Source: Actinomycetota bacterium (GTDB lineage Bacteria; Actinomycetota; Humimicrobiia; Humimicrobiales; Humimicrobiaceae). Taken from it: a DNA stretch of 59,029 nucleotides. A program made the translations under genes and the position numbers. Of this stretch, positions 1-59,029 are shown in pieces. The notes beneath the pieces are model-generated. The model was not told the DNA's origin. It saw only the letters and a list, made by a program, of their open reading frames with translations, and made no database searches. The first letter of the stretch is position 1; every line of letters begins with the position of its first letter. The DNA lies in assembly GCA_051744245.1 (NCBI GenBank), contig JBNJCV010000001.1, positions 1-59,029 on the forward strand. The letters are read 5' to 3'.

Positions 1-68
1 TAGCAGATTGAGTTAGTAATTGGCTGTATCATTTAATATAATAATAGCCCAAATATGAAGGTGATGGC

Positions 69-1358
69 ATGTTCTTAGACGAGGCAAAAATTAATATAAA
101 AGCAGGTGATGGAGGAGACGGCCTGGTCAGCTTCCATAACCTTAAAAATAAACGGAAAAAAATTGCCAGTGGTGGCAATGGAGGGAAAGGCGGGGATGTA
201 ATAATAAAAGCAACCAACCGTTTGAGCACCCTCTTCCATTTCCAGAAAAAGATTCATTTTAAAGCCGAAAGCGGCAGGAATGGAGAACCCAATAATAGAA
301 CTGGCAGTAATGGCAAAGACCTGGTAATAGATGTGCCGGTAGGGACCATAATAAGGGATTTAAAGGGTACAGTAATTGCAGATCTGGATAAGGAAGGAAG
401 CCAGATACTGCTGGCAAAAGGCGGCAGGGGAGGAAGGGGAAATGCGGCTTTTACTTCCCAGGCCAGGAGGTTTCCCTCATTTGCCGAAAAAGGGGAAAGG
501 GTAGATGAACGGTGGATTAAGCTGGAGCTGAGGCTGCTGGCAGATATAGGTCTGGTTGGATTTCCTAATGCCGGAAAATCCACCCTTATAAGTAAAATAA
601 CTGCTGCCAGGCCAAAAATAGCAGAATACCCTTTTACCACCCTGGTTCCCAACCTGGGAGTGGTAGCTTTAGATGGACAGAGCTTTACTATTGCAGACAT
701 ACCCGGTCTGATAGAAGGTGCCCATAAGGGTACGGGGCTAGGGGATAAGTTCTTAAGGCATGTAATGAGGACAGCATTGCTGATATTCATGCTGGATTGC
801 CAAAAAATATTATATGGTACAGACTTGGCTGACAATTTCGATGTATTAAAAAAAGAGCTTAAAAATTATAACCGCAGGTTGGCCCAAAAGGATTATGTGG
901 TTGCTGTAAACAAGGTTGACTTAATAAGTGATGAGGATGTATTAAATAATTTAGAAAAAGAATTAGAAAAAAGGACAGATAAAAAAATATTCTTTATCTC
1001 TTGTGTTACTGGGTATGGAATAAGCAATTTGGTGGATTACATGGGTAAAAAAGTATTAAAGGCCAAAGAAAAGGCGGAAAGCAAGGCTGCTCCCGGCAAG
1101 AAGGTTGTATATGATGTGAAGACCACGGGAGCCGCAGATGACAGGATAATTATACAAAAGAGAGGGCAGGACTATATTGTCAAAAACAAAAAACTGGAGA
1201 AAATGGTACAGATGACAGACCTTGAAAATGAGGAGGCCTTAAATTATTTGATGCACAGGTTCAGGAAAATGCATGTCGGTGATAGAATAAAGAAATTAGG
1301 AGTAAAAGAAGGCTCCAATGTCATAATAGGAAACCTTGTTTTTGAGCTTAAGGAATGA
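69..1358 (+). CDS. obg: GTPase Obg/CgtA
   Basis: 429-aa ORF. It has the Gly-rich Obg N-domain (KAGDGGDG..GGNGGKGGDV), G1 GFPNAGKST, G3 DIPG, G4 NKVD and a C-terminal extension domain. Confidence 0.95.
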   Translation: MFLDEAKINIKAGDGGDGLVSFHNLKNKRKKIASGGNGGKGGDVIIKATNRLSTLFHFQKKIHFKAESGRNGEPNNRTGSNGKDLVIDVPVGTIIRDLKGTVIADLDKEGSQILLAKGGRGGRGNAAFTSQARRFPSFAEKGERVDERWIKLELRLLADIGLVGFPNAGKSTLISKITAARPKIAEYPFTTLVPNLGVVALDGQSFTIADIPGLIEGAHKGTGLGDKFLRHVMRTALLIFMLDCQKILYGTDLADNFDVLKKELKNYNRRLAQKDYVVAVNKVDLISDEDVLNNLEKELEKRTDKKIFFISCVTGYGISNLVDYMGKKVLKAKEKAESKAAPGKKVVYDVKTTGAADDRIIIQKRGQDYIVKNKKLEKMVQMTDLENEEALNYLMHRFRKMHVGDRIKKLGVKEGSNVIIGNLVFELKE

Positions 1359-1359
1359 T

Positions 1360-2493
1360 ATGGAAGACAGGAAGAAATATTTAAATAATATAACAAGCAT
1401 GGTAATAAAAATTGGATCAAGCAGCCTGGCATCTGAAAGTGGGGGCATAGATATTGGTAATCTGGAAAAATTTACCGATGAGGTCAGCGAAGCTGTAAGC
1501 AGGGGCATAAAAATTATTATTGTCACCAGTGGTGCTATTGCTGCTGGATTGCAGCACTTAGACATTAAAGGAAAACCCAGGGAGATAAGCGTGCTGCAGG
1601 CTGCAGCCTCTGTAGGCCAGGTGGAGCTTATGAGCATCTACGGCAATTTATTGACCAGGCACGGCATAAAAATAGGCCAGATACTGGTAACCCAGGAAGA
1701 CACCACCAGGAGGGAGCAATACCTAAATATAAAAAACACCATTTCAAACCTTATGGAACTGGGGATAGTACCGGTTATTAATGAAAATGACAGTGTTGCA
1801 GTGGATGAAATAAAGTTTGGGGACAATGACGTATTGGCTGCTCTGGTAGCCAGCCTGATAGAGTCAGATCTTCTGGTGATACTATCAGATGTAGATGGGT
1901 TGTATGACAGGAGTCCCAGCCAGGACGGTGCAAAGGTGGTTCCCATGGTGAAAAAGGTTACAGGGGAAATTGAACAGGTAGCCGGGGGCATAGGTTCAAT
2001 ATATGGCTCGGGGGGTATGGCTTCAAAGATAAAAGCAGCAAAAATTTGTTCTTATTCCGGCATTGGCATGGTTATAGCCAATAGCAGGGAAAAGGTAGTA
2101 ATAGGAAAAATACTGGATGGCATGGATATAGGAACTTTCTTTGTGCCTGAAAAAGAAAAGAAGGTAAAGAGTGTAAAAAGATGGATTGCTTTTGGAATGA
2201 GGGCCAAAGGCTCGGTGGTAATAGATAAAGGGGCAGAAAAAGCAATCGTAAAAAATGGCAAAAGCCTGCTCCCGGTAGGAGTGGTAAAGGCCAGCGGCAA
2301 TTTTAACCGGGGTGATACCCTGAAGGTATACTCAATGGACAACCAGCTGATAGCCAAGGGAATCAGTAATTTTTCTAAAAAAGAGCTGGCCAGGGTTAAG
2401 GGCAAAAAAGAGAACCAGGTAATTGCGGAATTAGGAGAATCTACTTCTTGCGAAGTAATCCACAGGGATTGTATGGCGGTTTTTAAAAGTTGA
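1360..2493 (+). CDS. proB: Glutamate 5-kinase with C-terminal PUA domain
   Basis: The ATG at 1360 lies 1 nt after the obg stop; the ORF track starts at 1336 inside obg. Amino-acid-kinase fold (VIKIGSSSL, NENDSV, GDNDVLAA) plus a PUA-like C-terminus. proA follows. Confidence 0.92.
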   Translation: MEDRKKYLNNITSMVIKIGSSSLASESGGIDIGNLEKFTDEVSEAVSRGIKIIIVTSGAIAAGLQHLDIKGKPREISVLQAAASVGQVELMSIYGNLLTRHGIKIGQILVTQEDTTRREQYLNIKNTISNLMELGIVPVINENDSVAVDEIKFGDNDVLAALVASLIESDLLVILSDVDGLYDRSPSQDGAKVVPMVKKVTGEIEQVAGGIGSIYGSGGMASKIKAAKICSYSGIGMVIANSREKVVIGKILDGMDIGTFFVPEKEKKVKSVKRWIAFGMRAKGSVVIDKGAEKAIVKNGKSLLPVGVVKASGNFNRGDTLKVYSMDNQLIAKGISNFSKKELARVKGKKENQVIAELGESTSCEVIHRDCMAVFKS

Positions 2494-2545
2494 TAGTTTA
2501 ATTCCTTTATATTATATTATTTAGAAAGTTAGAGGAGATTTTAAT

Positions 2546-3805
2546 ATGGGTGACATAGTATTAGAAATAGCCAAAAAAGCAAAGGAGTGTACCTCTTTTA
2601 TAGCTACTGCAAACACATCAGAGAAAAACAGGGTATTAGAGGGTATAGCCAAGAATTTAGTTAAGAATGCAGATGAAATAATTAAGGAGAATAAAAAGGA
2701 TATCTCCAGGTCTAAAAAAGAAGGGATATCAGAAAGCCTGCTTGACAGGCTCACTTTGGACAGGAAAAGGATAGAAAAAATTGCTGGCAGCATTAGCCAG
2801 GTTATAGAATTTACTGATCCGGTGGGGGAGGTAATATTTGGTTATAACCTCCCTAATGGGATTAGATTAAAAAATATAAGGGTTCCCCTGGGGGTGATTG
2901 GCATTATATATGAAGCCAGGCCCAATGTTACCATTGATGCAGCGGTTTTATGCCTGAAGGCTGGAAATTGTGTGATACTCAGGGGTAGCTCATCTGCACT
3001 TTCCACTAATATTAAATTAGCCGGGATAATGAGAGACACACTGAGAGAAAATGGCTTTCCCCAGGACATAATTCAGATAATTCCCCAGGCAGAAAGGGAG
3101 CATGCGGTAAGGCTTATGCAGCTGAGGGAATATGTGGACGTGCTGGTTCCCAGAGGGGGAAAGGAATTAATAGGCAGCGTGGTTGACAATTCAAAGGTCC
3201 CGGTTATAGAGACAGGCATAGGAAACTGTCACTTATATGTAGATGATAAACTGGAGGGAATAAATTACGGGGTTATCGAGGACATAGTGGTAAACTCAAA
3301 GACCCAGAGGCCCAGCGTTTGCAATGCGGCCGAAAAATTGCTTGTGCACAGCAAGGTAGCAGCAGAACTGCTCCCAAAGGTAGCAAATAAATTGAAAGGG
3401 CTGGGGGTCAAGCTTTTGGGAGGCAGCAAGGCCGGAAAAATACTTAAAGGAATTAGCCAAATGGAGGAAGATGACTGGTATGAAGAATTCCTGGATTTAA
3501 AAATAGGCATTAAGGTAGTGGACAGCCTGGAAGATGCAGTAACCCATATTAACAGGTATGGTTCCCACCACACTGATGCGATAATTACTTCAAGTTACAG
3601 GAATGCTAATTATTTTACTTCCCTGGTTGACTCGTCCACTGTTAATGTAAATGCTTCCACCCGGTTTACCGACGGGGGAGAATTTGGAATGGGGGCAGAA
3701 ATAGGCATAAGCACCCAAAAACTTCACTGGCGTGGTCCCATGGGTTTGAGGGAAATTACTACTAACAAATTTTTAGTTTATGGAAATGGACAGATACGAA
3801 AATAG
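2546..3805 (+). CDS. proA: Glutamate-5-semialdehyde dehydrogenase (gamma-glutamyl phosphate reductase)
   Basis: 419 aa with an AGAGGAG RBS upstream. ALDH-like fold with the catalytic Cys context RPSVCNAAEKLLVH. Paired with proB. Confidence 0.95.
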   Translation: MGDIVLEIAKKAKECTSFIATANTSEKNRVLEGIAKNLVKNADEIIKENKKDISRSKKEGISESLLDRLTLDRKRIEKIAGSISQVIEFTDPVGEVIFGYNLPNGIRLKNIRVPLGVIGIIYEARPNVTIDAAVLCLKAGNCVILRGSSSALSTNIKLAGIMRDTLRENGFPQDIIQIIPQAEREHAVRLMQLREYVDVLVPRGGKELIGSVVDNSKVPVIETGIGNCHLYVDDKLEGINYGVIEDIVVNSKTQRPSVCNAAEKLLVHSKVAAELLPKVANKLKGLGVKLLGGSKAGKILKGISQMEEDDWYEEFLDLKIGIKVVDSLEDAVTHINRYGSHHTDAIITSSYRNANYFTSLVDSSTVNVNASTRFTDGGEFGMGAEIGISTQKLHWRGPMGLREITTNKFLVYGNGQIRK

Positions 3806-4442
3806 CATATATAAAGCCAAGGGCAAGTGCAGCAAGGTAGGAATAATGGGAGGAACTTTTAACCCCATACATCATGGCCACCTGGTTACTGCCCAGGAAG
3901 CATTAAGCCAGTTCAACCTGGACCTGGTAATTTTTATTCCTGCTTCTAACCCGCCTCATAAAACCAGTGGACCTATTGCCAGTACAGAGGACAGGTATTT
4001 AATGACAGTTATTGCCACAGCTTCCAATAATGATTTTTTTGTTTCCAGGATAGAGATAGACAGGGAGGGAAAGTCATATACCATTGACACAGTCAGGGAG
4101 CTTAGGAAGATTTATGGAAAAGAAGTGTCCCTCTATTTTATAACCGGGGCTGATGCCATACTGGAAATACTTACCTGGAAGGATACTGAAGAAATAATAT
4201 CTTTGACTAAATTCATTGCAGCCACCAGACCTGGTTACAATTTAGCAAAAATTGAAGACTTAAAGGCAAAGCTGTTTAATAGCAGGAGGGAAGGAGATGA
4301 TAAAATCTTTATAATGGAGATTCCCGCCTTGGCCATATCCTCAACTGATATAAGGAACAGGGTGAAACAGAAAAGGCCCATTGATTATTTGGTTCCCGAA
4401 GAGATTAGCCATTATATAATAAAGCATGGATTATATAAATAA
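3780..4442 (+). CDS. nadD: Nicotinate-nucleotide adenylyltransferase
   Basis: GGTFNPIHHGHL (HxGH nucleotidyltransferase motif) and ISSTDIR. The start (3780 or 3786) overlaps the proA 3' end and is uncertain. Confidence 0.9.
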   Translation: MEMDRYENSIYKAKGKCSKVGIMGGTFNPIHHGHLVTAQEALSQFNLDLVIFIPASNPPHKTSGPIASTEDRYLMTVIATASNNDFFVSRIEIDREGKSYTIDTVRELRKIYGKEVSLYFITGADAILEILTWKDTEEIISLTKFIAATRPGYNLAKIEDLKAKLFNSRREGDDKIFIMEIPALAISSTDIRNRVKQKRPIDYLVPEEISHYIIKHGLYK

Positions 4443-5061
4443 CAGGTATTTAGAAAAAAGCCAGGAAAGTTACCTGGAAAGCTTGCTTTCCAGCATGAGG
4501 AAGTTAATGTCCAGGGATTTATATCTTCATACAACCGGCACCCTTAAATTTTCTGCAAAATTGTCAGATAAATATATTTTTGGCAAAGAAATCAACAAAT
4601 CAAATATTGATACTTTTTTAAAACTTTGTATTTCCAGTATACTGCATGATTATGGTAAAATATTTAAATATGAGGAACTTAAAAATATTGCAGTTAAGAA
4701 TAACCTTGGTTTAAGTGAATTTGAGATTGGGTGTAGGCCAATATTGCATAGCTTTGTTGGTGATTATTTAGTAGCAAGGGATTATAATATAAGGGATACA
4801 GAAATTTTAAAAATTATAAAATATCATACTATAGGTTATTGTGATATGAGCCTCTGGCACAAAATTTTATTTATTTCTGATAAAATAGAGGAAACAAGGA
4901 ATTACGGGAGTGTTGATGATTTGAGAAAATTATCCTTCAAGAGCTTAGATCTATGCTTACTTGAAGTTTATAAAAATAATATAATATATAATGTTAACAA
5001 AAACAATTTATTGCATCCTAAAACAAGTGTAATTTGGAATAATATCTGTGGAGGTAAGTAA
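4426..5061 (+). CDS. yqeK: HD-domain phosphohydrolase, YqeK family
   Basis: HD motif LHDYGK, about 210 aa. It overlaps the nadD end and follows nadD as in Bacillota synteny. Confidence 0.8.
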   Translation: MDYINNRYLEKSQESYLESLLSSMRKLMSRDLYLHTTGTLKFSAKLSDKYIFGKEINKSNIDTFLKLCISSILHDYGKIFKYEELKNIAVKNNLGLSEFEIGCRPILHSFVGDYLVARDYNIRDTEILKIIKYHTIGYCDMSLWHKILFISDKIEETRNYGSVDDLRKLSFKSLDLCLLEVYKNNIIYNVNKNNLLHPKTSVIWNNICGGK

Positions 5062-5062
5062 A

Positions 5063-6820
5063 ATGTCTTCAGATGAAAATAATAATGAACATGGCAAAAA
5101 AAATAGCAAAGACCGTGACCTTGATGATTTTTTCAGCGATGATGACTTTGAATTTGAGGGGCAGGAAGAAAATGAGGAAATGGATGAATCCGGCTACAGG
5201 AGCAGGAGGTCCAGGGACAGGAGAAGAAAGAAGAGGCTTATCGTATCCGCCTTATCGATTTTTTTAATCCTTGCAGTTATAGCAGTAGGGATTGTTTTTG
5301 GCTACCGGTTTATAAAAAACAGGTTCTTTAGCGGGGAAGAGGTAGTCGAAGAGGAAGGTATTACTATCCCTGAAAACCTGGTGCTTGACCAGGACATAAA
5401 CCTCATTTTAGCAGGGGCCAGGGATAATTTACTGGAGCCTGAAATGAATTCAATAATATTGTCCAGCTTTAACAGTACTGAAACCACGCTTACTTCGCTT
5501 TGCTTGCCAGTCAAGACACTGATGGAAATTCCAGGCTTTGGTCTGGAGAGCATTGACAAGTCTGTAGAGTACGGGGGGATGGATTTGCTTAGCCTGACCC
5601 TAGAGAAAGGGCTGGGAGTAGAGGCTAGCCATTATCTTTTAATGGACATAGGAAGTGTAGTAGATACATTAGGGGGAGTGGAGGTTTCTCTTGATGATGC
5701 TGTTACCATAACCCTTGATGACGGAAGTGAGCAGACCCTTGATGCGGGCCTGAACAATATAGATGGATTAACTGCCATAAATTACCTGGAGAAATTCAGT
5801 GGTTCTGAAGGGGCAGTAACTACTGAGGACGTCAAAAAGCAGAAGGCTGTATATAATGCAATAATAGATAAAATAAATGCTGAAACTGGAGAGGAACTAG
5901 CCCAAAATATAAACAATATAAGCGGGTATATAGATACCGACATGAATTTAGAAGATCTGTCCAAGGCTGTTGCTACCTTTTCAAAAATTGAAGCTGCAAA
6001 TGACCAGGTTTACGGCCTGGACATATCATCTGTTGAGCTTGAAGGCCAGACTTTCTACGTTCCGGACATATCCAGGATTGCAGATATATTTTCCACCGAA
6101 CAAGTGGCTGAAGAAGAAATAGCGGAAGCAAACAAGACGGTGAGCATAGTTGTATTTAATGGCGAAGGTACCCCGGGTCTTGCAGGAAAGGCCGGCGATT
6201 TAATTGCAGGAATGGCTTATGGGGACGGAAAAAGCAAGTTTAATGTACTGGAAGTAGGAAATGCGGATAGCTTTGATTATGAGACTACCGAAATAATTAT
6301 ATCTGCCAATGAGCCCCATATTATGGCAGCTGCCGAAGATTTGATGGGCTATTTAGGGGCAGGTAACATAATTACAGAAGAAGGGGCGAGCCAGGCTGAA
6401 GTAACACTGATACTGGGAGAAGACTTTAATATAAATGCCGTAGGAGATGCCGGGTTGCCGGAAGAAGAAACAACAGAAGAAGAAGCAGCAGAGGGAGAAG
6501 CAGAGGATACAGAAGAATTAATTAAGGTGAACATATTAAATGGAGAAGGAACGGCTGGGCTTGCGGCCACTGTTGAAGACATACTGGAGGAAGAATTTAA
6601 TAGTGAAACTAAAGTACTTGAAATTGTGGAAACCAAGAATGCTGACAACTGGGATTATACCCAGAGCACCATTACAGTTTTTACCAATAAGGAAGGGGTA
6701 ACTGAATTGGCCCAGGATATACAGGAACAACTGGGCGTAGGGGTTATTGAGAGTTCAGATAATAATGTAGATAATGTTGACATTAGCATATTACTGGGGA
6801 GTGATTACACAAATCAATAA
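5063..6820 (+). CDS. LytR-CpsA-Psr (LCP) family membrane protein with two C-terminal LytR_C-like domains
   Basis: ATG at 5063 preceded by GGAGG (5050-5054). Highly charged cytoplasmic tail, one TM (LIVSALSIFLILAVIAVGIVFGY) and an LCP-like core (..VEYGG..VVDTLGGVEV). Two repeats follow of the type VFNGEGTPGLAG.. and ILNGEGTAGLAA.. . Confidence 0.78.
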   Translation: MSSDENNNEHGKKNSKDRDLDDFFSDDDFEFEGQEENEEMDESGYRSRRSRDRRRKKRLIVSALSIFLILAVIAVGIVFGYRFIKNRFFSGEEVVEEEGITIPENLVLDQDINLILAGARDNLLEPEMNSIILSSFNSTETTLTSLCLPVKTLMEIPGFGLESIDKSVEYGGMDLLSLTLEKGLGVEASHYLLMDIGSVVDTLGGVEVSLDDAVTITLDDGSEQTLDAGLNNIDGLTAINYLEKFSGSEGAVTTEDVKKQKAVYNAIIDKINAETGEELAQNINNISGYIDTDMNLEDLSKAVATFSKIEAANDQVYGLDISSVELEGQTFYVPDISRIADIFSTEQVAEEEIAEANKTVSIVVFNGEGTPGLAGKAGDLIAGMAYGDGKSKFNVLEVGNADSFDYETTEIIISANEPHIMAAAEDLMGYLGAGNIITEEGASQAEVTLILGEDFNINAVGDAGLPEEETTEEEAAEGEAEDTEELIKVNILNGEGTAGLAATVEDILEEEFNSETKVLEIVETKNADNWDYTQSTITVFTNKEGVTELAQDIQEQLGVGVIESSDNNVDNVDISILLGSDYTNQ

Positions 6821-7181
6821 TAAAAAATTAAAGCAAAACGATATTCTTAGGTCAGTAAAACTGGCGGCAAAGGTAGCTGATGAGAAGAAGGCGGGATACA
6901 TAAAGGTTTTAGACATGAGGGCAAGGCTGGTTATTACTGATTATTTTTTAATTATAAGCGCTAACAACCCTAGGCTTACCAAAAGGATTTATGAAGACAT
7001 CGAAAAAGAGCTGAAAAGCAAAGATCTGTATCCAATTAATGTTACCGGAGCAGGTGAAGGGAATTGGATACTGGTTGATTATGATGATTTTGTGATCCAT
7101 ATTCTTACTAATGATTTCAAGGATTATTATGACCTTGAACGGCTGTGGAGGGATTCAGAAACTATTGAATGGAAAGAATAG
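6801..7181 (+). CDS. rsfS: Ribosomal silencing factor RsfS
   Basis: RsfS-like sequence (AADEKKAGYIKVLDMR..ITDYFLIISANNPRLTKRI..GEGNWILVDYDDFVIHIL). The start is uncertain: GVG at 6801 is chosen here and the open frame begins at 6774; both overlap the LCP gene end. Confidence 0.8.
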   Translation: MITQINNKKLKQNDILRSVKLAAKVADEKKAGYIKVLDMRARLVITDYFLIISANNPRLTKRIYEDIEKELKSKDLYPINVTGAGEGNWILVDYDDFVIHILTNDFKDYYDLERLWRDSETIEWKE

Positions 7182-7192
7182 AAGGAGTAGAG

Positions 7193-9691
7193 TTGGAAAA
7201 AGTAAAAGAAGAAGAAATTTATGATTCACAAAAGATTGAAAAGAGATGGACAAATAAGTGGAATAAGGAAGGAATTTTTTCTTTAAAATCTTCCAAGAGT
7301 AAGCCTAAATATTATGTGCTGGAAATGTTTCCTTATCCTTCCGGGGAACCCCACATGGGACATGCCCGTAATTATACCATTGGAGATGTATTAGCCAGGG
7401 TCTTTGCACGGAAAGGTTACAATGTCCTTCATCCCATAGGATTTGACGCTTTTGGGCTGCCTGCAGAAAATGCAGCCATTAAGAGCGCGATACATCCGAG
7501 GGAAAGTACTATGGCAAATATTGAGAAGATGCGGGTAGCCTTAAAAAGAATGGGCATGAGCTATGACTTCGAAGATGAAATTATTACTTCAAATCCTGAT
7601 TATTATAAGTGGACTCAGTGGCTATTTTTACTCCTATTTGAGATGGGGCTTGCAGAAAAGAAAGAAGCTCCTGTTAATTGGTGTAATTCCTGCCAGACTG
7701 TTTTGGCAAATGAGCAGGTGATAGGAGGTAAATGTGAAAGGTGCGATAGCCCGGTGGAAACCAGGGTACTGTCGCAGTGGTTTTTTAAGATAACCAAATA
7801 TGCCCAGAGACTTTTAGATGACATGGGCATGATAGAGGAAGGATGGCCTGAACGAGCTCTAACCATTCAAAAGAATTGGATTGGAAGAAGTGAAGGGGCA
7901 AGGGTTAACTTCAAGCTTGATGGCAGTGACATAGAAATACCTGTTTTTACTACCAGGCCTGATACTCTTTACGGAGTTACCTTTTTCATATTAGCCCCTG
8001 AACATGAGCTTGTAGACAGTATTGTAGATGAGCAGCATAAAGAAGAAGTAGGCAGGATAAAGGAAATCATAGCAAAGCAAAGCGATATAGACAGGGGTGC
8101 TGAGGATACCGAAAAGATAGGCTGCTTTACGGGAAGATATGTCGTAAATCCCCTGAATGGTGAGAAAGTGCCGGTATGGATTGCAAATTATGTTTTAACT
8201 GGTTATGGTACTGGCGCCATAATGGCAGTACCTGCCCACGACAGCAGGGATTTTGAATTTGCTAAAAAATACGGCATTCCGGTAAGAGAGGTGATTTCAC
8301 CTGACGGCAAGGAGCATAAGGAACTTAAGGAAGCTTATACCGGAGAAGGGGTAATGGTAAATTCAGGGCCATTTAGCGGGAAAGATTCCAGGAAAGGGAA
8401 AAAAGAAATTACCAGCCACCTTGGCCAGAAAGGCTGGGGTAAGTTTGAGGTAAATTACAGGATAAAGGATTGGCTGATATCAAGGCAGAGGTATTGGGGT
8501 GCCCCTATACCTATCGTGTATTGTACTAAATGCGGCACGGTTCCGGTGCCTGAAGAACAGCTTCCAGTAAGGCTCCCTTATAATGTGGACTTTAAGCCCA
8601 CAGGTCTTTCGCCTTTGTCTTATTCAGAAGAATTTGTAAATACCGTTTGCCCTGTTTGCGGAAGTAAGGCTAAAAGGGAAACAGATACCATGGATACTTT
8701 TGTGTGCTCTTCCTGGTATTTTTTGCGGTACTGCAGCCCTCATAACAGTAAGGTGGCTTTTGATAAAAAGGAGGCTGGTTATTGGATGCCAGTAGACCAG
8801 TATATTGGGGGTATTGAACATGCAACCATGCATCTTATATATTCCAGGTTTTTTACCAAGGTCCTATATGATGCTAATTTAATAGATTTTAAAGAACCTT
8901 TTACAAGATATTTTCCCCATGGTGTAGTCAACCTGGGGGGAAAGAGGATGTCTAAATCCAGGGGTAATTTAGTCAGCCCCTCAGAAATCTATAATACTTA
9001 TGGCTCAGATACGCTTAGGTTATATATACTTTTTATGGGTCCTGCTGATTCTGCAGTAGATTGGAGCGATGAAGGAGTAGAAGGAGCAAACAGGTTTTTA
9101 GGCAGGGTATGGAGGCTTGTCCAGGGCAATATAGAGTTAATGGATTCAAGCAGCGGTATAAAGTCGGAGGAAGAATTAAAAAACCAACAGCTTAAAGGGG
9201 CGGAGAAAGAGGCTTTTAGGAAACTCCACCAGACCATAGAAAAGGTTACAGAAGATATACTGGAAAGGTTTAATTTTAATACGGCAATAAGCTCAATCAT
9301 GGAGCTTGTAAACCTCATGTATAAACATGAAGGAAAGATAAAAAACAGTTTATTGGTAAACGAGCTTACCGAAAAGCTTTTAATACTGCTTTCCCCCATT
9401 GTTCCCTTTATAACGGAGGAACTTTGGTCTAAGATGGGGAAAAGAGGGAGTATTCACAAAACTCCATGGCCTGAATTTGATCCAGAGGTAGCCAAGGAAG
9501 AAACAGTAACTATTGTATTCCAGGTAAATGGAAAGCTAAGGGATAAGAAAGATCTGCCCGTTGGATTGGCTGATGAAGAAGTAAAACAGCATGCCCTTTC
9601 TTCTGAAAGGATACAAAAATTCACCGAAGGAAAGGAAATTGTAAAAAGTATAGTGGTGCCCAATAAATTAATTAATTTTGTGGTCAAGTAA
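7193..9691 (+). CDS. leuS: Leucine--tRNA ligase
   Basis: HIGH-type motif PHMGHARNY and KMSKS motif KRMSKSRGN. TTG at 7193 has RBS GAAGGAG 5 nt upstream; the alternative ATG at 7169 has no RBS. Confidence 0.96.
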   Translation: MEKVKEEEIYDSQKIEKRWTNKWNKEGIFSLKSSKSKPKYYVLEMFPYPSGEPHMGHARNYTIGDVLARVFARKGYNVLHPIGFDAFGLPAENAAIKSAIHPRESTMANIEKMRVALKRMGMSYDFEDEIITSNPDYYKWTQWLFLLLFEMGLAEKKEAPVNWCNSCQTVLANEQVIGGKCERCDSPVETRVLSQWFFKITKYAQRLLDDMGMIEEGWPERALTIQKNWIGRSEGARVNFKLDGSDIEIPVFTTRPDTLYGVTFFILAPEHELVDSIVDEQHKEEVGRIKEIIAKQSDIDRGAEDTEKIGCFTGRYVVNPLNGEKVPVWIANYVLTGYGTGAIMAVPAHDSRDFEFAKKYGIPVREVISPDGKEHKELKEAYTGEGVMVNSGPFSGKDSRKGKKEITSHLGQKGWGKFEVNYRIKDWLISRQRYWGAPIPIVYCTKCGTVPVPEEQLPVRLPYNVDFKPTGLSPLSYSEEFVNTVCPVCGSKAKRETDTMDTFVCSSWYFLRYCSPHNSKVAFDKKEAGYWMPVDQYIGGIEHATMHLIYSRFFTKVLYDANLIDFKEPFTRYFPHGVVNLGGKRMSKSRGNLVSPSEIYNTYGSDTLRLYILFMGPADSAVDWSDEGVEGANRFLGRVWRLVQGNIELMDSSSGIKSEEELKNQQLKGAEKEAFRKLHQTIEKVTEDILERFNFNTAISSIMELVNLMYKHEGKIKNSLLVNELTEKLLILLSPIVPFITEELWSKMGKRGSIHKTPWPEFDPEVAKEETVTIVFQVNGKLRDKKDLPVGLADEEVKQHALSSERIQKFTEGKEIVKSIVVPNKLINFVVK

Positions 9692-9879
9692 GCCGGATAT
9701 TGTATTTAAAACCACATACTCTTCGCCAGTTTGCACCCTAATTATTTTAGCCTTTGAATCATTAGCAGAAATCAGGTTTTGGTTAGAATTGTTTTTGTCC
9801 TGGTCAATCAAGATATTGAAATAATCAAAATATTTTGATATTTTCTGCCTTAGCATGGGTGAGTTTTCCCCAATATCTC

Positions 9880-10567
9880 CTGAAAAAGCAATACATTTCT
9901 TCTAATATACTTACCTCATGTTTTGGTTGCTCGGGGCAAAGGTGCATAGCTGCCTCAGTAATCGCTTGTGTGGGAAAAGATACTTACAAAAGGGCCAGGG
10001 AAGCCTTTGTTGAAGCTGCAGATAAATTAATTGTTGTCGACCCCCTTGACTCTAGATACAAGGATGAAGGAGTGCTTGTGGGCCCTGTTATATCAAGCCA
10101 GGCAAAGCAAAGGATACTAAAAGCAATAAAGGATGCCAAAAAAGAAGGTTGTAGCATACTTTTGGATAAATCTGGTGTAAAAATTAAGGGAAGGCAGCTT
10201 CTTTTTAGGTCCTGTAGTCCTGGGAAATGTAAAGGCAGGTTCAAAAACAGAAAGGACAGAAATCTTTGGCCCGGTAGTATCCATGATGGAAGTAGGGTCA
10301 TTGGATGAAGTATTAGGTTACCTTGAGGATAACCCTTACGGCAATGGCGCTTCGATCTATACCCAGAATGGAAACTGGGCAAGGGAATTTGAATTAAGGG
10401 CCCAGTGTGGAATGATTGGAATCAACCTGGGTGTGCCTGCACCGGTGGCTTATTTTCCTTTTGGGGGAATGAAGGAATCCCAGCTTTCAGACATTAAAGC
10501 GCAAGCGGGAGGGGTAGTTGGTTTCTTTACTGAAGAGAAAATGGTGGCCAGAAGATTCTTTGATTAA
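9880..10567 (+). pseudogene. Remnant of a methylmalonate-semialdehyde/malonate-semialdehyde dehydrogenase (MmsA/IolA-type ALDH), 5'-truncated and frameshifted
   Basis: Two adjacent frames encode only the C-terminal half of an MmsA/IolA-like ALDH: ..FGCSGQRCIAASV..VLVGPVIS.., then ..GSFFLGPVVLGNV..EIFGPVVSMMEV..GINLGVPAPVAYFPFGGMK.. . The frame switch is near 10185-10200. The first roughly 255 residues have no coding space, because leuS ends at 9691. Confidence 0.8.
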
Positions 10568-11325
10568 GTTTCAAAAACAAATTTGCTTTTTGAGCTATTA
10601 AAATATTCTTCAAAATAAATATAGCGTTCAGCAGAATTATGGATAAACTTCCAGAAGGTTTGAAGGTAATGGATTATTTTTTTATCATTTTTCCCTATTT
10701 GTAGAAGTTCAATTATTTCTTTGTCTGGGATATCTGGTTCAAGTATCCTTTTTTTGCTGATTATATTTATTTTAAAAATGTCCTCTACTAGTTTAGTAAA
10801 AGATACATTAACAAGTTTCATGCCATTTATTTCTTTAAATATATCATTTGGAAGATAGGCTTCGGTTAAATATAGGGGCTCGCTATAAGCAAATATGAGC
10901 CTCTTTATATACATGACTTTTATATCTCTGGCAATATTTAAATTTCCCCGGATCCTACTGGAGGGAGTAATTATTTTTTTCTCCAGTATTTTGGTTTTAG
11001 TATCAACCCCTTTTTCTTTTAGCTCATCTACAATGGAGGAAACTTTCTGTAAGGCTTTTGATTCGGCAATGTTTTTATTGGTTATAAAGGTTCCTTGCCC
11101 CCTTCCCCTGGATATGAATCCGCTTAATTTCAGTTCCCTTAAAGCTTCCCTGATCGTTGTTCTGCTTACAGTAAACTTTTCGCATAGTTCCAGCTCATTA
11201 GGTATCTGCTCTCCCTCTTTTAGCTTGTTTCTCTTTATCTTGTCCAGGAGGTAAGTATAAACCTGATGATAATAGGGAACTTTACTACTTTTGTCTAAGA
11301 TGAAGTCATTGAATATGTTTTTCAT
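10564..11325 (-). CDS. GntR-family transcriptional regulator (HutC-like, UTRA effector domain)
   Basis: N-terminal wHTH (LPNELELCEKFTVSRTTIREALRELKLSGFISRGRGQGTFI) plus a C-terminal domain of about 150 aa. Confidence 0.85.
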   Translation of the reverse strand: MKNIFNDFILDKSSKVPYYHQVYTYLLDKIKRNKLKEGEQIPNELELCEKFTVSRTTIREALRELKLSGFISRGRGQGTFITNKNIAESKALQKVSSIVDELKEKGVDTKTKILEKKIITPSSRIRGNLNIARDIKVMYIKRLIFAYSEPLYLTEAYLPNDIFKEINGMKLVNVSFTKLVEDIFKINIISKKRILEPDIPDKEIIELLQIGKNDKKIIHYLQTFWKFIHNSAERYIYFEEYFNSSKSKFVFET

Positions 11326-11333
11326 TTAATCTT

Positions 11334-11349
11334 ACAATAATAATATTGT
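11334..11349 (-). promoter_or_regulatory. Imperfect 16-bp palindrome upstream of the GntR gene (candidate operator)
   Basis: ACAATAATAATATTGT, with 7 of 8 pairs complementary, lies 9 nt upstream of the GntR start codon. The context is AT-rich, so chance is possible. Confidence 0.25.
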
Positions 11350-11404
11350 TATAATTAATACTAGCATTATATATTCTTTATACTTTTTTTCAAAGGGATA
11401 TCAG

Positions 11405-11926
11405 TTATTTGTTATAAGCTTTCAGCAATTCTATGGTAGCCCTGCAAAATGCTGGCAGGTCTGCAGGCTTTCTAGAAGTAACTATATTGCCGTCAGCCAC
11501 AACTTCCTTATCAATATATTTGCCTCCAGCATTTGAAAGGTCTGTAGCTATTGCAATATAACCTGTTACCTGTTTATCCTTTATTATATCTGCTTCTGCC
11601 AGCATCCAGCCGCCATGACATATTGCAGATATAACTTTGCAGTCTTCTGATGCCTTTTTTACTATTTCTACCATGTCCTTGTCTACCCTCATCTTATCCG
11701 GAGCATAACCGCCGGGTATAATTATCCCCAAGACTTCATCCATATTGACTTCCTTCGGGGAAACATCTGCTTTTATCGGAAGCCCGAATTTACCTTTATA
11801 CTCCCTGCCTTTATCCGGGCCAACTGTAATTACCTCATAGCCTTCTTCAGCGAGCCTGTAATAAGGGTAAATTACTTCCTCATCCCTGAACTGCTCTTCC
11901 AGCAGCAGTAAAATTTTACCTTTCAT
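11405..11926 (-). CDS. DJ-1/PfpI family protein (intracellular protease/glyoxalase-like)
   Basis: Nucleophile-elbow motif AICHGGW. ATG at 11926 with AAAGGAGAC RBS upstream on the reverse strand; the ORF track extends to 11956. Confidence 0.88.
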   Translation of the reverse strand: MKGKILLLLEEQFRDEEVIYPYYRLAEEGYEVITVGPDKGREYKGKFGLPIKADVSPKEVNMDEVLGIIIPGGYAPDKMRVDKDMVEIVKKASEDCKVISAICHGGWMLAEADIIKDKQVTGYIAIATDLSNAGGKYIDKEVVADGNIVTSRKPADLPAFCRATIELLKAYNK

Positions 11927-12117
11927 ATTTTGTCTCCTTTTTAATCCATTATTCATAATTTTTAAATGTTAATCAAGTAAGAGTTAATTAAGCCTGCCTG
12001 TAATAAGTGGTATGTAGAGAAGGTAGTGTATTTGCATGAGGATTTGAAGGAAGTCTAGAAAATAAATAGAAGTGGGGTTAAATGTTTATTTTAAAAAAGT
12101 TAGGGAATTACTATGGA

Positions 12118-13302
12118 TTACAATAACTTGAAAGCAACCGAGAAATAGGATCCCTTATCCAGATCGCTTTCTAAATTTATGCTTGCATTATGAATATTAA
12201 CAATTTCCCTTGCTATGGAAAGCCCTAGCCCGGTGCCATTCTTATGGAATTCAGCTGCATTGTTGGACCGGAAAAATTCATTGAAAATATTATTCACATT
12301 TTTTTCAGGTATTCCAATTCCCTGATCCTTTATACCTATATAAAGCCTTGGGCCTTCAATTTTTTTAGTTATTATCTTCACTATACTGTTGGGAGGAGAG
12401 TAATTGATAGCATTTTCAATCAATATGGAAAAAAGGACTTCTATCTGTTTTTCATTTCCTTTAATGTAAAAATCTTTTTTAGGGGAATTAAAATCAATTT
12501 GGATTTTTTTAACTCTGGCTGGTATTTCAAACCTTTGGACTATTCTGGACAGAATAGGGGTTAAATTTATCCTTTTAAGGTCTAAACTCATATCATCGCG
12601 GGATTTAAGTTTTTCTAATTCAAGCATTTCGCCAATAACCTTTGATAGCAATCCGCACCGCTTCTTTATCTTTTTAACAATATCTACAGTTGCCTGAGGA
12701 ATCTTACCTGAATAGCCTTCGAGGATAATCTCAGCATAACTCTGAATGGCTGCAAAAGGGGCTTTTAATTGATGGGTAGCATATAGGAGGTATTTGCTTT
12801 TTTCTTTGTTAATATCATGTAATTTCTGGCTTATCTTTTCATATTCTACCTTTTCTTTTTCCAGTTTCATGTTGACCTTTTCTATTTCTTCGGTCCTCTC
12901 AATTATTTTTTTCTCAAGATTTATCTTGTACTCGTTAAGGTCCCTATTGATCTCATTGTAGGAATCCAGCAGATGGTAGATTATCTTTGAACCGTTAGCA
13001 CCAATTAGGCTTGTTTTGGAGAATTTCTTATTACTTAAGTCATTAAAAACCCTCGAATCGCCAGTAGCTTCAAATATAAGGCCTATTTGGCGGTCATTAA
13101 TAATTTGTTCATAGTCGGCTATATATTCAATATCATGGTGCCGGGCAAAGAAAACCCCAACTGCATGAGGGTTGATGTCACATACATATTTTATTTTTAT
13201 ATCCGGGATATTAAGTAAGACTTTTAATAACGCTAATCCACCCTTGCCTGCTCCTATTATGGCTATTACTGCTTCGCTATTATTTTTATCTTTATTATTC
13301 AT
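12118..13302 (-). CDS. Soluble sensor histidine kinase with N-terminal Rossmann-like (GxGxxG) domain
   Basis: No TM segment. N-terminus is IAIIGAGKGGLALLKVL..DINP. A coiled coil follows, then H-box THQLKAPFAAIQSY and HATPase_c motifs (ENAINYS, DQGIGI, GTGLGLSI). Confidence 0.85.
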   Translation of the reverse strand: MNNKDKNNSEAVIAIIGAGKGGLALLKVLLNIPDIKIKYVCDINPHAVGVFFARHHDIEYIADYEQIINDRQIGLIFEATGDSRVFNDLSNKKFSKTSLIGANGSKIIYHLLDSYNEINRDLNEYKINLEKKIIERTEEIEKVNMKLEKEKVEYEKISQKLHDINKEKSKYLLYATHQLKAPFAAIQSYAEIILEGYSGKIPQATVDIVKKIKKRCGLLSKVIGEMLELEKLKSRDDMSLDLKRINLTPILSRIVQRFEIPARVKKIQIDFNSPKKDFYIKGNEKQIEVLFSILIENAINYSPPNSIVKIITKKIEGPRLYIGIKDQGIGIPEKNVNNIFNEFFRSNNAAEFHKNGTGLGLSIAREIVNIHNASINLESDLDKGSYFSVAFKLL

Positions 13303-13547
13303 TTAATAAGTTTGGTGGATAGAATTTAATATTTTCTCGCTCTATAACTTTAAAAATCTGGTAAAAGTCATATTTATTTGATTTATTATATTATTTTGTG
13401 ATAAACTTGATTAATATTATTAAATCAATAGTTTTAGTAATGTATATAAATTATAAAGTATTTTTAGGGTGAAGTAAACCATAAAAGGAGCCATATAAAA
13501 ATGAACCTTTGAAAGTCTTCATTAGCAACCAAAATAGGGAGGGGCAT

Positions 13548-13973
13548 ATGAAAAAAATATATATAATTGATGATGACCAGGATATTGTAGAATCTATTTC
13601 AATGGTTTTAAAAGCAAATGGTTATGATGTTGCCGGCCAGTATAATGATGAGGATGTAATTGAAAATACTACTGAATACAATCCTGACCTTATCATCCTT
13701 GATGTTATCTTTCCAGAAGACCACTCTGCAGGTTTTAAAATTGCAAGGGAATTAAAAAGAAATGAAGAATTAGCAGAAATTCCAATAATTATGCTCTCAG
13801 TTGTAAATGAAAAGGGAATTTATATGGGCAAGTTTTCCAATGATGATATTGACCATACATGGTTGCCGGTAAATAAATTCCTGGACAAGCCTGTTCAACC
13901 CAAGCAACTTCTGAAAATGGTAGGGTCTATTTTAAAAGACAAAGAAATACAAAAAACTGGTCCAAAAAAATAA
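13548..13973 (+). CDS. Stand-alone response-regulator receiver protein
   Basis: ATG at 13548 after RBS GGGAGGGG. Receiver motifs are IIDDDQD, LIILDV and FLDKP. No output domain is present. Divergent from the kinase gene. Confidence 0.85.
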   Translation: MKKIYIIDDDQDIVESISMVLKANGYDVAGQYNDEDVIENTTEYNPDLIILDVIFPEDHSAGFKIARELKRNEELAEIPIIMLSVVNEKGIYMGKFSNDDIDHTWLPVNKFLDKPVQPKQLLKMVGSILKDKEIQKTGPKK

Positions 13974-14268
13974 GGTTATAAAAACCTCGCTCAGTCCATA
14001 GTACTGACTAAAATATTTTACATGTTTTACTGGAGATAAAAAACTTAGCTTTCTGGTGCTTAAATTTTCAATACTTTTTATCTAACCGCTAGTAAATACC
14101 ATAGAGTCATGCAATATATTATTACAATAAATAACGCCCTGCATTAAGCAAAAGATATGAGGAAATCAAGAATCCTCTGTTCTGCCACAGCTTTAATTAT
14201 TGCTGGAAAGAAAATTGTGATTCATTATTATATAAAATTTTATTTTATGTTAATATCTATATACACAA

Positions 14269-14868
14269 ATGCATAAAATTTCAAAGCTATTGTGCTTTAT
14301 AGATAGAATTAAATATGAAAGGGGCAAACACCTAACTCTGGCTGTGGTTGTATTTACCATAGCTATATTGGTGGTTCTTGTAGTTTTGTTCTTTAAAGCG
14401 AAATCAGAAGTAAAGATAAAAGAGAATATACTGGAAAGTTATGCGAAAAATTCTGGCGAAAGCAGCCCAAATAATATCAAGGTCTATATTTGTGGTTATG
14501 TAAAAAAGCCGGGAGTGTACGAGGTTAAGGAAGGTTCCAGGATAGACGAAGTACTGGAAGCTGCTGGCGGCCCTACAGAGGAGGCTTGCCTTCAGCTGGT
14601 AAATCTTGCCAAAATGGTAAGTGATGAACAAAAAATATATATCCCTTCCCAGGACGAAGCCCCCAGAAATGAGGATAGCAGTATGGTAAATATAAATTAT
14701 GCATCCAGAGCCGAGCTTGAAAAGCTGCCGGGAATCGGCCCGGTTACGGCCCAAAAGATTATAAACTACAGGGAAAATCAGCTATTTGAAAAAAAAGAAG
14801 ACTTAAAAAAGGTGGACGGGATTGGTGATAAAAAATACCAGAGCATAAAAGATTTAATAAGCATATAG
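14269..14868 (+). CDS. comEA: Competence protein ComEA (SLBB plus helix-hairpin-helix DNA-binding)
   Basis: N-terminal TM, SLBB-like VYICGYVKKPGVYEV and a C-terminal tandem HhH (LEKLPGIGPVTAQKII..LKKVDGIGDKKY). Confidence 0.88.
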   Translation: MHKISKLLCFIDRIKYERGKHLTLAVVVFTIAILVVLVVLFFKAKSEVKIKENILESYAKNSGESSPNNIKVYICGYVKKPGVYEVKEGSRIDEVLEAAGGPTEEACLQLVNLAKMVSDEQKIYIPSQDEAPRNEDSSMVNINYASRAELEKLPGIGPVTAQKIINYRENQLFEKKEDLKKVDGIGDKKYQSIKDLISI

Positions 14869-14966
14869 GAAACTATTTTATATCATGGCCAGCAGGTGTC
14901 CTGGCCGGTACCTGGATTGGACATACTTATATAGTAAATAACTATATCCTTGGGCTGTCGGCTTTT

Positions 14967-16283
14967 TTGCTGCTAGTCACAGGAGTGCTGGTTATAAGGA
15001 GAAGGGAGCAAGGCTTTTTATTTTTACTGTTCAATTTTTTTGTTTTCCTGGTTGCAGGAATTATGTCAGCCAATATATATGCAGTGCACAGCAGACCAAT
15101 TCCGGCAGCCAATATAGATAAAAACGTAATCTTTGAGGGAAGGGTTTGCAGCCATCCCTCATGTCAGGGGGAGCAATATTTATGCAATATTGGGGTAAAC
15201 AAAATATATCTGGGCCAAAAAGAAGTAAAAATTAAAAAAGAGATAGTGCTAAAAACAAGCAAAGCCTTAAAAAGGGACGACTGGGTCAGATTTTCTATCA
15301 GCAGGGAAGGAGAATATTATATACCTATTGGGTTGCATAAAATCTATCCGGGCAATTTAGTGGCAAAGCTTTTTAACTTTAGAGCTAGAATATATAATAC
15401 CCTGAGGAAGGCCTACTATAATTATCTGAATTACAATTCTGCTAGCCTGTCAGAGGCATTGGTGCTGGGAAACAGGTTAAATGTTCCTCATTATATTATG
15501 GATAATTTTAAGAAAGCAGGGATATTTCACCTTCTGGCCATCTCGGGTTTGCACCTTTCTGTATTTATATTTCTAGTTCTAAGGCTTTTTAGGGAAAAGA
15601 GAAATATTTTGCCTCCCTTATTTTTCTTCCTGGCCGCCTTTAATTTTATTGTGGGGGTAAAAGCAAGCCTCCTGCGGGCATCGGCCATGATAATAATGGT
15701 CCTGGTGGCCAGAAGAAGGGGAAGAGAATACCGGGCAGAAAATATATTCTTTATAACTTTTTGTTTTTTGCTCCTGGTCCGGCCCGGCTTTTTTTATGAC
15801 TTAGGCTTCTGGCTGTCTTTTACTTCCATGGGAGCTATTTTCTTTATTTACCCATTAGCTGGCAGGTTGCTGCATAAAAAGCTGCAAAAAAATTATGTCA
15901 TTAGAATTTTTCTCATATCTTTTTCCATAATAGCAGCCACTCTGCCTGTAAATGCGTACTTTTTTGGCTTGGTGCCTTTTACGGGCATTTTTTCAAACAT
16001 CCTGGTACTGCCTGCATTTTATGCCCTTATCCTCATTTTGATATTTTCTTCCGCCACTATTATTATCTGGCCGCCTGCTGGGGGAATGATTTTAAAGCTT
16101 TCATCGCCTTTTTTTTCTTATATTCTAAAAGTTGGTTCAACTATGGGCAGCCTGGATTTTTTAAACCTGTATTTTGAAAATATTTCTGTTAAATTCATGG
16201 CAATATATTATATTCTTTTACTTTTATTGTTATTATTATACAAATACAAATTTAAAGGTAATGGCTATGGCAAAGCAAAATAA
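14967..16283 (+). CDS. comEC: ComEC/Rec2-family DNA internalisation channel, short form without the metallo-beta-lactamase domain
   Basis: Polytopic membrane protein with the competence-domain motif GIFHLLAISGLHLS. The TTG start at 14967 is doubtful, because the frame is open and TM-like from 14832. The ORF ends after the competence domain. Confidence 0.78.
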   Translation: MLLVTGVLVIRRREQGFLFLLFNFFVFLVAGIMSANIYAVHSRPIPAANIDKNVIFEGRVCSHPSCQGEQYLCNIGVNKIYLGQKEVKIKKEIVLKTSKALKRDDWVRFSISREGEYYIPIGLHKIYPGNLVAKLFNFRARIYNTLRKAYYNYLNYNSASLSEALVLGNRLNVPHYIMDNFKKAGIFHLLAISGLHLSVFIFLVLRLFREKRNILPPLFFFLAAFNFIVGVKASLLRASAMIIMVLVARRRGREYRAENIFFITFCFLLLVRPGFFYDLGFWLSFTSMGAIFFIYPLAGRLLHKKLQKNYVIRIFLISFSIIAATLPVNAYFFGLVPFTGIFSNILVLPAFYALILILIFSSATIIIWPPAGGMILKLSSPFFSYILKVGSTMGSLDFLNLYFENISVKFMAIYYILLLLLLLLYKYKFKGNGYGKAK

Positions 16284-17253
16284 AAAATTATGCCAGCTGT
16301 TTATAAGCAGGAGCAGCGCAATTCTGGACGAAAAAGTAGATGCAGCTAAAAAAAAGCTCAAGGGCAAGATAAACATGGATACGGATTTTAAGGTTTTTGA
16401 CAATCCTGAGGACCTAGACGAGACAGAGCTTGTAAATTACCTGGCTATACCGCCGTTTTTTTCTGAAAAAAAAGTAGCAGTAATGAAAAATATAGAAAAT
16501 TTTCCGGCAGGAATTGTAAACATACTGGCTGATAGAATAGATGGACTGGATAACAGCAGCTTCGTATTTTACCTGTTCACAGCCAATAAGAAGAGACTCA
16601 ATAAGAAATTTTTGGATGCAGTTAAGGCCAGGGGTATAGTTAGGGAGTTAAGGGAACCCAAGACTGGAAGTTTAAGAAAGTGGCTGAAGGAAAGGCAACA
16701 GCTGGATGGCATACACATTACAGAAAAAGCTGGAGAGCTTTTGTTAGAGAACATCAATTATGATCTTTCCTGCTTAAAAAATGAATATGAGAAGCTTTTT
16801 CTATACGCCCAGAGCCAGAAGGATAAAAAAGTAACCGTGGAAGCAGTAAGTCATCTGGTTAGCAGAGTTTATAATTTAAGGATATTTGATCTAGTGGATT
16901 GTATAGGAGAAAAAGACAAAGATGGAGCGCTAAAGGCACTTAAGTCTATGCTGGTAGAGGGCCAGAATTTAATGGGGATGATAACCCTGGCCTACCGCAT
17001 GTTTAAGGCAATCCTTTATATAAATTATGGGGAGAATAGGAAAGCCTATGACTATATTAGCTCTAATATAAGGGCGCCTGATTATTTTATAAAGAAAATT
17101 TTGGATAAATACAAGAGGTACAGCGCAAATTATACTGAAGCAGAAATTAGCAGGGCTTTTGGCCTGTTAAATGAAACTGATATTAGCCTACGCGAAAGCC
17201 TGGTAAGCGAAAAAAATATAATCAGCAAGCTAATATCGGAAATTTGCAGCTAA
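16267..17253 (+). CDS. holA: DNA polymerase III delta subunit
   Basis: About 330 aa, positioned after comEC and before rpsT as in Bacillota. ATG at 16267 lies 8 nt after AAAGG. The sequence call is weaker than the synteny call. Confidence 0.75.
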   Translation: MAKQNKKLCQLFISRSSAILDEKVDAAKKKLKGKINMDTDFKVFDNPEDLDETELVNYLAIPPFFSEKKVAVMKNIENFPAGIVNILADRIDGLDNSSFVFYLFTANKKRLNKKFLDAVKARGIVRELREPKTGSLRKWLKERQQLDGIHITEKAGELLLENINYDLSCLKNEYEKLFLYAQSQKDKKVTVEAVSHLVSRVYNLRIFDLVDCIGEKDKDGALKALKSMLVEGQNLMGMITLAYRMFKAILYINYGENRKAYDYISSNIRAPDYFIKKILDKYKRYSANYTEAEISRAFGLLNETDISLRESLVSEKNIISKLISEICS

Positions 17254-17254
17254 A

Positions 17255-17521
17255 TTAAGATTTTATTGTACCGAGTTTCTTATGTGCTTTAGACTTTTTG
17301 TTGGCTACAAAGTTTTTATGCACCACATTATTCTTTGCAGCTTTGTCCAGAGCTTTAAAAAGCAGGTTTAAATTTTTTTCTGCAGCTTCGGTGTCCTTTT
17401 GTTCAACTGACTGCAAAAATCTCTTATTTATACTTTTTATCCTGGTTTTTAAAGTCTTATTGGCAGTAAACCTTTTTTTATTCTGCCTGTCTCTTTTTAT
17501 TTGTGACTGTATGTTTGGCAT
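17255..17521 (-). CDS. rpsT: 30S ribosomal protein S20
   Basis: 88 aa, very basic (MPNIQSQIKRDRQNKKR..), with AAGGAGGAAAA RBS upstream on the reverse strand. Confidence 0.95.
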   Translation of the reverse strand: MPNIQSQIKRDRQNKKRFTANKTLKTRIKSINKRFLQSVEQKDTEAAEKNLNLLFKALDKAAKNNVVHKNFVANKKSKAHKKLGTIKS

Positions 17522-17649
17522 TTAACTATTTTCCTCCTTAAATTTTTAACGAAGACCTATTTTAGCACTTTTTGGTAAAAAATTGAAAATATTTTATAAT
17601 TTAAGAAATTTAAATGATATAATTTCTTTTTCAACACTTAAGTGAAATT

Positions 17650-19236
17650 ATGGCAGAAGACAGTTTTTTTTCAAGGAAGAAAATTTTTAATGCCACGGTT
17701 GTAGTAATTATAGCAATCCTGCTTTCCAAGGTGTCAGGCCTGGTCAGGGACCAGGTAATGGCTGGCTATTTTGGCATAAGCTATGATACTGACGCCTTTA
17801 CCTGGGCTTACTTTATACCCAATTTGTTTAAGGTGCTTTTTGCAGAGTCCCTTATAATAGCGGCTTTTATCCCCATATATTCCTCTTACCTTAAAAAAAG
17901 GGAAAAGGGACAGCTGAAAAGTTTTGTTAACTCAGTTGCCAATATAATGCTGGCGGCTTTTTTTTTAATCTCTGTGCTTATCTTTATATTCTCTCCCCAG
18001 ATAGGTCAGCTACTGTCCATGGTTGCCAATAACCAGTTGGATGTAGCCAAGTTTGTGGTAATGAACAGGATAATGATATTTTCCCTGGTTAGCCTCAGCC
18101 TTTCAGGGCTTGCCACCGGCATACTTAATTCCCATAATTTGTTTGCTCTTCCATCCCTTGCGCCCTTCGTGCTGAATGTAGTTACAGTAATTGCAGTGAT
18201 AATACTGGCCCCCAGATTTGGGATTATAAGTATGGCAATAGGGGTAATCATAGGGTCGGTTTTCCATTTTTTAATTCAGGTTCCCCAGCTAAAGGTGGCC
18301 GGGATAAAATATGGCTTCCAGGTAGATTTCAAAAATAAGGCAGTAAGAGAAATTTTTTCACTGATGCTTCCCATATTGCTGAGCCTGGGGGCGGTTCAGC
18401 TGAATAACAGCGTGGACAATTTCTTTGCCTTAAACCTGGGGGCAGGAAATACTACTGCCCTGACCATTTCCTGGAGGGTGGCAAACTTACCCCTGGGAGT
18501 ATTCAGCGTGGCAGTAATTACAGTACTTTATCCCCTGATTTCCAGGCAAGCGGCAGCAGATAACACCAAGGGACTGAAAGAAAGCTTTTCGTTAGGAGTG
18601 AGGGAAATTGGCTATATAATGATTCCAGCCACTGTGGGCCTGGTTATATTAAGTTATCCCATTATAAAGGTTTTGTTTGAACATTATAATTTCTCTGCCC
18701 AGGATACCTCCAAAGTTTCGTTCATCCTTATCTTTCACAGCCTCGGCCTGGTATTTTTCGGATTGCTGATGATATTGAACCGTACATTCTATGCTTTTAA
18801 AAATGTAAAGACTCCCTTAAAGGTAGCTGCTGCATCCATTGGAGTTAACTTGCTTCTTGACTGGATACTGGTTAGGTTTATGGATGTGGGAGGGCTTGCA
18901 TTTTCAACCTCGCTTGTTGCATTATGTAATACAGTAATACTTTTAATTATATTAAGAAAGAAGATAGGCAATTTAGGAGGAAAAAGAATAGCCAGGTCCT
19001 ATTTAAAGATATTGCTTGCTTCTGCTATAATGGGTGTTTCCGTCTACTTTACATGGCATTGGCTGCAACCCTTTGCAGAAAGGGGATTGGTATTTTTAAT
19101 AATTGCGCTGGCAGCAGCCATTATAGGCGGGAGTGTTATTTACATATTATTTACTTATGTGCTGAAGATGGATGAAATAAAATATGTGGTAAGTATTTTC
19201 AGGGATTTTAAAAAAAGGGGATTTAGAAAAAAATAA
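17650..19236 (+). CDS. murJ: Lipid II flippase MurJ/MviN
   Basis: 528-aa polytopic membrane protein with an MviN-like N-terminus (LLSKVSGLVRDQVMAGYFG). Confidence 0.9.
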   Translation: MAEDSFFSRKKIFNATVVVIIAILLSKVSGLVRDQVMAGYFGISYDTDAFTWAYFIPNLFKVLFAESLIIAAFIPIYSSYLKKREKGQLKSFVNSVANIMLAAFFLISVLIFIFSPQIGQLLSMVANNQLDVAKFVVMNRIMIFSLVSLSLSGLATGILNSHNLFALPSLAPFVLNVVTVIAVIILAPRFGIISMAIGVIIGSVFHFLIQVPQLKVAGIKYGFQVDFKNKAVREIFSLMLPILLSLGAVQLNNSVDNFFALNLGAGNTTALTISWRVANLPLGVFSVAVITVLYPLISRQAAADNTKGLKESFSLGVREIGYIMIPATVGLVILSYPIIKVLFEHYNFSAQDTSKVSFILIFHSLGLVFFGLLMILNRTFYAFKNVKTPLKVAAASIGVNLLLDWILVRFMDVGGLAFSTSLVALCNTVILLIILRKKIGNLGGKRIARSYLKILLASAIMGVSVYFTWHWLQPFAERGLVFLIIALAAAIIGGSVIYILFTYVLKMDEIKYVVSIFRDFKKRGFRKK

Positions 19237-21047
19237 TGGATAACAGCAGGTTTATAAGGAATTTTTCAATAATTGCACATATTGACCATGGCAAATCTAC
19301 CCTGGCTGACAGGATATTGGAAGTTACAGAAACAGTAAGCCCCCGGGACATGTTAGACCAGTACCTTGATGACATGGACCTGGAGAGGGAAAGAGGCATA
19401 ACCATAAAGTCTCATGCAGTAAGGGTAAGATATAAAAGCAGTATTGACGGAAACCGCTATGTCTTAAATCTCATTGACACACCGGGTCATGTTGATTTTA
19501 GTTATGAAGTATCAAGGAGCCTTGCTGCCTGCGAGGGTGCGGTGCTGGTGGTTGACGCCTCGCAGGGAATACAGGCCCAGACCCTGGCAAATGTTTACCT
19601 GGCCATGGAAAATAACCTTGAGATTATACCGGTAATAAACAAGATTGACTTAAAGAGTGCAAGAATTGAAGATGTCCAGATGGAGCTGTCTAAGATACTG
19701 GGGGTAGAAGAAAAAGACATTTTAAAAGTTAGCGCAAAAACCGGTGAAGGAGTAAGCGAAATTCTGGAAAGGATTGTTGTGGATGTACCCTACCCTAAAG
19801 AACTAGAAGAAGATCCGCTGCAAGCCCTGATATTTGATTCCCAATACAATACCTACAGGGGAGTGGTAGCTTTAATCAGGGTAGTATCAGGATATATCCA
19901 GAAGGGAATGAAGATTAAGTTTATGGGAGAGAAAATTAGCTCAGAAGTTGAGGAAGTGGGAATACTGGGTCCAAAAATGATTGAAAAAAAGAGGCTTGCT
20001 CCGGGAGAGGTTGGCTATATAATTACTGGCATAAAGGAAGTTGAACATATAACTGTGGGAGATACCATTACTTCTCACCAGAACCCGGCTCCTAAAAGCC
20101 TGCCGGGCTATAAAAAGCCTAAACCCATGGTGTATTGCGGGCTTTTTCCCACCGAAGGGGGAGACTACGAAGACTTAAGAGAGGCCTTAAACAAGCTTTC
20201 CCTAAATGATGCTTCCCTGGATTACGGGCCGGAATCTTCACAGGCACTGGGATTTGGGTTCAGGTGTGGTTTTTTAGGCCTACTTCATATGGAGATAATA
20301 AGGGAGAGGCTGGAAAGGGAATACGACCTTAGGCTAATTGCCACTTCACCCAATGTGGCTTACCAGATCTTATTAGAAGAGGATGAACAAATTGAGGTAA
20401 CAAAGCCAGCAGATTTCCCACCCCAGGAGAAAATAATGGCTATCAAAGAACCTTTTGTGAGCGCAACCGTTATTACCCCCAAAGATTATATCGGAGAGGT
20501 GATGAAGCTCTGTAACAGCAAAAGGGGCAAGTTTATTGATATGCACTATATATCAATGGAAAGGGTGGAGATTAAATATAATTTACCCTTATCTGAAATA
20601 ATTGTTGATTTCTTTAATCTGCTTAAATCTATTACCAGTGGCTTTGCATCACTGGACTACGAGTTCTTGGAATATAAGGAATCTGACCTGGTAAAACTGG
20701 ATATGCTGGTGGCAGGAGATAAGATTGACGAGCTTTCTACTATAATACACAGGGACCAAGCTTATTATACGGGAAGGAAGATTGCTACAAAACTTAGGAA
20801 AATAATACCCAGGCAGAATTTTGAAGTAGCCATACAGGCCGCCATTGGCAAGAGGATAATAGCCAAGGAAAGGATTGCCCCCTACAGAAAAGATGTAACC
20901 TCGGGACTGTACGGGGGAGATATAACCAGGAAGAAAAAAGTACTTGAGAAACAAAAGGAAGGCAAAAAAAGGTTGAAAAAAATAGGGCGCGTGGACATAC
21001 CCGATGATGCCTTTATGAGTTTCTACAAGATTGGTGAAGATAATTAA
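19236..21047 (+). CDS. lepA: Elongation factor 4 (LepA)
   Basis: IRNFSIIAHIDHGKSTLADR, DTPGHVDF and NKIDL, plus the conserved LepA C-terminal domain. TAATG overlap with the murJ stop. Confidence 0.97.
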   Translation: MDNSRFIRNFSIIAHIDHGKSTLADRILEVTETVSPRDMLDQYLDDMDLERERGITIKSHAVRVRYKSSIDGNRYVLNLIDTPGHVDFSYEVSRSLAACEGAVLVVDASQGIQAQTLANVYLAMENNLEIIPVINKIDLKSARIEDVQMELSKILGVEEKDILKVSAKTGEGVSEILERIVVDVPYPKELEEDPLQALIFDSQYNTYRGVVALIRVVSGYIQKGMKIKFMGEKISSEVEEVGILGPKMIEKKRLAPGEVGYIITGIKEVEHITVGDTITSHQNPAPKSLPGYKKPKPMVYCGLFPTEGGDYEDLREALNKLSLNDASLDYGPESSQALGFGFRCGFLGLLHMEIIRERLEREYDLRLIATSPNVAYQILLEEDEQIEVTKPADFPPQEKIMAIKEPFVSATVITPKDYIGEVMKLCNSKRGKFIDMHYISMERVEIKYNLPLSEIIVDFFNLLKSITSGFASLDYEFLEYKESDLVKLDMLVAGDKIDELSTIIHRDQAYYTGRKIATKLRKIIPRQNFEVAIQAAIGKRIIAKERIAPYRKDVTSGLYGGDITRKKKVLEKQKEGKKRLKKIGRVDIPDDAFMSFYKIGEDN

Positions 21048-21058
21048 TAGGGGCTGTG

Positions 21059-21721
21059 ATGGAGAATTTAGCATTAGCTGATTTTCTGAGAGCTTTAGCA
21101 AGTATTGAGAATTCCATACAACAAAACAAGGACTATCTTTGCAAGCTTGATTCCTTTATAGGTGATGGCGACCACGGGACCACCATTGCCCGCGGCTTTA
21201 GCAGGGCCTTAAAAAAAGTAAGAGAAGAAGGGCCAGAGAGCATATCCGGTCTCCTAAAGAGTATAGGCTTTACTCTGGTATCCTCCATGGGAGGAGCAGC
21301 AGGCCCTCTGTTTGGGTCTGTATTTATGGGGTTGGCTGATGCTGCAGCCGGAAAGGATAGTATTGACCTGGAAAGCCTGCATGCCATGTTTTCTGCCTCA
21401 CTGGAGAAGGTATTAAAGATAGGGGGAGCAAAGGCGGGGGATAAAACCATGATAGATGCCCTGAGCCCTGCAGTTGACAGCCTGAAGAATTCCCTGGAAA
21501 AAGGACTGGGGATAGAAGAGGCCATGGCCAATATGAGCAAAGCTGCAAAACAAGGAGCTGCCTCCACCAAGGATATGGTAGCCAGGAAGGGAAGGTCCCG
21601 CTACCACGGGGAGCGCTCCATTGGATACCAGGATGCGGGAGCTACAACCATGTATCTAATTATAGAGGCAATGCATAAATCAATAAACAAGGGGGAAGGT
21701 AATGAGGAAGCTAATAAATGA
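21059..21721 (+). CDS. dhaL: Dihydroxyacetone kinase, ADP-binding subunit DhaL
   Basis: DhaL motif GDGDHGTT and an all-helical protein of about 220 aa. Precedes and overlaps dhaK. Confidence 0.9.
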   Translation: MENLALADFLRALASIENSIQQNKDYLCKLDSFIGDGDHGTTIARGFSRALKKVREEGPESISGLLKSIGFTLVSSMGGAAGPLFGSVFMGLADAAAGKDSIDLESLHAMFSASLEKVLKIGGAKAGDKTMIDALSPAVDSLKNSLEKGLGIEEAMANMSKAAKQGAASTKDMVARKGRSRYHGERSIGYQDAGATTMYLIIEAMHKSINKGEGNEEANK

Positions 21722-22703
21722 TGCCGATAATATAGTAGATGAACTTATTGAAGGGTTCATCCTTTCCAATAAGGGCAAGGTAAAAAGGATAGGCACTCTT
21801 AATGTGGTAGCAAGGGCAGATGCCCCCATAAAAGGCAAGGTGGGCATAGTAATTGGAGGAGGGGCAGGCCATGAGCCCCTGTTCTTAGAGTACGTAGGGA
21901 AAGGCATGGCCGATGTGGAGGTGCACGGACAGATATTTGCAGCTCCTACCCCTAACCAGATAACCGCAGCCATAAAGGCTGCTGATGGAGGAGAAGGAGT
22001 GATGCTTTTATATAATAATTATTCCGGTGATGTAATGAATTTTAACCTGGCCCAGGAGATGGCAAGGGAAGAAGGTATAAAGGTAGACACAGTCCTAATA
22101 AATGATGAGATCTCGTCTGCCCCTAAAGAGAGAGCAGAAGATAGGAGGGGCACCACTGCAGACCATATAATAATAAAGATGGCAGGCGCTGCCTCAGAAG
22201 CAGGGATGGGTTTTGATGATATGATAGAGCTTAGCAGAAAAGCTGTATACAATTCAAGGTCGCTGGGAGTATCCCTATCAGCCTGCACCCTGCCTGAGAC
22301 TGGCCAGGCTACTTTTGAGCTTGAAGAGGGCAAAATGGAATTTGGCATGGGCCTACACGGGGAGGCTGGAATAAAAAGGGTGGATCTTATGGACGCAGAC
22401 AAAACTGCTGAAACCATACTGGACTTATTAATAGAAGACCTGCCTTATAGAAGCGGAGATGAAGTTATAGCGGTAGTCAACGGATATGGATCCACCACCA
22501 GAATGGAAATGTTTATAGTAGCAAGAAAGATCCATTCATATCTAACGGATAGAAACATCTCTATTTATTCAACTGAGGTAGGGGAGTTCTGCACCTCGCA
22601 GGAAATGGCAGGGATATCCATAACCCTGATTAAGCTGGATGCAGAGCTAAAGAAGTATTATGATTGGGTAGCTGACAGTCCGGGCTATAAGAAAATGGGG
22701 TAA
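21702..22703 (+). CDS. dhaK: Dihydroxyacetone kinase, dihydroxyacetone-binding subunit DhaK
   Basis: MRKLINDADNIVDE.. N-terminus and GGGAGHEP motif, 333 aa. Confidence 0.92.
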   Translation: MRKLINDADNIVDELIEGFILSNKGKVKRIGTLNVVARADAPIKGKVGIVIGGGAGHEPLFLEYVGKGMADVEVHGQIFAAPTPNQITAAIKAADGGEGVMLLYNNYSGDVMNFNLAQEMAREEGIKVDTVLINDEISSAPKERAEDRRGTTADHIIIKMAGAASEAGMGFDDMIELSRKAVYNSRSLGVSLSACTLPETGQATFELEEGKMEFGMGLHGEAGIKRVDLMDADKTAETILDLLIEDLPYRSGDEVIAVVNGYGSTTRMEMFIVARKIHSYLTDRNISIYSTEVGEFCTSQEMAGISITLIKLDAELKKYYDWVADSPGYKKMG

Positions 22704-22769
22704 GTCCGGGTATAGGCAGGCCGCTGTTTACAATCCAAAAAGAAATATTTAAAAATATTCAAAAAGGTA

Positions 22770-22818
22770 TTGACTTAGGAAGCTTTAGCTGTATAATTAT
22801 GATGATAATCATTATCAT
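22770..22818 (+). promoter_or_regulatory. Sigma-70-like promoter with an overlapping perfect Fur-type box
   Basis: TTGACT (22770-22775), 16 nt, TATAAT (22792-22797). ATGATAATCATTATCAT (22802-22818) follows as a perfect 8-1-8 palindrome containing TGATAATcATTATCA, which matches the 7-1-7 Fur consensus. It lies 16 nt upstream of the ATG at 22834. Confidence 0.6.
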
Positions 22819-22833
22819 TATCATTTTAACTAT

Positions 22834-23736
22834 ATGGAAAGTAAAAAAGAAATACTGTCTTTTCTGGTTTCAAGCCTTAAAAGCAATCAGGTTAAACTTA
22901 CCTCCACAAGAAAAGCCATCCTTGAGGTACTGGCAGAAAAAAATGAAGAAATGAATGTTGACCAGATTCATCTCTTATCCCACAAAAAGAATTCAAATAT
23001 TGGAATAGCAACTATCTACAGGAATATAAATATGTTAAATGAAATGGGTCTGGTTTCAAAACGGTTTGAGGAAGGCTCTGACAAGGCAGTATTTAGCTTG
23101 ACCGGTAAACTAAAAAAAAGTTTTTCCAGTGAAAAGAAAGGAATCAAAAATAAGGTTTCACCATCCAGTCACCGTAAAACTGCAGATGGTGAAATTTTGA
23201 GAATACAGGGGCAATTAAATGAAGCCTTGAATGATTTAAATAAAATAAAAATGGAAAAGGAGCTAGCATTGGAAAATGTAATAAATGATTTCACGAAATT
23301 GGACAAAATACTCGAAGAACACAATTTTGAAAAAAACAATTTAATCCAGATACTTTTAGATGTGCAGGACCAGTATAACTGGCTGCCCAAGCATACCTTG
23401 CTTTATATAGGAAATAAAATGGAGGTTCCGCTGACCAATATTTACAGCATAGCTTCATTTTATAAGTTCTTTAATCTGGAACCCCGGGGCAGACACTCAA
23501 TTCTGGTATGTACCGGAACTGCTTGCCATGTAAGGGGGTCAATGAGTTTGCTTCAGAGGATTGTAAACGTGCTAGGGGTAAATCCAGGGGATACCACTAA
23601 AGACTTAAGGTTTACCTTGGATACAGTTAATTGTCTGGGCTGTTGTGCCCTTGGGCCGGTTATGATGGTAGATGAAAAGTATTACAGCAATCCTTCAGCC
23701 AAACAGCTTAGAAAAATATTAAAAAATTATAATTAA
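22834..23736 (+). CDS. Fusion protein: Fur-type winged-helix DNA-binding domain, linker, and NuoE/HndA-type thioredoxin-like [2Fe-2S] subunit
   Basis: The N-terminus (TSTRKAILEVL..NIGIATIYRNINMLNEMGLV) resembles the DNA-binding domain of the Fur ORF at 27329. The C-terminus (LIQILLDVQDQYNWLP..VCTGTACHVRG..CLGCCALGPVMMV) is NuoE-like. Single uninterrupted 300-aa frame. Confidence 0.8.
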   Translation: MESKKEILSFLVSSLKSNQVKLTSTRKAILEVLAEKNEEMNVDQIHLLSHKKNSNIGIATIYRNINMLNEMGLVSKRFEEGSDKAVFSLTGKLKKSFSSEKKGIKNKVSPSSHRKTADGEILRIQGQLNEALNDLNKIKMEKELALENVINDFTKLDKILEEHNFEKNNLIQILLDVQDQYNWLPKHTLLYIGNKMEVPLTNIYSIASFYKFFNLEPRGRHSILVCTGTACHVRGSMSLLQRIVNVLGVNPGDTTKDLRFTLDTVNCLGCCALGPVMMVDEKYYSNPSAKQLRKILKNYN

Positions 23737-23747
23737 GGGGACTGGCA

Positions 23748-25652
23748 ATGGATACTAAAGTAAAAACTTTAAAAGACTTAGAAAAAATAAAATCGGATCA
23801 TATTAAGGATAGCGGATTAGACGGCAAGGACAAAAAGTACAAGGTAACTGTTCATATGGGGACCTGTGGCATTGCTTCAGGAGCTGATAAGATAAAGGAG
23901 CAGGCAGAAGAAAATATAAAGAAAAGCAATTTAAAAAACATTATTTTTACCACTTCGGGCTGCATAGGGTTTTGCTCTGGCGAGCCCATGCTAACAGTGG
24001 AAGAAGCAGGCGGAGAGGCTTATACCTACTGTAATCTTGACAAGGAGAAGGTGGACTTAATTTTTGAAGAGCACCTTGTTGGAGGAGAAGTAGCAGATAG
24101 CCTTGAACCTATTAACGAGAATTCCAACCTACCGGATTTTTACAAGTATCAGAAAAGGATAATTTTAGGCAATAATTCAAAAATTGACCCTAAGAGTATT
24201 GGCGACTATATAAAAATAGGCGGCTATGGAGCACTTGCTAGCGTATTGAAGGACAAGAGCCCTGATGAAGTTATCGGGGAAGTCAAAAAATCCGGCCTCA
24301 GGGGAAGAGGTGGAGGCGGTTTCCCTACTGGCTTGAAATGGGAATTTACCAGGAAAGCAAAGGGTCAGCCAAAATATGTAATAGTTAATGCTGATGAAGG
24401 TGATCCAGGCGCTTATATGGATAGGGGAATACTGGAAGGAAATCCCCACAGTGTGCTGGAAGGCCTTATAATAGGGGCTTATGCCATTGGGGCAAGCCAG
24501 GGCTATATATATGTAAGGCAGGAATATCCCCTGGCAGTTGAACATATAAAAGAAGCCATAAGGCAGGCCAGGGAATATGGTTTTTTAGGTGAAGACATAC
24601 TAGGTTCCGGATTCAGTTTTGATGTAAAGGTACATAGGGGAGCAGGAGCTTTTGTTTCCGGGGAGTCCAGTGCTCTCATATCTGCTATAGAGGGAAAGGT
24701 AGGAGAGCCAAAGCTTAAATATATCCATACTTCCGAAAGCGGGCTTTGGGGCAAGCCTACCAATTTGAATAATGTTGAAACCTGGGCCAATATCCCCTTA
24801 ATAATGGGAAAAGGATGGGAATGGTTTAAAAACATTGGGACTGCTGGCAGCAGCGGAACAAAAATATTTTCCCTAGTGGGAAAAGTTAAAAATACCGGCC
24901 TTGTAGAAGTCCCCATGGGCACCACCTTGAAGGATATTATATTTAAAATAGGTGGAGGAATGCAGGACGATAGAAGATTCAAGGGTGTACAGACCGGAGG
25001 GCCTTCGGGAGGAGTTATTCCTGAAGAGCTTATTGGCCTACCTGTAGATTTTGACGAGTTAGATAAAGCTGGGTCCATGATGGGAAGTGGAGGAATGATA
25101 GTAATGGATGAGAGTTCCTGCATGGTAAATGTTGCCCATTATTTTATAAAATTCTTAACTGATGAATCATGCGGAAAGTGCGTTCCCTGCCGTGAAGGAT
25201 TGAGGCAGGCTCTGAATATTTATGAAAGGATCATTAGTGGAGAAGGAAAAGAAGAGGACCTAAAGCTGCTTTCAGATCTAGCGGTACTGCTCCGGGAAGG
25301 GGCAATGTGTGCACTGGGAAGCACGGCACCTAACATAATTCTTACCACCTTAAAATACTTTAGGGAAGAATATGAATCACACATATATTACAATATGTGT
25401 CCAGCATTGGTATGCAAACCGCTTATAAGATATGAAATAGATGAGCGTAGGTGCAGCGGTTGTGGGATTTGCGCTGAATCCTGTCCTGCTGATGCCATAG
25501 TAGGGGAGACTAAAAAACCTCACCGTATAGACCAGGATTTATGCACAACCTGCGGCACCTGTATAGAAGTATGCCCTGAGAAGTTTTCTGCTATAAGCAA
25601 AAAAACGGGGGCTAAACAGGAAGCAGCAAAAAAAGAAAAAGTAAATAAATAG
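23748..25652 (+). CDS. NuoF/HydB/HndC-like NAD(P)H-binding flavo-FeS subunit
   Basis: N-terminal thioredoxin-like 2Fe-2S domain (GTCGIASG..GCIGFCSGEP). NuoF core (GLRGRGGGGFPTGLKW, ESCGKCVPCREG). C-terminal 2x[4Fe-4S] (CSGCGICAESCP, CTTCGTCIEVCP). Confidence 0.9.
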   Translation: MDTKVKTLKDLEKIKSDHIKDSGLDGKDKKYKVTVHMGTCGIASGADKIKEQAEENIKKSNLKNIIFTTSGCIGFCSGEPMLTVEEAGGEAYTYCNLDKEKVDLIFEEHLVGGEVADSLEPINENSNLPDFYKYQKRIILGNNSKIDPKSIGDYIKIGGYGALASVLKDKSPDEVIGEVKKSGLRGRGGGGFPTGLKWEFTRKAKGQPKYVIVNADEGDPGAYMDRGILEGNPHSVLEGLIIGAYAIGASQGYIYVRQEYPLAVEHIKEAIRQAREYGFLGEDILGSGFSFDVKVHRGAGAFVSGESSALISAIEGKVGEPKLKYIHTSESGLWGKPTNLNNVETWANIPLIMGKGWEWFKNIGTAGSSGTKIFSLVGKVKNTGLVEVPMGTTLKDIIFKIGGGMQDDRRFKGVQTGGPSGGVIPEELIGLPVDFDELDKAGSMMGSGGMIVMDESSCMVNVAHYFIKFLTDESCGKCVPCREGLRQALNIYERIISGEGKEEDLKLLSDLAVLLREGAMCALGSTAPNIILTTLKYFREEYESHIYYNMCPALVCKPLIRYEIDERRCSGCGICAESCPADAIVGETKKPHRIDQDLCTTCGTCIEVCPEKFSAISKKTGAKQEAAKKEKVNK

Positions 25653-25661
25653 GGGTGAAAA

Positions 25662-26264
25662 ATGGAAGATAATAATAAAATTAATATGGTTATAAATGAC
25701 GAGCCGGTTACAGTAGAAAAAGGAAATACCATCCTGGAGGCAGCACGGAACCTGGGAATAGACATACCTACAATTTGCCACCATGAGGCCCTCAAAGAAC
25801 ACGGGTCCTGCAGGTTGTGTATGGTTGAGATTAAGAGGAAGGGTAAATCAAAAATAGTAGCATCATGCGCTTATCCTGCAGAAGAAGGATTGGCAGTTTA
25901 TACTGACAGCTCAAAAGTGGAAAGTATAAGGAAAAAACTGGTAGAGCTTTATCTTGCTCTTTTCCCTTTTATTCCAGAGGTTAAGGAACTTGCAAAGAAA
26001 TATAATTTAACTGGCACAAGGTATACAAAACAAAATAACTATTGTATTTTATGCGGCCTATGTGTCAGGTATTGCAGTGAAGTGAAGAAAAATAATGCTA
26101 TTGGCTTTGTGGGAAGGGGAATTGATAAAATGGTAACATTTGTGCCTGATTCCTCTTATTTTAAACATTGTGAAAATTGCATGGAATGTGTTGATATCTG
26201 TCCTACCGGTGTATTTCCTTCAAATTATGGGCTAGAGCGTATACCGCAGCTTAGCGAAGATTAA
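25662..26264 (+). CDS. NuoG/HydA N-terminal-like FeS protein (2Fe-2S plus 4Fe-4S clusters), no catalytic domain
   Basis: 2Fe-2S (CHHEALKEHGSCRLCMVE..ASC), CILCGLCVRYC and CENCMECVDICP. The ORF ends at 200 aa and hairpins follow. Confidence 0.8.
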   Translation: MEDNNKINMVINDEPVTVEKGNTILEAARNLGIDIPTICHHEALKEHGSCRLCMVEIKRKGKSKIVASCAYPAEEGLAVYTDSSKVESIRKKLVELYLALFPFIPEVKELAKKYNLTGTRYTKQNNYCILCGLCVRYCSEVKKNNAIGFVGRGIDKMVTFVPDSSYFKHCENCMECVDICPTGVFPSNYGLERIPQLSED

Positions 26265-26330
26265 TTTGACGGAACTTAAATATTTGGTGTGGGCTGGATT
26301 CAAACAGCCCTTGAAGTAATCTTTGGGGGA

Positions 26331-26352
26331 GGCATAGGGCCCTATGCCTTTT
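26331..26352 (+). terminator. Candidate intrinsic terminator after the NuoEFG-like genes
   Basis: Perfect 18-nt palindrome GGCATAGGGCCCTATGCC followed by TTTT. A second hairpin, GGGCTGgattcaaaCAGCCC, sits at 26291-26310. The T-run is short. Confidence 0.5.
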
Positions 26353-26460
26353 CCACTCACATACTTTACATAAACAAAGGCTTCAATAAAAAAAGCTCTT
26401 AGATTATAATGTCTTTCTAAAATGCTTGGATAGTTTGCCATGAACAAATTAGGAACATAA

Positions 26461-27198
26461 ATGAAAGATATAGCTATAGTATGTGATGTAATGAAAAATG
26501 AATTCCGGGATAGGGATAAGAACTTGCCATCAGATAATATGGATTTCATATTTTTAGAGCAGCACCTGCATGATGCTCCGGATAAAATGAGAGTTAGGCT
26601 GCAGGAAGAAATAGATAAAATAGATGATAGTTATGGGAGAATAATACTGGGCTATGGTTTGTGCAGCAATGGAGTTGTAGGCCTAAAGTCAGACCAGCAT
26701 GAAATAGTAATTCCAAAGGTTGATGACTGTATAAGCCTTTTTCTAGGCTCTAAAGAAAAGTATATAGAAGAATTTAAAAAAGATCCTGCTACATACTACC
26801 TGTGCAGGGGATGGATAGAATATGGAAGTGACCCTTATAGGGGGTACCTGGTCAATACTGGGCAGGAAGATAAGATTCCGGAAGGGTGGATAAGGAATAA
26901 GGAAAGGTATGGGAGAAAAATAAAGGATGAAGAAACTTCCAAATTCCTTATATCCCAAATGATGAGAAACTACAACCGGATTGTGCTGATAGATAACGGA
27001 GACCTGGAAGAAGTCCACGAGAAATATGCTAAAGATATGGTTAATTTTTTAAAGGAAATCCTGGGAAAGGAAATTAGCTTTGTAAAGATTAAGGGTTCCT
27101 CTGTATTGTTAAAAAAACTGTCCAATAAGGCTTGGGAAGACAGCAACTTTATTGTAATCAGTAAAGGCAAAAAGGTATCCAGGGAGGATTTTACCTAA
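26461..27198 (+). CDS. DUF1638-like protein
   Basis: 245 aa. The pattern (IVCDVM..FLEQHLHDAPDKMR..ILGYGLCSNG..DDCISLFLGS) matches my recollection of DUF1638, a family often found near corrinoid/methyltransferase genes. Confidence 0.65.
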   Translation: MKDIAIVCDVMKNEFRDRDKNLPSDNMDFIFLEQHLHDAPDKMRVRLQEEIDKIDDSYGRIILGYGLCSNGVVGLKSDQHEIVIPKVDDCISLFLGSKEKYIEEFKKDPATYYLCRGWIEYGSDPYRGYLVNTGQEDKIPEGWIRNKERYGRKIKDEETSKFLISQMMRNYNRIVLIDNGDLEEVHEKYAKDMVNFLKEILGKEISFVKIKGSSVLLKKLSNKAWEDSNFIVISKGKKVSREDFT

Positions 27199-27257
27199 TA
27201 ATTGAAAGGTAAAACCATAAGTACATTAGACTAGCTCAGTCAAATTAAAACTATCAC

Positions 27258-27307
27258 TTGACTAACGGAAAAATACAATATATTATAATAGTAACAATTA
27301 TTACTAT
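27258..27307 (+). promoter_or_regulatory. Promoter-like hexamers plus a 20-bp near-perfect palindrome upstream of the Fur-family gene
   Basis: TTGACT (27258-27263), 17 nt, TATTAT (27281-27286). ATAGTAACAATTATTACTAT (27288-27307) follows with 9 of 10 pairs complementary. It lies 21 nt upstream of the ATG at 27329. Confidence 0.45.
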
Positions 27308-27328
27308 CATTTAGAAGGATTGTTACAA

Positions 27329-27787
27329 ATGGCAAGGGAAATAAAATATTGGGAAACTAAATTAAAAGAGCAGGGCTATAAATTCAGTACTCCCAGGAAG
27401 TTTATACTTAAGCTGTTGAGCGAAGAGAATAGGCTCCTTAGCGCCGATGACATTTACATGAAATTAAAAGAGATGGACTCTAGCATAGGCATTGCCACTG
27501 TATACAGAACACTAGATCTTCTTCACAGACTATCGCTTATATGCAAAATTAATGTGGGAACTGATAAGTCTTTATATATGTTATCCAAGAAATGCAAAGA
27601 GGAAGTATCTAATTATCTTATCTGTGAAAATTGCGGGAAAATTGTATTGAACAATAAATGTCTAAAAAGTGCTATAAAGATACGGCTTAAGGATGATGCA
27701 GAAAAAAATATCTATGATAACTGCAAGCTGAAGATAAATAATTTCCAGGTATTTTTTTCTGGCCTCTGTGACAAATGTTCTGAATAA
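27329..27787 (+). CDS. Fur-family transcriptional regulator, atypical (lacks the His-rich regulatory metal site)
   Basis: DNA-binding domain FSTPRKFILKLL..SIGIATVYRTLDLL and two CxxC pairs (CENCG, CDKCS). VSNYLIC occupies the position where Fur/Zur/PerR normally have HHDHLIC-type histidines. Confidence 0.8.
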   Translation: MAREIKYWETKLKEQGYKFSTPRKFILKLLSEENRLLSADDIYMKLKEMDSSIGIATVYRTLDLLHRLSLICKINVGTDKSLYMLSKKCKEEVSNYLICENCGKIVLNNKCLKSAIKIRLKDDAEKNIYDNCKLKINNFQVFFSGLCDKCSE

Positions 27788-27857
27788 TTCTTGCATTTTA
27801 GCTCCAGACCTCTTATATTATATCTGTTACTTCAAGTCACATATTAAAGGAGCTTAT

Positions 27858-28436
27858 ATGAAGAAAGTGTTAACAATTATTTTGCTGTTTTCCATGGTAA
27901 TTTTTATTTTTACAGGATGCAGGTGTGCGGCTGAGAAAATAACTGAAAAGGCTATAGAAAGGGCAGCTGCGGCAGAAGGCCAGGACGTGGATATTGATAC
28001 AGATGAAGACAAGGTCAGCATAACCGGGGAAGATGGTGAGACAGTTGAGATAGATTCGGATTCAGGAGAAACCACTATTAAAACTGAAGAAGGAGAGGTT
28101 ACTTATAGCGAAGGCGGTAATGAACTGCCAGAAGGTTTCCCGAACGTGGTGCCTGTATATCCGGATTTAAATATTGTCTCTTCGTCCAGTTTCAAAGAAG
28201 AGGGCAGCCAGGCCTATACGGTTATGGGATCTTATACAGGAAACGGTGAAGATGTTTTTAATTGGTACAAAGACCAGCTAGCGAGCTGGGATATTGAAAG
28301 TGAACAGTCAACTGATTTGGGCGAAGAAGGCTTATTTTATACTATTAATGCTAGTAGCGGAAATTATACCTTAAATGTGACTGTTACTGAATCAGAAGGT
28401 GAAAATGCGGTGCTTCTTAATGTAGAGCAAAAATAG
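27858..28436 (+). CDS. Acidic lipoprotein of unknown function
   Basis: ATG at 27858 after AAAGGAG. Signal peptide with lipobox (LLFSMVIFIFTGC). The mature part is rich in D, E and T. Confidence 0.75.
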   Translation: MKKVLTIILLFSMVIFIFTGCRCAAEKITEKAIERAAAAEGQDVDIDTDEDKVSITGEDGETVEIDSDSGETTIKTEEGEVTYSEGGNELPEGFPNVVPVYPDLNIVSSSSFKEEGSQAYTVMGSYTGNGEDVFNWYKDQLASWDIESEQSTDLGEEGLFYTINASSGNYTLNVTVTESEGENAVLLNVEQK

Positions 28437-28454
28437 CCCCAAAAATTATTAAGC

Positions 28455-28488
28455 AAAAGGCAGCTTCAATGCTGCCTTTTTCTTTTTT
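28455..28488 (+). terminator. Intrinsic terminator
   Basis: AAAAGGCAGC-ttcaat-GCTGCCTTTT followed by a T-rich run (TTTTTCTTTTTT). Confidence 0.8.
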
Positions 28489-28570
28489 GCTTTTTGGATT
28501 TCCTTATAATATAATCTTTACAAATTGCAACGATGCACTTTATTGTGGAGCTTAACTTTTATTAGTAATA

Positions 28571-30523
28571 ATGGAAAACCAGAAAAAATATCAAGTCAAA
28601 TTTCTTCCAACCAATAAAACAGCCACTTTTAAATACGGGTATAATTTAAGGCAAGCAATTCTTGATTCAGGCATAGAGATAGAATCTTCGTGTGGGGGCG
28701 TTGGCACTTGTGGCAAGTGCAGGGTCCAGATAAAGGAAGGAAAGCCAGAAACAAAAAAAAGCAAATTTATTTCGGAAACAGAAGAAAAAGAAGGCTTTGT
28801 TCTATCCTGCCTTACTAAAATTACGGATGACCTGGTGGTATTTATACCTGAACAGAAAAAGGCCAGGGCAATAATAGATAAGGGCAAACTAGCTGAATCT
28901 TCAGGAGTCTATGCAGCGGTAAGCAAGGATGAGTTTGAGGAAGCTGAAATTGATCCCTGGATTAAGAAGGCAGAACTTGAAGTGGAAGAGCCATCCCTAA
29001 GCTATGGGACTAGCGACCTTTACAGGTTTAAAAAAGCGGTAAAAGAAAAATTTGAAATAAAGGACTGCATTATCCCTATTGACGTTATAAGGGAGCTGCC
29101 AGACAAACTGAGAAAAGAAAATTGGAAAGTTACAGTTACCATAGACCTTAACCGGAAACTGGTTATGAACGTGGAGGCGGGCAAAAGCAGCGAAGAATTG
29201 TATGGGGTGGCATTAGACATTGGAACTACAACCATTGTGATGTATCTGGTTGACTTAGAGGATGGAAAAATTGTTGGAAGCAACTCTGAATACAATCCCC
29301 AGATCAGGTTCGGTGAGGACATTATAAATAGGATTGTATATGCCAACAAGGAGGACGGGCTAAAGAAGCTAAATGAAGTGGTAGTCGACTCTATAAATAA
29401 CCTTGTGTGGAGGCTTTTGCTTAACACCCATGTTGAGCCTGATAATATAGTTTCTATTGTGGTTTCTGGAAATTCTACCATGATGCACCTGTTTTACCGG
29501 GTGCCTCCTAAATATATAAGGGAAGAGCCTTATGTGACAGTGGCTAATAGGTTTTCTGACTGCCGGGCCAGGGAACTGGGGATAAAGCATGTCGGAAATG
29601 CTTTTGTGTTTGCCGTACAGGGGGTAGCAAGCTACCTTGGCGGGGATATCACTTCAGGAGTTCTTGCTACGGGAATGGGCAAAAAAAAGGACCTAGCCCT
29701 TTTTATAGATTTAGGCACAAATGGCGAGCTGGTAGTGGGAAACTCAGAGTGGATGATGGGTTGTTCATGCTCTGCTGGCCCTGCATTTGAAGGCGGGGGA
29801 GTAAAATGCGGAACCCGGGCAGTCGAAGGGGCTATCCAGAAAGTATGGATAGACCAGGAAACCTACAAAGCAGAGGTAGGGGTGATTGGCGGAGGAAAGC
29901 CCAGGGGAATATGCGGTTCCGGCCTTATCGATGTTATAGGGGAGATGTACCTGAAAGGGGTTATAGACAGAAAAGGGAAATTTAATAAAAATATCGGTAA
30001 CGAGTATCTAAAATGTGTTGAAAAGGATTGCCTGTATATCCTGGTTGACAGCAAGGACAGTGCAGACGGGAAAGAAATATATATAAGTGAAGTTGATATA
30101 GATAATTTGATGAGGGCTAAAGCGGCGGTTTATGCAGGGATAAAGACATTGCTGGAGGAAGTGGACTTAAGCGTTTATGACCTGGACAAAGTTTATTTAG
30201 CCGGGGGCTTGGGCAAGAAATTAAATATAGGGAATGCAGTGGTTATAGGAATGCTACCGGATATAAATGTAAATAAATATTACTTTTTGGGAAATACTTC
30301 TATTACTGGGGCATATCTGGGCTTGCTGTCATCTAAAAAATATACCGAAACTATTGAAATTGCTGATGCCCTTACCTATGTGGAATTAAGCGTTAACATG
30401 AAATTCATGGACAGGTATGTGGCAGGGCTTTTCTTCCCTTATACTGACCTTACAGATTTTCCAACGGTTGAAGAACTTATTTTTTCATTAGATAATAAAA
30501 ACAGGAGTAGAAAAGAAAAATAA
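28571..30523 (+). CDS. acsV: Corrinoid activation/regeneration protein (RACo/AcsV-type: 2Fe-2S ferredoxin plus ASKHA ATPase)
   Basis: N-terminal plant-type ferredoxin motif CGGVGTCGKCRV. ASKHA motifs are LDIGTTT and IDLGTNGE. 650 aa. Heads the acs cluster. Confidence 0.85.
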   Translation: MENQKKYQVKFLPTNKTATFKYGYNLRQAILDSGIEIESSCGGVGTCGKCRVQIKEGKPETKKSKFISETEEKEGFVLSCLTKITDDLVVFIPEQKKARAIIDKGKLAESSGVYAAVSKDEFEEAEIDPWIKKAELEVEEPSLSYGTSDLYRFKKAVKEKFEIKDCIIPIDVIRELPDKLRKENWKVTVTIDLNRKLVMNVEAGKSSEELYGVALDIGTTTIVMYLVDLEDGKIVGSNSEYNPQIRFGEDIINRIVYANKEDGLKKLNEVVVDSINNLVWRLLLNTHVEPDNIVSIVVSGNSTMMHLFYRVPPKYIREEPYVTVANRFSDCRARELGIKHVGNAFVFAVQGVASYLGGDITSGVLATGMGKKKDLALFIDLGTNGELVVGNSEWMMGCSCSAGPAFEGGGVKCGTRAVEGAIQKVWIDQETYKAEVGVIGGGKPRGICGSGLIDVIGEMYLKGVIDRKGKFNKNIGNEYLKCVEKDCLYILVDSKDSADGKEIYISEVDIDNLMRAKAAVYAGIKTLLEEVDLSVYDLDKVYLAGGLGKKLNIGNAVVIGMLPDINVNKYYFLGNTSITGAYLGLLSSKKYTETIEIADALTYVELSVNMKFMDRYVAGLFFPYTDLTDFPTVEELIFSLDNKNRSRKEK

Positions 30524-30525
30524 TT

Positions 30526-31284
30526 ATGGGTAAAAGCATAGCAGTAGCCGGAAAAGGCGGCACAGGAAAAACTACTATAAGCGGACTTCTTATAAGGAAT
30601 TTGGCTGATAATAATAAAGTTCCCATACTTGCCTTAGATGCAGATCCCAATTCAAATCTCAATGAGGTACTGGGGGTAGAGGTTAAGTCTACTGTAGGGA
30701 TGCTGCGGGAAGAGTTTAAAAAAAATGCCCCTAGGATGGCAAAGGGAATTTACAAAGATCAGCTGGTGGAGATGAACATACAGGAAGCTTTAGTGGAGAA
30801 TAAGAAATATGACCTTCTGGTAATGGGCAGGGGTGAAGGCCCGGGATGCTATTGTTATGCGAATTCACTGTTTAGGAAATATATAGAGATGCTGCAGGAT
30901 AATTATAATTTCATTGTTATGGATAATGAAGCGGGAATGGAGCATTTAAGCAGGAGAACTACCCAGGATATTGATTACCTGTTGATTGTTTCTGATCCTT
31001 CCCCCAGGGGGATTATGACGGCAGCAAGAATAAGGGACCTGGCTATGGACCTGGAACTGAAGGTAAAAGATATTTTTTTAATAGTAAACAGGGTAAAAGA
31101 TAAGTTGGATAAGAGATTAGAGGGGCAAATTGAGGACAATAATCTTAAGTTGCTCTCAGTGCTAAACTATGATGATGATATTTTTGAAATGGACATATCC
31201 TCAGGCTCTGTTTTTAGCCTGCCTGCTTCAAGCAGTTCTTTAGGCAAGTCTGAAGATATTTTAAAACAGTTGGATATTATATAG
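30526..31284 (+). CDS. cooC: CODH/ACS nickel-insertion ATPase CooC/AcsF
   Basis: Deviant Walker A GKGGTGKTT and CxC metal motif GPGCYCYAN. Confidence 0.9.
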   Translation: MGKSIAVAGKGGTGKTTISGLLIRNLADNNKVPILALDADPNSNLNEVLGVEVKSTVGMLREEFKKNAPRMAKGIYKDQLVEMNIQEALVENKKYDLLVMGRGEGPGCYCYANSLFRKYIEMLQDNYNFIVMDNEAGMEHLSRRTTQDIDYLLIVSDPSPRGIMTAARIRDLAMDLELKVKDIFLIVNRVKDKLDKRLEGQIEDNNLKLLSVLNYDDDIFEMDISSGSVFSLPASSSSLGKSEDILKQLDII

Positions 31285-31408
31285 TTTAATTAATCAAAAT
31301 GACTGAACTTTTTTATAAAAGATGATAAAATGATTTAATTTGTAAGATAACTTACAACGCATTGTGTATTATGTAACTATTTAGTAACAATATAAAAGGG
31401 GGAGAAAA

Positions 31409-32344
31409 TTGAGTTTTAAATTCCCAAAAAATGAATATGCAGGCAAGATCGCATCTGTAAATTTAAAGTCCGGAACAGTGGTAGGTGGTGATGAAGCCTT
31501 ACCTTTTTACAGTTTTGAGGGTAATATTCCAAACAAGCCTATAATTGCGATGGAAGTTTATGACAGCAAACCGGAGGGCTGGCCTGAAAGCGTGGATAAG
31601 TATTTTAATGATGTTTACGATGATCCGGTAAAATGGGCAAAAAAATGTATAGATGAGTATGGGGCAGAGAGTATCTGCTTGCAGCTTAAAAGTGTTAATC
31701 CGGATTCTGGGGATATGAAACCCCAGGAAGCTGCTGAAATTGTAAAAAAGGTAAGTGATGCTATAGAAAAGCCCTTGATTGTATATGGGGATGGTCCCAT
31801 GGAAAAAATTGAAGATGTAATGAAAAAAGTATCAGAGGTAAACCAGGATTCCGATATCCTTATAGGATGGGTGGAAGAAGATTACTATAAGACAGTGGCA
31901 GCAGCTTGTATGGGCTATAATAATAATGTCATATCTGTAAATTCAATGGATGTAAACATTGCCAAGCAGCTTAATATCCTGTTAACCCAGCTGGGGCTTC
32001 CAGCAGAAAGAATTGTGATGGACCCATCAACTGCCAGCATAGGATATGGTATTGAATATTGTTATTCCAGCATGGAAAGGCTCAAAATTGCTGCATTGCT
32101 CCAGGACGATAAAATGACCCAAATGCCATTGATAGTTAATTTAGCCCCCCAGGTTTGGAAGGTAAAGGAAGTAAAAGAAAGTGAAGAGGATTATCCTGAG
32201 TGGGGTGATCTGGAACAAAGAGGCATAAACTGGGAATCTATTTCTGCAATGGCGACTCTTGTATCGGGTGCAAATATTGTGGTTATGAGGCACCCTAAGG
32301 CTGTGAGCATGGTAAAAGAAGTTATAAATAATTTAATACAATAA
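31409..32344 (+). CDS. acsD: Corrinoid iron-sulfur protein small subunit (delta)
   Basis: 311 aa, TTG start with AAAGGGGGAG RBS. AcsD-like TIM-barrel sequence, positioned directly upstream of acsA/acsB. Confidence 0.85.
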   Translation: MSFKFPKNEYAGKIASVNLKSGTVVGGDEALPFYSFEGNIPNKPIIAMEVYDSKPEGWPESVDKYFNDVYDDPVKWAKKCIDEYGAESICLQLKSVNPDSGDMKPQEAAEIVKKVSDAIEKPLIVYGDGPMEKIEDVMKKVSEVNQDSDILIGWVEEDYYKTVAAACMGYNNNVISVNSMDVNIAKQLNILLTQLGLPAERIVMDPSTASIGYGIEYCYSSMERLKIAALLQDDKMTQMPLIVNLAPQVWKVKEVKESEEDYPEWGDLEQRGINWESISAMATLVSGANIVVMRHPKAVSMVKEVINNLIQ

Positions 32345-32360
32345 TTTTAAGTATAGAAGG

Positions 32361-34319
32361 ATGGTGCAAGGCACGATGAAATCCAAAGATAAAGATAAAA
32401 AACAAAGAAGTGAAGATAAGGCGGTAAATGAGATTCTGGAAAACTTGGAAGAAGGAGTGGAAACTGTTTTTGACCGCTCTGATTCCATGAAATGCTGCCC
32501 TATTGGTTCGGGCGTTTCCGGAATTTGCTGCAAGAATTGCTCAATGGGACCTTGCAGGGTCAGGGAAGGAAAAACTGGCTTATGCGGGGCGACCATGGGA
32601 ACAATAGCAGCCAGGAATCTGGCAAGGCATATTGCGGCAGGAGCAGCTGCCCACTCTGACCATGGTAGAGACCTCGCTGTGCTGTTAAAAGATGTGGCTG
32701 AAGGTAATGCAGAGGGGCTTAGGATAAAAGATGAGATGAAGCTTTTAAGGTTTGCTAAAAACCTTGGAATAGAAACAAAGGACAAAGAAGTAAACGAAAT
32801 AGCCATAGAGGCTGCCGAAAAGTCACTTTCGCTATTTGGCCAGCAGGAAGGCGAGATAGACTTAATAAAGATTGCTCCCAAGAAAAGGCAGGAGAAGTGG
32901 AAAAAATATAATATTGTTCCCAGGGGTGTGGACAGGGAGGTTGTTGAAACCCTCCACCGTACTCACATGGGTGTGGATCAGGATGCAGAACATATTTTAG
33001 ACCATGCTCTGCGCAATGCATTATCTGATGGCTGGGGCGGTTCAATGATTGCCACGGAGATAACAGATATACTTTTTACTACACCAAAAGCATTACCGGC
33101 AAAAACTAATTTAGGCATGCTGTCTGAAGATGAAGTAAATATAGTTGTGCATGGCCATGAACCCACCTTGTCTGAAGTTATTGCAGAGATGGCCAATAAT
33201 GAAGAGATGGTTAAATATGCAAAAGAAAAAGGGGCTAAAGGAATTAATGTTGTGGGTATATGCTGTACAGCCAATGAAGTGCTCATGAGGCAGGGCATTG
33301 CCCCTATCGGAAATTTCTTGTCACAGGAGCTGGCCATCATGACTTCGGCAGTAGAGGCTATGGTGGTTGACATACAATGCATAATGCAGTCTATAAGCAA
33401 GGTGGCAGAGAAATACCACACAAAATTAATTACCTCATCTGCAAAGTGCAAGATACCCGGGGCAACCCATATGGAATTTGATGAAAAGAAAGCCCCGACT
33501 ATTGCCAAGGAAATCATAAAGAATGCAATCGATAACTTTAAAAATAGAAAAGAACCAAAAATTCCCCAGGTTACATCAGACCTTGTTGCAGGGTTTTCCC
33601 ATGAGTATATTAGATATATGCTGGGAGGCAGGTTTAGGGAATCATTCAGGCCTTTAAATGATGGAATAATAGATGGAAGGATACAGGGCGTGGTAGCTGT
33701 TGTGGGCTGCAATAATGCAAGGCATCCCCAGGATAAGTACCATAACTTTTTGACCAGGGAACTTATAAAGCGGGATTATTTGGTAGTTCAGACAGGCTGC
33801 GGCGCATTGGCTTCTGCAAAGTGTGGCCTGATGATGCCTGAAGCAATGGAAGAAGTTGGTGACGGCTTGAGGTCAATTTGTGAAGCAGTAGGTATACCTC
33901 CGGTACTGCATCTCGGCTCTTGTGTGGATAATTCAAGAATACTTACTATAGTTTCTGAAGTGGTAGAAGAAGGGGGACTGGGCGAAGACATAAGCGACTT
34001 GCCGGTGGCAGGAATTGCCCCTGAATGGATGAGCGAGAAAGCATTATCCATTGGCTCCTATTTTGCAGCCAGCGGAGTTTATGTGGCTTTTAGCGGAGAG
34101 CCCATACCTGTTACTTCCAGCCAGGAAGTGGTTGATATAATGACCAAGGGCTGGGACCAGAAATTCGGAGGAATGCTGGAGTACGTGCCTGATATTGAAG
34201 AGTTATTAAATAAAGTAATAAATCATATCCAAGCTAAAAGAAAAGCGCTAAAAATTGATGTTAAGAAAGAAAGAGTGCTTTTCGACATGGAAGCAAGGAG
34301 GGAATTAGGAAATGTCTAA
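32361..34319 (+). CDS. acsA: Carbon monoxide dehydrogenase catalytic subunit
   Basis: N-terminal Cys motifs (MKCCPIGSGVSGICCKNCSMGPCR, GLCGA). C-cluster region motifs are HGHEP, GICCTANE, VGCNN and GSCVDN. An alternative start exists at 32376. Confidence 0.93.
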   Translation: MVQGTMKSKDKDKKQRSEDKAVNEILENLEEGVETVFDRSDSMKCCPIGSGVSGICCKNCSMGPCRVREGKTGLCGATMGTIAARNLARHIAAGAAAHSDHGRDLAVLLKDVAEGNAEGLRIKDEMKLLRFAKNLGIETKDKEVNEIAIEAAEKSLSLFGQQEGEIDLIKIAPKKRQEKWKKYNIVPRGVDREVVETLHRTHMGVDQDAEHILDHALRNALSDGWGGSMIATEITDILFTTPKALPAKTNLGMLSEDEVNIVVHGHEPTLSEVIAEMANNEEMVKYAKEKGAKGINVVGICCTANEVLMRQGIAPIGNFLSQELAIMTSAVEAMVVDIQCIMQSISKVAEKYHTKLITSSAKCKIPGATHMEFDEKKAPTIAKEIIKNAIDNFKNRKEPKIPQVTSDLVAGFSHEYIRYMLGGRFRESFRPLNDGIIDGRIQGVVAVVGCNNARHPQDKYHNFLTRELIKRDYLVVQTGCGALASAKCGLMMPEAMEEVGDGLRSICEAVGIPPVLHLGSCVDNSRILTIVSEVVEEGGLGEDISDLPVAGIAPEWMSEKALSIGSYFAASGVYVAFSGEPIPVTSSQEVVDIMTKGWDQKFGGMLEYVPDIEELLNKVINHIQAKRKALKIDVKKERVLFDMEARRELGNV

Positions 34320-36492
34320 AGTTATAGCAACCAGTGCCATTAAAGGCGCGCATAAAATTGTCAACAAGGCAGAAGAAAGGTTAAAGGAGGTTATAGAGGA
34401 AAAAGGTGAAGACCAGAAATTGGAATTCCCCGATACTGGCTATTTTTTACCAATAATTTACAGCATGGCTGGAATTAAAGTAGAAAAACTTGGCGATTGC
34501 CATGAAGTAATTACAGAAGCAAAAAATTTGCTTCCCCAGGTTCCAGGCGACAGGATCTGGATTCCTTATCTGGGGGGCACCCTGGATGCAGGGATTGCCA
34601 CACTGTGGGCTGAAGAAATTATTGAGGCTATAAAATATTTAGATGACCCTCCTCCTGAGGAAGGTATCTGGCTAGGAGCGGCTGAAGATAAAATAATAAG
34701 GGAACGTGGTATTGAATTTGTAGATGGAACCGCCCCTGGTTTTGCGGCTTGTGTTGGCGCTGCCTCTAGCAATGAGATGGCAGTCCAGATAGCAAGAGAG
34801 CTCCAGGAGAAAAATATTTATGTTTTTATAAGCGGGTCAACTAATGGCGTATCCATGGCAGAACAGCTAGCAGAAGAGGGAGTGGACCTTGGATGGGAAA
34901 CCAGGTTGGTGCCTTTTGGAAAAGATATAACTGCAACCATTTATTCCCTTGGTTTTGCAGCCAGGGCGGCGATGAGCTTTGGAGGCGTGCAGCCAGGCGA
35001 TTACAGGAGGATGCTGCTTTACAATAAGACCAGGGTATTTGCTTTTGTACTGGCATTGGGTGAAGTTGATGATGAAAAATATGCAAATGCGGCTGGCGCT
35101 ATAAATTTTGGCTTCCCCACAATTGCTAATACCTCCATACCGGAAATACTGCCCAGGGGAGTTTGTACTTATGAACATGTAGTCTCAAATATAGATGAAG
35201 AGGAAATGGTAACCAAGGCAATTGAAGTCAGAGGGCTTAAGGTTACTGTTGAAAAGGTTGATGTCCCTGTTCCATTTGGTCCTGCATTTGAAGGTGAGAG
35301 GGTAAGAAAAGAAAATACATATGTGGAATTTGGTGGAAATAAAAGTGATGCTGTTGAATTGCTGGTTATGGCAGATTCATCCAAAGTGGAAGATGGAAAA
35401 ATCGAAGTCATAGGGCCTGAAGTAGATGATGCAAAAGAAGGAGAAGCCCTTCCACTTGGTATACTGGTAGAAGTATCCGGAAGGAAGATGCAGGAAGATT
35501 TTGAGCCGGTTATGGAAAGGCAGATCCATTACTTTCTAAATTACCCCTCAGGGGTATTCCATATGGGCCAGAGGGATATATCCTGGGTCAGGTTCTCAAA
35601 AGATGCAGTAAATAACGGTTTTAAAATAAGGCATATCGGAACAGTGGTCCATGCTAAAATGCATTCAGATTTTGGAAAGATATTGGATAAGGTACAGGTA
35701 AAAATTTATACCAATCCTGAAGATGTTTTAGCCTTACAGAAAAAAGCAAGAAAGATATTTAAGACTAGGGATGAGCGTATGGGAGCCCTAACCGATGAGG
35801 CTGTAGATACTTTTTACTCATGCACCTTATGCCAGTCATTTGCTCCCAATCACGTGTGTGTTGTGTCTCCTGAAAGGCCAGGGCTTTGCGGCGCTTATAA
35901 CTGGCTTGATTGCAGGGCTGCCTATGAAATTAATCCTGCAGGCCCCAATCAGCCGGTTAAAAAAGGCGAGACTATTGAAGAAGAACTTGGTATATGGAAA
36001 GGGGTAAATGAGTTTGTATACAAGGCTTCAAACCAGAGTCTGGAATCATTTTCTGCATATTCTATGATGAAGGACCCAATGACTTCATGCGGGTGCTTTG
36101 AAGTTATAGCTACCATCCTTCCTTCAACTAATGGAATTATGGCCGTAAACAGGGAACACGGGGGAATGACCCCTTGTGGAATGAAGTTTTCAACGATAGC
36201 CGGAATGGTTGGTGGCGGAATACAGACCCCGGGCTTTATAGGTATTAGCAAGTTCTTTATAGGGTCAAAGAAATTCATAAGGGCTGATGGAGGATTAAAA
36301 AGGCTGGTATGGATGCCCAAGGAATTAAAAGAAGAGATAAGGGATTTACTTGAAGAGAGGGCCAAAGAAATAGGCATGGAAGATTTAGTAGATAAAATTG
36401 CTACAGAAGAGGAAGCCCAGAGTGAGGAAGAAGTGCTGGAGTGGGCCCAGAAAGTAAACCACCCTGCTTTGGAAATGGAACCAATGATGTAA
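34312..36492 (+). CDS. acsB: CO-methylating acetyl-CoA synthase (A-cluster subunit)
   Basis: 726 aa. A-cluster ligands occur in CTLCQSFAPNHVCVVSPERPGLCGA and the Cys-Gly-Cys motif MTSCGCFE. Overlaps the acsA stop by 8 nt. Confidence 0.95.
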   Translation: MSKVIATSAIKGAHKIVNKAEERLKEVIEEKGEDQKLEFPDTGYFLPIIYSMAGIKVEKLGDCHEVITEAKNLLPQVPGDRIWIPYLGGTLDAGIATLWAEEIIEAIKYLDDPPPEEGIWLGAAEDKIIRERGIEFVDGTAPGFAACVGAASSNEMAVQIARELQEKNIYVFISGSTNGVSMAEQLAEEGVDLGWETRLVPFGKDITATIYSLGFAARAAMSFGGVQPGDYRRMLLYNKTRVFAFVLALGEVDDEKYANAAGAINFGFPTIANTSIPEILPRGVCTYEHVVSNIDEEEMVTKAIEVRGLKVTVEKVDVPVPFGPAFEGERVRKENTYVEFGGNKSDAVELLVMADSSKVEDGKIEVIGPEVDDAKEGEALPLGILVEVSGRKMQEDFEPVMERQIHYFLNYPSGVFHMGQRDISWVRFSKDAVNNGFKIRHIGTVVHAKMHSDFGKILDKVQVKIYTNPEDVLALQKKARKIFKTRDERMGALTDEAVDTFYSCTLCQSFAPNHVCVVSPERPGLCGAYNWLDCRAAYEINPAGPNQPVKKGETIEEELGIWKGVNEFVYKASNQSLESFSAYSMMKDPMTSCGCFEVIATILPSTNGIMAVNREHGGMTPCGMKFSTIAGMVGGGIQTPGFIGISKFFIGSKKFIRADGGLKRLVWMPKELKEEIRDLLEERAKEIGMEDLVDKIATEEEAQSEEEVLEWAQKVNHPALEMEPMM

Positions 36493-36525
36493 TAAAATTT
36501 GCAAATACGAAATAAGGAGTGAGCA

Positions 36526-37875
36526 ATGGCTTTAAGCGGTTTAGAAATATTTAAAAAACTTCCTAAAACTAATTGTAAGGATTGTGGTTTTCCTACCTGC
36601 TTGGCTTTTGCAATGCAGCTTGCTGCAGGCAAAGTTGAGCTGGAAAAATGTCCCCATGTTTCAGAAGAGGCAAAGGAAGAATTAGAAGAAGCATCGCAGC
36701 CTCCCATACTTAAGGTTGAGGTTGGCAGCGGCGATGATGCATTTGTGGTGGGTGAAGAGAATGTACTTTTCAGGCATGATAGAACTTTTGTGAACCAGAA
36801 TGCATTTGCCCTAAATATTGATGATGATCTCCCGGAAGACGAGATAGAAAAACTGGTAAAAAAAGTAAATGAAACAGAATATGAGAGAGTTGGGCAGATA
36901 TTAAAAATTGACTCTATCTGTATAAGGAACAATTCAAAAGACAGTGGAAAATTTAAGGAAGTAGTTAAAAAAATAAATTCTATTACTTCAAAACCTTTAA
37001 TTCTCATATCTGAGGATGCAGCTGTTTTGGGAGATCTTGCAGAAGAGCTTAAAGAAAAGAAGCCATTACTACATGCAGCTACCAAAGATACGGCAGATGA
37101 TTTTATAAAGATTGCCAATGATACTGGATGCCCCATTGTAGCCAGGGGGGAAACTTTTGAAGATATAATGGCTATAACTGAGAAGATGAGAGAAGCAGGT
37201 GTAAAGAATTTAGTTATAGATATAGGCAAAAGGGACCTAAAAGATGACTTTTTCAACCAGATTGGGCTAAGGACTGCGGCTATAAAGAAAAAGAACAGGT
37301 TGTTTGGGTATCCCACAATTGTATTTCCCAATGAAATGGCGGAAGATCCTTTGATGGAAACCCTGACTGCTTCTATTTTTGTAGCAAAATATGGCTCTAT
37401 TATAGTTATATCCAGTGCTGAGCCGCACAATATTTATCCGTTGCTGGTATACAGGCAAAACATTTACACAGATCCAAGGCAGCCAATGCAGGTTGAGCAG
37501 AAGATTTATGAAATTGGAAGCCCGGATGAAAATTCTCCTGTGCTTATAACCACGAATTTCTCCCTCACCTATTTTATAATCTCGGGGGAAATTGAAAACA
37601 GTAAAGTGCCCAGCTGGCTCCTGGTAATGGATGTGGAAGGACAGTCAGTGCTGACTGCCTGGGCAGCAGGCAAATTTATACCGGAGCTAATTGCCCAGTT
37701 TATAAAGAAGAGCGGCATAGAAGATAAAGTAAAAACCAGGGAGTTAATTATCCCGGGATATGTGGCACAGCTTCAAGGAGAGCTGGAAGATGAGCTGGAA
37801 GGAGAATGGAAAGTTATTGTAGGCCCCAGGGAAGCAGGGGAAGTTCCCAAATACCTGAAAGAATATGCTTCCTGA
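36526..37875 (+). CDS. acsC: Corrinoid iron-sulfur protein large subunit (gamma)
   Basis: N-terminal 4Fe-4S motif CKDCGFPTCLAFAMQLA..CP, 449 aa, with the corrinoid-binding C-terminal half. Confidence 0.92.
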   Translation: MALSGLEIFKKLPKTNCKDCGFPTCLAFAMQLAAGKVELEKCPHVSEEAKEELEEASQPPILKVEVGSGDDAFVVGEENVLFRHDRTFVNQNAFALNIDDDLPEDEIEKLVKKVNETEYERVGQILKIDSICIRNNSKDSGKFKEVVKKINSITSKPLILISEDAAVLGDLAEELKEKKPLLHAATKDTADDFIKIANDTGCPIVARGETFEDIMAITEKMREAGVKNLVIDIGKRDLKDDFFNQIGLRTAAIKKKNRLFGYPTIVFPNEMAEDPLMETLTASIFVAKYGSIIVISSAEPHNIYPLLVYRQNIYTDPRQPMQVEQKIYEIGSPDENSPVLITTNFSLTYFIISGEIENSKVPSWLLVMDVEGQSVLTAWAAGKFIPELIAQFIKKSGIEDKVKTRELIIPGYVAQLQGELEDELEGEWKVIVGPREAGEVPKYLKEYAS

Positions 37876-37952
37876 CTTCCATATATGATTGTAACAAGTT
37901 AGTAATTATCATATAATTTATTTTATTAATATTGTTAAGGAAAGGAGCAAAT

Positions 37953-39650
37953 TTGAAAAGCGACATTGAAATAGCACAAGCGGCAGAGATGAGGAATATA
38001 GGAGAAATTGCTGAATTGGTAGACCTGGATGAAAAATATCTGGAGCTATACGGGGATTATAAGGCGAAGGTTGACTTGTCAGTGTTAGATGCCTTAAAGG
38101 ATAGGCCAAATGGCAAGTATATCGATGTTACGGCAATAACCCCTACCCCCCTGGGGGAAGGGAAGACCGTAACCACCATAGGCCTTAGCATGGCATTGAA
38201 TAAGATTGGCAAGAAAACAGTAACCTGTATAAGGCAGCCATCGTTGGGGCCTGTCTTTGGTATTAAAGGCGGTGCAGCTGGAGGAGGAAATTCACAGGTG
38301 CTTCCCATGGAGGACTTTAACCTGCACCTTACCGGGGATATCCATGCAGTTGGGGTAGCTCATAATCTGCTGGCAGCATTCCTTGATACACACATTATGA
38401 AAGGGAATGAACTGGACATTGACCCCTTTAGCATTTCTCTTAACAGGGTAGTTGATGTTAGTGATAGGGCCCTGAGAAATATAATTGTAGGGCTGGGGGG
38501 AGAGCTTAATGGGATTCCCAGGGAAACAGGTTATGATATTACTGTGGCTTCTGAGGTTATGGCCATACTAGCCTTGACCACAGGGCTGAAAGATTTAAGG
38601 AAAAAGCTTTCCAGGATGACTATAGGTTCTACCAGTGACGGCAAGGCAGTTACAGCTGAAGATCTCAAATGTGCCGGTGCAATGACGGTGTTGCTTAAGG
38701 ATGCAATAAAGCCGACTTTGCTCCAAACAATTGAACATACTCCTTGTTTTGTTCATGCTGGACCGTTTGCAAATATTGCCCATGGCAATTCTTCAATATT
38801 GGCTGACCTTATCGCCACTAAACTCGGTGATTATGTGGTAACAGAGAGCGGCTTTGGGGCAGATATTGGTGCAGAGAAATTCTTTAACATTAAATGCAGA
38901 TATAGTGGCCTGAAGCCAGATGCTGTAGTTATAGTGGCAACAGTTAGAGCTCTAAAGATGCATGGAGGCGGATTTGAGTTTGTTCCTGGTCAAGGTGTTG
39001 ACGAGGAAAAGATGAATACCCCCAATGTAGAAGCAGTTCGGAAAGGCTGCGAAAATTTAGAGAAAATGATAGAAAATGTTAAGATGCATGGGATACAAGC
39101 AGTAGTGGCAATAAACCACTTTGCTGCTGATAGCCAGGAAGAAATAGATGCCATAAAAGAGAGGGCAATTGCAGCAGGTGCTGAGGATGCTGTTGTCAGC
39201 AAGGTATGGCTAAAAGGAGGAGAAGGCGGAAAAGAGCTGGCAGAGGCAGTTGCAAAAGCTGCTGAAAAACCAGGTGAATTTAAATTCCTTTATCCGCTTG
39301 ACTGGCCAATAAAGAAGAAAATTGAAACCATAGCAACAAAGATCTATGGCGCAGATGGGGTTAACTTTTTGCCCAAAGCTGAGAAAATGATTGATACATA
39401 TACAAGACAAGGATTTGATAAGCTCCCCATTTGCATGGCAAAAACCCACCTGTCACTTAGCCATGAACCAACATTAAAAGGAAGGCCAACTAATTTTACA
39501 GTTCCCATTAGGGATGTCAGGGCATCTGTAGGGGCTGGATTCTTATACCCATTATTGGGTGAGATGAGAACCATGCCTGGATTGCCAAAAGTTCCAGCCG
39601 GAACAAAAGTTGATATAGATGATGATGGGAACATAGTTGGATTGTTTTAA
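37953..39650 (+). CDS. fhs: Formate--tetrahydrofolate ligase
   Basis: LKSDIEIAQAA N-terminus and P-loop PTPLGEGKTVTTIGL. TTG at 37953 lies 5 nt after AAAGGAG; the ORF track starts at 37932. Confidence 0.95.
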   Translation: MKSDIEIAQAAEMRNIGEIAELVDLDEKYLELYGDYKAKVDLSVLDALKDRPNGKYIDVTAITPTPLGEGKTVTTIGLSMALNKIGKKTVTCIRQPSLGPVFGIKGGAAGGGNSQVLPMEDFNLHLTGDIHAVGVAHNLLAAFLDTHIMKGNELDIDPFSISLNRVVDVSDRALRNIIVGLGGELNGIPRETGYDITVASEVMAILALTTGLKDLRKKLSRMTIGSTSDGKAVTAEDLKCAGAMTVLLKDAIKPTLLQTIEHTPCFVHAGPFANIAHGNSSILADLIATKLGDYVVTESGFGADIGAEKFFNIKCRYSGLKPDAVVIVATVRALKMHGGGFEFVPGQGVDEEKMNTPNVEAVRKGCENLEKMIENVKMHGIQAVVAINHFAADSQEEIDAIKERAIAAGAEDAVVSKVWLKGGEGGKELAEAVAKAAEKPGEFKFLYPLDWPIKKKIETIATKIYGADGVNFLPKAEKMIDTYTRQGFDKLPICMAKTHLSLSHEPTLKGRPTNFTVPIRDVRASVGAGFLYPLLGEMRTMPGLPKVPAGTKVDIDDDGNIVGLF

Positions 39651-39679
39651 TATTTTTTTAATAACTTTTATTTTAAGAG

Positions 39680-40603
39680 GTGATTAAAATAGCACAGATA
39701 ATAAGCGGAAAAGAAATTTCTAAACAGATAAAAGATGAAGTTAAAGCGGAAATAAGTAAGATGGAAAAAGAAAAAGGAGCAAGGCCAGGGCTTGCAGTAA
39801 TTTTGGTTGGAGAAAACCCAGCATCGAAAGTATATGTGGCTAGTAAACAAAGAGGTTGTGAACAAGTAGGTATAAAATCAGAATCTATTAAAATGAATGA
39901 CACAGTCTCCACGGAAGATATACTTAAAGAAATTGATAAATTAAATTCAAGAAATGATATACATGGCATACTTGTGCAGCTTCCATTGCCTGAGCAGGTA
40001 GACAAAAATAGAGTGCTTGAAGCTGTTTCTCCCGAGAAAGATGTTGATGGATTCCATCCAATTAATATGGGAAGATTAGTAGCTCAGCAGGAATGCTTAA
40101 TTCCAGCCACTCCCTTAGGAGTTATTGAAATGTTGAAGAGATCCAATATCAGTTTAAAGGGTAAAAATGCAACCATGGTTGGCCATAGCGAAATAGTGGG
40201 AAAACCATGTAGCCTGCTTTTGTTAAATGAATGGGCTACTGTTACTATATGCCATATAGAAACTAAAGATCTAAAAATGCATACAGAAGACGCTGATATA
40301 CTAATAGTTGCAGCAGGAGTACCATACCTTATCAAGGAGGACATGGTAAAAGAAGGTGCCGTGGTTATTGATGTTGGTATTAATAGGATTACCAAGGACA
40401 AGGCTTCTAAAGAGCTTTTGGAATGGAGAAAAGATGATTTTGATAAAAAACAGGCAACCTTAATTGGTGATGTAGATTATCTCAGGGTTGAACCAAAGGT
40501 TAGCCATATTTCTCCTGTTCCGGGAGGCGTAGGCCCAATGACAATAGCTATGCTTCTTAAAAATACTTTAACAGCTGCTAAAAAAGCTGTTGGAATGAAA
40601 TAA
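39680..40603 (+). CDS. folD: Bifunctional methylene-THF dehydrogenase / methenyl-THF cyclohydrolase
   Basis: SKVYV..K, DVDGFHP and PVPGGVGPMT motifs, GTG start after AAGAGG. Carries an insertion of about 18-20 aa after GINR. Confidence 0.93.
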   Translation: MIKIAQIISGKEISKQIKDEVKAEISKMEKEKGARPGLAVILVGENPASKVYVASKQRGCEQVGIKSESIKMNDTVSTEDILKEIDKLNSRNDIHGILVQLPLPEQVDKNRVLEAVSPEKDVDGFHPINMGRLVAQQECLIPATPLGVIEMLKRSNISLKGKNATMVGHSEIVGKPCSLLLLNEWATVTICHIETKDLKMHTEDADILIVAAGVPYLIKEDMVKEGAVVIDVGINRITKDKASKELLEWRKDDFDKKQATLIGDVDYLRVEPKVSHISPVPGGVGPMTIAMLLKNTLTAAKKAVGMK

Positions 40604-40641
40604 GTTTATGCTAAAATTAATTCCTGGAGAGGTAGAATTTA

Positions 40642-40917
40642 ATGTATTATGCAAGGGTAATTGGAAAAATAGTTGCTACTGCAAAATATGAGGGGCTGGT
40701 AGGGAAAAAAATACAAGTCCTGCAGCCTGTAGATCTAGAAACCGGGAAAGATGAAGGAAGCTTTCTGGTAGCACTGGATTCTACTTCTTCAGGAATAGGG
40801 GATATCGTGGGTTATGAAGACGGTTCAGAAGCTACATGGGCATTTGAGGGGGAAAATATCCCCACGGATGCTACTATAGTAGCAATAATAGATAACGTAA
40901 ACATAGAAAAGGTCTGA
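40642..40917 (+). CDS. BMC vertex protein (BMC-P, EutN/CcmL family), divergent paralog 1
   Basis: 91 aa. MYYARVIGKIVATAKYEGLVGKKIQVLQPV matches the EutN/CcmL N-terminal pattern. Confidence 0.85.
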   Translation: MYYARVIGKIVATAKYEGLVGKKIQVLQPVDLETGKDEGSFLVALDSTSSGIGDIVGYEDGSEATWAFEGENIPTDATIVAIIDNVNIEKV

Positions 40918-40918
40918 A

Positions 40919-41191
40919 ATGGTTTTAAGTGAAGTTATTGGAAATGTTGTTTGCACCCAAAAAGACAAGAGCCTTAACGGTAAAAAGCTTTTAATTGTCA
41001 AAGCAATTGACCTGGATGGCAAAAGGCTTGACCCTTTTGTAGTTGCTGTTGATTTAGTTGGTGTAGGCATAGGAGAGAAAGTGTTAGTTGTAAATGGTAG
41101 TTCAGCCCGGCAGACTGACCTAACCAGGGAAAAGAGCATAGATTCTGTTATTGTAGCAAAAGTTGATAGCGTAAATTTAGGGAAAGAATAG
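40919..41191 (+). CDS. BMC vertex protein (BMC-P, EutN/CcmL family), paralog 2
   Basis: 90 aa: VIGNVVCTQKDKSLNGKKLLIV..VVAVDLVGVGIGEKVLVVNGSSAR. Confidence 0.9.
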   Translation: MVLSEVIGNVVCTQKDKSLNGKKLLIVKAIDLDGKRLDPFVVAVDLVGVGIGEKVLVVNGSSARQTDLTREKSIDSVIVAKVDSVNLGKE

Positions 41192-41192
41192 T

Positions 41193-41594
41193 TTACTTAT
41201 CTATTTCTTCAATTAGTTTTTTTACTTTTTTTTCTGTTTCTGTTCCCCCCAGTATTTTATCCGAGACCGATTTAATTATGCTTTTAGCCAGCTCTTTTTC
41301 TGATACTGCTGGGGAATATATATAAGTTTTAGAACTTTTGTCCTGGCTTAGCAGTCCCTTGTCAGCCAGGGTATTCATTGTTGACATTACTGTAGTATAT
41401 GGTATAAAGCCCTGTTTTTTTTCTGCTATTTCGCTTCTTAACATTAATTCGTGTACTTCTCTTACAGTAGTCTTTTTCTTTTCCCATACAACTTTCATAA
41501 TTGTTGCTTCCAGATTGCTTATACTGTTTAGCCCGTTTATTCCAATTTCTTCAGATTTCTTTTTTGGATTTTGCTTAGCCAATTTATCTACCAC
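41193..41594 (-). CDS. BlaI/MecI/CopY-family winged-helix repressor
   Basis: LEATIMKVVWEKKKTTVREVHELM..YTTVMSTMNTLADKGLL..YIYSPAVSEKE. No BlaR/MecR-type sensor gene is adjacent. Confidence 0.8.
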   Translation of the reverse strand: MVDKLAKQNPKKKSEEIGINGLNSISNLEATIMKVVWEKKKTTVREVHELMLRSEIAEKKQGFIPYTTVMSTMNTLADKGLLSQDKSSKTYIYSPAVSEKELAKSIIKSVSDKILGGTETEKKVKKLIEEIDK

Positions 41595-41907
41595 CTTATA
41601 TTTAAAATTTTTGAAAATACTATTACTTGATTAATTAAATGTATTTCTACCTTATACTATTTTTTTTTACAAAATAAATCAATAATAAAAAAATTATATC
41701 CTTGATATTAGCCGGAAATATTTTGCCTAACCTTAGCTGGATATTGCTAATAACAAGAGGGATAAAAAAGTTATTGGCAACCAGAGGTTTCTGAATTTTG
41801 TAAAGGCTGGCCAACCATTGCAGCCTCTTTTAAATTATTACCTTAAATTATGTCTAATTATAAATTATAATGTTGTAACAATCATTAAAGGATAAAGGTT
41901 GGCGAAA

Positions 41908-42978
41908 ATGGGAAGAATATTTGTGATAAACCCGGGATCTACCTCCACCAAGATAGGTATATTTGAAAACAGTAAAAAAATACTCAAACAGTCTGTAAGC
42001 CATGATAAGGACAGGATAGACAGCTGCAGAAAGATTATAGACCAGCTTGACTACAGGATGGGCTCCATTAACAGCTTTATTGGGGAAAATAGTATAGACA
42101 TGACCCAGATTGATTATTTTGTTGGCAGGGGAGGTTTTCTCAGGCCATTGCAGAGTGGATTGTATAGGATAAATGAAAAGATGGTTGAGGACCTGGCTGG
42201 GGAAAAGTACGGAAGGCATGCCTCAAACCTGGGGGCAGTAATAGCCTGCAACCTTGGCAAGAAGTACGGCAAGCCCTCCTTTATATTCGACCCCATATGT
42301 GTGGATGAGCTGGATCCGGTAGCCAGGATAAGCGGACACCCGCTTTTTGAGAGGAGAAGCATTTTCCATGCCTTAAACCAGAAAAAAGCTGCCAGGATAA
42401 TAGCGGAAAGGCTAAATTCAAGCTACCAGGATTTGACTCTGGTAGTAGCCCATCTGGGGGGCGGAATTACAGTGGGGCTCCACAAACATGGAAGGGTAGT
42501 AGATGTCAATAATGGTACAGAAGGGGAAGGCCCTTTCACCCCGGAAAGGTCTGGCGGAATGGAGCTGGGGAGTTTCCTAAAATATATATTTGATAATGAT
42601 CTGGACTTTGAACAAGCCTTCAGGATAGTAATGGGTGAAGGAGGCCTAGCTGCTTATTTTGGCACAGTTGACTTCAAAGAGCTGATGAAAAGGTATAAAG
42701 AAGGTGGAGATAAGAAGGTAAGAGTAGTTATAGAAGCTATGGCTTACCAGGTTAGCCAGGAAATAGCTGCCAGAAGCATTCTTGCCTGTGGAGACATTGA
42801 CGGGATAATATTTACCGGTGGCCTTTCCCATTCAGAGACTTTTGTTGATTTGATTAGGGAAAAAGTAAAACACCTGGCAAAAAACATATTTGTAATTCCA
42901 GGTGAAAATGAGCTAGAAGCGCTTGCTGAAGGGGTGGTTTTGCTTTTGGAAGGAAAAATTGAAGCCCTGGAATATTAG
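41908..42978 (+). CDS. buk: Butyrate-kinase-family acyl-phosphate kinase
   Basis: MGRIFVINPGSTSTKIGIFEN N-terminus and ASKHA fold, about 356 aa. ATG at 41908; the ORF track has TTG at 41899. Confidence 0.88.
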   Translation: MGRIFVINPGSTSTKIGIFENSKKILKQSVSHDKDRIDSCRKIIDQLDYRMGSINSFIGENSIDMTQIDYFVGRGGFLRPLQSGLYRINEKMVEDLAGEKYGRHASNLGAVIACNLGKKYGKPSFIFDPICVDELDPVARISGHPLFERRSIFHALNQKKAARIIAERLNSSYQDLTLVVAHLGGGITVGLHKHGRVVDVNNGTEGEGPFTPERSGGMELGSFLKYIFDNDLDFEQAFRIVMGEGGLAAYFGTVDFKELMKRYKEGGDKKVRVVIEAMAYQVSQEIAARSILACGDIDGIIFTGGLSHSETFVDLIREKVKHLAKNIFVIPGENELEALAEGVVLLLEGKIEALEY

Positions 42979-42979
42979 A

Positions 42980-43008
42980 TTGACAATAAACAAAATATCA
43001 CATAAACT
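42980..43008 (+). promoter_or_regulatory. Candidate sigma-70 promoter for the deoR-BMC transcription unit
   Basis: TTGACA (42980-42985), 17 nt, TAAACT (43003-43008), about 27 nt upstream of the deoR ATG. Confidence 0.4.
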
Positions 43009-43034
43009 AATAACAAATAACAATATTAAACATC

Positions 43035-43799
43035 ATGTTATCTGCAGAAAGAAAATTAGAGATAGCAAAAATTATAAATGAAAATGGAAAGATTAAGACC
43101 TCTGAGCTTTCCAAAAGGTTCAATGTTTCAGAAATGACTGTGCTAAGGGATCTTGCATCGCTCGAGGAAGAGGGCGTGCTTAAAAGGGTTTATGGAGGGG
43201 CGCTTGCTTTCAATGATTCTTCAAATGAAATTTCTTCGGTTTTCAGGGGGAAAATTAACCGTAAACAAAAGGATAGCATTGCCTCCAAAGCACTTTCCTT
43301 AATTACCGATGGTTCCAGCATTTATCTGGACAGTTCTACCACCTCTCTATCTTTGGCCAAATTAGCTGCGTCCAAAATAAACATTACCCTGGTTACAAAT
43401 GGCTTAGATATTATAAATGCGGCAAAAGGGAATGGGAAAATAAAGATAATATGTCCTGGCGGAGAACTTAATGATGTTAACATGAGTTTTTATGGCCCTT
43501 CTGCTGAGAAATTCATGGAAGATGTAAATGTAAATATTGCTTTTATTTCTGCAGCAGGGATATCATTGAAATCAGGAATAACAGAGCAGAATCCACAGAA
43601 CATTGCTATAAAAAAAATAATGGTTAAAAATTCTGATATTTCGGTGTTGCTGATTGATTCCAGCAAATTTGATAAAATTACTTTAAATAGGGTTTGCTTA
43701 TTGCAAGATATTGATACTATAATTACTGATAAGGAACCGGCCTCACAATATGTGGAGCTTTTTAGAAATAATGATATTAAATTACTTTACTGCTCATGA
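43035..43799 (+). CDS. DeoR-family transcriptional regulator (sugar-phosphate sensing type)
   Basis: N-terminal HTH (ELSKRFNVSEMTVLRDLASLEEEGVLKRVYGGA) plus a DeoR C-terminal sensor domain. Its stop overlaps the next BMC-P start (ATGA). Confidence 0.88.
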   Translation: MLSAERKLEIAKIINENGKIKTSELSKRFNVSEMTVLRDLASLEEEGVLKRVYGGALAFNDSSNEISSVFRGKINRKQKDSIASKALSLITDGSSIYLDSSTTSLSLAKLAASKINITLVTNGLDIINAAKGNGKIKIICPGGELNDVNMSFYGPSAEKFMEDVNVNIAFISAAGISLKSGITEQNPQNIAIKKIMVKNSDISVLLIDSSKFDKITLNRVCLLQDIDTIITDKEPASQYVELFRNNDIKLLYCS

Positions 43800-44089
43800 G
43801 ATTAGGAAAAGTTATCGGGAATGTAGTTTCAACTGTTAAACATGAAAAGCTAAAGGGGATAAAACTTTTAGCCATAAAACCGGTAGGCCCTGATGGCTAT
43901 ACCGGGGGCAGGAAAATAATAGTGGCAGACTATCTTAATTCTGCAGTGGGTAGCCTAGTTTACTGGATTGAAAATGGGACCACAATTTGTAAGGTTATGG
44001 GAAGGAAGAGCATTCCGCTGAGGGGCTCGGTTGTTGGGCTGGTTGACAAGGTTGATTTAGATTCAAGAAAAAAAGTAATAGACGGTTGA
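43796..44089 (+). CDS. BMC vertex protein (BMC-P, EutN/CcmL family), divergent paralog 3
   Basis: 97 aa: MRLGKVIGNVVSTVKHEKLKGIKLLAIKPV. Confidence 0.85.
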   Translation: MRLGKVIGNVVSTVKHEKLKGIKLLAIKPVGPDGYTGGRKIIVADYLNSAVGSLVYWIENGTTICKVMGRKSIPLRGSVVGLVDKVDLDSRKKVIDG

Positions 44090-44095
44090 TGGAAA

Positions 44096-44362
44096 ATGAA
44101 GCTGGTAAAAGTTATTGGAAGTGTGACTTCAACTATTAAGGATGAAAGCCTGAGGGGGTTTAAACTTCTTTTAGTGCAGAGGGTAGAAGTGGACCTTAAG
44201 GGCAAGCAGGATTATTATGTGGCAGTGGATACAGTTGGAATGGGTGAAGGTGAAGTTGGCCTTATAGTTACCGGCAGTACTGCAAAAAGAACTGAGCAAA
44301 CCAGAAAGAAAAATGTGGATGCGACTATAGTCGCAAAAGTTGATAGGATAGATTTGAGGTAA
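44096..44362 (+). CDS. BMC vertex protein (BMC-P, EutN/CcmL family), paralog 4
   Basis: 88 aa: MKLVKVIGSVTSTIKDESLRGFKLLLV..YVAVDTVGMGEGEVGLIVTGSTAKR. Confidence 0.9.
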   Translation: MKLVKVIGSVTSTIKDESLRGFKLLLVQRVEVDLKGKQDYYVAVDTVGMGEGEVGLIVTGSTAKRTEQTRKKNVDATIVAKVDRIDLR

Positions 44363-44363
44363 T

Positions 44364-45695
44364 ATGGCTAAAAAAGAAATTGATATAATAAGAGACGCAG
44401 GCATTGTGGGAGCTGGGGGAGCGGGATTTCCCACCCATGTCAAGCTGGATGCTCAGGTTGACAACTTAATTGTTAATGCGGCAGAGTGTGAGCCCTTGAT
44501 AAATGTGGACAAGCAGCTATTAGAAAGATATTTCAGTGATGTTTACCGGGGCTTAAAAGTAGCTGCTAGCTTGACTGGAGCTAAAAAGGTTACAATAGCA
44601 TTAAAGGGTAAATACAAAAAGGCGATACAGTCGGTTAAAGATTTAAAGAAAGAGGGTCTTGACTTTGAAATATTTGAACTGGACAATTTCTATCCGGCAG
44701 GAGACGAGCAAGTACTGGTAGATGAAATCGTGGGCAGGATAGTGCCCGAGGGTGGAATACCCTTGATGGTGGGATGTGTGGTAATAAATGTTGAAACCCT
44801 TCTAAATATAGCAAAGGCTATGGATGGTACAAGTGTTACCGGCAAATATTTAACTGTAGGTGGAGCGGTAGCAAAGCCTTCTACTTTTATGGTACCGGTG
44901 GGTACCCCGGTAAAGCAGCTTTTGGATTATGTTGGGGGGATTACCGAAAATGATTATGCTGTTTTTGACGGAGGGCCCATGATGGGCAAGCTAATTGATG
45001 AGGAAAGCTATGCAGTAAAGAAAGTAACCAAGTCAATACTTGTGCTTCCTGAAGGCAATATTGTTACTGTGCAGAGAAAGAGAGACAGCGGCGGGCAGAT
45101 AAAAAGGGCGCAGTCAATTTGCTTGAGCTGCAGGATGTGCACGGACCTCTGTCCCAGGTACTTGCTGGGACATGACCTTTTCCCTGATGAGATGATGAAA
45201 AAGCTGTATAAAGACAATATGGACGAAGAAGATATAAAAAATTTTGATTTTGCTTACCTGTGCTGTGATTGCGGTTTGTGCGAGCTTTACAGTTGTGTGG
45301 TTGACCTTTCACCAAGGGCATTGTTTAATTACCTTAAGGATGAATTAGCCAAGCGGGGTATAAAGAATCCACATAACAGAAAAGATGTGCAATCTAATGA
45401 ATTTAAGGAATTCAGGAAGGTGCCTGTGGACAGGTTGAAAAACAGACTGGAGATTGACAAATATGATGTGGAGACTCCTTTAACTGAGTTTGGGGAAGAA
45501 GTAAGCGAGGTTAAACTCTATCTCAGCCAGCATGTAGGAGCGCCTTCAAAACCAGTGGTAAATGCCGGGGATAAGCTAGAAGCTGGCAGTCTGGTGGCTG
45601 ACATACCGGAAGAAAGCTTGGGAGCAAAAATACATAGTTCTATTTCTGGAAAGGTTAAGGAAATAACTTCTGAATATATTTTGGTGGGTAAATGA
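44364..45695 (+). CDS. PduS/RnfC-like flavo-iron-sulfur oxidoreductase
   Basis: NuoF-like nucleotide/FMN loop GIVGAGGAGFPTHVKL. Two 4Fe-4S motifs (CLSCRMCTDLCP, CCDCGLCELYSC). A C-terminal barrel-sandwich segment resembles RnfC_N (LSQHVGAPSKPVVNAGDKL..IHSSISGKV). Confidence 0.85.
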   Translation: MAKKEIDIIRDAGIVGAGGAGFPTHVKLDAQVDNLIVNAAECEPLINVDKQLLERYFSDVYRGLKVAASLTGAKKVTIALKGKYKKAIQSVKDLKKEGLDFEIFELDNFYPAGDEQVLVDEIVGRIVPEGGIPLMVGCVVINVETLLNIAKAMDGTSVTGKYLTVGGAVAKPSTFMVPVGTPVKQLLDYVGGITENDYAVFDGGPMMGKLIDEESYAVKKVTKSILVLPEGNIVTVQRKRDSGGQIKRAQSICLSCRMCTDLCPRYLLGHDLFPDEMMKKLYKDNMDEEDIKNFDFAYLCCDCGLCELYSCVVDLSPRALFNYLKDELAKRGIKNPHNRKDVQSNEFKEFRKVPVDRLKNRLEIDKYDVETPLTEFGEEVSEVKLYLSQHVGAPSKPVVNAGDKLEAGSLVADIPEESLGAKIHSSISGKVKEITSEYILVGK

Positions 45696-46267
45696 TGGCA
45701 GATTATAGCAATATTTGCGTATTGGAATTTAAAAGCGTATCCAGGGGCATACAGGTGACAGATAGTGCGGTAAAGGCAGCAGAAGCCAACCTGGTAATTG
45801 CAACCTCCCTATGCCCGGGAAAATATTTAACAGTTTTGGAAGGAGAGATGGATGCACTGGAGACTGTAGCTCAGACGGCAAGAATTGAAGGAGGCATGCA
45901 TCTTTACAGTGAAATGGTTATAGGGGGAATAGATTTAAAAGTTATTGATGCCATTAGTGGGAAGGTAGCGGATTTGCCCCTGGGAGCAGTGGGGATAATT
46001 GAAAGCATGCAAATGGCACCCATTATAAATGCGGCTGATATTTGTGTAGATAGCGCTGATGTAGAGTTTTTGGATTTCAGGCTGGCCAGGGGATGTGGGG
46101 TCAATAGTTTCTTTTTAATTACCGGTACCCTGTCTGCGGTAAAGGAAGCAGCTGGCAAAGCTTCTAGTTTCTTAAGTGAGAGGGGCGCTTTAATTGGGGA
46201 GAGGATAATTGCAAATCCTGACAAGGAAGTTGCCAGGTGGCTTAAGTCTTCTTTATGCAGGTGTTAA
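45692..46267 (+). CDS. Tandem-domain BMC shell protein (BMC-T), PduT-like with pore Cys
   Basis: 191 aa with two BMC domains. The first has the PduT-type motif SLCPGKYL. ATGA overlap with the upstream PduS-like gene. Confidence 0.85.
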   Translation: MMADYSNICVLEFKSVSRGIQVTDSAVKAAEANLVIATSLCPGKYLTVLEGEMDALETVAQTARIEGGMHLYSEMVIGGIDLKVIDAISGKVADLPLGAVGIIESMQMAPIINAADICVDSADVEFLDFRLARGCGVNSFFLITGTLSAVKEAAGKASSFLSERGALIGERIIANPDKEVARWLKSSLCRC

Positions 46268-46286
46268 ATGAGGAAAGGGATAATTT

Positions 46287-47105
46287 ATGGCTAATAAAAG
46301 TGAGAGTGAATACAGAAAAGATATAATAGAAGTTTGCAAAAGGATTTACCAGAAAGGGTGGGTTGCCGCCAATGACGGAAATGTATCCGTAAAGCTGGGA
46401 GATAACCTTGTACTATGTACCCCTACAGGGATGAGCAAGGGTTACCTTACCACTGACCAGCTGGTAAAAGTGGATTTAAATGGGAACAAGATAGAAGGCG
46501 AGCTGGAGCCTTCTTCAGAGGTAAAGATGCATATAGATGTCTATAAAAACCGTAGTGACATAAATTCGGTAGTGCATGCTCATCCCCCTACGGCAACAGG
46601 GTTTGCGGTAGCCGGGGAGGCATTGGACCAATGTGTTATTCCTGAAGTAATAATTTCCCTTGGCTCAGTACCGCTGGCTAAATTCGGGACTCCTTCAACC
46701 CAGGAAATACCTGATAACATAAGGGGATATTTGCCAAAGCATAATGTGTTTTTACTGGAAAACCACGGTGCCCTGTCTATAGGCCCTGATGTTTATAAAG
46801 CTTATTACAGGATGGAAAGCCTGGAATTGTTTGCAAAGATATATCTTACCGCAAAGCAGATAGGCCAGGTAAATGTGTTAAGCGAGGAAAATGTTGAAAG
46901 AATGGTACAGCTAAGACAGGATTGGGGAATGGATGAGCATTATGCAGGATGCAGGATTAACGGAACGGTTGTAGATCAGGTAAATTATAATGACAAGGGT
47001 ACAGGTAGTGACAATGACGGTGATGAAATGATTACTATAAGTAAAAAGGAGCTTACTTCCCTTATTTCAAATATTGTTTCCAATATCGTAAATAAAGGTG
47101 GTTAA
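46287..47105 (+). CDS. Class II (Zn-dependent) aldolase/epimerase family protein, FucA-like, with C-terminal extension
   Basis: FucA-type residues: SSEVKMH (Glu), VVHAHPP (2 His) and LLENHGALSIG (His). A C-terminal tail of about 55 aa ends in the amphipathic helix KKELTSLISNIVSNIVNK. Confidence 0.85.
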   Translation: MANKSESEYRKDIIEVCKRIYQKGWVAANDGNVSVKLGDNLVLCTPTGMSKGYLTTDQLVKVDLNGNKIEGELEPSSEVKMHIDVYKNRSDINSVVHAHPPTATGFAVAGEALDQCVIPEVIISLGSVPLAKFGTPSTQEIPDNIRGYLPKHNVFLLENHGALSIGPDVYKAYYRMESLELFAKIYLTAKQIGQVNVLSEENVERMVQLRQDWGMDEHYAGCRINGTVVDQVNYNDKGTGSDNDGDEMITISKKELTSLISNIVSNIVNKGG

Positions 47106-47171
47106 CCCTATAAAAAAATAAAATTTCATTTATAATGATAAAATCGTAAACCAATAAAAAAGGAGAGAAAA

Positions 47172-47447
47172 ATGGCAGGAGAAGCAATCGGATTAATTGA
47201 AACAAGAGGACTTGTAGGATCAGTTGAAGCGGCAGACTCAATGGTAAAAGCTGCAAATGTTACCCTAATGGGGCAGGAAAGAATCGGCGGAGGTCTGGTA
47301 ACTGTGTTAGTTAAGGGCGATGTTGGCGCGGTTAAGGCAGCAGTTGATGCTGGCGCAGCCGCAGCTAAAAGAGTAGGGGAGCTGCTTTCAGTACATGTTA
47401 TCCCTAGGCCGCACCAGGATCTTGATTTGATTTTACCTAGTGAGTAA
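47172..47447 (+). CDS. BMC hexamer shell protein (BMC-H, PduA/EutM-like)
   Basis: 91 aa: [42 protein letters not shown]. Strong AAAGGAGAG RBS. Confidence 0.95.
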
Positions 47448-47480
47448 AAAAATTGTTAATTAAAAGAGAGGTATTTTAAA

Positions 47481-48467
47481 GTGGATACCGAAAAATTAAT
47501 CAGAGATGTAGTGGTTAGTGTAATGAAGCGGCTGGAAAATGAAGAAGTACCTCAAACCAGGGCTAAATCTAGCCAGATTTCAAATCAGGAAGACAAGGTG
47601 AAGGTTTCAGGCCGAAAGGTGGTTTGCGGAGTATCTGTAAGGCATGTCCACTTGTGCAGGGAGCATTTGGAGATACTTTTTGGCAAAGGCTATGAGCTGA
47701 GCGAGCTAAGGGAACTTTACAATCCCGGATTTGCAGCTAAAGAGACAGTAACGATAGTAGGTCCTAAATTAAATGCTATCCAGAATATCAGGGTATTGGG
47801 ACCCCTGAGAAGCAAATCACAGGTAGAATTGGCCAAAACTGATTGTGTTATCTTAGGAATTGATGCTCCAGTAAGGCCTTCCGGCAGTGTGGAAGGCAGT
47901 GCTTCGGCGGTAGTAGTTGGGCCTAAAGGTGTGGTTTACCTCAAAGAAGGAGTAATACGGGCAAACCGCCATATGCACATGTGTCCCGATGATGCGCAAT
48001 ATTTTGGCTTAAGCGATAATGATAAAGCGGATGTGAGGATCCCAGGCCCAAAGGGCCTTACCTTTAATAATGTCCAGGTTAGGGTATCAGCGGATTTTAA
48101 AACAGAGATGCATGTAGATACAGATGATGCCAATGCTGCAGATATTGTAAACGGCACCTTGGTGGACATAGTGGATGCCTCATGCATTGCACCGCTTGAA
48201 GCGCAGATGGCCGAGAAAAATGGTACCCCGCCAAGCATACCTGACGGAAGTTTTGCCGGGGAGATAACAGATACAAATGTTGCCCAAAGTATTAGAAGCA
48301 GCATGGCAGGAAAACAGGACGGCCAGCAGCCTTCCGCAAAAAAGATAGTTATTACAGTGGAAAATCTGGATGAATACAAGGATAGCGGGATAAAGCTATC
48401 GGATAATGTAATCCTTTCTCCGCTGGCTAGGGATGAAGCTAAGGAAAGAGGTATTAAGATTTATTGA
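47481..48467 (+). CDS. pduL: Phosphate acyltransferase PduL with N-terminal encapsulation-peptide-like helix and a C-terminal extension of about 110 aa
   Basis: Two PduL repeats with GVSVRHVHL and ANRHMHM. The N-terminus is EKLIRDVVVSVMKRL plus a linker. GTG start after AGAGAGG. Confidence 0.88.
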   Translation: MDTEKLIRDVVVSVMKRLENEEVPQTRAKSSQISNQEDKVKVSGRKVVCGVSVRHVHLCREHLEILFGKGYELSELRELYNPGFAAKETVTIVGPKLNAIQNIRVLGPLRSKSQVELAKTDCVILGIDAPVRPSGSVEGSASAVVVGPKGVVYLKEGVIRANRHMHMCPDDAQYFGLSDNDKADVRIPGPKGLTFNNVQVRVSADFKTEMHVDTDDANAADIVNGTLVDIVDASCIAPLEAQMAEKNGTPPSIPDGSFAGEITDTNVAQSIRSSMAGKQDGQQPSAKKIVITVENLDEYKDSGIKLSDNVILSPLARDEAKERGIKIY

Positions 48468-48497
48468 TAAAAAGTTTTAAAAAACAGGGGGTAAGAT

Positions 48498-49916
48498 GTG
48501 GCTATAGATGAAAAAACGGTTGAAAAAATAGTAAGGAGTGTAGTGGATAACCTGGCTGGCAGCCAAAATGCTAGCAGCTTAAAGGCTTCGTCTATTGCTA
48601 CTTCTAAAGATGGCTTATTTGACAATATAGAAGATGCAATTAAGGCAGCTAAAACAGCCCAGCAGAAGCTTTCTGCCATGGGAAAAGATATAAGGTATAA
48701 GATTGTTGACTCCATAAAGGAAGCCTGCAGGGAGCATGTTGAAAGGCTGGCCAGGATTACAGTAGATGAAACTGAGATGGGAAATTATGAAGACAAGGTT
48801 TTAAAGGTTCAAGTTTCCATTGACTATTCAGTGGGTCCTGAAGACCTGGAAATAGAAACATACAGCAGTGACAGCGGGACCCAGACTTTTGAAATGGCGC
48901 CCTGGGGGGTAATTGGGGCAATAACACCTATGACCAATCCGACGCCTATGATTATAAATAATTCAATAGTTATGATATCAGCAGGAAATTCTATTGTTTT
49001 TCTTCCCCATCCAAAGGCTAATAAGTGCACCCTGGAAGCCTTCAAGATTGTGCACCAGGCTATAGTGGATGCGGGAGGACCACCCAATCTTATAACCGCT
49101 ACCAGGGAAGCGAAAATAAAGAATGTTTCTAATATTTTTAAAAGCCCGGATGTGGACATGATATGCGCAACTGGGGGCCCTGCAATTGTGGAGCTTTCCA
49201 TGAAAAGCGGGAAAAAGGCGATTGGTGCAGGACCTGGCAATCCACCGGTGATCGTAGATGATACTGCTGATATTGCCAAAGCAGCAGAAGAGATAGCATT
49301 TGGAGCTGCATTTGACAATAATGTACTGTGCAATGATGAAAAAATAATAATCCTTATGCGCAGCATTGCCGATAAGTTTTTGTCTGAAATTGCCAGGCAC
49401 AATACAGTAGTCCTCAATGCTGACCAGGCTTCTAAGGTTACAGATTTAGTGGTAAAGGATAATGAGATAGTCAAAGAGCTGATGGGAAAAGACTGCACGG
49501 TTCTCCTTAAGAGGGCAGGAGCAGATGTTGGGGGGCAGCCTAAGCTGGCAGTGTTTGTGGCAGACTCTGAATCGCATCCGCTGGTTCAGCATGAACAGCT
49601 TCTGCCGGTGGTTCCTATACTGCTGGTGGACACTTTTGAGGAAGCAGTGGAAATTGCGGTAAGAGTTGAGCATGGCTTTAAGCATACTGCAATGATACAT
49701 TCAAACAACTTGGAGAGGATAACTAATTTCGGGCAGAGAATTGGTACCACGAATTATATAGTAAACGGCCATTCCCAGAGGAGTGCCGGTAAAGTTTCTG
49801 AAGGCGGAACAGCCTGGACTTTGGCTGGAGCTACAGGAGAAGGACATGCTTCACCAAGAACGTTTACCAGGCAGAGGAAGATCACTTTTTACGGTTCCAT
49901 GAATTTTGTGAAATAA
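48498..49916 (+). CDS. CoA-acylating aldehyde dehydrogenase (PduP/EutE family) with N-terminal encapsulation-peptide-like helix
   Basis: N-terminus EKTVEKIVRSVVDNL plus a Ser-rich linker. ALDH core with the catalytic Cys context AFDNNVLCNDEK. Confidence 0.9.
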   Translation: MAIDEKTVEKIVRSVVDNLAGSQNASSLKASSIATSKDGLFDNIEDAIKAAKTAQQKLSAMGKDIRYKIVDSIKEACREHVERLARITVDETEMGNYEDKVLKVQVSIDYSVGPEDLEIETYSSDSGTQTFEMAPWGVIGAITPMTNPTPMIINNSIVMISAGNSIVFLPHPKANKCTLEAFKIVHQAIVDAGGPPNLITATREAKIKNVSNIFKSPDVDMICATGGPAIVELSMKSGKKAIGAGPGNPPVIVDDTADIAKAAEEIAFGAAFDNNVLCNDEKIIILMRSIADKFLSEIARHNTVVLNADQASKVTDLVVKDNEIVKELMGKDCTVLLKRAGADVGGQPKLAVFVADSESHPLVQHEQLLPVVPILLVDTFEEAVEIAVRVEHGFKHTAMIHSNNLERITNFGQRIGTTNYIVNGHSQRSAGKVSEGGTAWTLAGATGEGHASPRTFTRQRKITFYGSMNFVK

Positions 49917-49945
49917 AAACCTGATTTCGAAAGGAGTTCTAACCG

Positions 49946-50329
49946 ATGAATGGCGACGCCATAGGATTAATAGAGACCAGAGGTTTGGTAGGCTCAACTG
50001 AGGCGGCAGACACCATGGTAAAGTCTGCCAATGTTAAGCTAATTGGCAAGGCTTATGTGGGCAGCGGATATGCAGCAGTTATGGTTTCCGGTGATGTTGG
50101 AGCTGTAAAAGCTGCAGTTGATTCAGGCTCTGCGGCAGCCAAGAGAGTAGGGGAAATTATAAGTGTGCATATAATACCCAGGCCTCATCCGGATATAGAA
50201 AAAATTATTAGCGGCAAGGCTGTAAGGTCAGGAAGGGGAACTTTCCCCAAGTCCAGAACCCCCAAGCATAGAGGTGGTTCTAAAGGCAGCAAGAAGGGCG
50301 GAGGCTCTAAGGGCAAAAAAAAGAAATAA
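49946..50329 (+). CDS. BMC-H shell protein with Lys/Gly-rich basic C-terminal tail
   Basis: The BMC domain ([27 protein letters not shown]..) is followed by [34 protein letters not shown]. Confidence 0.9.
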
Positions 50330-50343
50330 GGCGGAATTAGCTT

Positions 50344-50892
50344 ATGGAAAAATCTATAGGAATAGTAGAATTCCGTAGCATTGCAATCGGAATAAGCGCT
50401 ATAGACAAAATAGTTAAGGCATCAGATGTCAGGATAGTTGATGCCAAAACCATGTGCCCTGGAAAATACTATATTATTTTTTCGGGCAGCGTTAGTGCTG
50501 TTTCTAATTCCATGAATATTATTAGAGAAGAAGAAGAGACGTTTATCATAGATTCAGTTAATATATCCAATGTTTATCCTGAGATATATCCAGCTATGTT
50601 TCAGACAGCCAAGATAGGAGAATGGAAAGCAATAGGGGTAATAGAAACCATAACCTCGCCATCTATATTTGCAGCAGCAGATGCTGCAGTTAAGGCAACT
50701 TCTATAGATTTAGTGGAGATAAGGGTGGCCAGGGCCCTTGGCGGAAAAAACATGGTAATAATTAACGGGGATGTATCTTCTGTAAATGAAGCCATAAGGG
50801 CAGGTATAAGTTATCCGCAAAAAAAGGATTTTTTAGTAGACTACAGGGTAATAGCATCACCACATAAAGATTTATACAGGGCAATAATGTAG
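50344..50892 (+). CDS. Tandem-domain BMC shell protein (BMC-T), second PduT-like paralog
   Basis: 182 aa with two BMC domains. The first carries TMCPGKYY, the PduT-type pore Cys. Confidence 0.85.
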   Translation: MEKSIGIVEFRSIAIGISAIDKIVKASDVRIVDAKTMCPGKYYIIFSGSVSAVSNSMNIIREEEETFIIDSVNISNVYPEIYPAMFQTAKIGEWKAIGVIETITSPSIFAAADAAVKATSIDLVEIRVARALGGKNMVIINGDVSSVNEAIRAGISYPQKKDFLVDYRVIASPHKDLYRAIM

Positions 50893-50894
50893 TT

Positions 50895-52175
50895 ATGAAA
50901 GTTAATTTAGATTATGGAAGCAAAAAACTGGGAATTGATATTCCCGATAAAAATTTACTTTATATACTGGAAACTAAACCAGTAGAGCCTATTGCCAATC
51001 CCAAGCAAAAAATCATTGACTCCCTTTACCATCCAATAAATTCACCACCTTTAGGGGACCTGGTGGGAAACAGCCAGGATATCTGCATAGTTATTTCAGA
51101 TATAACCCGGGCAGCACCTACAAAACTTATTTTGCAGGCTTTGCTTTCTGAGCTGGCTACTTTTGGAATAGGCAGGGATAAGATTACCATACTTATAGCA
51201 ACCGGGCTGCACAGGCCTAATGTTGGAGAAGAGCTGGAGCAGCTGGTTGGAAAAGAAATCAAGGAAAATTACAGGATTGTCAACCATAATGCAAGGGATA
51301 GGAGTTCCTGCAAAAATATTGGTAAAACCAAGAGGGGCACTCCGGTAATTTTAGACAGAGTATACCTGGATGCAGATTTCAGGATACTTACCGGGCTGAT
51401 TGAGCCCCATTTTATGGCCGGATTTTCCGGCGGGAGAAAAGCCATATGCCCGGGCATAAGTTATATGGATATGTTCAAGCATTTCCATGGCCCGCCCATA
51501 CTGGAATCCCCTAATGCTACAACCGGGGTGCTGGAAGGAAATCCCTTCCATGAAGAAGCAACAGAGATTGCAAAGATGGCGGGTGTAGATTTTATAGTAA
51601 ATGCAACCATAAACAAGGAAAAACAAACTACTGGCATCTTTAGCGGGGACTTGGAAGAAGCTCACCGCAAGGGAGCAGAATTCTGCCTTAAATCAAGCCA
51701 GTGCAGCATAAGAGAAGAAGCAGACATAGTTATAACTACAGGCGGAGGGCTTCCCTTGGATGCTACCCTTTACCAGGCAGTTAAGGGCATGGTGGGCTGC
51801 TTGCCTGCAGTTAAAAAGGGCGGAATGATAGTAGTGGCCTCTGAATGCAAAGAAGAGATTGGAAGCAAGGAATTTACAGACCTTCTAACAGGGGAGGAAG
51901 ATTTAGATAAGTTCATGGATAGGATTTGCAATACAGATTATTTTGAGATTGACCAGTGGGAGCTTGAGGAGTTGGTTAAGGCAAGGAAAAAAGCTGACAT
52001 TTATTTTTACAGCGATTGTATCCTAAATTGTTCTTACAGCATTCCCCCCAATACATTAAAAACAATTAATTCCATTCAGGAAACAATTGGTGCAGGCTTA
52101 AAAAAATACGGTGAGAATGCTAAGATTACGGTGATTCCGGAAGGGCCTTATGTGATTCCTGTTTTGGAAGAATAA
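50895..52175 (+). CDS. larA: LarA-family nickel-pincer-dependent 2-hydroxyacid racemase/epimerase (lactate racemase-like)
   Basis: 426 aa. LarA landmarks are ATGLHRP (His), EPHFMAGFSGGRK (His plus the cofactor-tethering Lys) and an FKHFHG His. Confidence 0.85.
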   Translation: MKVNLDYGSKKLGIDIPDKNLLYILETKPVEPIANPKQKIIDSLYHPINSPPLGDLVGNSQDICIVISDITRAAPTKLILQALLSELATFGIGRDKITILIATGLHRPNVGEELEQLVGKEIKENYRIVNHNARDRSSCKNIGKTKRGTPVILDRVYLDADFRILTGLIEPHFMAGFSGGRKAICPGISYMDMFKHFHGPPILESPNATTGVLEGNPFHEEATEIAKMAGVDFIVNATINKEKQTTGIFSGDLEEAHRKGAEFCLKSSQCSIREEADIVITTGGGLPLDATLYQAVKGMVGCLPAVKKGGMIVVASECKEEIGSKEFTDLLTGEEDLDKFMDRICNTDYFEIDQWELEELVKARKKADIYFYSDCILNCSYSIPPNTLKTINSIQETIGAGLKKYGENAKITVIPEGPYVIPVLEE

Positions 52176-52225
52176 ATTATAACTTTTATAAATCAAAATT
52201 TAAGTTGGATACGGAGACTTTAAAC

Positions 52226-53602
52226 ATGGAAGAGAAACAAGTAAAAAAAATAGAAGAAATAGTAGGAAAAGATTCGGCAATAACTGAAGTAGAAGACCGT
52301 ATTGCCTATGGCTATGATTCAACCAGGCTTGAATATCTCCCTGACATAATTGTCAAGGTTAAAAACACAGAACAAGTAAGTAATATATTAAAATTTGCCA
52401 ATGAATACAGTATCCCGGTTACCCCCCGGGGAGCTGCTACCGGGCTTAGCGGCGGCTGCTTGCCGGTTAAAGGAGGGATACTTCTGGTAATGGTGGGCAT
52501 GAACAAAATCTATGATGTCAACCCCGTGGACTTGCTGGTAGATGTTGAGGCAGGGGTAATAACCGAGGCCGTGGACAAGAAGGTAGCGCCTTTTGGTTTG
52601 TTTTATCCACCTGATCCCGGAAGCTTGAGCAGTTCCACTATTGGCGGTAATATAGCTGAGAATGCGGGAGGCTTGAGGGGCTTAAAATATGGTGTTACCA
52701 AGGATTATGTAAATGGAATGGAAGTGGTGCTTCCCACGGGGGAAGTAACCCAGCTGGGCACCAGAACTGTCAAAGGAGTTACCGGATACAACCTTAAGGA
52801 TTTAATAGTGGGCTCTGAAGGAACATTGGGAGTAGTCACCAGGGCTACCCTTAACCTGCTGCCTATTCCCCCCGAAAGGGCAAGTTTGCTTGCATTGTTT
52901 TCAAAGCTTACAGATGCTGCCAAAGCAGTAAGGGGTATAGTCTCTGAAGGGGTAATTACTTCTACTCTTGAGATTATAGATAATGTTACCATTAATGCCA
53001 TTGAGGATTACCTGAAGGTAGGATTGGACAGAGATACAGGAGCAATGCTGCTAATTGAAGTAGATGGCCAGAAAGGGGCCGTGGAGATTGAAGCAGAAAT
53101 AGTTAAAAAAGTATGCAAAAAAAATAATGCTACTTCCTGTGAACTAGCTACTTCCGGCAGGCAGAGGGACTCTTTATGGGCTGCAAGGAGGGCTGCGCTA
53201 TCATCACTTGCCAGGGTTAAGCCTTCAACTATACTTGAGGATGCCACCATACCCAGAAGCAAGATAGTGGAGCTGGTAGAAGCGGTAAACAGGGTTGCTG
53301 AAAAATACGGGTTGAGGATTGGTACTTTTGGCCACGCGGGAGATGGAAATTTGCACCCCACCATACTTACTGATTTAAGGATAGAAAAGGAGGCTGAAAA
53401 GGTTGAAAAAGCAGTGGAGGAAATTTTTGAAGAGACAGTAAAGCTGGGAGGAACTTTATCCGGTGAGCATGGTATTGGGATAACCAAAGCAAAGTATTTA
53501 AAGATGGAAGTTCAGCCGGAGGCTTTTGAGCTTATGAAGAGGGTAAAAAAGGCTTTTGATCCTAATAATATACTTAATCCCGGTAAAATGAGTTTTGAAT
53601 AA
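52226..53602 (+). CDS. FAD-linked oxidase, GlcD / D-lactate dehydrogenase-like
   Basis: FAD-binding PCMH domain (PVTPRGAATGLSGG) and C-terminus GTLSGEHGIG..FDPNNILNPGK. ATG at 52226 lies 9 nt after GGAG; the ORF track has TTG at 52205. Confidence 0.88.
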   Translation: MEEKQVKKIEEIVGKDSAITEVEDRIAYGYDSTRLEYLPDIIVKVKNTEQVSNILKFANEYSIPVTPRGAATGLSGGCLPVKGGILLVMVGMNKIYDVNPVDLLVDVEAGVITEAVDKKVAPFGLFYPPDPGSLSSSTIGGNIAENAGGLRGLKYGVTKDYVNGMEVVLPTGEVTQLGTRTVKGVTGYNLKDLIVGSEGTLGVVTRATLNLLPIPPERASLLALFSKLTDAAKAVRGIVSEGVITSTLEIIDNVTINAIEDYLKVGLDRDTGAMLLIEVDGQKGAVEIEAEIVKKVCKKNNATSCELATSGRQRDSLWAARRAALSSLARVKPSTILEDATIPRSKIVELVEAVNRVAEKYGLRIGTFGHAGDGNLHPTILTDLRIEKEAEKVEKAVEEIFEETVKLGGTLSGEHGIGITKAKYLKMEVQPEAFELMKRVKKAFDPNNILNPGKMSFE

Positions 53603-53629
53603 AAATTATAATATAGTTAAGGCAGAGCA

Positions 53630-54814
53630 ATGGTTAAAACTAAAAAAACAAATATATCGGCAAAGGCAGATGAACTGTTTAACTGCAGCAGGTGCGGAAA
53701 TTGCCTGGCGGTTTGCCCGATTTATAAAAATACTTTAGATGAGAGTGCGTCTCCCAGGGGCAAGCTCAGCTTAATTGAGGCTTTAAATAATGGGGTAATT
53801 GGGGCTACAGGCAGGCTTTCTGAAAAATTATATACCTGTACCCTTTGCAATTATTGCACTAATGAGTGCCCCAGCGGGATAGCGGTAAAGGAACTGTTTG
53901 AGACAATAAGGCTGGACCTGGTTGACAGTCACAGGTATCCGGAAGTATTGGACATGTTAAAGCAGAGAATATCCAGCGGGAAAAATGTTACTTTTGATAC
54001 CAATGAGGGAAGGCTGGACTGGGTAAAGCAGCTTCCCGGCAAAAGTCCACAGGATTTTTTAAAAGAGAGGGCTGAAGTAATATATTTTGTGGGATGCGTT
54101 TCATCTTTTTCACCCAGGACTTTCTCCATACCCAGGGCTATAGTTAAGCTTTTAGAGCATGCGGATGTTAACTTTGGACTTTTAGGGGAAGATGAATGGT
54201 GCTGTGGTTTTCCCCTCCTTAGTTCAGGAATGAGGGATGAGGCCACAGAGCTTGCTAGCTATAATATCAAGAAAGTGGAAGAGGCGGGAGCAAAAACCCT
54301 TATAACTTCTTGCCCTACCTGTTTCCATACCTGGAAGGATGAATACCCGGAGATAGCGGACAGAAAGCAGCCTTTTAAGGTGATGCACATCTCAGAATAT
54401 TTACTGGATCTTGTAAAGAAAAATAAGTTAAAGCTAAATCCCCTGGATTTGTCTGTAACCTACCATGACCCTTGTGACTTGGGCAGAAATTCAGGAGTCT
54501 ATGAAGCCCCTAGAGAGTTAATAAAAAGCATTCCCGGCATCAAGTTTGTAGAGCTGGAATTAAACCGTGAAATGGCAAATTGCTGCGGGGGCGGGGGGAA
54601 TCTGGAATCAATAAATGCGCCCCTGGCAGCAAGCATAGCAAACAGCAAGGCAGAAGAAATTATCGGCACAGGAGTAGATGCGGTGATATCTGCCTGCCAG
54701 CAGTGCGAGCGTACCATTGCTACAGCACTGAAGAAGAAAAAAAAGGAATTAAAGAAGAAAATCAAAGTATGGGACGTGGCAGAACTTTTGTTAAAAAGTG
54801 TTGAATCTAAATAA
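53630..54814 (+). CDS. Fe-S oxidoreductase with two CCG domains (GlcF/HdrD/LutA-like)
   Basis: 2x[4Fe-4S] motifs CSRCGNCLAVCP and CTLCNYCTNECP. CCG-type motifs are FVGCVSSF..CCGFP and YHDPCDLGR..CCGGGG. Confidence 0.85.
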   Translation: MVKTKKTNISAKADELFNCSRCGNCLAVCPIYKNTLDESASPRGKLSLIEALNNGVIGATGRLSEKLYTCTLCNYCTNECPSGIAVKELFETIRLDLVDSHRYPEVLDMLKQRISSGKNVTFDTNEGRLDWVKQLPGKSPQDFLKERAEVIYFVGCVSSFSPRTFSIPRAIVKLLEHADVNFGLLGEDEWCCGFPLLSSGMRDEATELASYNIKKVEEAGAKTLITSCPTCFHTWKDEYPEIADRKQPFKVMHISEYLLDLVKKNKLKLNPLDLSVTYHDPCDLGRNSGVYEAPRELIKSIPGIKFVELELNREMANCCGGGGNLESINAPLAASIANSKAEEIIGTGVDAVISACQQCERTIATALKKKKKELKKKIKVWDVAELLLKSVESK

Positions 54815-54829
54815 ATGGAGGTAAAAAAA

Positions 54830-55258
54830 ATGGAAATAGAAGGCTATAATTTTTTAGAAGGCTTGTATTATGACAAAAACCATTTCTGGGCTAAAGAAGA
54901 AGGTGGAAATGTTGTGGTAGGGGCCACTGATTTTTTCCAGAAGCTGGCTGGCGACATTGTTTTTATTGAGCTGCCCATGGAAGGTACAAAGGTGGAGCAG
55001 GGTAAAAGCTTTTCTTCACTGGAATCAGGTAAGTGGGTAGGAAAAGTCTTTGCCCCGGTTTCAGGGGAAATAGTGGAGGTAAACGAAGATTTAGAAGATG
55101 AGCCAGAACTTATAAATGAGTCCTGCTATGATGAGGGCTGGATAGTAAAAATAAAGCCTTCAGACCTTGATTCCGAGCTGGGAAACCTCATGGAGACAGG
55201 GCCGGAGCTGGAGGAATTTATAAAGAAAGAAGAAGCAGAACATGGGCAAAAAGATTAA
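54830..55258 (+). CDS. gcvH: Glycine-cleavage H-type lipoyl carrier protein
   Basis: GcvH fold with the lipoyl-Lys context SLESGKWVGKVFAPVSGEIVEVN and DEGWIVKIK. ATG at 54830 lies 8 nt after GGAGG. An in-frame ATG at 54815 abuts the upstream stop. Confidence 0.88.
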   Translation: MEIEGYNFLEGLYYDKNHFWAKEEGGNVVVGATDFFQKLAGDIVFIELPMEGTKVEQGKSFSSLESGKWVGKVFAPVSGEIVEVNEDLEDEPELINESCYDEGWIVKIKPSDLDSELGNLMETGPELEEFIKKEEAEHGQKD

Positions 55259-57083
55259 GATAGAAGTAGAGCCCATTGGAAAAAGGATTTACCTAAGAGA
55301 GCCTGCTAATGGATTGGAGGCTTTAACTGACAATGGCATAGGCATAAAATCGGTTTGTGGAGGCAAAGGCACTTGCGGCAAGTGCAGGATAATAATACTG
55401 AACCAAAAAGACATACCCTTAAATGCCCAGGAGAAAAAGGTACTGACCGCAGATGAGATAAAGAAGGGGGTAAGGCTTGCCTGCCAGCAAACATTCAGTA
55501 GCGATTTAGATATTTATGTACCTTCCTCATCACTTACCCAAGAGCAGAAGCTGCAGGTCATGGGGCAGGAGGAAAAAATAGAAGTTGACCCCGTGCTGGA
55601 CAAATACCACCTGAAGCTGGAGCAAGCCACATTGGAGGACATGGCTCCTGATTTTGACAGGATGAAGGCAGCTTTAAAGAAAGATCATTCTGCCAGTGCT
55701 GAAAATATAGATTTCAGTGCTTTAAAAGAGATGCCCGGGGCAATAAGGCAAAACAGCTGGGAAATTACTGTAACCCTGAGGGAAAGGGAAATAATTGGTG
55801 TAGAAGGCGGAGATAAGGCTGGGAAAAAATACGGGTTGGCAATAGATTTAGGCACCACCAAGATTGCATTACTGCTGGTAGACCTTTCAAGCGGCAAGAC
55901 GGTTGCCAGCAAGGGCATAATGAATCCACAAATTTCTTATGGTGAAGATGTCATGAGCAGGCTTAACTTTGCCATATCAGAAAAAGGCAACACCAAAAAG
56001 ATCCAGAAGGCGGCTACCGATGATATAAACAGTGCCTTGGAAGAGTTGTGTAAAAAAGAAGGCATAAAGGCAAGGGAAATACTGGAGATGACCGTGGTTG
56101 GCAATACTGCTATGCACCACCTGTTTTTAGGATTGCCGGTAAGGCCCCTTAGCTTTTCTCCGTTTGTGGCTCTTAGCGGGCAGCCTTTGAATATAAAGGC
56201 AAGGGAGGTTGGGATTAACATATCCCCAGGAGCTTATATTTACCTGCTTCCCCCTATAGCAGGATATGTGGGGTCTGATCATCTTGCCATGCTTTTGGCC
56301 ACTGGCATCCAGGAGCAGAAAGGAAATGTAATCGGGATTGATATCGGAACTAATACAGAGATTTGCCTTAAAACGGCAAAAAGTTTAACCAGCGTATCTA
56401 CAGCTTCCGGACCAGCATTTGAGGGAGCTCATATAAAGCATGGGATGCGGGCAGCCCCCGGAGCCATTGAAAGGGTGGTAATAGAGCCGGAAAGCTATAA
56501 GCCGGTTATACAAACTATTGGAGATAGGAAACCGGTGGGTATTTGCGGTTCTGGAATACTTGACGCTGTGGCCGAGCTGAGGAAGGCAGAGCTTATAAAT
56601 ACCAGGGGCAAGTTTGACCAGGATTCTAAATTTCTCAGAAAGGACGGCAAGGGCAATTTAGAGTACTTGCTGAAAGACAAGGATGATGGCAGTGAAATTA
56701 TTTCCATAAATCAGAAGGATATATCAGAGATACAGCTGGCCAAGGGGGCAATGAGGGCAGGTATAGAAATACTGATGGCAAATGCAGGGATAACCTTTGA
56801 TAAGATAGATAAAATAATTATTGCTGGCGCTTTTGGCTCTTATATAGATCCTAAGAATGTTGTAAATATAGGGATGTTTCCCAATGTTGCAATTAAAAAA
56901 ATAGTTCAGGTTGGAAACGCAGCAGGGGTAGGAGCCAAGATGGTGCTAATTTCCAGGGAAAAACGGCTGGAGGCTGAAAGGCTAGCCAGAAAAGTAAATT
57001 ACCTGGAGCTTACCACCCATCCGCAATTTAATGACCATTTTGTAAAAAGCATGCAATTTCCTGAACCTGATAGTATAATTTGA
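55242..57083 (+). CDS. Second RACo-type corrinoid reductive activase (2Fe-2S ferredoxin plus ASKHA ATPase)
   Basis: CGGKGTCGKCRI ferredoxin motif with IDLGTTK and IDIGTNTE ASKHA motifs, 613 aa. Paralog of the ORF at 28571. Overlaps the gcvH end by 17 nt. Confidence 0.85.
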   Translation: MGKKIKIEVEPIGKRIYLREPANGLEALTDNGIGIKSVCGGKGTCGKCRIIILNQKDIPLNAQEKKVLTADEIKKGVRLACQQTFSSDLDIYVPSSSLTQEQKLQVMGQEEKIEVDPVLDKYHLKLEQATLEDMAPDFDRMKAALKKDHSASAENIDFSALKEMPGAIRQNSWEITVTLREREIIGVEGGDKAGKKYGLAIDLGTTKIALLLVDLSSGKTVASKGIMNPQISYGEDVMSRLNFAISEKGNTKKIQKAATDDINSALEELCKKEGIKAREILEMTVVGNTAMHHLFLGLPVRPLSFSPFVALSGQPLNIKAREVGINISPGAYIYLLPPIAGYVGSDHLAMLLATGIQEQKGNVIGIDIGTNTEICLKTAKSLTSVSTASGPAFEGAHIKHGMRAAPGAIERVVIEPESYKPVIQTIGDRKPVGICGSGILDAVAELRKAELINTRGKFDQDSKFLRKDGKGNLEYLLKDKDDGSEIISINQKDISEIQLAKGAMRAGIEILMANAGITFDKIDKIIIAGAFGSYIDPKNVVNIGMFPNVAIKKIVQVGNAAGVGAKMVLISREKRLEAERLARKVNYLELTTHPQFNDHFVKSMQFPEPDSII

Positions 57084-57088
57084 TCCTA

Positions 57089-57919
57089 ATGAATTTGAAT
57101 TTTTACAAGAAGAAAAAAAATATTTTTATATTAACCATGTCAATACTTTTAGCAGTGTTGATTTTGTTTATCATGTCGCCAGCTATAGGCTGCAGGGTTA
57201 TAGAAATGGGAAATAATTCAACCGGATCCCAACAGCAGGCCGGAGACCTTGCCGGTAAAGATAGTTGGACAGTGGGAACAGATGCTTCTTACCCGCCCTT
57301 TGAATTTTTAAACAAGGAAGGAAATATCGAAGGGTTTGATATTGATATTATAAACAAGATTGCCACAGATATGGAAAAGAAAGTAACTATTGAAAATATT
57401 GCCTACGATGCTCTATTTATCAACCTGCAGGAAGGGAAAATAGATTTAATAATTTCAGCCATTACCGCCACGGAGGATAAAAAAGACCAGGTTGATTACA
57501 GCCAGTCTTATTATGTGCTTGAGTATACCCTTTTGGTTTTAAGCGATACAGAAATAAAGCTAAAAGAAGAACTTGCCAATAAGGAAATAGGGATCCTGGA
57601 TATTGCCAGCGAGAGCCTGGGTGAGGATATACTTTCAAATTACAGGATACAGCCTTACAAGGATATAAAGGTAATGTCAGAGGATTTAAGGAATAGAAAA
57701 ATTGACGGGGCCATAGTTTCAATTCCCATAGCAGTAAACCTTTTGGGGGAAGTGGAGAAACCTTATAAAGTAATTGAGGTTTTTAAGTCAAGCAAGGAAT
57801 TTGTTATAGCGCTGAGGAAAAATTCAGGAGTGCTGGAAGAAATAAACGGGGCTATAGAAGATATGCATGAAAACAACACTTTTGTTGAGATCTATGATAA
57901 GTGGTTTTTTCTTGACTGA
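57089..57919 (+). CDS. Family-3 (amino-acid type) ABC substrate-binding lipoprotein, orphan
   Basis: Signal peptide with lipobox (LILFIMSPAIGC). SBP_bac_3-like motifs are GTDASYPPFEF and GFDIDI. No permease or ATPase gene is nearby. Confidence 0.8.
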   Translation: MNLNFYKKKKNIFILTMSILLAVLILFIMSPAIGCRVIEMGNNSTGSQQQAGDLAGKDSWTVGTDASYPPFEFLNKEGNIEGFDIDIINKIATDMEKKVTIENIAYDALFINLQEGKIDLIISAITATEDKKDQVDYSQSYYVLEYTLLVLSDTEIKLKEELANKEIGILDIASESLGEDILSNYRIQPYKDIKVMSEDLRNRKIDGAIVSIPIAVNLLGEVEKPYKVIEVFKSSKEFVIALRKNSGVLEEINGAIEDMHENNTFVEIYDKWFFLD

Positions 57920-57936
57920 TTTTTTGCTTAGTTTTT

Positions 57937-57996
57937 TGGTAAATTATTAACCAGTAATGTTATAATATTTACATATTATTATCACTATAGTTATTA
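57937..57996 (+). promoter_or_regulatory. Promoter-like hexamers plus an imperfect 18-bp palindrome upstream of acsE
   Basis: TTGGTA (57937-57942), 18 nt, TATAAT (57961-57966). TTATCACTATAGTTATTA (57979-57996) follows, with 7 of 9 pairs complementary and core ACTATAGT, abutting the RBS. Confidence 0.35.
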
Positions 57997-58006
57997 GGGG
58001 GAAAAC

Positions 58007-58804
58007 ATGCTAATAGTTGGCGAAAATATTAGCGTTGCTTCGCAAGCAGTGTCAGATGCTATTAAGAACAGGGATGCAGGTCCGATAGTGGATATGGCCA
58101 AAGAGCAAAAAGAAGCAGGAGCACATTATGTGGATGTAAACATAGGTCCTGCAACCAAAAAAGGCGATGAGCTCATGCAGTGGGTGGTAAAAACTATCCA
58201 GGCAGAAGTGGACGTCCCTTTAGCTTTGGACACCAAGAATGTTGAGGCTATTGAGGCTGGACTTGAGGTACACGAAGGCCAGGCAATGATTAATTCTGTT
58301 ACCGGGGATAAGGATAAGCTGGATGCTCTTATGCCTCTTGCTGCAAAATATAATAGCAAGATTGTAGGGATTGCCTTAACCAAGAAGGGTGTTCCCCCCG
58401 ATGTTGATAGCAGGGTAGAGATTATAATGGATATAGTAAATTCTGCCATGGAGCACGGGTTACCTTTTGAGAACCTGTATTTGGACCCGGTGGCATTGCC
58501 GGTAGCAGTATTGCAGGAACAGGTGCACAATTGTGTCGAGGCAGTAAAAGTTTTCAAGCAGTTAGAGGAGCTTATGGGATTACCTGAGTCTCCAAGGACT
58601 ATAGTGGGGCTTAGCAATGTTTCGCAGTCTTCACCGCCTGAGCTAAAAAGCCTGCTTAACCGGACTTATCTGGTAATACTTCTTAGCAATGGGCTGGATG
58701 CGGCAATAATTGATCCCCTGGATGAAGAGATGGTAAAAGCAATTAAAACTTTTGATATCCTTACTAACAGGATTTTATATGCTCATTCTTATCTGGATAG
58801 ATAA
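58007..58804 (+). CDS. acsE: Methyltetrahydrofolate:corrinoid iron-sulfur protein methyltransferase
   Basis: Pterin-binding TIM barrel. It is collinear with the Moorella MeTr sequence as I recall it (MLI.GE.I, D.N.GPA, AMINS, LY.DP, GLSNVSQ, GLDAAI.D). Confidence 0.9.
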   Translation: MLIVGENISVASQAVSDAIKNRDAGPIVDMAKEQKEAGAHYVDVNIGPATKKGDELMQWVVKTIQAEVDVPLALDTKNVEAIEAGLEVHEGQAMINSVTGDKDKLDALMPLAAKYNSKIVGIALTKKGVPPDVDSRVEIIMDIVNSAMEHGLPFENLYLDPVALPVAVLQEQVHNCVEAVKVFKQLEELMGLPESPRTIVGLSNVSQSSPPELKSLLNRTYLVILLSNGLDAAIIDPLDEEMVKAIKTFDILTNRILYAHSYLDR

Positions 58805-58853
58805 ATAAAAAATGTGATTGCAAAATATTATACTTCTATGATATATTGGATTT

Positions 58854-58914
58854 GGAGGAGAGTTTTTAAGAAGTGGCGTCCAGGCTTTTTAAAAGATACT
58901 CTCCTCCTTTTTTT
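58854..58914 (+). terminator. Strong intrinsic terminator after acsE
   Basis: GGAGGAGAGT (58854-58863) pairs perfectly with ACTCTCCTCC (58898-58907). The stem is extended by TTTTAA/TTAAAA and followed by TTTTTTT. Confidence 0.8.
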
Positions 58915-59029
58915 GTGCCTTGTTCTCGTATAATCCTTTATACTATTTAGTATAAAAGTATTAACAAAGATTATAATATATAGATTAATATAATTTGTCA
59001 ATTAATTTTAATTATTATTGTGATTATTA

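Follow-up and report, generated by a model that had tools for sequence, protein, structure and literature searches.

A probable NADH electron-export module in an alcohol dehydrogenase-free MIC4-type metabolosome locus of an uncultured actinomycetotal bacterium

The genes for a PduS-type flavoprotein and the shell trimer that follows it (44364-46267) probably constitute the cofactor-recycling module of a MIC4-type metabolosome, in which the electrons of NADH would be exported via the metabolosome NADH dehydrogenase (MNdh) and BMC-T. This reading is based on gene content and synteny, on the order of domains and the cofactor motifs, on the aligned pore cysteine, and on a window (the whole stretch of 59,029 nucleotides, 59 kb, that was analysed) without alcohol dehydrogenase (ADH, AlcDh); complex formation, NADH oxidation and Fe-S signals are taken from the literature on homologues. 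The conduit is an already described mechanism which is rediscovered here, ordinary in its mechanism and found in a new, slightly unusual member of its kind. Export of NADH electrons via PduS and the pore cluster of PduT was proposed in 2010 and 2014. According to Sutter et al. (PNAS 2024, PMC11626177), the conduit has been demonstrated in vitro for a homologous pair of MNdh and BMC-TSE: the two proteins copurify, NADH is oxidised with a kcat of 20 s-1, and reduction of the BMC-T cluster is seen by EPR. The same study finds AlcDh absent from 361 MNdh loci and present in 1,725, and proposes the conduit specifically for the loci without ADH. The genes of the locus and its conserved neighbours are as follows.

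40642-40917 and 40919-41191, + strand: two BMC-P (EutN/CcmL) vertex proteins (PF03319, E 4e-23 and 7e-25)
41193-41594, - strand: BlaI/MecI-type (Penicillinase_R) repressor (PF03965, E 3e-20), on the opposite strand within the locus
41899-42978, + strand: butyrate-kinase-family acyl kinase (TIGR02707, 424 bits, cutoff 289; PF00871)
43035-43799, + strand: DeoR-family regulator of sugar-phosphate type (PF00455, PF08220)
43796-44089 and 44096-44362, + strand: two further BMC-P proteins (P3, P4), immediately 5' of MNdh (PF03319)
44364-45695, + strand: MNdh, PduS-type metabolosome NADH dehydrogenase, with FMN/NADH domain, SLBB, two 4Fe-4S motifs and a C-terminally permuted RnfC barrel-sandwich domain
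45692-46267, + strand: BMC-T "T1", shell trimer of the PduT fold; cysteines at the pore (Cys41, LCPGKY), at the pore position of domain 2 (Cys135, RGCGV) and at the C-terminus (C189-x-C191)
46287-47105, + strand: class II (FucA-type) aldolase (PF00596, E 4e-47)
47172-47447, + strand: BMC-H hexamer shell protein (PF00936, E 8.5e-30)
47481-48467, + strand: PduL-type phosphotransacylase (PF06130, E 2e-68, residues 49-221 only)
48498-49916, + strand: acylating aldehyde dehydrogenase (NF011927, 525 bits, cutoff 403)
49946-50329, + strand: BMC-H with a Lys/Gly-rich C-terminal tail (PF00936)
50344-50892, + strand: BMC-T "T2", canonical PduT type, located five genes downstream of MNdh and bearing the pore Cys (MCPGKY)
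50895-52175, + strand: LarA-family 2-hydroxyacid racemase, conserved with the BMC block
52205-53602, + strand: GlcD-type FAD dehydrogenase, conserved with the BMC block
53630-54814, + strand: GlcF/HdrD-like Fe-S CCG protein, conserved with the BMC block
54815-55258, + strand: GcvH lipoyl carrier (PF01597), whose first base immediately follows the GlcF stop codon; overlaps RACo

The 443-aa flavoprotein comprises, by Pfam, Complex1_51K (residues 9-150), SLBB (163-208), Fer4_17 (253-315) and RnfC_N (381-438). This is the order PF01512-PF10531-PF13534-PF13375, with RnfC_N permuted to the C-terminus, and matches the MNdh domain order given in PMC11626177 (PF01512-PF10531-4Fe-4S dicluster-PF13375). 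The NuoF-type loop and the two 4Fe-4S motifs that the initial annotation had read in this protein are confirmed: the glycine-rich FMN/NADH loop GAGGAGFP (GIVGAGGAGFPTHVKL) is followed by C253xxC256xxC259xxxC263 and C300xxC303xxC306xxxxC311, a cysteine spacing identical to that of Citrobacter freundii PduS (C264-C274 / C309-C320). Loop and both Cys motifs are kept in 119-120 of 120 homologues. Among solved structures the best relative is RnfC (7ZC6, E 3e-49). RnfC and MNdh have the FMN/NADH site and two [4Fe-4S] clusters in common; RnfC, however, works with the membrane Rnf complex and carries the barrel-sandwich domain at its N-terminus, whereas in MNdh this domain is C-terminal, as seen from residues 371-435, which align to residues 22-84 at the RnfC N-terminus. 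No other rnf genes adjoin the MNdh gene. Identity to the annotated Salmonella PduS is about 40% over 95%, and to characterised homologues it is only about 40%. The gene context also agrees with MNdh, as the gene adjoins that of a BMC-T whose pore motif conforms to CP(G/S)K and an acylating aldehyde dehydrogenase is encoded in the locus (at 48498). Judged at the level of sequence, the protein thus has all the features of the MNdh of an MNdh/BMC-TSE pair. The systems described in PMC11626177 and for PduS/PduT of Citrobacter and Salmonella (Parsons 2010, PMC2982820) have the same four-domain flavoprotein, the same Cys spacing and an adjacent tandem-BMC protein with CPGK. In the present locus the flavoprotein is accompanied by an acylating aldehyde dehydrogenase and no AlcDh, the situation for which the conduit had been put forward.

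The start codon of T1 (ATG at 45692) overlaps the TGA of MNdh (45693-45695) by the 4 bp ATGA (AAATGATGG), so that the previously noted overlap with a PduT-like gene carrying the pore motif SLCPGKY holds. T1 has 191 aa in two non-permuted PF00936 stretches, i.e. tandem BMC domains. Its AF2 model (pLDDT 89) is matched by Foldseek to the PduT structures 3N79 and 3PAC and to 3NWG with TM scores of 0.85-0.93. In the alignment, SLCPGKY pairs with TICPGKF of PduT from C. freundii (3PAC), and the pore cysteine falls on PduT Cys38, the position that is C38S in Salmonella PduT (3N79). This cysteine is kept in 120 of 120 T1 homologues, and T1 has further conserved cysteines, which points to selection on metal binding. 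Cys41 and Cys135 occupy one alignment column in the two domains, giving six pore cysteines per trimer. Residues 189-191 have a pLDDT below 50 in the AF2 monomer, and the CxC tail is not placeable relative to the pore. In the accessible parts of PMC11626177 and PMC2982820 we found no mention of a second pore Cys or a CxC tail in BMC-T, so by sequence these appear as new details relative to the published BMC-TSE. Six pore cysteines are likewise present in GrpU (PMC6325248), an Fe-S BMC-H from GRM loci; in a T1 trimer they would be three Cys41 and three Cys135. GrpU, however, is a permuted single-domain hexamer with the motif GxCPQ(N/H), whereas T1 has two BMC domains in tandem, without permutation, and the PduT fold. 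The T1 subfamily is restricted to one lineage, uncultured Actinomycetota.

T2, the second PduT-like BMC-T (TMCPGKY) reported at 50344, was recovered as well. Its 182 aa contain two BMC stretches, TMCPGKY aligns at the position of PduT Cys38, and the protein matches 3NWG (E 9e-39) and 3PAC (4e-31). Thus both T1 and T2 have the PduT fold with tandem PF00936 that characterises BMC-TSE (for T2 by its sequence match to 3NWG), and both have the CP(G/S)K pore cysteine, which in T2 is kept as C(P/A)GK in 21 of 21 related loci reaching the T2 gene. By analogy with PduT, a [4Fe-4S] cluster may sit at the three-fold pore of T1 and of T2. The initial annotation had treated the two trimers as equivalent, and this did not stand: with 28% identity they are distinct paralogues, each separately conserved. 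The nearest outgroup relatives of T2 are BMC-T genes adjoining MNdh, while T2 itself is five genes away. This contrasts with the rule from the PMC11626177 survey that BMC-TS proteins not adjoining MNdh generally lack the pore Cys.

To date no ADH gene has been found in the locus. Pfam profiles for ADH families (PF00465, PF08240, PF00107, PF00106, Ldh) matched none of essentially all ORFs of at least 85 aa in the 59-kb window, and tblastn with Escherichia coli FucO, EutG, AdhP, Mdh and an SDR against its six frames gave a best E of 0.7. The lack of any ADH-family ORF, which had been noticed from the letters alone, is therefore borne out by profile and homology searches, for the 59-kb window only. 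Fe-ADH is absent from all 39 related loci. The sole Zn-ADH among them, in L039, lies about 5 kb upstream of the block; we rejected it as a hidden ADH of the microcompartment because it belongs to a separate cluster of sugar genes with a GntR regulator, a 2-hydroxyacid dehydrogenase, a class II FBP-type aldolase and a PIG-L deacetylase. Of the canonical metabolosome core (AldDh, PTAC and AlcDh) the locus is thus without the ADH.

The remaining enzymes allow a pathway to be proposed. The aldolase keeps the FucA residues E73, H92, H94 and H155 and carries a C-terminal extension of about 55 aa, which ends in an amphipathic helix (a 14-mer resembling an encapsulation peptide); it is the probable signature enzyme. 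PduL has an amphipathic helix at its N-terminus, and about 100 aa that extend it at the C-terminus are without family assignment. The aldehyde dehydrogenase, with its catalytic Cys at the EutE position (DNNVLCNDEKI), has an N-terminal amphipathic helix (KTVEKIVRSVVDNL) and is, by its family assignment, the NADH producer of the locus. Encapsulation-peptide-like helices were seen on these three enzymes; none was seen on LarA or the kinase, nor on inspection of the MNdh termini. Inside the shell the FucA-type aldolase would split a ketose-1-phosphate into DHAP and an aldehyde, most likely lactaldehyde, and the acylating aldehyde dehydrogenase would convert the aldehyde to acyl-CoA with formation of NADH. 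PduL and the butyrate-kinase-type kinase would then yield the acid and ATP, the kinase, which corresponds to the pfam00871 kinase of MIC4 loci, being predicted to act on the acyl-phosphate. Since MNdh has no encapsulation peptide, its lumenal site is assigned by analogy: bound from the lumenal side to a BMC-T trimer, T1 or T2, it would reoxidise NADH, and electrons would pass from FMN over two [4Fe-4S] clusters to the pore-Cys cluster of BMC-T and on to a presumed cytosolic acceptor. If NADH is reoxidised by MNdh, all of the aldehyde can be oxidised and none has to be spent as alcohol. The initial proposal that the PduS-like enzyme reoxidises NADH and that electrons leave through Fe-S pores is well supported by the sequence features and by the in vitro behaviour of the homologous pair (PMC11626177). 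LarA, GlcD and GlcF are regarded as cytosolic follow-up enzymes.

The gaps in the LarA-GlcD-GlcF stretch are 2-29 bp, and co-transcription is argued solely by gaps of 0-38 bp and overlaps, which speak for it. A promoter and terminator scan of 37800-57200 did not exceed shuffled sequences (49 vs 43 promoter-like and 17 vs 20 terminator-like sites), and because the counts match those of shuffles, operon boundaries are not definable in this way. No Rfam family reached its gathering score in the whole window, so no riboswitch accounts for the 700-bp gap at 41192-41898. An ORF of 98 aa at 41338-41634 was dismissed as spurious, since it is of low complexity, has no Pfam match and runs antisense to part of the BlaI-like gene.

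For the type of microcompartment we compared the locus with the catalogue of Sutter 2021 (PMC8217296, Supplementary Data 2), where MIC4 is a "metabolosome with incomplete core" without alcohol dehydrogenase. It is described there with AldDh (N-terminal EP), PTAC, a pfam00596 aldolase, a pfam00871 kinase, a BMC-P triplet (sometimes +1), PduS and a PduT-type BMC-T with pore Cys, and no AlcDh. The present locus agrees with this description in gene content, with four BMC-P genes. ADurb.Bin346, labelled MIC4 in PMC8217296, is among the related loci (L036) and belongs to the same synteny family. There are differences: MIC4 is described with one PduT-type BMC-T and without LarA, GlcD/GlcF or a Wood-Ljungdahl context, whereas the present locus has two pore-Cys BMC-T proteins and all of these neighbours. 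With the fucose/rhamnose types PVM and GRM5 the locus shares the C-terminally extended class II aldolase, the DeoR regulator, the aldehyde dehydrogenase, PduL and the kinase. PVM is thought to recycle NAD+ by an enzyme of the lactate/malate dehydrogenase family, and in GRM5 a glycyl-radical diol dehydratase occurs together with a Zn-ADH; these recycling and dehydratase enzymes were not found in the window by Pfam and tblastn, and PVM was rejected because its defining enzyme is absent. Domains of B12-dependent diol dehydratase or ethanolamine ammonia-lyase, which would indicate PDU or EUT, do not occur between 40642 and 54814. SPU, defined by a DeoC-type aldolase (pfam01791) and RpiB (pfam02502), was rejected too, as neither was found and the aldolase is of PF00596. 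A literature search for the Humimicrobi- lineage together with microcompartments found no paper.

Comparison with the related loci reveals a stable arrangement. MNdh is directly followed by T1 in every one of about 35 loci holding both genes, and because of this recurrence the arrangement is not due to chance; PMC11626177 reports adjacent MNdh and BMC-TSE genes in 97% of loci. The order P3-P4-MNdh-T1, with the BMC-P pair first, is conserved as well, the BlaI/MecI-type repressor is kept at the same position, and the acyl kinase is found in closer relatives only. The block from MNdh to BMC-T2-LarA-GlcD-GlcF-GcvH is conserved mostly within Wood-Ljungdahl genes, with GcvH after GlcF in 9 of 9 informative loci. 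Here the layout is Fhs-FolD, the BMC genes, and LarA-GlcD-GlcF-GcvH-RACo.

Electron export by MNdh and BMC-T has to be weighed against other ways of using these genes. The genome, of which only 59 kb are visible, could hold an ADH gene at another place, and an alcohol or other dehydrogenase from such a satellite locus would then recycle NAD+ inside the compartment, with MNdh/BMC-T in an auxiliary or condition-specific role, as in the Salmonella Pdu system, which has both. Satellite loci are common among BMC types, the majority of MNdh loci (1,725 in PMC11626177) also have AlcDh, and a thiolase-SDR-CoA-transferase set with BMC-H lies immediately 5' of the block in L006, L024, L025 and L035. We nevertheless think this unlikely, given the window without ADH, SDR and Ldh, the absence of Fe-ADH from the related loci, the separate, GntR-headed setting of the L039 enzyme, and the SDR of L006, in which an N-terminal extension was not found. 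Shell proteins with a Cys pore might alternatively be mainly structural or gated-pore tiles, NAD+ and NADH being exchanged across the shell. The invariant pore Cys of the T1 homologues and T2 orthologues, the further conserved cysteines of T1 and the tight coupling of the MNdh and T1 genes make this quite improbable, even if some proteins of PduT type (SPU2) retain the pore Cys although no PduS accompanies them, and Salmonella knockouts of pduS and pduT merely slow growth (PMC11626177).

The PduS homologue could also be a cobalamin reductase, the function originally assigned to PduS, and serve the CoFeSP of the adjacent Wood-Ljungdahl genes, of which AcsC (36526) and AcsD (31409) are in the window. 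We give this very little credence. The microcompartment locus has no B12-dependent enzyme (the earlier statement to this effect agrees with the lack of such Pfam domains), CoFeSP has dedicated activators, with two RACo genes in the window, and the RnfC-like fold leaves scant room for cobalamin (PMC11626177). Moreover, the MNdh-BMC-T block is unchanged in relatives whose CODH/ACS genes do not adjoin it and in L006, which has no Wood-Ljungdahl genes upstream of the block. Finally, electrons might flow inwards, the Fe-S pores and the flavoprotein importing them, e.g. from GlcF or ferredoxin, for NADH formation or lumenal reduction. RnfC-type modules are reversible in principle, and two Fe-S BMC-T paralogues with a conserved GlcD/GlcF neighbour would suit such a role. 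Yet among NAD-linked enzymes an encapsulation peptide is found on the aldehyde dehydrogenase alone, which makes NADH, the locus contains neither a radical-SAM activase nor a reductase or any other consumer of electrons in the lumen, and EPR and voltammetry of the homologue favour the direction from NADH to BMC-T (PMC11626177); import is hence hardly to be expected.

Under electron export, the acceptor is constrained by the published potentials. Those of the Fe-S centres of an MNdh-BMC-TSE complex are -147, -217 and -349 mV, and PduT has +99 mV. Because of these values in homologues, low-potential ferredoxin and CODH/ACS, both suggested initially as acceptors, look thermodynamically poor, and RACo could receive at most a trickle of electrons. 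Nor is the proximity of the CODH/ACS and NuoEFG genes, which had suggested them as acceptors, conserved: in relatives such as L001, L003, L007, L017 and L020 they do not adjoin the BMC locus. In the characterised system O2 is the only acceptor shown in vitro (PMC11626177), and the present organism is, because of its CODH/ACS genes, presumably a strict anaerobe. The compartment genes consistently sit among those of the Wood-Ljungdahl pathway, with LarA, GlcD/GlcF and GcvH behind them, and this neighbourhood is a concrete place to seek the in vivo acceptor.

Because T1 carries extra cysteines, its cluster may differ from that of canonical BMC-TSE. A bolder and rather doubtful extension would make T1, given its six pore cysteines per trimer and conserved CxC tail, a distinct class of redox tile, with a fully Cys-ligated or additional Fe-S centre whose potential is unlike that of PduT, and T1 and T2 two electron gates. 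The block would then be tied to the methyl-branch Wood-Ljungdahl operon, with CO2 reduction or a GlcF/GcvH thiol-disulfide system as a dedicated sink in uncultured Actinomycetota acetogens. If true, a BMC electron conduit would for the first time have been given a physiological acceptor pathway. The finding as such mainly appears to confirm, by homology, the MNdh/BMC-TSE solution for a MIC4 compartment without ADH, in uncultured Actinomycetota that are probably acetogens. With cysteines at the pore positions of both domains and a CxC tail, T1 offers a natural test of how the number of ligands relates to the potential of the shell cluster, and such ligand tuning of a shell-embedded cluster is relevant to engineered electron-conducting compartments.

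The microcompartment locus of the window comprises the genes at 40642-50892. Its members are:

Within 40642-50892: four BMC-P proteins
Within 40642-50892: two BMC-H proteins, PduL and an acylating aldehyde dehydrogenase
Within 40642-50892: a FucA-type class II aldolase
Within 40642-50892: a butyrate-kinase-family kinase and a DeoR regulator
41193-41594, minus strand: BlaI/MecI-type repressor, in mid-locus and on the opposite strand
44364-45695, plus strand: MNdh, PduS-type metabolosome NADH dehydrogenase of 443 aa (Pfam Complex1_51K, SLBB, Fer4_17 and a C-terminal RnfC_N)
45692-46267, plus strand: T1, tandem-BMC protein (BMC-T) of 191 aa, its start overlapping the MNdh stop
50344-50892, plus strand: T2, second tandem-BMC protein, with TMCPGKY at the pore-Cys position

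The initial annotation had described a PduS-like gene that overlaps the start of a PduT-like BMC-T, and its coordinates were exact: the 443-aa ORF carries the flavin loop GIVGAGGAGFPTHVKL as well as the cysteine motifs C253xxCxxCxxxC263 and C300xxCxxCxxxxC311, and its TGA stop (45693-45695) overlaps the T1 ATG at 45692. The cysteine spacing is the same as in PduS from Citrobacter freundii (C264-C274 and C309-C320; PMC2982820), and MNdh shares about 40% identity over 95% of its length with Salmonella genes annotated as cobalamin reductase PduS. The closest solved relative is RnfC (7ZC6, E 3e-49), whose N-terminus is matched by the C-terminal 65 residues of MNdh. Judging from the alignment, these swapped ends are the circular permutation distinguishing PduS/MNdh.

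Pfam scans of essentially all window ORFs of at least 85 aa revealed no member of the Fe-ADH, Zn-ADH, SDR or Ldh/Mdh families, and a six-frame tblastn search of the window, for which the queries were FucO, EutG, AdhP and Mdh of E. coli plus an SDR taken from a related locus, returned no match below E = 0.7. The reported lack of an alcohol dehydrogenase (ADH, AlcDh) thus holds, and it applies to the 59 kb available, not to the whole genome.

For such a locus it had been proposed that NADH is reoxidised by the PduS-like protein and that electrons leave through Fe-S shell pores to cytosolic acceptors. Homology to an experimentally characterised system supports this mechanism, which is not novel but that of Sutter et al. 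2024 (PMC11626177). Co-purification of PduS and PduT had already suggested electron exit from the compartment (Parsons et al. 2010, PMC2982820), and Axen et al. 2014 put this forward for loci that have neither B12 enzymes nor AlcDh. Sutter et al. renamed the pair MNdh/BMC-T^SE, the latter being the PduT-type Fe-S shell trimer, and report MNdh in 2,172 loci, with an adjacent BMC-T in 97%, and 361 loci with the pair but without AlcDh; for a Clostridium botulinum pair they describe NADH oxidation, reduction of the BMC-T cluster visible by EPR, and redox potentials. The window locus is one more ADH-less example of this pair.

Both BMC-T proteins carry the PduT-like pore cysteine motif, as had been noted: SLCPGKY of T1 lines up with PduT's TICPGKF (3PAC) and with the C38S site in 3N79, and TMCPGKY of T2 falls at the same aligned position. 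T1 and T2 share only 28% identity and form separate orthologous groups, both of them conserved. T2 is nearer to PduT-type structures (E 9e-39 with 3NWG), and in other genomes the genes of its closest outgroup relatives (about 37-40% identity) immediately follow MNdh genes. By sequence, T2 is the canonical type and the MNdh-coupled T1 the divergent one. According to the survey in PMC11626177, BMC-T^S proteins away from MNdh generally have no pore Cys, yet T2, which is not adjacent to MNdh, keeps it, as it does in 21/21 related loci that reach this gene.

The divergence of T1 includes additional cysteines. Among 120 T1 homologues (P0121-P0240), CPGK is found in all 120, a domain-2 Cys (RGCGV) in 118 and a C-terminal C-x-C in about 106. 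When the domains are aligned one by one, the Cys of domain 2 shares its column with the pore Cys of domain 1 and with the first Gly in the pore motif of BMC-H, a column occupied by Ile or Leu in PduT, 3NWG and T2. Because both domains have a Cys at the pore position, a T1 trimer would have six pore cysteines, as described for the GrpU hexamer (PMC6325248). The AF2 model of T1 is confident (pLDDT 89) and PduT-like (TM 0.85-0.93), and uncertain at the domain-2 pore loop (pLDDT ~70) and the CxC tail (<50). T1-type proteins turned up in 32 genomes when GTDB species representatives were scanned with a degenerate pattern; almost all of these genomes are uncultured Actinomycetota, among them Ca. Humimicrobium oleiphilum UBA1414 and Humimicrobiaceae.

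The suggested acceptors ferredoxin, CODH/ACS, its RACo activases and the NuoEFG-like module are unsupported. Fe-S potentials in the literature are -147, -217 and -349 mV for a complex of MNdh with BMC-T^SE (PMC11626177) and +99 mV for PduT (PMC2982820). From these homologue values we infer that neither low-potential ferredoxin nor CODH/ACS would accept NADH-derived electrons well, and that RACo would absorb at most a repair-level trickle. The gene neighbourhood also speaks against CODH/ACS and the NuoEFG-like module: in the related loci L001, L003, L007, L017 and L020, LepA, a small ORF, Fhs and FolD precede the BMC block, and CODH/ACS or NuoEFG-like genes are absent there. No hydrogenase or formate-dehydrogenase catalytic domain accompanies the NuoE/F/G-like trio (22834-26264) within the window. 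A FUR-family domain sits at the N-terminus of the NuoE-like 2Fe-2S thioredoxin-fold subunit (22834-23736), and 3.5 kb downstream lies a separate FUR-family gene (27320-27787). Two RACo paralogues are present, one upstream of CODH/ACS (28571-30523) and the other behind GcvH, where the BMC-linked gene string ends (55242-57083).

In the window, Fhs-FolD (37932-40603) and LarA-GlcD-GlcF-GcvH-RACo (50895-57083) flank the BMC block on one strand. Gaps along this string are -17 to 38 bp, and GcvH starts at the base right after the GlcF stop. The loci listed for the flanking arrangement are L001, L003, L005, L009-L013, L017-L020, L022, L027, L030, L035 and L038. Fhs/FolD lie upstream in 10/13 loci with at least 4.8 kb of upstream sequence; downstream, LarA-GlcD-GlcF-GcvH(-RACo) is conserved, GcvH following GlcF in 9/9 informative relatives, even without Fhs/FolD upstream. 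A CCG (HdrD-like) Fe-S protein beside a lipoyl carrier hints at thiol-disulfide chemistry. The four loci without upstream Fhs/FolD (L006, with the set at 5504-9248, and L024, L025 and L035) instead have BMC-H, then thiolase, SDR and CoA-transferase, immediately before the P3-P4-MNdh block. As a speculation, this set might provide an alternative reductive outlet or an added compartment function.

In the proposed pathway a ketose-1-phosphate would be cleaved to DHAP and an aldehyde, which would be converted to acyl-CoA with formation of NADH, and further via acyl-phosphate to an acid and ATP. Immediately downstream, the conserved LarA-family racemase and GlcD/GlcF-type dehydrogenase point to a 2-hydroxyacid as this acid, most likely lactate from lactaldehyde, as in fucose/rhamnose catabolism; the lactate would be further oxidised in the cytosol. 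DhaL- and DhaK-type dihydroxyacetone kinase subunits (21056-22703, between lepA and the NuoEFG-like genes; no DhaM was seen) may bear on triose handling, since the aldolase releases DHAP. Downstream of leuS, two short adjacent ORFs (9835-10567) match the aldehyde dehydrogenase family over no more than its C-terminal half (profile 255-339, 377-461) and look like a truncated, frameshifted gene remnant. Sending the NADH electrons out would suit an organism whose CO2-reducing Wood-Ljungdahl pathway is a candidate sink.

The aldolase retains FucA Glu73 and the three Zn histidines, and is extended at its C-terminus by about 55 aa ending in an amphipathic helix; such helices are N-terminal in PduL and in the aldehyde dehydrogenase, whose catalytic Cys is conserved. 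Helices of this kind usually mark encapsulated cargo, and none was seen at the termini compared for LarA, the kinase and MNdh. Only residues 49-221 of PduL (47481-48467) match PTAC; the roughly 100 residues added at its C-terminus (229-328, ending ...VILSPLARDEAKERGIKIY) matched no Pfam family. About 35 residues at the end of the second BMC-H (49946-50329) form a Lys/Gly-rich tail. The position of the BlaI/MecI-type repressor, beside the gap 41595-41898, is conserved in relatives; in L005 a BlaR1-like M56 peptidase adjoins this gene, unlike in the window. Many relatives are without the butyrate-kinase-family gene.

The composition of the locus agrees with MIC4, the metabolosome type with incomplete core, i.e. 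without ADH (Sutter et al. 2021, PMC8217296, Supplementary Data 2), where ADurb.Bin346 (L036), a MAG of the same synteny family, is labelled MIC4. The window locus belongs to a catalogued type and carries a variant shell protein, T1, which is worth biochemical study.

Follow-up and report, generated by a model that had tools for sequence, protein, structure and literature searches.

Genes appended to an aldolase-type microcompartment operon of an uncultured actinobacterium: a putative lactate-finishing branch with an associated lipoyl carrier

In the genome of an uncultured anaerobic actinobacterium, a set of lactate-type genes stands directly 3' of the last shell gene of a microcompartment (BMC) operon, which raises the question of what these genes do for the compartment and on which substrate they act. 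We have examined them within the window (the whole stretch of 59,029 nt that was analysed) and against the remainder of the genome and its relatives. On balance we favour the view that positions 50895–55258 encode a cytosolic branch that would complete the work of an aldolase-type (MIC4/PVM-like) metabolosome by converting L-lactate to pyruvate.

Gene order and its conservation

The BMC operon (Table 1) encodes, in order, a DeoR regulator, two BMC-P proteins, a PduS-like flavoprotein, BMC-T, a class II aldolase and BMC-H, followed by a PduL-type PTAC, an acylating AldDH, BMC-H and BMC-T. With its shell genes, pfam00596 aldolase, AldDH, PTAC and pfam00871 kinase the locus belongs to the MIC4/PVM-like group, the kinase being included in the MIC4 definition in the corresponding part of Supplementary Data 2 of Sutter (2021; PMC8217296). 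The class II aldolase as signature enzyme, the acylating AldDH, PduL, the acetate-kinase-family kinase and the DeoR regulator are common to PVM, PVM-like and MIC4 metabolosomes, of which the PVM type degrades fucose and rhamnose via lactaldehyde (Axen, 2014, PMC4207490; Sutter, 2021, PMC8217296).

Table 1. Coordinates of the BMC operon and neighbouring genes in the window
Feature	Position	Strand	Evidence or context
Butyrate/acetate-kinase-family acyl kinase	41899–42978	+	NCBIfam butyrate kinase 443 bits, above cut-off; Pfam Acetate_kinase
BMC operon	43035–50892	+	Pfam, NCBIfam; order also kept in relatives
Class II aldolase	46287–47105	+	BMC operon
PduL-type PTAC	47481–48467	+	BMC operon
Acylating AldDH	48498–49916	+	BMC operon
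BMC-T (last shell gene)	50344–50892	+	ORF list, Pfam/NCBIfam
LarA, 426 aa	50895–52175	+	Lar_N 1.2e-64, LarA_C 1.3e-26 (Pfam)
GlcD-like/LctD-like flavoprotein, 465 aa	52205–53602	+	FAD_binding_4 2e-40, FAD-oxidase_C 6e-76 (Pfam)
FeS/CCG (HdrD/GlcF-like) protein, 394 aa	53630–54814	+	CCG x2 4e-35, Fer4 dicluster (Pfam)
GcvH-type lipoyl carrier	54815–55258	+	ESGK lipoyl-lysine motif, Lys73
RACo/AcsV-like 2Fe-2S ASKHA protein	55242–57083	+	Domain annotation
SBP_bac_3 lipoprotein (binding protein)	57080–57919	+	Domain annotation

As an earlier, sequence-only reading of this DNA had stated, the LarA gene starts 2 nt past the last shell gene; the GlcD-like gene follows after 29 nt, the FeS/CCG gene after a further 27 nt, and GcvH, the RACo-like gene and the binding protein gene at spacings of 0, −17 and −4 nt. 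An alternative ATG at 52226 is possible for the GlcD-like gene, and the true start of GcvH is probably Met6 (54830). A terminator scan, whose matches were no more frequent than chance predicts (17, with 17.5 expected), placed no intergenic terminator-like site between the shell genes and LarA-GlcD-GlcF. The RACo/AcsV-like and SBP_bac_3 genes are translationally coupled neighbours on the 3' side; BMC-less relatives have them bordering the WLP genes, and relatives that have no WLP retain them.

About 25 Actinomycetota species (LarA identity 62–96%) preserve the order BMC-T, LarA, GlcD, GlcF, GcvH, which was also found in the relatives that we retrieved. A LarA ortholog occurs in 22 of 54 family genomes, 21 of which also carry BMC genes, although the genomes are kin and such counts overstate their independence. 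Could LarA and the dehydrogenase nevertheless be a stand-alone DL-lactate module, serving external lactate or lactate made by L-LDH and adjoining the BMC operon without a metabolic link to its product? One relative (G312) argues for this, since its LarA ortholog (66% identity) lies in a Pta-EtfB-EtfA-LctD-LarA operon with Ack adjoining and no BMC, the pattern of the Acetobacterium woodii lct operon (PMC9303578); so do same-clade homologues from other phyla, which mostly have unrelated neighbours, neither BMC nor lactate genes, and an NAD-dependent L-LDH on contig 61, which could supply L-lactate. We regard such a module as unlikely, considering that only 2 nt separate LarA from the shell gene and that this junction is maintained in about 25 species, that BMC genes accompany nearly every LarA ortholog in the family, that distant LarA homologues of KSB1 (L046) and a Cytophagia MAG (L032) also stand beside aldolase-type BMC loci, and that a genome search found no LctP-type lactate permease; LutB was likewise not found.

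The racemase and its probable substrate

LarA, the only one in the genome, contains full-length Lar_N and LarA_C domains and aligns over its entire length with PDB 9EID. Placed by alignment to 9EID and about 50 homologues, the landmark residues are all intact (Arg72, His106, His172, Lys182, His198, Tyr293, Gln294, Lys297 and Trp355); these include the nickel-pincer His/His/Lys set previously recognized, with His106 and His172 as the catalytic pair and Lys182 as the tether of the NPN cofactor, and His198 as the Ni ligand. Since the protein has no terminal extension it is probably cytosolic. The cofactor genes larB, larC and larE are, as had been noted, missing from the window; elsewhere in the genome, contig 26 carries larE and larC and contig 14 carries larB, each scoring above its curated cut-off.

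The best solved relative is LarAH2/Sar of Isosphaera pallida (E 7e-112, ~50% identity over the full length), a lactate-active, broad-spectrum enzyme that was crystallized with D-lactate bound (PDB 9EID/9EIA; PMC11851776, PMC7583248). Ten of the 12 substrate- or cofactor-contacting residues compared are common to the two proteins; the Arg, both catalytic His, the Lys tether, the Ni-ligand His and the Tyr/Gln/Lys/Trp residues are the same, and the pockets differ in Phe173 for Leu174 and Glu356 for Gln357, two positions that covary across the clade. LarA falls within the LarAH2/Sar clade, which has a D-lactate-binding solved member. Against the lactate racemase equivalog NF033504 the protein scores 413 bits, below the cut-off of 460, yet this is the best LarA model. 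We infer that LarA is an NPN-dependent 2-hydroxyacid racemase of the LarAH2/Sar-like clade that would interconvert L-lactate and D-lactate, given its kinship with LarAIp and the lct-type operon of the G312 ortholog.

A different 2-hydroxyacid has to be weighed at this point: glycolate (from glycolaldehyde) for GlcD/GlcF, or 2-hydroxybutyrate, glycerate or a similar compound for LarA/GlcD, with the aldolase cleaving another sugar phosphate. The broad spectrum of the Isosphaera enzyme and the Phe/Glu pocket are consistent with this, as are an aldolase that falls below the cut-off of every named NCBIfam family (top matches 3-oxo-tetronate-4-P decarboxylase and FucA), a GlcD-like protein almost as near to glycolate oxidase as to LctD, and a genome search that found no RhaA. 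But glycolate is achiral and would leave a conserved racemase without a role, the LarA encoded in the G312 Etf-LctD operon has an identical Phe/Glu pocket, and the GlcD-like gene has no GlcE neighbour; we therefore consider another substrate quite improbable. Since the genome search recovered only a FucI-like C-terminal domain and no RhaA, the upstream deoxy-sugar route is a putative one.

The dehydrogenase and the lipoyl carrier

The flavoprotein has the GlcD fold, carries the conserved Arg as well as the His/His/Glu-His motifs, and keeps the WAAR, HAGDGNLH and GEHGIG motifs common to LctD, glycolate oxidase and human LDHD. Its top PDB match is LctD of the Ldh-EtfAB complex (7QH2_C, 5.8e-102), with the glycolate oxidase 9QGZ nearly as close, and the GlcD sequence alone does not discriminate between D-lactate and glycolate as substrate. 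The sequence-only reading had it followed by a 2x[4Fe-4S] plus 2xCCG protein, and the Pfam domains and motifs of both proteins proved complete: the partner contains two CX2CX2CX3C motifs and two full CCG cysteine sets (C156/C191/C192/C228/C231 and C282/C318/C319/C356/C359). The CCG motifs correspond to those of the non-cubane clusters in HdrB, and the subunit is soluble and HdrD/GlcF-like. A GlcD-fold flavoprotein with a 2x[4Fe-4S] plus 2xCCG partner, as two subunits or fused, is common to the D-lactate dehydrogenases Dld-II (Shewanella) and DVU3027-3028 (Desulfovibrio vulgaris) and to GlcDEF glycolate oxidase (E. coli); the present pair differs from these in being soluble, in having no GlcE and a co-inherited lipoyl carrier, and in a membrane-anchored HdrD paralogue encoded elsewhere.

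Two known enzyme types were considered and rejected. For an E. coli-type GlcDEF glycolate oxidase, no GlcE-like ORF was found between or beside the two genes (ORF list, Pfam), and both the TIGR00387 glcD score (513 bits, cut-off 568) and the NF008434 GlcF score (79, cut-off 333) are too low; for a confurcating Ldh-EtfAB (LctBCD) enzyme, EtfA and EtfB are missing from the locus (Pfam/NCBIfam). The A. woodii/Eubacterium lct operon (LctB-LctC EtfBA, LctD FAD lactate dehydrogenase, LctF racemase; PDB 7QH2; PMC9303578) likewise couples a LarA-family racemase to a GlcD-fold FAD dehydrogenase, a pairing that allows use of both lactate isomers, whereas here an HdrD-like FeS/CCG subunit and GcvH take the place of adjacent EtfAB, and it is a microcompartment operon, not a permease/regulator set, to which the genes are attached. 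The GlcD-like protein is best viewed as a putative subunit of an FAD-dependent D-2-hydroxyacid dehydrogenase, predicted to oxidize D-lactate to pyruvate.

The sequence-only reading treated LarA, GlcD and the FeS/CCG gene as a three-gene unit. These genes are real, but the unit ended one gene early, because GcvH is co-inherited with the dehydrogenase. GcvH, the only one in the genome, passes the NCBIfam cut-offs as a genuine GcvH, and since profile searches of the 96%-complete genome gave no match to GcvT (PF01571) or GcvP (PF02347) it is an orphan; a glycine cleavage system was rejected on the same grounds, though Lpd and an LplA-type ligase (contig 83) are encoded. Its ortholog occurs in 19 of the 54 family genomes, which are kin, and never without a GlcF ortholog: GcvH, GlcD and GlcF are present or absent as a trio. 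Its joint loss has occurred at least twice, and in two independent lineages of LarA the boundaries around the missing trio are clean. In a relative from another family (G107), genes for a lipoate ligase and for a GGR-like flavoprotein come next after GcvH-GlcD-HdrD, and in an unrelated organism of 57% GC a 67%-identical GcvH comes after HdrA-FlpD-HdrC-HdrB. A pair of genes for a membrane protein and an HdrD paralogue (contig 53), conserved in 8/8 relatives examined, is present in 18 of the 19 GcvH-positive genomes and was not found in the three LarA-positive genomes that have no trio.

Considering the co-inheritance of the trio, the missing GcvT and GcvP, and the GcvH relatives beside GlcD-HdrD-lipoate ligase or HdrABC, we tentatively propose that lipoyl-GcvH could be the dithiol/disulfide redox partner of the CCG subunit, and that it may be re-oxidized by the membrane-anchored HdrD paralogue. 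The closest parallel is sHdr-LbpA of sulfur oxidizers, in which a GcvH-like lipoyl protein is likewise tied to an Hdr-type CCG enzyme (Cao et al., 2018, PMC6067878; Tanabe et al., 2023, PMC10332631), a coupling matched here by adjacency, co-inheritance and two other architectures, and in G107 also by the lipoate ligase and GGR-like flavoprotein. Unlike LbpA, the carrier scores as a genuine GcvH, the electron source would be a 2-hydroxyacid dehydrogenase, and no HdrA, sulfur transferase or dedicated sLpl(AB)/LipS is among the window genes annotated at 17650–58804. Several points speak against the GcvH step. With potentials of about −190 mV for lactate and about −290 mV for lipoyl, electron transfer from lactate to lipoyl is uphill under standard conditions. 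Since the genome encodes an E2 fragment, Lpd and a LipB-like gene, GcvH could instead act as a lipoyl relay; and since gcvH also lies beside acsV in clostridial WLP clusters (PMC4600107), it could be a WLP relic. In favour of GcvH as the partner, WLP-positive, BMC-less relatives keep RACo-SBP-AcsE and have no GcvH. Our literature search found no paper describing GcvH-HdrD/GlcD modules or LarA at a BMC locus.

A possible route from shell to acetyl-CoA

We suggest, with somewhat more confidence than doubt, that the steps from the aldolase to the flavoprotein operate as follows. Within the shell, the class II aldolase would cleave a 6-deoxy-ketose 1-phosphate of the fuculose/rhamnulose type to DHAP and L-lactaldehyde, which the acylating AldDH, PduL and the butyrate-kinase-like enzyme would turn into L-lactate, with L-lactyl-CoA and L-lactyl-phosphate as intermediates and with formation of ATP. 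LarA, charged with the nickel-pincer cofactor that LarB, LarC and LarE would supply, would convert L-lactate to D-lactate, and the GlcD/LctD-like flavoprotein would oxidize this to pyruvate. In the HdrD-like subunit, electrons might then run over both [4Fe-4S] clusters to the CCG clusters and from there, as the likeliest acceptor, to the lipoyl disulfide of GcvH. Dihydrolipoyl-GcvH would be re-oxidized either by the membrane-anchored HdrD paralogue, with quinone as acceptor, or by Lpd, with NAD+ as acceptor. Pyruvate would be converted to acetyl-CoA by PFOR, which the genome encodes.

The opposite direction, in which GlcF/GlcD would take electrons from the BMC (via the PduS-like flavoprotein and FeS BMC-T shell proteins) or from dihydrolipoyl-GcvH and reduce pyruvate to D-lactate, as an electron sink in place of a missing alcohol dehydrogenase, appears very unlikely. 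Annotation of the BMC locus (Pfam/NCBIfam) did reveal two BMC-T genes alongside a PduS-like protein, and no alcohol dehydrogenase, pyruvate reduction is downhill from NADH or lipoyl, and relatives that have no WLP need another sink; yet LarA would then serve no evident purpose, the G312 ortholog sits in an operon of lactate-oxidizing type, and the fermentative NAD L-LDH is already encoded.

The lactaldehyde–lactate–pyruvate route of the sequence-only reading thus draws its support from comparison, through the BMC type, the conserved order, larBCE, the Isosphaera LarA, the G312 operon, the LctD match, PFOR and the missing LctP; it was incomplete in omitting GcvH and leaving the electron acceptor open, and the NAD-dependent L-LDH is another route for L-lactate, for which LarA is not strictly required.

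The MIC4 entries of the Sutter (2021) catalogue (PMC8217296) assign no function to this type and do not mention pfam09861 or DUF2088. By contrast, LarA, a D-LDH and GcvH are here fixed to the end of the operon, and this yields a concrete prediction for the product of the compartment, namely lactate; in addition, the set of LarA, dehydrogenase and GcvH hints at an undescribed electron route through a lipoyl protein.

Gene order behind the last shell gene

The sequence-only reading had placed a LarA-type racemase, a GlcD-like flavoprotein and an FeS/CCG protein directly behind the last shell gene of the microcompartment (BMC) locus, and the coordinates bear this out exactly (gaps of 2, 29 and 27 nt). 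The run continues through GcvH, a second RACo-like protein, an SBP_bac_3 lipoprotein and AcsE, with gaps of 0, −17, −4 and 87 nt (see the table of features). Promoter and terminator scans returned chance-level matches only (17 terminator-like hairpins found against 17.5 expected) and transcript limits are not definable from them; none of the hairpins in the scan falls into these junctions. The mechanical ORF call has probably set two starts wrongly: that of GcvH (54815–54830), as homologues begin at MEIEGY (Met6, 54830), and that of GlcD (52205–52226), a TTG that lacks a clear ribosome-binding site and has an in-frame ATG at codon 8.

Features of the window and of other contigs of the same genome (G000; 1.77 Mb, 114 contigs, 96% complete)
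Feature	Location	Strand	Remark
DhaL + DhaK	21056–22703		dihydroxyacetone kinase subunits, ~20 kb upstream
Wood–Ljungdahl (WLP) block	28571–40603	+	RACo/AcsV-like (28571), CooC, AcsD, CODH, ACS, AcsC, Fhs, FolD (to 40603)
BMC locus	40642–50892	+
Two extra BMC-P genes	40642–41191		on the FolD side of orf98
orf98	41338–41634		small conserved ORF
LarA	50895–52175	+
LarA residue 173	51411–51413		pocket position
LarA residue 356	51960–51962		pocket position
GlcD-like flavoprotein	52205–53602	+
HdrD/GlcF-like FeS protein (GlcF)	53630–54814	+
GcvH	54815–55258	+
Second RACo-like protein	55242–57083	+
SBP_bac_3 lipoprotein	57080–57919	+
AcsE	58007–58804	+
larE, larC	contig 26		above cut-off
larB	contig 14		above cut-off
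PFOR			present in genome
NAD-dependent L-LDH	contig 61		present
FucI	contigs 12 and 6		FucI-like C-terminal domain at end of contig 12; weaker match on contig 6
LplA-type ligase	contig 83
E2 fragment, LipB-like ORF, Lpd	contig 23, 2–2562		LipB-like ORF on opposite strand
HdrD paralogue + 281-aa membrane protein	contig 53, 7488–9559	−

The racemase–dehydrogenase pair and the encapsulated aldehyde

LarA aligns over its full length with the broad-spectrum LarA of Isosphaera pallida (LarAIp; PDB 9EID/9EIA, E 7e-112), from which residue roles are taken (PMC11851776), and keeps Arg72, His106, His172, Lys182, His198, Tyr293, Gln294, Lys297 and Trp355; the His/His/Lys racemase landmarks reported earlier are therefore conserved, together with further catalytic and cofactor residues. 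The pocket differs from that of LarAIp at two positions only (Phe173 for Leu and Glu356 for Gln), and these covary across the LarA clade, with Phe + Glu in nearly all actinobacterial orthologs and a few unclassified MAGs, Leu + Gln in LarAIp and the KSB1, Poribacteria and Cytophagia homologues, and Leu + Met in two homologues. Since its score against the NCBIfam lactate racemase equivalog (413) is below the cut-off (460), the protein is filed in the LarA superfamily and the LarAH2/Sar-like clade and not as a proven lactate racemase. The GlcD-like protein retains the WAAR, HAGDGNLH and GEHGIG motifs, and the solved structures it matches best are A. woodii LctD, from the Ldh-EtfAB complex (5.8e-102), and a glycolate oxidase (1.9e-94). 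In the FeS partner, read earlier as a 2x[4Fe-4S] plus 2xCCG protein, both motif pairs are complete (two ferredoxin-type motifs and two full CCG cysteine sets); its top NCBIfam match is TfrB, a thiol:fumarate reductase subunit, at a score under that model's cut-off. All three proteins look functional from their sequences.

The BMC locus encodes a class II aldolase, an acylating AldDH, PduL, a butyrate-kinase-family kinase, DeoR, a PduS-like protein and shell proteins, a gene set that matches type MIC4, which the Sutter 2021 catalogue lists without an assigned function and which occurs in Actinobacteria, KSB1, Bacteroidetes and other phyla; the related PVM type breaks down fucose/rhamnose via lactaldehyde (PMC4207490). 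A scan with one genome per species gave 48 loci encoding LarA relatives; in about 25 species of Actinomycetota, one of them named Ca. Humimicrobiaceae, the order AldDH, BMC-H, BMC-T, LarA, GlcD, GlcF, GcvH, RACo, SBP is kept, with LarA identities of 62–96%. Distant LarA homologues also adjoin aldolase-type BMC loci in KSB1 (L046) and in a Cytophagia MAG (L032); beyond these two known loci, a Pfam tally of 125 ORFs neighbouring LarA homologues (KSB1, Poribacteria, Latescibacterota and other phyla) showed no enrichment of lactate or BMC families. Within the family, where the comparative genomes are MAGs with contig breaks and the relatives are kin, a LarA ortholog is present in 22 of 54 genomes and is accompanied by BMC genes in 21 of the 22. 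The exception, G312, carries its LarA (66% identical, with the same Phe/Glu pocket) in the order Pta, EtfB, EtfA, LctD-like, LarA, with Ack alongside, matching the lct operon layout reported from A. woodii and Eubacterium (PMC9303578). This locus is the best available evidence that the LarA orthologous group would serve lactate oxidation through a D-specific FAD enzyme.

Considering that L-lactaldehyde would yield L-lactate and that a GlcD-fold enzyme needs the D-isomer, a racemase is required on this route; glycolate is achiral, and the conserved racemase therefore argues against glycolaldehyde as the alternative substrate. The conserved racemase and D-lactate dehydrogenase at the operon end argue for L-lactaldehyde as the encapsulated aldehyde and L-lactate as the product. 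On the comparative evidence, the route advanced in the sequence-only reading, from L-lactaldehyde through L-lactate and D-lactate to pyruvate, is the best supported, and we lean towards it. The genome search for larB, larC and larE that accompanied that proposal finds all three, and the window LarA is the sole copy in the genome. Neither a LutB match above cut-off, nor an LctP permease, nor RhaA was found in the genome. A contig 21 locus (FGGY kinase, GlcD-like and FeS genes near DeoR) was set aside as a candidate fucose locus, since its large neighbour resembles, by eye, a fumarate-reductase-type flavoprotein and not FucI.

GcvH as the fourth gene of the unit

The unit had been described as three genes; LarA, GlcD and GlcF do belong to it, but GcvH, which abuts GlcF and is co-inherited with it, is the fourth. 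The protein retains the lipoyl-lysine motif and scores above the NCBIfam GcvH cut-offs. It is encoded in single copy in a genome without GcvT and GcvP, which rules out a role in glycine cleavage. An E2 fragment of a 2-oxoacid dehydrogenase (its final 32 residues, at a contig edge, the remainder of the complex being unassembled) and the LipB-like ORF beside Lpd indicate that GcvH is not the only lipoyl protein of the genome.

In the set of 54 family genomes, 19 carry the GcvH ortholog and 20 the GlcF ortholog, and GcvH is never found where GlcF is lacking; the sole apparent mismatch (G322) is explained by a contig end. GlcD, GlcF and GcvH are jointly missing from three LarA-positive genomes: in G101 the RACo gene directly follows LarA, in G314 opposite-strand DhaL and DhaK genes occupy the slot between LarA and RACo (L098, G314:C22, 3820–5478), and in G312 Etf-LctD stands in place of the trio. 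Since the LarA tree places G101 as sister to the trio-bearing G310 (support 100/100), far from the G314 + G312 clade, the trio was lost on two or more occasions, with identical boundaries. Separately, the DhaL/DhaK genes in the G314 slot hint at DHA(P) handling tied to the aldolase BMC.

Clostridial WLP clusters end in acsB-gcvH-acsV and include lpdA (PMC4600107), so that the window GcvH beside an AcsV-like RACo could have been a WLP pair. However, BMC-less, WLP-positive relatives have FolD ... orf98-RACo-SBP-AcsE or orf98-SBP-AcsE without GcvH, and five relatives with BMC-LarA(-trio)-RACo-SBP have neither AcsE nor ACS; absent from the former and kept in WLP-negative genomes, GcvH is ruled out as a WLP component in this family. 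The RACo/AcsV-like and SBP_bac_3 genes (55242–57919) persist behind BMC-LarA in the relatives lacking ACS and AcsE and also occur without the block in WLP-positive ones. Taken together, the two sets of relatives delimit the inserted block as the kinase gene through GcvH, with RACo-SBP as older neighbours, and it seems that the BMC block entered an older FolD...orf98-RACo-SBP-AcsE arrangement between orf98 and the RACo gene. These results bear on the old puzzle of gcvH in acetogen gene clusters without P and T proteins (PMC4600107).

A possible lipoyl shuttle to the membrane

Contig 53 of the genome carries a GlcF paralogue of HdrD type (404 aa, 2xCCG, 48–51% identical to GlcF) next to the gene of a polytopic membrane protein. 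The latter shows some six hydrophobic stretches and several histidines and matches no Pfam family; divergent NuoE/NuoF-like genes adjoin the pair. The two genes are adjacent in all eight relatives examined. The HdrD paralogue is present in 18 of the 19 GcvH-positive genomes and was not found in G101, G314 or G312, and hence, though unlinked, appears to follow the presence/absence pattern of the GcvH trio.

Sequence comparison suggests an electron chain from D-lactate through GlcD, GlcF and lipoyl-GcvH to the membrane HdrD pair and quinone. The soluble GlcD/HdrD-like D-lactate dehydrogenase would reduce lipoyl-GcvH at its CCG clusters, and the separately encoded membrane protein and HdrD paralogue (HdrDE/DsrMK-like) would re-oxidize it, passing electrons to the quinone pool. 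That the orphan lipoyl-GcvH is a dithiol/disulfide shuttle dedicated to this transfer is a tentative proposal, in which we place rather low confidence. With quinone as end acceptor, the thermodynamic objection raised by lipoate or NAD+ in that role would weigh less.

Related GcvH proteins occur in comparable company. The closest outside the class (50% identical) is from G107, a genome of another family, where a CCG protein, an FeS protein, GcvH, GlcD-like and HdrD-like proteins, a 267 aa protein, an LplA-DUF116 fusion and a GGR-like FAD protein (L106, G107:C35, 4120–13413) form what, judged by gene content, is a self-contained lipoyl-carrier/dehydrogenase/lipoylation cassette. On a JGI metagenome contig (L113, 5053–10435; 57% GC), HdrA-like, FlpD/MvhD-FeS, HdrC-like and HdrB-like genes precede a GcvH 67% identical to that of the window; the housekeeping genes of this contig have no match in G000 and its organism is otherwise unrelated, and so high an identity between distant organisms suggests that the GcvH subfamily was transferred horizontally or is under strong constraint. 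Both contexts echo the sHdr-LbpA system, whose Hdr-like enzyme cannot do without a lipoyl protein (PMC6067878).

The racemase and dehydrogenase pair is in itself of a known kind. The searched literature yielded nothing relevant that links LarA or lactate racemase to microcompartments, and no paper treating GcvH, HdrD and lactate dehydrogenase together; new relative to it are the fixed position of LarA and the dehydrogenase as closing genes of an aldolase-type BMC operon, the function that this predicts for MIC4 and the co-inherited lipoyl carrier. The sister genomes with and without the trio offer a clean natural experiment on which partner is reduced by soluble HdrD-like CCG proteins in organisms other than methanogens. 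If the shuttle is real, heterodisulfide-reductase chemistry would operate in an organism that is neither methanogen nor sulfur oxidizer, with a lipoyl protein as the 'heterodisulfide', and energy conservation at the membrane would be coupled to the carbon that leaves the microcompartment. Finally, the lactate route gives a catalogued BMC type, MIC4, a testable function and suggests that uncultured sediment Actinomycetota, some of them acetogen-like, catabolize deoxy-sugars of the fucose/rhamnose type.
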